NCBI GenBank assembly: GCA_963693365.1 | Contig: CAVNZM010000010.1 | Span: 1,116,001 to 1,180,000 of the forward strand | DNA: 64,000 nt | Origin: Amoebidium appalachense | Lineage: Eukaryota > Protista > Ichthyosporea | Direction of reading: 5' to 3' | In this document: positions 1 through 64,000 of the stretch, in pieces | How the letters are laid out: every line of letters begins with the position of its first letter | Numbering within the stretch: position 1 is the stretch's first letter | Translations under genes and position numbers: made by a program | The notes under the pieces: generated by a model | What the model was told of the DNA's origin: nothing | Seen by the model: the letters and a program-made list of their open reading frames with translations, nothing else | The model's database searches: none

Positions 1-64
1 TTTTGCAAAACGTTCATGAATAACATAATGTATCATAATACATGATTCCCCATATTCGGTACCG

Positions 65-98
<34 letters not shown>

Positions 99-356
99 CC
101 CCGACACCCCCCAAACCACCACCACCACCACCACCACTACACACACACAAAAAAAAAAACACGAACACAAAAACACACGCACACATACTTAGGGCATGCA
201 GGCAGGCGCACACACATCACAGACACTCGCACGATACACACATTCTCTTGGACACGAACCACATAAAACTACAAAAGGCATGTGCACTTACACGCACCGC
301 GCACATACACAACCAGCATAAGCCAGATAATCCAATCACACACACACTGCACACAC

Positions 357-514
357 CAAGGCCTCCTAAATAGCACTCCAGGAGTGCTATTTAGGTTACC
401 ACCTACTGAGGCGGTGTCTCCTTTTTTTTTTTTTTTACTTAAAAGAGTAGTAGATGTATAACGTCGCACGTGCGGTCAACACGTCAGTACGTGTTAGCTA
501 TTTAGGAGGCCTTG
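357..514. mobile_element. ~158-bp MITE, hAT-like
   Basis: Perfect 20-bp inverted repeat accaaggcctcctaaatagc (355-374) / gctatttaggaggccttggt (497-516). If the ends are CAAGG...CCTTG, the 8-bp flanks are gcacacac / gtacacgc (6/8 match, a degenerate hAT-type TSD). Internal perfect hairpin cctaaatagcactcc-a-ggagtgctatttagg at 365-395. Confidence 0.7.
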
Positions 515-1021
515 GTACACGCACGCACAGCCATGGCTAAAAATAACAAGTATCGCGCGACTCATCGCTGAGCCGCGATGTGCGCCAAAACAACACGAGG
601 GCCCGATATTTTTTTTGGGGTCTGTGCGAGGTGTTGTGCCTGTGTGAGTGATATTTTACGTTTTAGAGTATCATAATACAAGTTGGTAGACACGTCGACG
701 TCGCACCACGCCTAATGTAGAAATTCCTTAAGTTTATTATACTTGTGACAATAGAGTTCGTTAAAGGCCATTTTGGCACATTTTGGTTTTGCCATCGTGA
801 TAATAGAGATCATAGGCGGAAAGTGACTTTGGGGTAGACGGGCATGCTGTGCTGAACGGTCAGCCAGAAGGGGGAAAAGACGGACGCAAAGCCCGAATTC
901 TTCGGTTTCTGGGCGGAGAGATGAGTAAGTGAACAAAGGCTGTGCAGGATGCTGTGTGATGAGCGTTGCACGTATGAAAACAGTAGGGTTAAGGGGAAGG
1001 AGGTTTTTTTTTTGGCGGTGG

Positions 1022-1060
<39 letters not shown>

Positions 1061-1377
1061 GAGAGCACTCGAAGATCGTGGGAAAATGGTGTGCATCTGG
1101 AAATGTTTGACAAAGGGAAAATGTGAGGGCACTTGGGGGGAAGGGGGGGGGGGGGGGGGGGGGGTTTCTATCTAATGCTTTAATGGTCGATGATGCTGTT
1201 TGTTCGGGTTGTGCCAGACCATTGTATGAACAAAAGGTTTGTCCTAACAACAACATATATTGGATTTGACTTTCCCAAGGCTCTCTAATAAAAAGCACCC
1301 AAAAAAAAGGGGGCGGGGTTGGGGGGGGAACTTCGTTTGTTGATATACCCCTTCCCCCCCCCCCCCCCCCCTCCCCC

Positions 1378-1416
<39 letters not shown>

Positions 1417-1613
1417 GCCTGCCGGCCCACACACACACTCACACCAAAAATAAAAAATAAAAAAATAAATAATAATAATAGCAACAATAATGAAAATAAG
1501 TAAATACATAAAACCACCCAGCCCAAACTTTCCACCTACCAATCACCGACAGATGGATGCAGGATGTGTGCTTCTTTGTGTGTGGGTGGGGAGGTGGGGG
1601 TTTTGCTGGGGGA

Positions 1614-1646
<33 letters not shown>

Positions 1647-2052
1647 GCAAGACACTCACACAACCACACACACACACACACACACACAGAGAGTGTGTGT
1701 TTTTTTGGGGGGGGGGGGGGGGGGGAGGGGGCAGGGAGTGAGGGTGGGTGTGTGGGTGTGCCCGCGCGTGTGAAGGAGGGAAGAGGAAGGGAGGGAGTGA
1801 GGGAGGGAGGAGGAGGGGGGGGGGGGGGAGGGAGAGAGGGAGGGAGGGAGAGGACGGGGAAGTGCGTGAGGGAGGGAGCGAAGGAGGGGGGAGGGAGGGA
1901 GGGATGGAGAGGAAGTGATTAAGGAGAAGGGGGGGGGGGGGGGGGAGGGGGGGGGGGTGAAGAGTGTTTCCACGTAAACTCGATTCACAAGAAGCTGCAA
2001 AACTCAGGTTATTTAATTTAGGTTTTTTTTTAAAAAAAACATTCGGCTTCAG

Positions 2053-21442
<19,390 letters not shown>

Positions 21443-21876
21443 ACGAAAAGGACTAATGTGCACGTAGTACTTTGTGGTGAGAATGGATATGGTTGTGGTG
21501 TGTAATGTACTGTTGCACAAAAGGGATGCTGTCAGTGTATGTTAACGATAGCTATAAGTACTTTTTTGGGGGGGGGGAAACACGAATGTGTAGGTGGGGG
21601 TTTTTTTTTTTTTAAAAAAAATTGTGTCGTGCGAGTATATCATCGGGGTGGTGTTGTTGATTTAGTTTTGTTGGTTAAAAAAATCAGAAGTTGTCGAACG
21701 ACATGCACTCTTTTTTTTTTTCTTTCCCCCCCCCCCCCCCCCCCCCCCCTTTTTTTTTTTTTTTTTTTGTTTTGGGGGGGGGGGGGGGGGGGGGGGGGGG
21801 TATGCACGCCACTTACGCTCACTTGATTAAGCATGTGTATTTAAAAAAAATGTGATACCAACGCTTACGGCACGCG

Positions 21877-21930
<54 letters not shown>

Positions 21931-22150
21931 GACACACACAGTGACACACACACACGCACACACGAGTGATCGGCTACACGACCACAATGTCATAGCGCTC
22001 ATGCCGTGATGTATACGTGCCTGTTACTCTACTAATACTACAGCTATGTAATGGAATGGATTTTCGTTCGGTACTATGAGCTCACACGTGACCTCAGAGC
22101 CTTCCATAGATTTTAACACCACTCCACTCCGTAGAAACACAATAACAACC

Positions 22151-23074
22151 ATGCCGAAACCTTCGGTTGATACAGTGCTGGCAGAACTTGCCTCGTTAAG
22201 AAACAGCTAGATGAGCTGTTACCACTCAAGAACATGATAGAAAAACTCCAAACAGAAAATATCCATCTCAAGCTCACCATTGATTCACTCACAGCCCAGC
22301 TAAACAGTAGTGGATCGCAAAACCCCGAAACTCATGAGCAAACATCTCGCGATGGAGACATTTCCACCCCAACACAAAACAACACAGGACCGGAAGCACA
22401 GCTCCCGGCAGAGTTCCTAGAATATGCGAACTCTCGTAAAACACCCGAGCTCCGCCAAATTGCCAAGGAAACATATGCCAGCATTCTTGCAGGCAACGAG
22501 TACCGCCGCAACTCCCCTCCCAAACCGCCGGCTAAGGGGAACACCCAAGCAAACGGTAATATCAACATCCCACCCAAATACGAGAGGGTGTATTTCAAAG
22601 TCAAGCACGGCAGACGCCCACACGGGGCCATGTGGTCCATCTTCAAGGCTCTCGGCTTCCGGTGCTCTCGCATCCTTTGTCTGTCCTTCATTGGATACGA
22701 TGTACTGGAAGTAGCAGTACGTACAGGGCGACTATAACCGTGCGTTCATCCGTGACGCGACAAAGGGGTGTGGAAGCTTCTTCACCCACCTCCCAAGCTA
22801 CGACCCATGCGCGCCGGAAAACATTCAGAAAGCAGACAAAGAACGTAAAGTGTTTGTTAAGAATGCGTGCGCCACACGCTGTCGTGTACGCATCAGCAAG
22901 GCAAGAGAGTTCCTCGCAAAGTTGGAAAACGATGCTACGAGCGTGATAGACACGGACACGAAGGAACCAATGTTTTCTGGTGAGAAACTACTCGAGCGCA
23001 AACGCCGATACGAGATGGAAATCGAGCTCTTCTGCGAACTGTTCGCGCTGGCGGAAGGTCGTGCATACGACTAA
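22151..23074 (+). pseudogene. Frameshifted ORF1 (gag-like) of a LINE-type non-LTR retrotransposon
   Basis: Intronless region. ATG at 22151, then a coiled coil (ELASL..QLDELLPLKNMIEKLQTENIHLKLTIDSL), a TYASIL motif and RILCLSFIGYDVLEVAV...YDP, spread over several frames. This architecture resembles fungal/microsporidian-type LINE ORF1 from memory and was not searched. Flanked by (CA)n on both sides. Confidence 0.55.
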
Positions 23075-23135
23075 AGAGAGTGAAAGAGAAAGACGCAGAG
23101 AGGCTTGGGCACTTGAATACCCTTGCCCACCGCAG

Positions 23136-23179
<44 letters not shown>

Positions 23180-24464
23180 CCACCGAATGAAGATAATCTA
23201 ACACCCTCAAAACGGCAGGTAATTCGTTGTCCGCCGTGGCACCGTGAATGTAAGACAGACCTAACATGGCCTTATCCCTTCGTTCCTGCATCAATCTCCG
23301 TTCGCTCGATTCTTTGGAATTCATGAGATTCGCGGTGGTCCGATTTTCTTGTCTCTTAGCCCTGAGAGCAGAGCATCAGGAGGGGTCAAAGCATTCCGCA
23401 CAATCTCTTCGTGTCTACTGCAATCTAATGTTTTTAGAATCGGCTGAAACTTTTTCGCCCACTCATCCCTACGAGCATTTAACTCCTTGGTCACTGCGGG
23501 GTCATCATCCTCGTAATCATCCTCGCTAGTACTCTGCAACTTCTTCCGAGCAGGGCGAATCGTCATCATCATTTAACGTGGAAAAACGATACCCCGATAG
23601 AGAAGCCAGAGAGACTTTTGGTCCTCTGGCATCGTCATCATCTACCGGGGAAATGGGTCGGTTAAACAAAGGTGCGAGATAGACTTTTGCTCGTTCCTCC
23701 TTCTTTTGCTTAGGGATCTGACCAAATCCAGCACCTCGTAATTCATCTCCCTCACTCAGTTTCGCATTGAAATCTCTTTCCCCACCGTCTAACGGTGTAT
23801 CGGCACGGTTCGAGTTTTCCCCTTGTTTTGATGGGGCCAACCTATAACATGCATCGACCCCAGTTTTGGTTCATGTTCAGTGGAGGTAGGTGAGTTATCC
23901 ACACCGCCGGCGCGAGTGACTTTGTTAGCAGGAGCGTCATCATCATTGTTCGCAGTGTGCTGATGTTTGTTCAAAGCACCAGTTTTGTTACCCGATTGAA
24001 CCTTTACATTTTTTTTTTTTTTGCTAACGCGTACGCCACGAGGCTGGCTGTGGCGGTGGGGTGATGTTTGTTTGTGTGAGTCTGACATTCTGTAGTGCGC
24101 TTCTTTCGGACCTTGCAATGGAGCCAAACATGAACCTTTTTTTGCTTCAGGAAAAGGGGGTGAGGAAGTGGAGTGGGTAAAGCTTTCTAAGTGGGTGTTT
24201 TTCTTCTCCCAACAAGTCACTGCCAGACTGGTTGCCATGAATTCGAAGTGAACAGTGCGCCATCGACAGCCGAGTAATGTGCCTGTCGAGTACTACGGTG
24301 ACTTGGAGTCATTTTATGTCGACCCATGAGTCAGGTAATGCCTTTGAATTGTCTTTTAGCGGTCTTGAAGTCATGAGTCAGGTCATGATTTAGCTATAGA
24401 GTCACGAAATGCAAGTCAAGTCAAGCAATCATGCAGGTGACTTTGCCAATCCTTTTTTTTTTTT

Positions 24465-24519
<55 letters not shown>

Positions 24520-24677
24520 GGTTGGTTGGTTGGTTGGTTGGTTGGTTGGTTGGTTGGTTGTTGCAGTATTATTACTGAGCCATTACTGATATTATTATTA
24601 CTATGTGTGTTTATGTGTTTATATTTGTGTGTGTTTGTGTGTGTGTGCGCGCGCGCGCGCGCGTGTGTGTGTGTGTG

Positions 24678-24715
<38 letters not shown>

Positions 24716-25456
24716 TGTGTGTGCGCGCGCGCGCACGCGCCTGTGTATGTTGGTTGTGGTGGTGGTGGTGGTGGGGGGGAGGGGGTGGGGGGGAGACGAG
24801 CAAAGTCTTGAATCTATGGGGTGCACCATAGGAAGACGGAGTCCAGCTTGCTGGGTACCACCCAATCAGTTTAAGTGGTTTCAATGATTTTAATTTTTGG
24901 CGGGTATTTGGTTTATTTGAGACTACTGAAAATGGATTGGTCACATTAAAATAATATTTAGCGTTAAAACTTTTTATTGCGGAGGGTGGAGCCTTCAGCC
25001 CCTTTGCGCTAGTATCAGCTACAAATTTAAGCCATGTAGTGTTTATAGTGTTCAAAATTAAGGCACAGCCATAATTAAACGCAAGGTGTAGTTGGGTGCT
25101 GTTACTAATATCATAGTAATTAGTACCTTCTCTGAGTGAAATGTGTGATTCCAAAAATGTATAAAAAACGGCGACAAAAAACAGGCTTTTACTTTTTAAG
25201 AAGTGATTGATTCCTGTCCTTTAAGGATCTATAAGATAGATTAATAGGAACACAATACAAAATTTAATTCATTCAATAATGACCTTTAATTGGATGATAT
25301 AAAACACGGTCCTGTTCTAAAAACCACAAGTTATGTAAGAATTCTATTCGTACATATACACACACACGAAGGTAATATATCCAGGGCCCTTCAAGGAAGA
25401 TCAAAAAACATTCAGAGATATTTTACTCCAATCACATCCAAGCTACAAATCTTAAC

Positions 25457-40588
<15,132 letters not shown>

Positions 40589-41427
40589 CCTGCTCTTGAA
40601 TAGCAGTGTGTGCCTAAGTGCATCATCCTGGTGGGAGGAGGGGCGGGAGGCCGGGAGAAAAAGGGGAGGGGGGGGGGGGGGGGGGGGGGCGGGGGCGGGG
40701 AGGGGAGGGAGAGGGGGAGAGACAAGAGGGCGAGCGAAAGAGAAAGAGAGGGCTCAAGGGGAGTTAGAGCGAGAAGGGGGGGGGGGGGGGGGGGGGGGGG
40801 GGGGAGGGGGGATAGATGTGTGTGTATGTTTAAGGGGTTGGGAGGGAGCCGTGGAGAGGGCGTGTGTGGGGGGGGGGGGGGGGGGGGGGGGGGGAACGAG
40901 AGAGGGAGAAAGAGATAGAGAGAGACATGAGGGAATGGTGAAGGGATGCGAGAGAAAATGATTTTTGATGCCGCAGGATAGAGCCAGACTCTGAAGAGCT
41001 GCCGTGTATATTACGTCGTAACGGTGCAAGCTACAAAGAAAGTTGTATGTAACTGCTATGTGTTTCTAACACGCACTCTCGTGCGTGATTATTGGCATTT
41101 CAAGTTGAAGGGAAAACACAGAAGAAAGGCATGTTTCGTTCGTGCTCTGCGGTAGCGTAGCGGTTTGCGACATCTTACCACCGATACCCAATATTGGGGG
41201 CTATGAATCATACCAATTAGGCAGATTTTTTTTTTCTTTTGCAGATTTTCAACTTAGGTTGCTTCTGTCGGTTTTATTGCTCTCTTGTGGCTCACACAAT
41301 CTGGTCCCCGGGACCCCCACTACTACATCAATACATACGGTTACACATGCCTATGGTCGCAGATCGATCAACTTGTATGGACTAAGTCTGGGCTGTATAC
41401 ACACGTATCCACACTGGCTACGTGCCT

Positions 41428-41474
<47 letters not shown>

Positions 41475-41794
41475 AACACCTACCCTTGCCCCTAAGAGGT
41501 ACACTAACCCAAAGAAGCTAGACGGGGGACTAAAAAGCGCGGGCGGGAGGGTGGGCTAGAGAGAGCAGCGACGGGGGACAAAAAGTGAGGGTGATTTAAC
41601 CATCACCCACTTTTTATAGTACCCTAAAAAGCTGCTACTGTGCCTATTGGGTGATCACTTCGATCTCCCAATATGGCACTACTAAGTTTAGAAAATCTGG
41701 ATTTCCCAAATCAACGATTTTCAACTTAGGTTGCTAGCTATGTCCATAATTCTGCCAACTACAAGCTTACATAACCCAACCTTGCTAAGCCAAT

Positions 41795-43009
41795 TCACCT
41801 GCGGACGCGGGCGGTCGGGCACCCCGGGGGCAACATTCCGAAGTAGAGCCAGTCGTCGGCCGTAGGGATGTGGCCGAGGCCGTAGTGGGACACCGGGGTG
41901 CGGCTGCCAAGCTGCCACACACCCAGCCACGACACAAACGCCTCGTCCACAAGCAGGGCACGGCAGGCGCCCACCAGGCCATGGCGCAGGCAGTGCCACG
42001 TGACGCATGCAGCCTCAGTGGCGAGCACCCCCACATGGCGCAACTCGGCGCGCAGCCAATCGTTTCCTACTTTGGGTGACGCTTTGGGCACGAGCAGCGC
42101 AGTACGGAAGGGTAGAGCTGCCAGCATGTGGTGGAACGCCGACGCACACACCGCCGGAACGACTCGATGCCGTACGGGGGGACGGAGAACTTTCCCCCCT
42201 GCCTGCTTGATAGCCTGAAAGGAGAGGGTGACACGGGCAAGACCCTCGGCACTGACTGGGCCGACAACAACATCTTCGCCGCGGAGCGTAGACACTGAAC
42301 CCCACCGAAGGCCAAACAGGTAGCTGGCAGTCACGGCCCCCAACCACCGGGCACCGTCGCCTGACGTGTGCCCCCGCTGCAACAAGCCGGTGAACCAGGA
42401 AGCGTCGAAACGCGACAACTCCGCTGGCGGGGGCCGAACTTTGAGCACGGCGGACGAATAGGACTTCTTGACCATGGCGATGGTGGAGGCGTCGACATAT
42501 GGCAGACGCCAGAGCTCATGCACCTTGCGCAGGGCGGAAAACTTGCTGTCCAGACTTGGAGGTTCGTACCCTTGTTTGAACAGGTCGGCAGCATAGGCCA
42601 GCAGGGTGCCGGACGATGTCGGCCACGGCTGCAGACGGTTGGCGGCACAAAATTGTACGTATCGATACACATCTGACTGATAGACTCTCCAGGTCTTGTC
42701 GCTAAGAAAACCCTCCAGCAACAAACTGGCCTCGGCCCGAACCCCTTCCGGCATAGAGACCACCACAGCTGCCTTCCACTCCTGGAAGTTGCCCAGGGCA
42801 GGGGCCTGCAACGGGCCCACCGGCACCGGTGTTGGCGCCGGGGCAGCCGGCCTGGCCGGGGGCGGAGGAGGGAGGGTAGCGGCTGCGGGGGCCGGCGGTG
42901 GCGGTTCGGGCGCGGGGTCTGGCTGGTTGTTGACTGGGCCTGGCTGCGGCACCGGGACTGGCCGTTGGGCCGGCACGGGCGGATAGAAATTTATAAACGC
43001 ATGCAACAT
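41795..43009 (-). CDS. Tyrosine recombinase, DIRS/Ngaro-type (SAM-like N-domain + catalytic domain)
   Basis: Intronless GC-rich 404-aa ORF. N-domain pattern TWRVYQSDVYRYVQFC...WP...LLAY...SALRKVH. Catalytic residues in order: R (FGLRW), K (AIKQ), HxxR (WHCLRHG), W (LGVW), Y (SHY). Confidence 0.88.
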   Translation of the reverse strand: MLHAFINFYPPVPAQRPVPVPQPGPVNNQPDPAPEPPPPAPAAATLPPPPPARPAAPAPTPVPVGPLQAPALGNFQEWKAAVVVSMPEGVRAEASLLLEGFLSDKTWRVYQSDVYRYVQFCAANRLQPWPTSSGTLLAYAADLFKQGYEPPSLDSKFSALRKVHELWRLPYVDASTIAMVKKSYSSAVLKVRPPPAELSRFDASWFTGLLQRGHTSGDGARWLGAVTASYLFGLRWGSVSTLRGEDVVVGPVSAEGLARVTLSFQAIKQAGGKVLRPPVRHRVVPAVCASAFHHMLAALPFRTALLVPKASPKVGNDWLRAELRHVGVLATEAACVTWHCLRHGLVGACRALLVDEAFVSWLGVWQLGSRTPVSHYGLGHIPTADDWLYFGMLPPGCPTARVRR

Positions 43010-43109
43010 GATTTAATATTTTCCCCACACTAATGTACAGTAATATACAAGAGGCGACGAGCGCACTGCCCGCCGCAAGTGCCCCGGCCCACTGGCCGGG
43101 GGTGCGGCA

Positions 43110-43352
43110 CTACTGCCGCGAGGCACCGCCGGTCGTCATGCCGACGGCGCCCCCGCTGGGGGGAGGCCCACGGCCCCCTGCCCCTTTTCCGTCCATGCCC
43201 CCACGTGGGGCACCACCATCGCTGCCACCGGCCCCCTTGGCACGCTGCACCAGGTTGAGCTCGGCCTCTTTCTTTCTTGCCTCCGCAAGGGCCCTGGACC
43301 ATCTTGACGAGAGCTGGGGGTAATAGTCGCGCTCCATATTGGCCCGCACGAC
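43110..43352 (-). CDS. Short GC-rich ORF or exon upstream of the recombinase (possible Gag C-terminus)
   Basis: Same strand and GC content as the YR ORF, with a helical segment then a Gly-rich tail. Begins after a possible acceptor gctgat...ttgcccag. No clear homologue recognised. Confidence 0.4.
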   Translation of the reverse strand, partial: VVRANMERDYYPQLSSRWSRALAEARKKEAELNLVQRAKGAGGSDGGAPRGGMDGKGAGGRGPPPSGGAVGMTTGGASRQ

Positions 43353-44299
43353 CTGGGCAAAGCATCAGCAAACATCTCCCGGCATCTTTTTCCCGTCTCA
43401 AACCAGTCTGGGACATCCTAAACCCGTAACCCATCCTGAACCATACCCTTTGTAACCGTTATTAGTTAGAGATGACTCCAAGCTATCCCTAACCCGTCCG
43501 GCTTTAGCAGGCGATATTAAAGACATCTCTGTAAGTATGTCCTTAGCATAATATCTGTAACCCGGCGAAACCCTATCCCGTGTTCCATCTGTTTCCTCCC
43601 CCAAGCATATCTTAGAGCCGTCTTTGTTATGTCTTAAACGAATCTATAAAAAGACAATATTTATGAACTTTTACTAAAAAGATATCCCCAGCATATCTGT
43701 AAGCTATCGATCAGCCGTCTACAAGAGCGCTTTGCGATCACCAATATCCATCTTTAATACTACTTTATGTAGTTCAGACGAACATATATGGCATACTTAA
43801 CACCTCTTGAAGAATTTGCAGAGATATATTACAGATATGTTGTGGTTAACCTAAATGTATCCTTACGATGTAGTTATGTAATATGTTATTTCAGTCTAAC
43901 ACGAGTTGTCGACTTTAGGACGTACTAAAAGCAACTCACCGATAGGCTAGGGATATTTTTATTGGTACATAGTGACACAAACAAGATATGCGTGAGACGT
44001 ATTTACGTCATAATATAGATTCATCATCAATTGAGGAAAAGACACAATTAATATACACTTTAGACGGCTTTAGGACGGCCTAACGTTATATATGGTCGCT
44101 CCCATAGATAGAATAATTATATATTCATAGTTCTGGTAAGAGCACCGGAAGATTTCTTGATGCAATTTTAAAGCCATCTTTCAGGATGTTCTAAAAGTCA
44201 CACTAAAAAGACCGTCGTCATCCTTAAAGTCATCTGTTGGATGGCTGGAGGTTGTCGTGATGATATCTTAAACCCCCCCCCCCCCCCCCCCCCCCCCCC

Positions 44300-45003
44300 T
44301 GACATATACTAATCCGTCTCAGCAGATTAGCCTAAGTCTACGATCGAGATCGGGGGGGAGGGGGTGGCCCGGGTCCACAGATCATCAAGATCAAGTCCGG
44401 GGCCTCAAGATAGCTGTACAGCTGCGTGCATCTTGCCTCTGCCGGCGCAGGGCATTGGACCACGTCAGCCGGGACAGCCGACCAATAGAATTCTAATTAG
44501 TGTGTAGGATAGATCGTAGGAGGACTTAGGAATGTGATTGTTCGGGCAGAAGCCCTTTTGTAAGTATTGGCAAGGTTAGATAGTGTTTGTTGCCAAACGT
44601 ATTTATATATTTAGATGTAGAGGAAAGGGGGGGGGGAGGGGGGGGCAGGATAGTATGAAATGTAGATTTAGACTCTGCGGTGCCACTAGGGGGAGGGTGA
44701 GGGGTGAGACATGGATAAATATATTAGTTGAGTAGATCGACTTAGCTCGTGCAGGCGCACGATAAAAGTAGATCGGAATGTTTGGAATGTGGCATCGTAG
44801 GGGGCCAGGTGATGATGATCTTTGAGGGCACGGCCTTGATGGCCTCAGTGGTAACTTAGTGTGATTCCGTACGGATCTAAGTTTGCCCGTCGGAGCCTGG
44901 TCTGAATAAACTTTACCGTTTTTCTGTACACGTTCGTTCCTTTTCGTGTGTGTACACTTAGTAGAGTGCCGCGTCTCTAGTACACATACATTAGGATACG
45001 ACA
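44300..45003 (+). repeat. LTR A (haplotype 1)
   Basis: TG...CA ends, imperfect 14-bp terminal IR (tgacatatactaat / attaggatacgaca), TATA-like tatttatata at ~44600, aataaa at ~44905. Confidence 0.95.
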
Positions 45004-45092
45004 AGCTACACCTTTCTTTTAGTGCGGTTTTTCGCGCTAGGGTAACGCGGTGACAGTTCCTTCTGGGCTGTTGCTACACCTCAAACACACAG

Positions 45093-45123
<31 letters not shown>

Positions 45124-45161
45124 ATAAACACAACCACACGAGTTCGGGCACACACCACACA

Positions 45162-46502
45162 ATGGCTAAGTTTAACGTAGACATGTTCTACGCATTGGCA
45201 GCGGAGGATAGCTCCCTGCACACACAGGTACCACAGGTTCATACACTAGACGTTAGACAGACCACAGCTTTCAGTTTTACACTCAAACACGACTCGGAAA
45301 TACCGAGGTGGCTTAGGACACTCCTAGCTAACACACCCACACTAGTGTTAGACACAAAGAAGGCCACCACTGTGGCGGCCTCGTGCTTAATGATCAAACA
45401 GTGCATCGACCACAAAACAATGGCCGACTTATGCACCCTGATGGAGGAACACCCGTACCGGGCCGAGCAGGCCCCCCAGGTGACGGCTCGTATATACGAG
45501 CAGCAGTACGACGAGGGGAGGGACGAGATGGTGTCCCGGACACTCGGCCAGAAACGTCTGGCCGCACGGTTCATCCCCGACGACGAGGACGAGAACAGCA
45601 CCGACGACGTGGACGGGGAGCTCGAGGCCTTCACACGGCCGGAAAACGAGCTCGAGTATACGGCCCGGCTCGTCGGCCGATACCTGACGGCCGACCGGCG
45701 CCGTACCTTCCGGGCCCAGCTCAGAGAATGGAAGTATACCTTTCCCACTTTAGATATGTCCCCCGTAGAAGCTCGTGCATTCTTTGAGAGGGAATATCGG
45801 GTCTTTGAAGACCTTTGTGAGTTAGCTGGTGACGTGAGTGATAGGGAAAAATTCGAGTTTGCTCGTAAGGCTCTCTCTGTAAACACCGACACTGCACGCA
45901 TGTTTGGGGAGCATGATGATGTAGATGAGGTGGTGTTGCATGTTAAACGTCACTTGCTTGCCATGCACGAGGTGAAGTTCAATAAGAGGGATAAAAAGGA
46001 GGTGATGGAAGTAGACAAGAAAAAGAAGGAGAGTGGACAGAAGGGGGAAAACTTTGAAAGAGAAAAAAGAGGGTGAACAGCCAGATGCACTCACCATGTT
46101 GGTCAAGCAGGTTGCCGAGCTCTCCCAGGCCGTCTTTTCTGGCCGAGGGGGCTTCGGCTTCCGGGGTGGCCGTGGCGGCGACCGGGGTGGACACGGCGGT
46201 CGTGGCCGAGGTGGACGTGGAGGACAACAGCAGCAGTTCACCGAGAGGTTTGCCCCTTATCTTGCTCGTGGTGCTGGGCAGGGTAGAGGGAGGGGTGGAA
46301 ATGGTGGTGAGAGAGGCCGAGGGGGGCAGGGGGGAAGGGGGGGCCGTGGTGCACACAGTGGGCCCCCCAGCATGACCGGGCTCCCGGTTATGCTTTGCGC
46401 CAAGGTTTTGAAGTCCCCCCTGGCCCCTTCTTTGGTGCATGTTACTTTTGTGGCCGGCAAGGGCACTCTGCTGCATATTGCCGTAGTTACAAGAGCTATT
46501 GA
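45162..46502 (+). pseudogene. gag of element X (7-nt insertion at ~46050 plus a further indel near 46360)
   Basis: Nearly identical to the intact gag at 56990-58324. The extra ctttg-containing insertion shifts the frame. Confidence 0.88.
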
Positions 46503-49381
46503 GTTCCGGGGGAGGGGGAAGCTGGGGTCACTGAGGGAGGGGGGGGGGACAGTATCGGTCCCCCCCAGGTTGCAGAGAACCTTCACCCTCCCCCACCCCA
46601 GGTTAAGCTTCCCTTTGCCCCCTCACCGCCCCGATACGTGTGGGAGCCGGGCATCGTCGTGGGTCCTCAAGACAGCGTCGAGGTGGTATGGCATGAATGT
46701 TTGTGGGGTGACTCTACCAAAGGCATGAATGGTGTGAATGTTTTGTGGTTGGGGGAGGTTCCCCAGCCACAAGTGGATGGTCTCAGTGTTTCTTGTCCCA
46801 ACCCGGTGTTTGTTCTCACCACACCGGAGGGGGTTTCTGTGCCATTGTTTCCGGGAGGGGGGGGGACACACACGAGTAAAGGGGGAAGGGGGGGGGAAGG
46901 CACAGACACGTAGAAACACACCACCACAACAACATACGACGGTTGCAGACACACCTACACCCACACACACACCCACACATACACCAAACACACACACACC
47001 ACCCACCCACACATCACACACACACACTCCACCACCACCCACACCACATACACACCCCACCCCACCCGTGCAGGCACCACAGGTAGGTATGTTGCACGTA
47101 GGTATCGAGGGTGTGAGTCTTCGTGGGCAGGGATTGGGTGTGAGTGATGATGTGTTGCTTGAATTGGAGGAGGATTTAGTTGGTTTTAGCCGGCATTATA
47201 TAGACGTATGGTTAGCTGATGGTAAGTTGAAGGCTGTTGCTTTGCTCGATGGAGGGGCTCAGGTTAATTGTGTGCATGCTTCGTTTATTCGTCGTTTTAA
47301 TCAGGCCGGGGGGGAAATTCCTATTTTAGATGCCTCTAGCACAGCCTTAGGTAGTGCTAATAATAGCAGTATGTCTGTTGAAGGTGTTTGTGTGTTGCCG
47401 TGTGAGATAGGTGGCCAGGCTATGCATATTGCTTGTTATGTGGTTAAGGATTTAGCTCAAAGTGTTTTGTTGGGAGCCCCATTTTTCCGTAGACATGTGA
47501 ATGCTTTGTTTGAACGTACGAATGTTTTAGAATTGCAGTCCGGCGTTAAAATTAAAACCCATGATGGGCTCGACGGTTATCAGTCTGGTGCTAGAACGGT
47601 AGCTGAAGTAGTAATCGAGCCTTATCAGTGCCAAACGGTACGTGTCCGGGCCGGCAATCATGTTAGGATAGGGGATTTAGGGGTTTTTACTCCGAAAACC
47701 CCATTTCAGGAGGTGGCCCAATGGACCCTTAGTAGGGTATGGCCGGATAAGACATTAGAAATAGAATTAGTGAATCCGGGCATCGAGCCTATAGTGATTA
47801 GGTCAGGTGTTTCCGTCGGTAGTTTCACTAATGAGATTGGTAGTATAGAGGTCTCTCTTATTACCCAAAAGGAGGATGCCGGCTCGAAGGGTGACTCAGG
47901 AGGAGGGGGAACAACTTTATTTAACGTTAGCCACCAAAATGTCACCCGACACGATGGGGGGGGGGACCGGGACAGCACCGGTCCCACTCCCCCGACCCCC
48001 AAGAGGAAGGAGGGTCACCCCGGGTGTGAGAATGTGCAGGCAAGGGGGGAGGGTGTTGGTCTAACCCGTGGATCTGACGGGTTAACCAACACCGTGGGGG
48101 GCAGGGTGGCCACAGACCTGGCCCCCCACATACATGCACTAACTCATCAGGAATTGCCCGGGGGCATTGGTGTGCCGGGGGGAGGGGGGGGTGCTAAGGG
48201 TGACCGCCTATATCCGGAGGTACCTCAACCTCACCCCGAGCAGCACCGATGTAATACAGGAGGTGAAATGTTAAGTGGCACTCCGGTGAATAAGGATGCA
48301 TCCACTTGTGATGGGGGTAACCCGGAGTTAGTATTGCCGTTTGGTATGAAGGAGGGGGATTGGACGGTAGAACAGAAAAAATTGCTAGCTAAGTTATTTG
48401 ATAGGACTCGGTTTGCATTTCTGGCCGATGATAACGAAGTAGGCTTCGTTAAAGGGTTTGAAATGCAGATCGACACAGGTGATAATAGGCCGGTAGTGAT
48501 GCCTAGCTATAGAATGGAGCAGTATAAATTGTCGGATGCGCTAATAATAGTGAGTGATATGTTAAAAAAGGGTCATGTGGAGCATAGTTCGAGTCCGTGG
48601 AGAAGTCCGGTGCTATTGGTTAAGAAGCCCGACGGGTCTTGGCGCCTAGTGAACGATTACAGGGCTCTGAATCGGATCACTAAGGCAGACCAATGGCCTC
48701 TCCCTAACATAGACGAGCAGCTTTCACAGCTGCACGGCTATACTCACTTTGCTAAACTTGATTTAAAAGCAGCTTTTTGGCAGATAAGGTTGGAGGAGAG
48801 CAGCAAGGAGAAGACTGCCTTTGCACTGGGTGACCAGCTGTTCCAGTACAAGGTGGTGCCGATGGGTTTGCTCTCCTCTCCAGCTATGTTGTGCCGGGTA
48901 ATGTATAAAATTCTCCACCCTCATTTGGATGTATGCCACCCTTATTTGGATGATGTTTTAATTAAAGGTAGGTCATTTGAGGAGTTAGTTAATAATTGTG
49001 AAAAAGTATTTTTAGCTTTGGGTGAGTCTGGTCTTCGTATTAGCGGTAGCAAGACTGTGATTGGTGTGCCGGAGGTTAAGTTTTTAGGTCATATTGTGTC
49101 TAGTAATGGTCTTTCCCCTGATCCGGAGAAAATCCGGGCCATAGTTGAGTGGCCCCGTCCTCAGACTGTCACTCAACTAAGGCAATTTTTAGGTTTAACT
49201 AATTATCTTCGTCGTTATATTAAGGACTATAGTATGCTTGCTTTGCCGTTAACTAGTCAGACGGGGGGGGAGAAGAAGAATAGAATAGATTGGAATGTTG
49301 ATGCTGTTTCTGCTTTCGAAAAGCTTAAGTTAGCTTTGCAGTCTTCGAGTATGCTTGTTCATCCTGATTTTTCGGCCGGGG
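46503..49381 (+). CDS. pol 5' part of element X: aspartic protease, dUTPase-like beta segment, reverse transcriptase
   Basis: ALLDGGAQVN protease motif; SSPWRSPVLLVKKPDGSWRLVNDYRALN; LDLKAAFWQ; PYLDDVLI. One indel near 46860-46900 falls in G-runs. Confidence 0.92.
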
Positions 49382-49585
49382 GGGGGCCAGGTGATGATGA
49401 TCTTGTAGGGCACGGCCTTGATGGCCTCAGTCGTAACTTAGACTCAATCCGTACGGATCTAAGTTTGCCCGTCGGAGCCTGGTCTTAATAAACTTTACCG
49501 TTTTTCTGTACACGTTCGTTCCTTTTCGTGTGTGTACACTTAGTAGAGTGCCGCGTCTCTAGTACACATACATTAGGATACGACA
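49382..49585 (+). repeat. 3' fragment (~205 bp) of a haplotype-2 LTR inside pol
   Basis: Matches the 3' end of LTR B (cttgtaggg, cagtcgtaacttagactcaatcc). Ends ...GACA and is followed by gggatgttt, the continuation of RNase H. Confidence 0.93.
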
Positions 49586-51931
49586 GGGATGTTTAAAGTT
49601 CGGTGTGATGCAAGTAAGGTTGCTGAGGGGGCCGTGTTATATCAAGTGCAGGAGGGGCAGGATAGAGTGATTGCTTATGCTAGTCGTTCATTTAGTAAAA
49701 GTGAACGTAGATATAGCAATCCAGAGAGAGAGTCCCATGCTATCTTTTGGGCAGTCTCACAGGCATGGAGGTACATACTCGCAGGCAGGACGTTTGAGGT
49801 CTACACCGACCACAAGCCCTGCCTAGCCATGGCCGGCACCACTCGTCTGGTCAACGAGAGGATGCAGAAGTGGGCCGCGGCTCTCGGTGAGTTCTCCTAT
49901 AAATTGTTTTATGCCAAGGGTGAAACAATGGTTGACTGTGATGCTCTCTCTCGTGCTGCTTATATTTTGTTTGACGAAGAGAAGGAGGGGGAGGGGGGGG
50001 GATAGTGAGAGACGGGGGGGGAGGGGGGGAAGGGGGGGGGAGAGTGAGCAGAAAGGAATAGATGCTGTGTCTGTGGATGTGTCTTCTTGGGTTCCGGGGT
50101 TGCTTGCTTATAAGTGTAGGAGAGGGGGGGGAGGTATTTGTCAGTGTCTGAGGTCGGGACCGAGTCTCATGGCTCGGCCCCTGCCTTAGCACCTACGGCT
50201 TTGATCTTAGCTCAGGAGGAAGATGTGTTGATTGGTCTGGTTAAGAATTATTTAAAGGGGCCGGTTGATTCGATTAAATTTACAAATAAAAGGCAGATGA
50301 TTAAGGTAGCTAAGTTAGCAAAAATGTGTCAGGTAGAGCAGGATTTAGTTTATCATTGTTCTGGGCCAGACGGACACCGAGTTTGGGTCCCGACGGCACT
50401 TGTGCCTGAGGTTTTGCATATGGTGCATGAGCATCCCATGGCTGGTCATTTAGGTGTAAATAGGACGTTGCTTCGTGTTAATCGTTCGTATTTTTGGCCG
50501 GGTATGAGTAGGGAGGTGAGGGATTATGTGTTGTCATGCATGCATTGTCAGGAAAGGAATGAGAGTCCCCACTCTCGTTCCCGCCCGTCGTTTATTAGGG
50601 ATTTTAATGTTCGTATGTTTGAAAGGGTAGCAGTGGATGTGGTCGGTCCTTTTAATTTTACGGTTGAGGGTAACACTGTTCTTGTTACCGTCACCGATGT
50701 GGCCACTCGTTGGGTTGAAGTTTTTCCTCTCCCCACTGCTAATGCCGTTTTGTTTGCTCGTATTTTTGTGGATGAAATTTGTCTTAGGTTTGGTTGTCCT
50801 CGTGTTTTGTTAACGGATAGGAGTCGTGTGTTTTTAAATCAGTTGGTGTCGGAGGTGTGTAAAATTTTAAGGGTAGCTCATATCACTACGTCTGCATATC
50901 ACCCTCAAGCAAATGCCATCTCTGAACGTGTGCATGCAGTGTTTCAGAAGTCCTTTGGCAAAATGGTGGATGTGGAGGCTAATGATTGGGATCATATGTC
51001 TAGGTTTATTGCTCATTCATATAATTCTACCCCTCATGCTGTGACTGGTTTTTCTCCGTTTTATTTGGTCTATGGGCAGGAGGCTATTAGTTTGTTAGAT
51101 ACGGCACTTTTGCCGATGGGGGGGGCTGACCGACTAACTTATCCCCACTGGACTGAGTTCCGGGAGCAGCTACTAACCCGGGCCCGGGCTGCACGTGATG
51201 CAGCTCTGGCCCGTACACAGCAGGCACAGGCACGTACAGACGTGTCCACACGTCCGTTACGTGAATTTGCCGAGGGTACTTTAGTTTTAATTAGGGATCA
51301 TACTAGGAAGAAGAGATATAAGCAGGAGCAGGAAGGTAAGGGTGAAGGTGAAGGTCTTCGTAAGTATGGTAAGAAATGGTTGCCTCTTTTTATCGGTCCG
51401 TATAAAATAGTGGCTAGGTTAGGTCCGACGGAATATAAGGTGCAGAGGTTAGATAATGAGAGTGATGTTAGATTTTATAATGTAGATGATATAAAGGAAT
51501 ATTATGATAGGGCCCTTAGGGTTAAACGGCCGGAGGGCCGTCGAGTGTTAGATGCATTCACCCCCGACTATGACGGGTCGGTGGATGTATCGGAGGCTGC
51601 AGTAGATAAAATTATGGATAAAAAGGTTATCGAAGGTAAGGAAGGTAAGGTAAATTATTATTTAATTCGTTTTGAGGGAGGTTATCAGGAAGATCAGTGG
51701 TTGCCTGAGTTTCATTTGGATTGCCCGTTTTCTATTCGTGCTTATGAGGCTAGATTAGTGCAGAGGGAGTTGCCTAGTGCTCCCTCTCGGCCAAAGAGAG
51801 TTATTCCTCAGTTTAATCGTGGTGTGAAAAAGTCGGTGGGGGAGGGGGCCGGGGGGGGGAGTGATGCAAATACACGTAGACACACGGGGGGAGGGGGAGG
51901 GGAGGGGGAGGGAGACCGAGGAGGAGTGTGA
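49586..51931 (+). CDS. RNase H + integrase + chromodomain of nested element Y (frame break in G-runs at ~49990-50040)
   Basis: CDASK..GAVL, YSNPERE, YTDHKP; HHCC (HEHPMAGH...CMHC); DDE core (VDVVGP, TDRS, SER); GPY motif; chromodomain VDKIMDK...YLIRFEG...QWLPE..LDCP. Confidence 0.92.
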
Positions 51932-52134
51932 ACGTAGTCGTAGGAATTTAATTTATTATCATAGGTGTCTCCGTAGGTATCAAGCTTATGGTGTAGATTA
52001 ATTTATTATTTTTCTTCGTAATTTATTTAATTTAATTTTTTTTTAGGAGACTGATTAGTCTATGTCTTTTTAGGGGGTGTTAGATGTAATGTGACTGAGG
52101 TGGGACTCAGCTTTTCCGGGGGCCGGGGGGGAGT

Positions 52135-52850
52135 TGACATATACTAATCCGTCTCAGCAGATTAGCCTAAGTCTACGATCGAGATCGGGGGGGGGGGGGG
52201 GGGGGGGTGGCCCGGGTCCACAGATCATCAAGATCAAGTCCGGGGCCTCAAGATAGCTGTACAGCTGCGTGCATCTTGCCTCTGCCGGCGCAGGGCATTG
52301 GACCACGTCAGCCGGGACAGCCGTCCAATAGAATTCTAATTAGTGTGTAGGATAGATCGTAGGAGGACTTAGGAATGTCATTGTTCGGGCAGAAGCCCTT
52401 TTGTAAGGATTGGCAAGGTTTGATAGTATATGTTGCCAAACGTATTTATATATTTAGATGTAGAGGAAAGGGGGGGGAGGGAGGGGGGGGGAGGATAGTA
52501 TGAAATGTAGATTTAGACTCTGCGGTGCCACTAGGGGGAGGGTGAGGGGTGAGACTTGGATAAATATATTAGTTGAGTAGATCGACTTAGCTCGTGCAGG
52601 CGCACGATAAAAGTAGATCGGAATGTTAATGGAATGTGGCATCGTAGGGGGCCAGGTGATGATGATCTTGTAGGGCACGGCCTTGATGGCCTCAGTCGTA
52701 ACTTAGACTCAATCCGTACGGATCTAAGTTTGCCCGTCGGAGCCTGGTCTTAATAAACTTTACCGTTTTTCTGTACACGTTCGTTCCTTTTCGTGTGTGT
52801 ACACTTAGTAGAGTGCCGCGTCTCTAGTACACATACATTAGGATACGACA
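52135..52850 (+). repeat. LTR B (haplotype 2), 3' LTR of nested element Y
   Basis: Preceded by the PPT ggggggagt and followed by gggatgttt rather than host DNA. Confidence 0.95.
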
Positions 52851-55139
52851 GGGATGTTTAAAGTTCGGTGTGATGCAAGTAAGGTTGCTGAGGGGGCCGT
52901 GTTATATCAAGTGCAGGAGGGGCAGGATAGAGTGATTGCTTATGCTAGTCGTTCATTTAGTAAAAGTGAACGTAGATATAGCAATCCAGAGAGAGAGTCC
53001 CATGCTATCTTTTGGGCAGTCTCACAGGCATGGAGGTACATACTCGCAGGCAGGACGTTTGAGGTCTACACCGACCACAAGCCCTGCCTAGCCATGGCCG
53101 GCACCACTCGTCTGGTCAACGAGAGGATGCAGAAGTGGGCCGCGGCTCTCGGTGAGTTCTCCTATAAATTGTTTTATGCCAAGGGTGAAACAATGGTTGA
53201 CTGTGATGCTCTCTCTCGTGCTGCTTATATTTTGTTTGACGAAGAGAAGGAGGGGGAGGGGGGGGATAGTGAGAGACGGGGGGGGGGAGGGGGGGGGGAA
53301 GGGGGGGGAGAGTGAGCAGAAAGGAATAGATGCTGTGTCTGTGGATGTGTCTTCTTGGGTTCCGGGGTTGCTTGCTTATAAGTGTAGGAGAGGGGGGGGG
53401 AGGTATTTGTCAGTGTCTGAGGTCGGGACCGAGTCTCATGGCTCGGCCCCTGCCTTAGCACCTACGGCTTTGATCTTAGCTCAGGAGGAAGATGTGTTGA
53501 TTGGTCTGGTTAAGAATTATTTAAAGGGGCCGGTTGATTCGATTAAATTTAAAAATAAAAGGCAGATGATTAAGGTAGCTAAGTTAGCAAAAATGTGTCA
53601 GGTAGAGCAGGATTTAGTTTATCATTGTTCTGGGCCAGACGGACACCGAGTTTGGGTCCCGACGGCACTTGTGCCTGAGGTTTTGCATATGGTGCATGAG
53701 CATCCCATGGCTGGTCATTTAGGTGTAAATAGGACGTTGCTTCGTGTTAATCGTTCGTATTTTTGGCCGGGTATGAGTAGGGAGGTGAGGGATTATGTGT
53801 TGTCATGCATGCATTGTCAGGAAAGGAATGAGAGTCCCCACTCTCGTTCCCGCCCGTCGTTTATTAGGGATTTTAATGTTCGTATGTTTGAAAGGGTAGC
53901 AGTGGATGTGGTCGGTCCTTTTAATTCTACGGTTGAGGGTAACACTGTTCTTGTTACCGTCACCGATGTGGCCACTCGTTGGGTTGAAGTTTCGATTATC
54001 CTCTCCCCACTGCTAATGCCGTTTTGTTTGCTCGTATTTTTGTGGATGAAATTTGTCTTAGGTTTGGTTGTCCTCGTGTTTTGTTAACGGATAGGAGTCG
54101 TGTGTTTTTAAATCAGTTGGTGTCGGAGGTGTGTAAAATTTTAAGGGTAGCTCATATCACTACGTCTGCATATCACCCTCAAGCAAATGCCATCGCTGAA
54201 CGTGTGCATGCCGTGTTTCAGAAGTCCTTTGGCAAAATGGTGGATGTGGAGGCTAATGATTGGGATCATATGTCTCGGTTTTTTGCTCATTCATATAATT
54301 CTACCCCTCATGCTGTGACTGGTTTTTCTCCGTTTTATTTGGTCTATGGGCAGGAGGCTATTAGTTTGTTAGATACGGCACTTTTGCCGATGGGGGGGGC
54401 TGACCGACTAACTTATCCCCACTGGACTGAGTTCCGGGAGCAGCTACTAACCCGGGCCCGGGCTGCACGTGATGCAGCTCTGGCCCGTACACAGCAGGCA
54501 CAGACACGGGCAGACGTGTCCACACGTCCGTTACGTGAATTTGCCGAGGGTACTTTAGTTTTAATTAGGGATCATACTAGGAAAAAGAGATATAAGCAGG
54601 AGCAGGAAGGTAAGGGTGAAGGTGAAGGTCTTCGTAAGTATGGTAAGAAATGGTTGCCTCTTTTTATCGGTCCGTATAAAATAGTGGCTAGGTTAGGTCC
54701 GACGGAATATAAGGTGCAGAGGTTAGATAATGAGAGTGATGTTAGATTTTATAATGTAGATGATATAAAGGAATATTATGATAGGGCCCTTAGGGTTAAA
54801 CGGCCGGAGGGCCGTCGAGTGTTAGATGCATTCACCCCCGACTATGACGGGTCGGTGGATGTATCGGAGGCTGCAGTAGATAAAATTATGGATAAAAAGG
54901 TTATCGAAGGTAAGGAAGGTAAGGTAAATTATTATTTAATTCGTTTTGAGGGAGGTTATCAGGAAGATCAGTGGTTGCCTGAGTTTCATTTGGATTGCCC
55001 GTTTTCTATTCGTGCTTATGAGGCTAGATTAGTGCAGAGGGAGTTGCCTAGTGCTCCCTCTAGGCCAAAGAGAGTTATTCCTCAGTTTAATCGTGGTGTG
55101 AAAAAGTCGGTGGGGGGAGGGGGCCGGGGGGGGGAGTGA
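52851..55139 (+). pseudogene. RNase H + integrase + chromodomain of element X (net +5-nt insertion at ~53993)
   Basis: Same domains with private variants (KFKNK, FNSTV, AIAER, RFFAH, QTRAD) that differ from the copies at 50138 and 61682. Confidence 0.9.
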
Positions 55140-55404
55140 TGCAAATACACGTAGACACACGGGGGGAGGGGGAGGGGGGGAGGAGACCGAGGAGGAGTGT
55201 GAACGTAGTCGTAGGAATTTAATTTATTATCATAGGTGTCTCCGTAGGTATCAAGCTTATGGTGTAGATTAATTTATTATTTTTCTTCGTAATTTATTTA
55301 ATTTAATTTTTTTAGGAGACTGATTAGTCTATGTCTTTTTAGGGGGTGTTAGATGTAATGTGACTGAGGTGGGACTCAGCTTTTCCGGGGGCCGGGGGGG
55401 GAGT

Positions 55405-56113
55405 TGACATATACTAATCCGTCTCAGCAGATTAGCCTAAGTCTACGATCGAGATCGGGGGGGGGGGGGGGGGTGGCCCGGGTCCACAGATCATCAAGAT
55501 CAAGTCCGGGGCCTCAAGATAGCTGTACAGCTGCGTGCATCTTGCCTCTGCCGGCGCAGGGCATTGGACCACGTCAGCCGGGACAGCCGACCAATAGAAT
55601 TCTAATTAGTGTGTAGGATAGATCGTAGGAGGACTTAGGAATGTGATTGTTCGGGCAGAAGCCCTTTTGTAAGTATTGGCAAGGTTAGATAGTGTTTGTT
55701 GCCAAACGTATTTATATATTTAGATGTAGAGGAAAGGGGGGGAGGGGAGGGGGGGGAGGATAGTATGAAATGTAGATTTAGACTCTGCGGTGCCACTAGG
55801 GGGAGGGTGAGGGGGTGAGACATGGATAAATATATTAGTTGAGTAGATCGACTTAGCTCGTGCAGGCGCACGATAAAAGTAGATCGGAATGTTTGGAATG
55901 TGGCATCGTAGGGGGCCAGGTGATGATGATCTTTGAGGGCACGGCCTTGATGGCCTCAGTGGTAACTTAGTGTGATTCCGTACGGATCTAAGTTTGCCCG
56001 TCGGAGCCTGGTCTGAATAAACTTTACCGTTTTTCTGTACACGTTCGTTCCTTTTCGTGTGTGTACACTTAGTAGAGTGCCGCGTCTCTAGTACACATAC
56101 ATTAGGATACGAC
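55405..56113 (+). repeat. LTR C (haplotype 1), 3' LTR of element X; terminal A missing
   Basis: Same haplotype as LTR A. Ends ...ggatacgac, then ccc, then TGAC of LTR D. Confidence 0.93.
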
Positions 56114-56116
56114 CCC

Positions 56117-56831
56117 TGACATATACTAATCCGTCTCAGCAGATTAGCCTAAGTCTACGATCGAGATCGGGGGGGGGGGGGGGGGGGGGGTGGCCCGGGT
56201 CCACAGATCATCAAGATCAAGTCCGGGGCCTCAAGATAGCTGTACAGCTGCGTGCATCTTGCCTCTGCCGGCGCAGGGCATTGGACCACGTCAGCCGGGA
56301 CAGCCGTCCAATAGAATTCTAATTAGTGTGTAGGATAGATCGTAGGAGGACTTAGGAATGTGATTGTTCGGGCAGAAGCCCTTTTGTAAGGATTGGCAAG
56401 GTTTGATAGTATATGTTGCCAAACGTATTTATATATTTAGATGTAGAGGAAAGGGGGGGAGGGAGGGGGGGAGGATAGTATGAAATGTAGATTTAGACTC
56501 TGCGGTGCCACTAGGGGGAGGGGTGAGGGGTGAGACTTGGATAAATATATTAGTTGAGTAGATCGACTTAGCTCGTGCAGGCGCACGATAAAAGTAGATC
56601 GGAATGTTAATGGAATGTGGCATCGTAGGGGGCCAGGTGATGATGATCTTGTAGGGCACGGCCTTGATGGCCTCAGTCGTAACTTAGACTCAATCCGTAC
56701 GGATCTAAGTTTGCCCGTCGGAGCCTGGTCTTAATAAACTTTACCGTTTTTCTGTACACGTTCGTTCCTTTTCGTGTGTGTACACTTAGTAGAGTGCCGC
56801 GTCTCTAGTACACATACATTAGGATACGACA
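56117..56831 (+). repeat. LTR D (haplotype 2)
   Basis: TG...CA ends; near-identical to LTR B. Confidence 0.95.
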
Positions 56832-56920
56832 AGCTACACCTTTCTTTTAGTGCGGTTTTTCGCGCTAGGGTAACGCGGTGACAGTTCCTTCTGGGCTGTT
56901 GCTACACCTCAAACACACAG

Positions 56921-56951
<31 letters not shown>

Positions 56952-56989
56952 ATAAACACAACCACACGAGTTAGGGCACACACCACACA

Positions 56990-58324
56990 ATGGCTAAGTT
57001 TAACGTAGACATGTTCTACGCATTGGCAGCGGAGGATAGCTCCCTGCACACACAGGTACCACAGGTTCATACACTAGACGTTAGACAGACCACAGCTTTC
57101 AGTTTTACACTCAAACACGACTCGGAAATACCTAGGTGGCTTAGGACACTCCTAGCTAACACACCCACACTAGTGTTAGACACAAAGAAGGCCCCCACTG
57201 TGGCGGCCTCGTGCTTAATGATCAAACAGTGCATCGACCACAAAACAATGGCCGACTTATGCACCCTGATGGAGGAGCACCCGTACCGGGCCGAGCAGGC
57301 CCCCCAGGTGACGGCTCGTATATACGAGCAGCAGTACGACGAGGGGAGGGACGAGATGGTGTCCCGGACACTCGGCCAGAAACGTCTGGCCGCACGGTTC
57401 ATCCCCGACGACGAGGACGAGAACAGCACCGACGACGTGGACGGGGAGCTCGAGGCCTTCACACGGCCGGAAAACGAGCTCGAGTATACGGCCCGGCTCG
57501 TCGGCCGATACCTGACGGCCGACCGGCGCCGTACCTTCCGGGCCCAGCTCAGAGAATGGAAGTATACCTTTCCCACTTTAGATATGTCCCCCGTAGAAGC
57601 TCGTGCATTCTTTGAGAGGGAATATCGGGTCTTTGAAGACCTTTGTGAGTTAGCTGGTGACGTGAGTGATAGGGAAAAATTCGAGTTTGCTCGTAAGGCT
57701 CTCTCTGTAAACACAGACACTGCACGCATGTTTGGGGAGCATGATGATGTAGATGAGGTGGTGTTGCATGTTAAACGTCACTTGCTTGCCATGCACGAGG
57801 TGAAGTTCAATAAGAGGGATAAAAAGGAGGTGATGGAAGTAGACAAGAAAAAGAAGGAGAGTGGACAGAAGGGGGAAAAAGAGAAAAAAGAGGGTGAACA
57901 GCCAGATGCACTCACCATGTTGGTCAAGCAGGTTGCCGAGCTCTCCCAGGCCGTCTTTTCTGGCCGAGGGGGCTTCGGCTTCCGGGGTGGCCGTGGCGGC
58001 GACCGGGGTGGACACGGCGGTCGTGGCCGAGGTGGACGTGGAGGACAACAGCAGCAGTTCACCGAGAGGTTTGCCCCTTATCTTGCTCGTGGTGGTGGGC
58101 AGGGTAGAGGGAGGGGTGGAAATGGTGGTGAGAGAGGCCGAGGGGGGCAGGGGGGAAGGGGGGGCCGTGGTGCACACGGTGGGCCCCCCCAGCATGACCG
58201 GGCTCCCGGTTATGCTTTGCGCCAAGGTTTTGAAGTCCCCCCTGGCCCCTTCTTTGGTGCATGTTACTTTTGTGGCCGGCAAGGGCACTCTGCTGCATAT
58301 TGCCGTAGTTACAAGAGCTATTGA
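56990..58324 (+). CDS. gag: Gag (444 aa) with RGG-rich region and CCHC zinc knuckle
   Basis: Intact ORF ending CYFCGRQGHSAAYC-RSYKSY-TGA. Confidence 0.92.
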   Translation: MAKFNVDMFYALAAEDSSLHTQVPQVHTLDVRQTTAFSFTLKHDSEIPRWLRTLLANTPTLVLDTKKAPTVAASCLMIKQCIDHKTMADLCTLMEEHPYRAEQAPQVTARIYEQQYDEGRDEMVSRTLGQKRLAARFIPDDEDENSTDDVDGELEAFTRPENELEYTARLVGRYLTADRRRTFRAQLREWKYTFPTLDMSPVEARAFFEREYRVFEDLCELAGDVSDREKFEFARKALSVNTDTARMFGEHDDVDEVVLHVKRHLLAMHEVKFNKRDKKEVMEVDKKKKESGQKGEKEKKEGEQPDALTMLVKQVAELSQAVFSGRGGFGFRGGRGGDRGGHGGRGRGGRGGQQQQFTERFAPYLARGGGQGRGRGGNGGERGRGGQGGRGGRGAHGGPPQHDRAPGYALRQGFEVPPGPFFGACYFCGRQGHSAAYCRSYKSY

Positions 58325-61300
58325 GTTCCGGGGGAGGGGGAAGCTGGGGTCACTGAGGGAGGGGGGGGGGACAGTATCGGTCCCCCCCAGGTTGCAGAGA
58401 ACCTTCACCCTCCCCCACCCCAGGTTAAGCTTCCCTTTGCCCCCTCACCGCCCCGATACGTGTGGGAGCCGGGCATCGTCGTGGGTCCTCAAGACAGCGT
58501 CGAGGTGGTATGGCATGAATGTTTGTGGGGTGACTCTACCAAAGGTATGAATGGTGTGAATGTTTTGTGGTTGGGGGAGGTTCCCCAGCCACAAGTGGAT
58601 GGTCTCAGTGTTTCTTGTCCCAACCCGGTGTTTGTTCTAACCACACCGGAGGGGGTTTCTGTGCCATTGTTTCCGGGAGGGGGGGGGACACACACGAGTA
58701 AAGGGGGAAGGGGGGGGAAGGCACAGACACATAGAAACACACCACCACAACAACATACGACGGTTGCAGACACACCTACACCCACACACACACCCACACA
58801 TACACCACACACACACACACCACCCACCCACACATCACACACACACACTCCACCACCACCCACATCACATACACACCCCACCCCACCCGTGCAGGCACCA
58901 CAGGTAGGTATGTTGCACGTAGGTATCGAGGGTGTGAGTCTTCGTGGGCAGGGATTGGGAGTGAGTGATGATGTGTTGCTTGAATTGGAGGAGGATTTAG
59001 TTGGTTTTAGCCGGCATTATATAGACGTATGGTTAGCTGATGGTAAGTTGAAGGCTGTTGCTTTGCTCGATGGAGGGGCTCAGGTTAATTGTGTGCATGC
59101 TTCGTTTATTCGTCGTTTTAATCAGGCCGGGGGGGAAATTCCTATATTAGATGCTTCTAGCACAGCCTTAGGTAGTGCTAATAATAGTAGTATGTCTGTG
59201 GAAGGTGTTTGTGTGTTGCCGTGTGAGATAGGTGGCCAGGCTATGCATATTGCTTGTTATGTGGTTAAGGATTTAGCTCAAAGTGTTTTGTTGGGAGCCC
59301 CATTTTTCCGTAGACATGTGAATGCTTTGTTTGAACGTACGAATGTTTTAGAATTGCAGTCCGGCGTTAAAATTAAAACCCATGATGGGCTCGACGGTTA
59401 TCAGTCTGGTGCTAGAACGGTAGCTGAAGTAGTAATCGAGCCTTATCAGTGCCAAACGGTACGTGTCCGGGCCGGCAATCATGTTAGGATAGGGGATTTA
59501 GGGGTTTTTACTCCGAAAACCCCATTTCAGGAGGTGGCCCAATGGACCCTTAGTAGGGTATGGCCGGATAAGACAATAGAAATAGAATTAGTGAATCCGG
59601 GCATCGAGCCTATAGTGATTAGGTCAGGTGTTTCCGTCGGTAGTTTCACTAATGAGATTGGTAGTATAGAGGTCTCTCTTATTACCCAAAAGGAGGATGC
59701 CGGCTCGAAGGGTGACTCAGGAGGAGGGGGAACAACTTTATTTAACGTTAGCCACCAAAATGTCACCCGACACGATGGGGGGGGGGACCGGGACAGCACC
59801 GGTCCCACTCCCCCGACCCCCAAGAGGAAGGAGGGTCACCCCGGGTGTGAGAATGTGCAGGCAAGGGGGGAGGGTGTTGGTCTAACCCGTGGATCTGACG
59901 GGTTAACCAACACCGTGGGGGGCAGGGTGGCCACAGACCTGGCCCCCCACATACATGCACTAACTCATCAGGAATTGCCCGGGGGCATTGGTGTGCCGGG
60001 GGGAGGGGGGGGGTGCTAAGGGTGACCGCCTATATCCGGAGGTACCTCAACCTCACCCCGAGCAGCACCGATGTAATACAGGAGGTGAAATGTTAAGTGG
60101 CACTCCGGTGAATAAGGATGCATCCACTTGTGATGGGGGTAACCCGGAGTTAGTATTGCCGTTTGGTATGAAGGAGGGGGATTGGACGGTAGAACAGAAA
60201 AAATTGCTAGCTAAGTTTATTTGATAGGACTCGGTTTGCATTTCTGGCCGATGATAACGAAGTAGGCTTCGTTAAAGGGTTTGAAATGCAGATCGACACA
60301 GGTGATAATAGGCCGGTAGTGATGCCTAGCTATAGAATGGAGCAGTATAAATTGTCGGATGCGCTAATAATAGTGAGTGATATGTTAAAAAAGGGTCATG
60401 TGGAGCATAGTTCGAGTCCGTGGAGAAGTCCGGTGCTATTGGTTAAGAAGCCCGACGGGTCTTGGCGCCTAGTGAACGATTACAGGGCTCTGAATCGGAT
60501 CACTAAGGCAGACCAATGGCCTCTCCCTAACATAGACGAGCAGCTTTCACAGCTGCACGGCTATACTCACTTTGCTAAACTTGATTTAAAAGCAGCTTTT
60601 TGGCAGATAAGGTTGGAGGAGAGCAGCAAGGAGAAGACTGCCTTTGCACTGGGTGACCAGCTGTTCCAGTACAAGGTGGTGCCGATGGGTTTGCTCTCCT
60701 CTCCAGCTATGTTGTGCCGGGTAATGTATAAAATTCTCCACCCTCATTTGGATGTATGCCACCCTTATTTGGATGATGTTTTAATTAAAGGTAGGTCATT
60801 TGAGGAGTTAGTTAATAATTGTGAAAAAGTATTTTTAGCTTTGGGTGAGTCTGGTCTTCGTATTAGCGGTAGCAAGACTGTGATTGGTGTGCCGGAGGTT
60901 AAGTTTTTAGGTCATATTGTGTCTAGTAATGGTCTTTCCCCTGATCCGGAGAAAATCCGGGCCATAGTTGAGTGGCCCCGTCCTCAGACTGTCACTCAAC
61001 TAAGGCAATTTTTAGGTTTAACTAATTATCTTCGTCGTTATATTAAGGACTATAGTATGCTTGCTTTGCCGTTAACTAGTCAGACGGGGGGGAGAAGAAG
61101 AATAGAATAGATTGGAATGTTGATGCTGTTTCTGCTTTCGAAAAGCTTAAGTTAGCTTTGCAGTCTTCGAGTATGCTTGTTCATCCTGATTTTTCGGCCG
61201 GGGGGGGGATGTTTAAAGTTCGGTGCGATGCAAGTAAGGTTGCTGAGGGGGCCGTGTTATATCAAGTGCAGGAGGGGCAGGATAGAGTGATTGCTTATGC

Positions 61301-63478
61301 TAGTCGTTCATTTAGTAAAAGTGAACGTAGATATAGCAATCCGGAGAGAGAGTCCCATGCTATCTTTTGGGCAGTCTCACAGGCATGGAGGTATATACTC
61401 GCAGGCAGGACGTTTGAGGTCTACACCGACCACAAGCCCTGCCTAGCCATGGCCGGCACCACTCGTCTGGTCAACGAGAGGATGCAGAAGTGGGCCGCGG
61501 CTCTCGGTGAGTTCTCCTATAAATTGTTTTATGCCAAGGGTGAAACAATGGTCGACTGTGATGCTCTCTCTCGTGCTGCTTATATTTTGTTTGAAGAAGA
61601 GAAGGAGGGGGAGGGGGGGATAGTGAGAGACGGGGGGGAGGGGGGGAAGGGGGGGCGAGTGAGCAGAAAGGAATAGATGCTGTGTCTGTGGATGTGTCTT
61701 CTTGGGTTCCGGGGTTGCTTGCTTATAAGTGTAGGAGAGGGGGGGGGAGGTATTTGTCGGTGTCTGAGGTCGGGACCGAGTCTCATGGCTCGGCCCCTGC
61801 CTTAGCACCTACGGCTTTGATCTTAGCTCAGGAGGAAGATGTGTTGATTGGTCTGGTTAAGAATTATTTAAAGGGGCCGGTTGATTCGATTAAATTTACA
61901 AATAAAAGGCAGATGATTAAGGTAGCTAAGTTAGCAAAAATGTGTCAGGTAGAGCAGGATTTAGTTTATCATTGTTCTGGGCCAGACGGACACCGAGTTT
62001 GGGTCCCGACGGCACTTGTGCCTGAGGTTTTGCATATGGTGCATGAGCATCCCATGGCTGGTCATTTAGGTGTAAATAGGACGTTGCTTCGTGTTAATCG
62101 TTCGTATTTTTGGCCGGGTATGAGTAGGGAGGTGAGGGATTATGTGTTGTCATGCATGCATTGTCAGGAAAGGAATGAGAGTCCCCACTCTCGTTCCCGC
62201 CCGTCGTTTATTAGGGATTTTAATGTTCGTATGTTTGAAAGGGTAGCAGTGGATGTGGTCGGTCCTTTTAATTTTACGGTTGAGGGTAACACTGTTCTTG
62301 TTACCGTCACCGATGTGGCCACTCGTTGGGTTGAAGTTTTTCCTCTCCCCACTGCTAATGCCGTTTTGTTTGCTCGTATTTTTGTGGATGAAATTTGTCT
62401 TAGGTTTGGTTGTCCTCGTGTTTTGTTAACGGATAGGAGTCGTGTGTTTTTAAATCAGTTGGTGTCGGAGGTGTGTAAAATTTTAAGGGTAGCTCATATC
62501 ACTACGTCTGCATATCACCCTCAAGCAAATGCCATCTCTGAACGTGTGCATGCAGTGTTTCAGAAGTCCTTTGGCAAAATGGTGGATGTGGAGGCTAATG
62601 ATTGGGATCATATGTCTAGGTTTATTGCTCATTCATATAATTCTACCCCTCATGCTGTGACTGGTTTTTCTCCGTTTTATTTGGTCTATGGGCAGGAGGC
62701 TATTAGTTTGTTAGATACGGCACTTTTGCCGATGGGGGGGGCTGACCGACTAACTTATCCCCACTGGACTGAGTTCCGGGAGCAGCTACTAACCCGGGCC
62801 CGGGCTGCACGTGATGCAGCTCTGGCCCGTACACAGCAGGCACAGGCACGTACAGACGTGTCCACACGTCCGTTACGTGAATTTGCCGAGGGTACTTTAG
62901 TTTTAATTAGGGATCATACTAGGAAGAAGAGATATAAGCAGGAGCAGGAAGGTAAGGGTGAAGGTGAAGGTCTTCGTAAGTATGGTAAGAAATGGTTGCC
63001 TCTTTTTATCGGTCCGTATAAAATAGTGGCTAGGTTAGGTCCGACGGAATATAAGGTGCAGAGGTTAGATAATGAGAGTGATGTTAGATTTTATAATGTA
63101 GATGATATAAAGGAATATTATGATAGGGCCCTTAGGGTTAAACGGCCGGAGGGCCGTCGAGTGTTAGATGCATTCACCCCCGACTATGACGGGTCGGTGG
63201 ATGTATCGGAGGCTGCAGTAGATAAAATTATGGATAAAAAGGTTATCGAAGGTAAGGAAGGTAAGGTAAATTATTATTTAATTCGTTTTGAGGGAGGTTA
63301 TCAGGAAGATCAGTGGTTGCCTGAGTTTCATTTGGATTGCCCGTTTTCTATTTGTGCTTATGAGGCTAGATTAGTGCAGAGGGAGTTGCCTAGTGCTCCC
63401 TCTCGGCCAAAGAGAGTTATTCCTCAGTTTAATCGTGGTGTGAAAAAGTCGGTGGGGGAGGGGGCCGGGGGGGAGTGA
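58325..63478 (+). CDS. pol: Pol polyprotein PR-RT-RH-IN-chromodomain, starting in the gag frame; broken by single-base indels mostly in homopolymers
   Basis: ORF pieces 58460-60019, 59988-60224, 60286-61110, 61158-61676 and 61682-63478 cover all domains. The breaks at ~60010, ~60218, ~61090 and ~61620-61650 fall in or next to G/T runs. Confidence 0.92.
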
Positions 63479-63746
63479 TGCAAATACACGTAGACACACG
63501 GGGGGAGGGGGAGGGAGGGGGAGGAGACCGAGGAGGAGTGTGAACGTAGTCGTAGGAATTTAATTTATTATCATAGGTGTCTCCGTAGGTATCAAGCTTA
63601 TGGTGTAGATTAATTTATTATTTTTCTTCGTAATTTATTTAATTTAATTTTTTTTAGGAGACTGATTAGTCTATGTCTTTTTAGGGGGTGTTAGATGTAA
63701 TGTGACTGAGGTGGGACTCAGCTTTTCCGGGGGCCGGGGGGGGAGT

Positions 63747-64000
63747 TGACATATACTAATCCGTCTCAGCAGATTAGCCTAAGTCTACGATCGAGATCGG
63801 GGGGGGGGGGGGGGGGGGGGTGGCCCGGGTCCACAGATCATCAAGATCAAGTCCGGGGCCTCAAGATAGCTGTACAGCTGCGTGCATCTTGCCTCTGCCG
63901 GCGCAGGGCATTGGACCACGTCAGCCGGGACAGCCGTCCAATAGAATTCTAATTAGTGTGTAGGATAGATCGTAGGAGGACTTAGGAATGTCATTGTTCG
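63747..64000 (+). repeat. LTR E (haplotype 2), partial
   Basis: TGACATATACT start immediately after the PPT. Confidence 0.95.

What the first reader, a model, noticed from the sequence alone, without database searches (positions are those of the whole stretch)
44272..64000. Gypsy chromodomain retrotransposon that appears to target G/C homopolymer runs and re-inserts at one nucleotide in its own pol
Seen in sequence: all four visible outer junctions touch G/C runs. LTR A follows a ~27-nt C-tract, LTR D follows 'ccc' directly after LTR C, and two LTR 3' ends (49585 and 52850) join exactly the same base, GACA|gggatgttt. That base is in the G9 run of the RT-RNase H linker, which is uninterrupted in element W at 61200-61210. 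LTR and internal haplotypes sort the pieces into nested order: X 5' part, a haplotype-2 LTR fragment, a haplotype-2 RH-IN, LTR B, the X-type RH-IN, then LTR C. The two RH-IN segments differ by several substitutions, so this is not a plain duplication. Inference: the integrase prefers poly(G)/poly(C) DNA or G-quadruplex/i-motif structure, an abundant mostly intronic target in this genome. I know of target-specific LTR families for Pol III genes, (TA)n and heterochromatin, but not for G-tracts.
Basis: partly seen in the sequence, partly recalled or inferred. Interest (0 to 1): 0.85.

Follow-up and report, generated by a model that had tools for sequence, protein, structure and literature searches.

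The report
Nested retrotransposons; repeated junction was copied
Several young copies of one jumping gene are stacked inside and beside each other; the apparent double hit at one base is most likely a single insertion later duplicated by recombination or by the assembler, and a liking for G/C runs is possible but not strict, because other copies sit in ordinary sequence.

Summary
Two independent hits on one base are not supported. The middle RH-IN segment matches the last segment at its first 7 informative sites, then matches element W at 11 of the next 12. It has no private substitution outside homopolymer runs (permutation p=0.0006). This is the signature of one unequal crossover that copied the junction; an assembly chimera would look the same. 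That leaves two target sites and three junctions, all touching G/C runs, against a background of about 1-19% depending on run length. Contigs from other public runs show both kinds of flank: several without a run (X1, X2, X7) and a few with C or G runs (X5, X7). Strict G/C-tract targeting is therefore contradicted. A several-fold bias remains open (about 50%), and insertion mostly into tracts is about 20%. The element sits in an unnamed chromodomain clade with Skipper-like traits.

The parts
44273..44299 (+). C27 tract, left flank of element X
44300..45003 (+). LTR A (haplotype 1), TG...CA, 5' LTR of X
45004..45022 (+). Post-LTR pyrimidine-rich motif with no TGG primer-binding signature; no complement found inside the LTR; same in W at 56832
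45162..49386 (+). X gag (zinc knuckle), in-frame TGA, then PR and RT up to the G9 run; haplotype 1 to 47755, identical to W from 47756
49378..49386 (+). G9 run joined to the LTR's internal G5; inferred microhomology deletion junction
49382..49585 (+). LTR fragment F (haplotype 2, last 204 bp), ends GACA|GGG
49586..52134 (+). Segment M: RH-IN-chromodomain-3' UTR-PPT; mosaic, N type then W type
50143..50283 (+). Interval of the N-to-W haplotype switch in M (inferred crossover)
51599..51754 (+). Chromodomain at the integrase C-terminus; first aromatic cage position is Ala
52135..52850 (+). LTR B (haplotype 2), ends GACA|GGG
52851..55404 (+). Segment N: RH-IN 3' half of X (haplotype 1)
55405..56113 (+). 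LTR C (haplotype 1), terminal A missing
56114..56116 (+). CCC between LTR C and LTR D; probable remnant of the C tract or of X's target duplication
56117..56831 (+). LTR D (haplotype 2), 5' LTR of W
56832..63746 (+). W internal region: gag, TGA, PR-RT-RH-IN-chromodomain; reading frame shifts at homopolymers
61200..61208 (+). Uninterrupted G9 at the start of the RNase H domain in W (empty site)
63747..64000 (+). LTR E (haplotype 2), cut by the window end; right junction of W not visible

Best explanation
This is a nest of near-identical young copies of a chromodomain Ty3/Gypsy retrotransposon in which one haplotype-2 copy likely integrated once at the edge of the G9 run in X's pol, and the resulting GACA|GGG junction was then likely duplicated by unequal crossing-over. 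Shown: the domain content, two haplotypes, two identical junctions, the single-switch mosaic of M and the W-identical RT part of X. Inferred steps: (1) X and W integrated in the same C tract, a few bases apart, in either order. (2) A W-like copy, Y, integrated in X after G6 of the G9 run. (3) Recombination between X's and Y's gag-pol after 47755 removed the intervening part. (4) An unequal crossover between X's and Y's RH-IN within 50143-50283 duplicated the 3265-bp RH-IN-LTR unit together with its junction. (5) A deletion between the G9 run and the LTR's internal G5 left fragment F. The family probably has a partial preference for joining its LTR ends next to G (G or C runs, or G...C target-duplication ends), on top of clustering in repeats, but it also inserts in ordinary sequence.
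For:: outside G-run lengths, M has no substitution that it shares with neither N nor W. Of 19 informative sites or blocks, the order is 7 N-type, 10 W-type, 1 N-type, 1 W-type (max-chi permutation p=0.00056, 200,000 shuffles). N differs from W along its whole length (7 sites in the first 633 columns, 12 after), so N is the unrecombined X half. The DNA right after both junctions is X type; an independent hit into Y would be followed by Y-type DNA. X and W have 18 substitutions in the first 2753 internal bases and 0 in the last 1632. Both carry C at 49227, where the four runs show almost only T. The G9|CCAGG join matches the LTR's G5. Flanks without runs: X1 has 3 right flanks whose agreement (0.58) equals that of unrelated host 30-mers (0.56). 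X2 shows 2 left flanks without a run. Of X7's 6 non-C left contigs, at most one is a long G run by simulation. Flanks with runs, in runs where X's private alleles are not seen (table 3): X5 has 2 contigs with at least 16 C before TGACA and one low-depth contig joining the LTR end through G's into an LTR G-run; X7 has 2 contigs matching CCCC before TGACA.
Against: No read or contig was seen that spans 49.3-56.2 kb. No listed piece bridges the C-CCC-D junction in 4 runs (table cut), so the arrangement itself is unconfirmed and could be an assembly chimera. The model needs three rearrangements after the insertion. The missing terminal A of LTR C is unexplained. No target-site duplication could be read on both sides of any copy. 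Visible flanks are fewer than a crude model expects: 3 of about 24 in X1, and 2 of about 13-22 assumed copies in X2 (P 1e-5 to 0.2 depending on assumptions). That could mean most young copies do sit in runs.
Confidence: 0.55

Rival explanations
1. The repeated junction and the mosaic segments are an assembly chimera: the assembler switched between near-identical tandem copies (X and Y or W) and wrote the RH-IN-LTR unit twice. There is still only one real integration junction.
For: The copies are 98-99% identical. Every copy has frameshifting length differences in homopolymers, as error-prone long-read consensus would give. B shares the column-246 allele with E, and M's 3' part differs from W at one substitution site. 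No listed piece bridges 56113-56117 in 4 runs.
Against: A chimera does not readily create the novel G9|LTR-G5 join or the 5-bp insertion in N. The absence of bridging pieces is weak evidence: the table was cut and these runs appear to lack X.
Confidence: 0.2
2. One reading: the integrase targets G/C homopolymers or G4/i-motif DNA so strongly that two separate copies integrated at the same base of the family's own pol.
For: All three distinct integrase-type junctions in the window read CA|GGG on the strand of the joined end. Independent C-run left flanks appear in X5 and X7. Most junctions are invisible in contigs.
Against: It needs Y to be, by coincidence, a mosaic that matches N at all 7 sites right after the junction. 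W has 22 G/C runs of 7 or more, so run targeting alone would not pick one base twice. Flanks without runs are seen in X1, X2 and X7.
Confidence: 0.07
3. The junction arose by auto-integration: a recombinant cDNA inserted its own 3' LTR end at the G9 edge and formed an RH-IN-LTR circle. The circle recombined into X as a dimer, and one unit was then deleted by microhomology.
For: A deletion-type auto-integration circle would be exactly the M+B unit with a GACA|GGG junction (general retroelement knowledge, recalled). One X5 contig at depth 5 joins the exact LTR end to an LTR G-run.
Against: It needs more steps and does not explain why X's RT part is W type.
Confidence: 0.1
4. Separate question, target choice only: there is no real run preference. 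The contacts reflect a genome full of G/C runs, clustering in repeat-rich chromatin, and the common weak G...C outer-base bias of 5-bp target duplications.
For: In host sequence 10% of positions have 3 or more G or C on one side, and 19% touch a run of 3 or more. The window holds only two target sites. Most visible flanks elsewhere lack runs. In plants, 5-bp duplications have A/C/G on the left and C/G/T on the right, and Ty3/gypsy families nest in their own family (PMC6911290, section 8 and passages read).
Against: A rough pooled count gives 3 left flanks with 4 or more C among about 13-16, against 2.7% expected (P 0.005-0.015). The count is post hoc, and 19 of 36 loose-end rows were hidden. 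Contig simplification should work against seeing run flanks.
Confidence: 0.45

Closest known systems
Ty3/Gypsy (Metaviridae) LTR retrotransposons; Ty3 RT is the best solved-structure match
   Same: TG...CA LTRs, zinc knuckle, PR-RT-RH-IN order, purine tract before the 3' LTR; RT matches the Ty3-G polyprotein (7q5b) at E=1e-42.
   Different: No TGG primer-binding signature. No sign of Ty3's fixed position at Pol III genes. It lies in a separate clade of unnamed environmental sequences (52-68% RT identity, against 49% or less for the other listed hits).
Dictyostelid Skipper elements (PMC5006619; passages and section 6 part 1 read)
   Same: Chromodomain after the GPY/F motif, a polypyrimidine stretch in place of the primer-binding site, clustering among other retroelements. 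The loss of the first aromatic cage residue resembles Skipper-2 (group II).
   Different: No Skipper sequence came up in any search, so kinship is untested. Skipper-2 sits downstream of tRNA genes, which was not examined here.
Nested and auto-inserted plant LTR retrotransposons (PMC6911290)
   Same: Insertion into copies of the same family; weak, non-strict target motifs.
   Different: That study found the 3' UTR preferred and coding regions avoided, whereas here the nested hit is in pol. The passages read do not mention homopolymer runs.
Retroviral integration near G4 and other non-B DNA (PMC9962126, passages; PMC9692945, listing only)
   Same: Precedent for a statistical, non-strict bias toward G4-forming DNA. 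Foamy virus sites are enriched within 50 bp of G4, and HIV-1 integrase is reported to bind G4.
   Different: These are proximity biases in retroviruses, not insertion into a homopolymer by an LTR retrotransposon.

Membership tests
Ty3/Gypsy LTR retrotransposon | Direct LTRs starting TG and ending CA | tested here: met
   (LTR C lacks the last A)
Ty3/Gypsy LTR retrotransposon | pol order PR-RT-RH-IN | tested here: met
   RVT_1 1.8e-32, RT_RNaseH 2e-29, Integrase_H2C2 8e-23, rve 6.5e-10; protease 1.2e-4, below the curated cut-off
Ty3/Gypsy LTR retrotransposon | Purine tract before the 3' LTR | tested here: met
   G-rich tract before LTRs B, C and E
Ty3/Gypsy LTR retrotransposon | Canonical TGG tRNA primer-binding site (usual, not universal) | tested here: not met
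   pyrimidine-rich motif instead; no complement in the LTR
Ty3/Gypsy LTR retrotransposon | 4-6 bp target-site duplication | tested here: inconclusive
   X lies in a homopolymer, Y's left junction is lost, W's right junction is beyond the window
Chromovirus | Chromodomain at the integrase C-terminus after GPY/F | tested here: met
   Pfam Chromo E=1.8e-4 (21.8 bits, under the 25.1 cut-off); HP1-family chromodomain phmmer E=4.6e-7; most close relatives carry PF00385
Chromovirus | RT falls inside the chromovirus clade | tested here: inconclusive
   In a 43-row midpoint-rooted tree the query and 8 relatives form their own clade (100/97), apart from the plant-labelled hits; no named chromovirus reference was in the tree
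Skipper | Chromodomain plus polypyrimidine stretch replacing the primer-binding site | tested here: met
   compared with the text of PMC5006619 (figures not seen)
Skipper | RT-RH-IN kinship with dictyostelid Skipper | not tested
   no Skipper sequence was returned or 29
Strictly target-specific LTR element (Ty3 or DGLT-A type) | Nearly all copies at one kind of target | tested here: not met
   flanks without G/C runs in X1, X2 and X7; visible flanks are a biased minority
Strictly target-specific LTR element (Ty3 or DGLT-A type) | Independent repeat insertions at the same position | tested here: not met
   the repeated junction is explained by one crossover

The most novel reading that the evidence does not exclude
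An unnamed clade of chromodomain Ty3/Gypsy elements whose young copies go mostly into poly(G)/poly(C) tracts, joining the LTR end 5' of a G run. The tracts act as abundant landing sites in this genome, and the flanks without runs seen in contigs are the assemblable minority or older copies. My literature searches (four multi-term searches, each 0 papers) found no such LTR family described.
Probability: 0.2. Interest if true: 0.75.

Novelty: new member of a known kind. Interest (0 to 1): 0.35.

Why it matters
As it stands this is a clear example of how nested young retrotransposon copies, or their assembly, can create the look of repeated site-specific insertion. Haplotype order along the duplicated unit exposes it. 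If a strong G/C-tract bias were shown, it would be a new kind of target choice for an LTR integrase. It would also be a tractable test of whether G-run DNA or G-quadruplexes guide integration, which for retroviruses rests on proximity statistics.

Tried and rejected
No whole genome is held, so the genome-wide flank count could not be run. Exact LTR-terminus patterns found 0 matches in metagenome contigs, viral contigs and genome contigs. The search for related loci found no relative in metagenome contigs (28 pattern hits, none confirmed) or viral contigs (3 hits, none confirmed). No earlier scan notes exist for this genome or this LTR, and the two word hits concern TpA erasure and do not bear on this finding. 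Tf1-like self-priming: no complement of the post-LTR motif inside the LTR. A readthrough signal after the gag TGA folds no better than shuffles (z=-0.15). The host was not identified: a host kinase gave only generic eukaryotic kinase clusters. X14 and X11 gave no LTR-end flank rows. The deficit of visible flanks was modelled, but it depends on assumed copy number and on contig simplification and filtering, so it is not counted as proof. A 2-LTR-circle origin for the C-CCC-D junction was considered. It is disfavoured because C and D are different haplotypes and the filler matches neither element end. Literature: searches returned 0 papers; some searches returned listings. Multi-term exact searches of an open-access library cannot show that a G-tract-targeting family is not in print.
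Full report
Observation. The stretch 44300-64000 holds near-identical copies of one LTR retrotransposon. In order: C27 tract; LTR A; gag-PR-RT of element X up to a G9 run; a 204-bp LTR 3' fragment F; RH-IN segment M; LTR B; RH-IN segment N; LTR C, missing its last A; CCC; LTR D; full internal region W; LTR E, cut by the window end. F and B both end GACA|GGGATG, the base after G6 of the G9 run that is intact in W at 61200-61208. LTRs A and C form one haplotype and B, D, E and F the other. No whole genome is held, and the host eukaryote was not identified.

What the element is. Pfam finds RT, RNase H, the integrase zinc finger and core, and weaker protease, zinc knuckle and chromodomain hits. 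The chromodomain matches HP1-family structures at E=4.6e-7 but has Ala at the first aromatic cage position. RT is closest to Ty3 among solved structures. Eight unnamed environmental proteins are 52-68% identical in RT, seven of them with a precomputed chromodomain, while all other listed hits are 49% or less. In a tree of the query plus 42 of the 120 listed hits (the 8 closest and 34 picked by hand), these nine form a clade at 100/97, apart from the plant-labelled hits. No named chromovirus was included. There is no TGG primer-binding site; a pyrimidine-rich motif stands there, as described for dictyostelid Skipper (PMC5006619, passages and section 6 part 1 read, figures and supplements not seen). 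gag and pol share a frame and are separated by one TGA in both X and W.

The repeated junction. I aligned M, N and the matching part of W. I dropped columns in G or T runs, where length and phase vary, and merged adjacent changes, which left 19 informative sites. M agrees with N at the first 7, with W at the next 10, then N, then W, and has no private substitution among them (permutation p=0.00056). N differs from W throughout (7 plus 12 sites), at about the rate of X's 5' half, so N is X's own 3' half and M is an N-to-W recombinant with a switch in 50143-50283. The DNA following both junctions is therefore X type. One unequal crossover between X's RH-IN and that of a W-like copy Y nested in X explains the identical junction and the mosaic together. 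Two independent hits would need the mosaic as an extra coincidence. X's RT part is also W type (0 substitutions in 1632 bp, about 11 expected), and the G9|F join uses a G5 microhomology, so the nest has been rearranged repeatedly. An assembler switching between copies would leave the same mosaic. I saw no read spanning the region, and no listed piece bridges C-CCC-D in four runs (table cut).

G/C runs in the window. Three distinct integrase-type junctions remain, at two target sites: the C tract (X and W) and the G9 edge (Y). All read CA|GGG on the strand of the joined end. The CCC before D is expected from X's own duplication in a C tract, so W counts only in that it landed within a few bases of X. 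In host sequence a random junction touches a run of 27 or more 2.8% of the time and a run of 9 or more 6.3%; inside the element, a run of 9 or more 1.1%. This exceeds chance but is a small, post hoc sample.

Other copies. Twenty of 22 listed public runs hold most of the element, all as contigs; six were laid, and only 18 of 270 and 17 of 36 loose-end rows were shown. X's private internal alleles are not seen in X5 or X7 (for example 45449, 46274, 47755), so their junctions are probably other insertions. Against strict targeting: X1 has 3 right flanks whose consensus starts G-C-C with agreement 0.58, like unrelated host sequence (0.56). X2 shows 2 left flanks without a run; one is a single contig, and one I read by hand out of a two-contig consensus using the PPT sequence. 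X7's 6 contigs with a non-C base before TGACA include at most one long G run by simulation. For a bias: X5 has 2 contigs with 16 or more C before TGACA, possibly one site, and one contig at depth 5 joining the exact LTR end through G's into an LTR G-run. X7 has 2 contigs matching CCCC before TGACA. A rough pool of 3 in 13-16 left flanks with 4 or more C, against 2.7%, gives P 0.005-0.015, with hidden rows and aligner end effects uncontrolled. By depth, which the tool warns is no copy number, X1 has about 24 copies but shows 3 right flanks. In X2, four contigs account for all depth at the LTR end; the two that run into long flanks each carry an LTR variant. A crude model expects more visible flanks, which fits hidden run flanks but equally nesting in other repeats or contig simplification.

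Comparison. Same-family nesting and weak palindromic target motifs are known in plants (PMC6911290, passages and section 8 read). Microsatellites as landing sites and chromodomain targeting of heterochromatin are reviewed in PMC12477314 (passages). A statistical bias toward G4 DNA is reported for retroviruses (PMC9962126, passages). Four multi-term searches for a G-tract-targeting LTR family returned no papers, which does not prove absence. Auto-integration circles are recalled knowledge, not from a call.

Verdict. This is a new member of a known kind. The double hit at one nucleotide is most likely one event copied (in vivo 0.55, assembly 0.2, auto-integration circle 0.1, independent hits 0.07). 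Strict G/C-run targeting is contradicted. A bias of three-fold or more is about even odds, and insertion mostly into tracts about 0.2. Interest 0.35; 0.75 if the strong form were shown.

Noticed in passing
window 58322-58324 and 46500-46502: gag ends in a single TGA followed in frame by the protease-pol reading frame in both X and W, which suggests stop-codon readthrough. A 9-bp G:C hairpin lies about 40 nt downstream but is not better than shuffles.
   Followed up: partly
window 41795-43012 (-): 405-aa stop-to-stop ORF with a weak phage-integrase SAM-like hit (E=7e-4) and a motif resembling a tyrosine recombinase; probably a DIRS- or Crypton-type element 1.3 kb left of the nest.
   Followed up: partly
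window 44105-44221: The flank left of the C tract is at high depth in X7. One X7 contig leaves it at 44221 into sequence containing the reverse complement of the 9-nt motif that follows the element's 5' LTR. Unexplained; it may be a shared primer-related motif of another element.
   Followed up: no
window 56089 rows: X5 and X7 hold a diverged LTR subfamily whose end is followed by GACA or CACA, possibly an insertion next to a (CA)n repeat.
   Followed up: no
window 60216, 61085, 61612 and equivalents in X, M and N: Every copy has frameshifting length differences in G or T runs; W's pol is split over three frames. These are either long-read consensus errors or real slippage.
   Followed up: partly
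window 53994-53998: 5-bp insertion in N's integrase core that shifts the frame.
   Followed up: no
window 1-44272: Host sequence is extreme in G/C homopolymers (249 runs of 6 or more, up to 55 nt) and (CA)n repeats, with short ankyrin-like exons and a long ORF at 16065-19160 ending in a protein kinase domain.
   Followed up: partly
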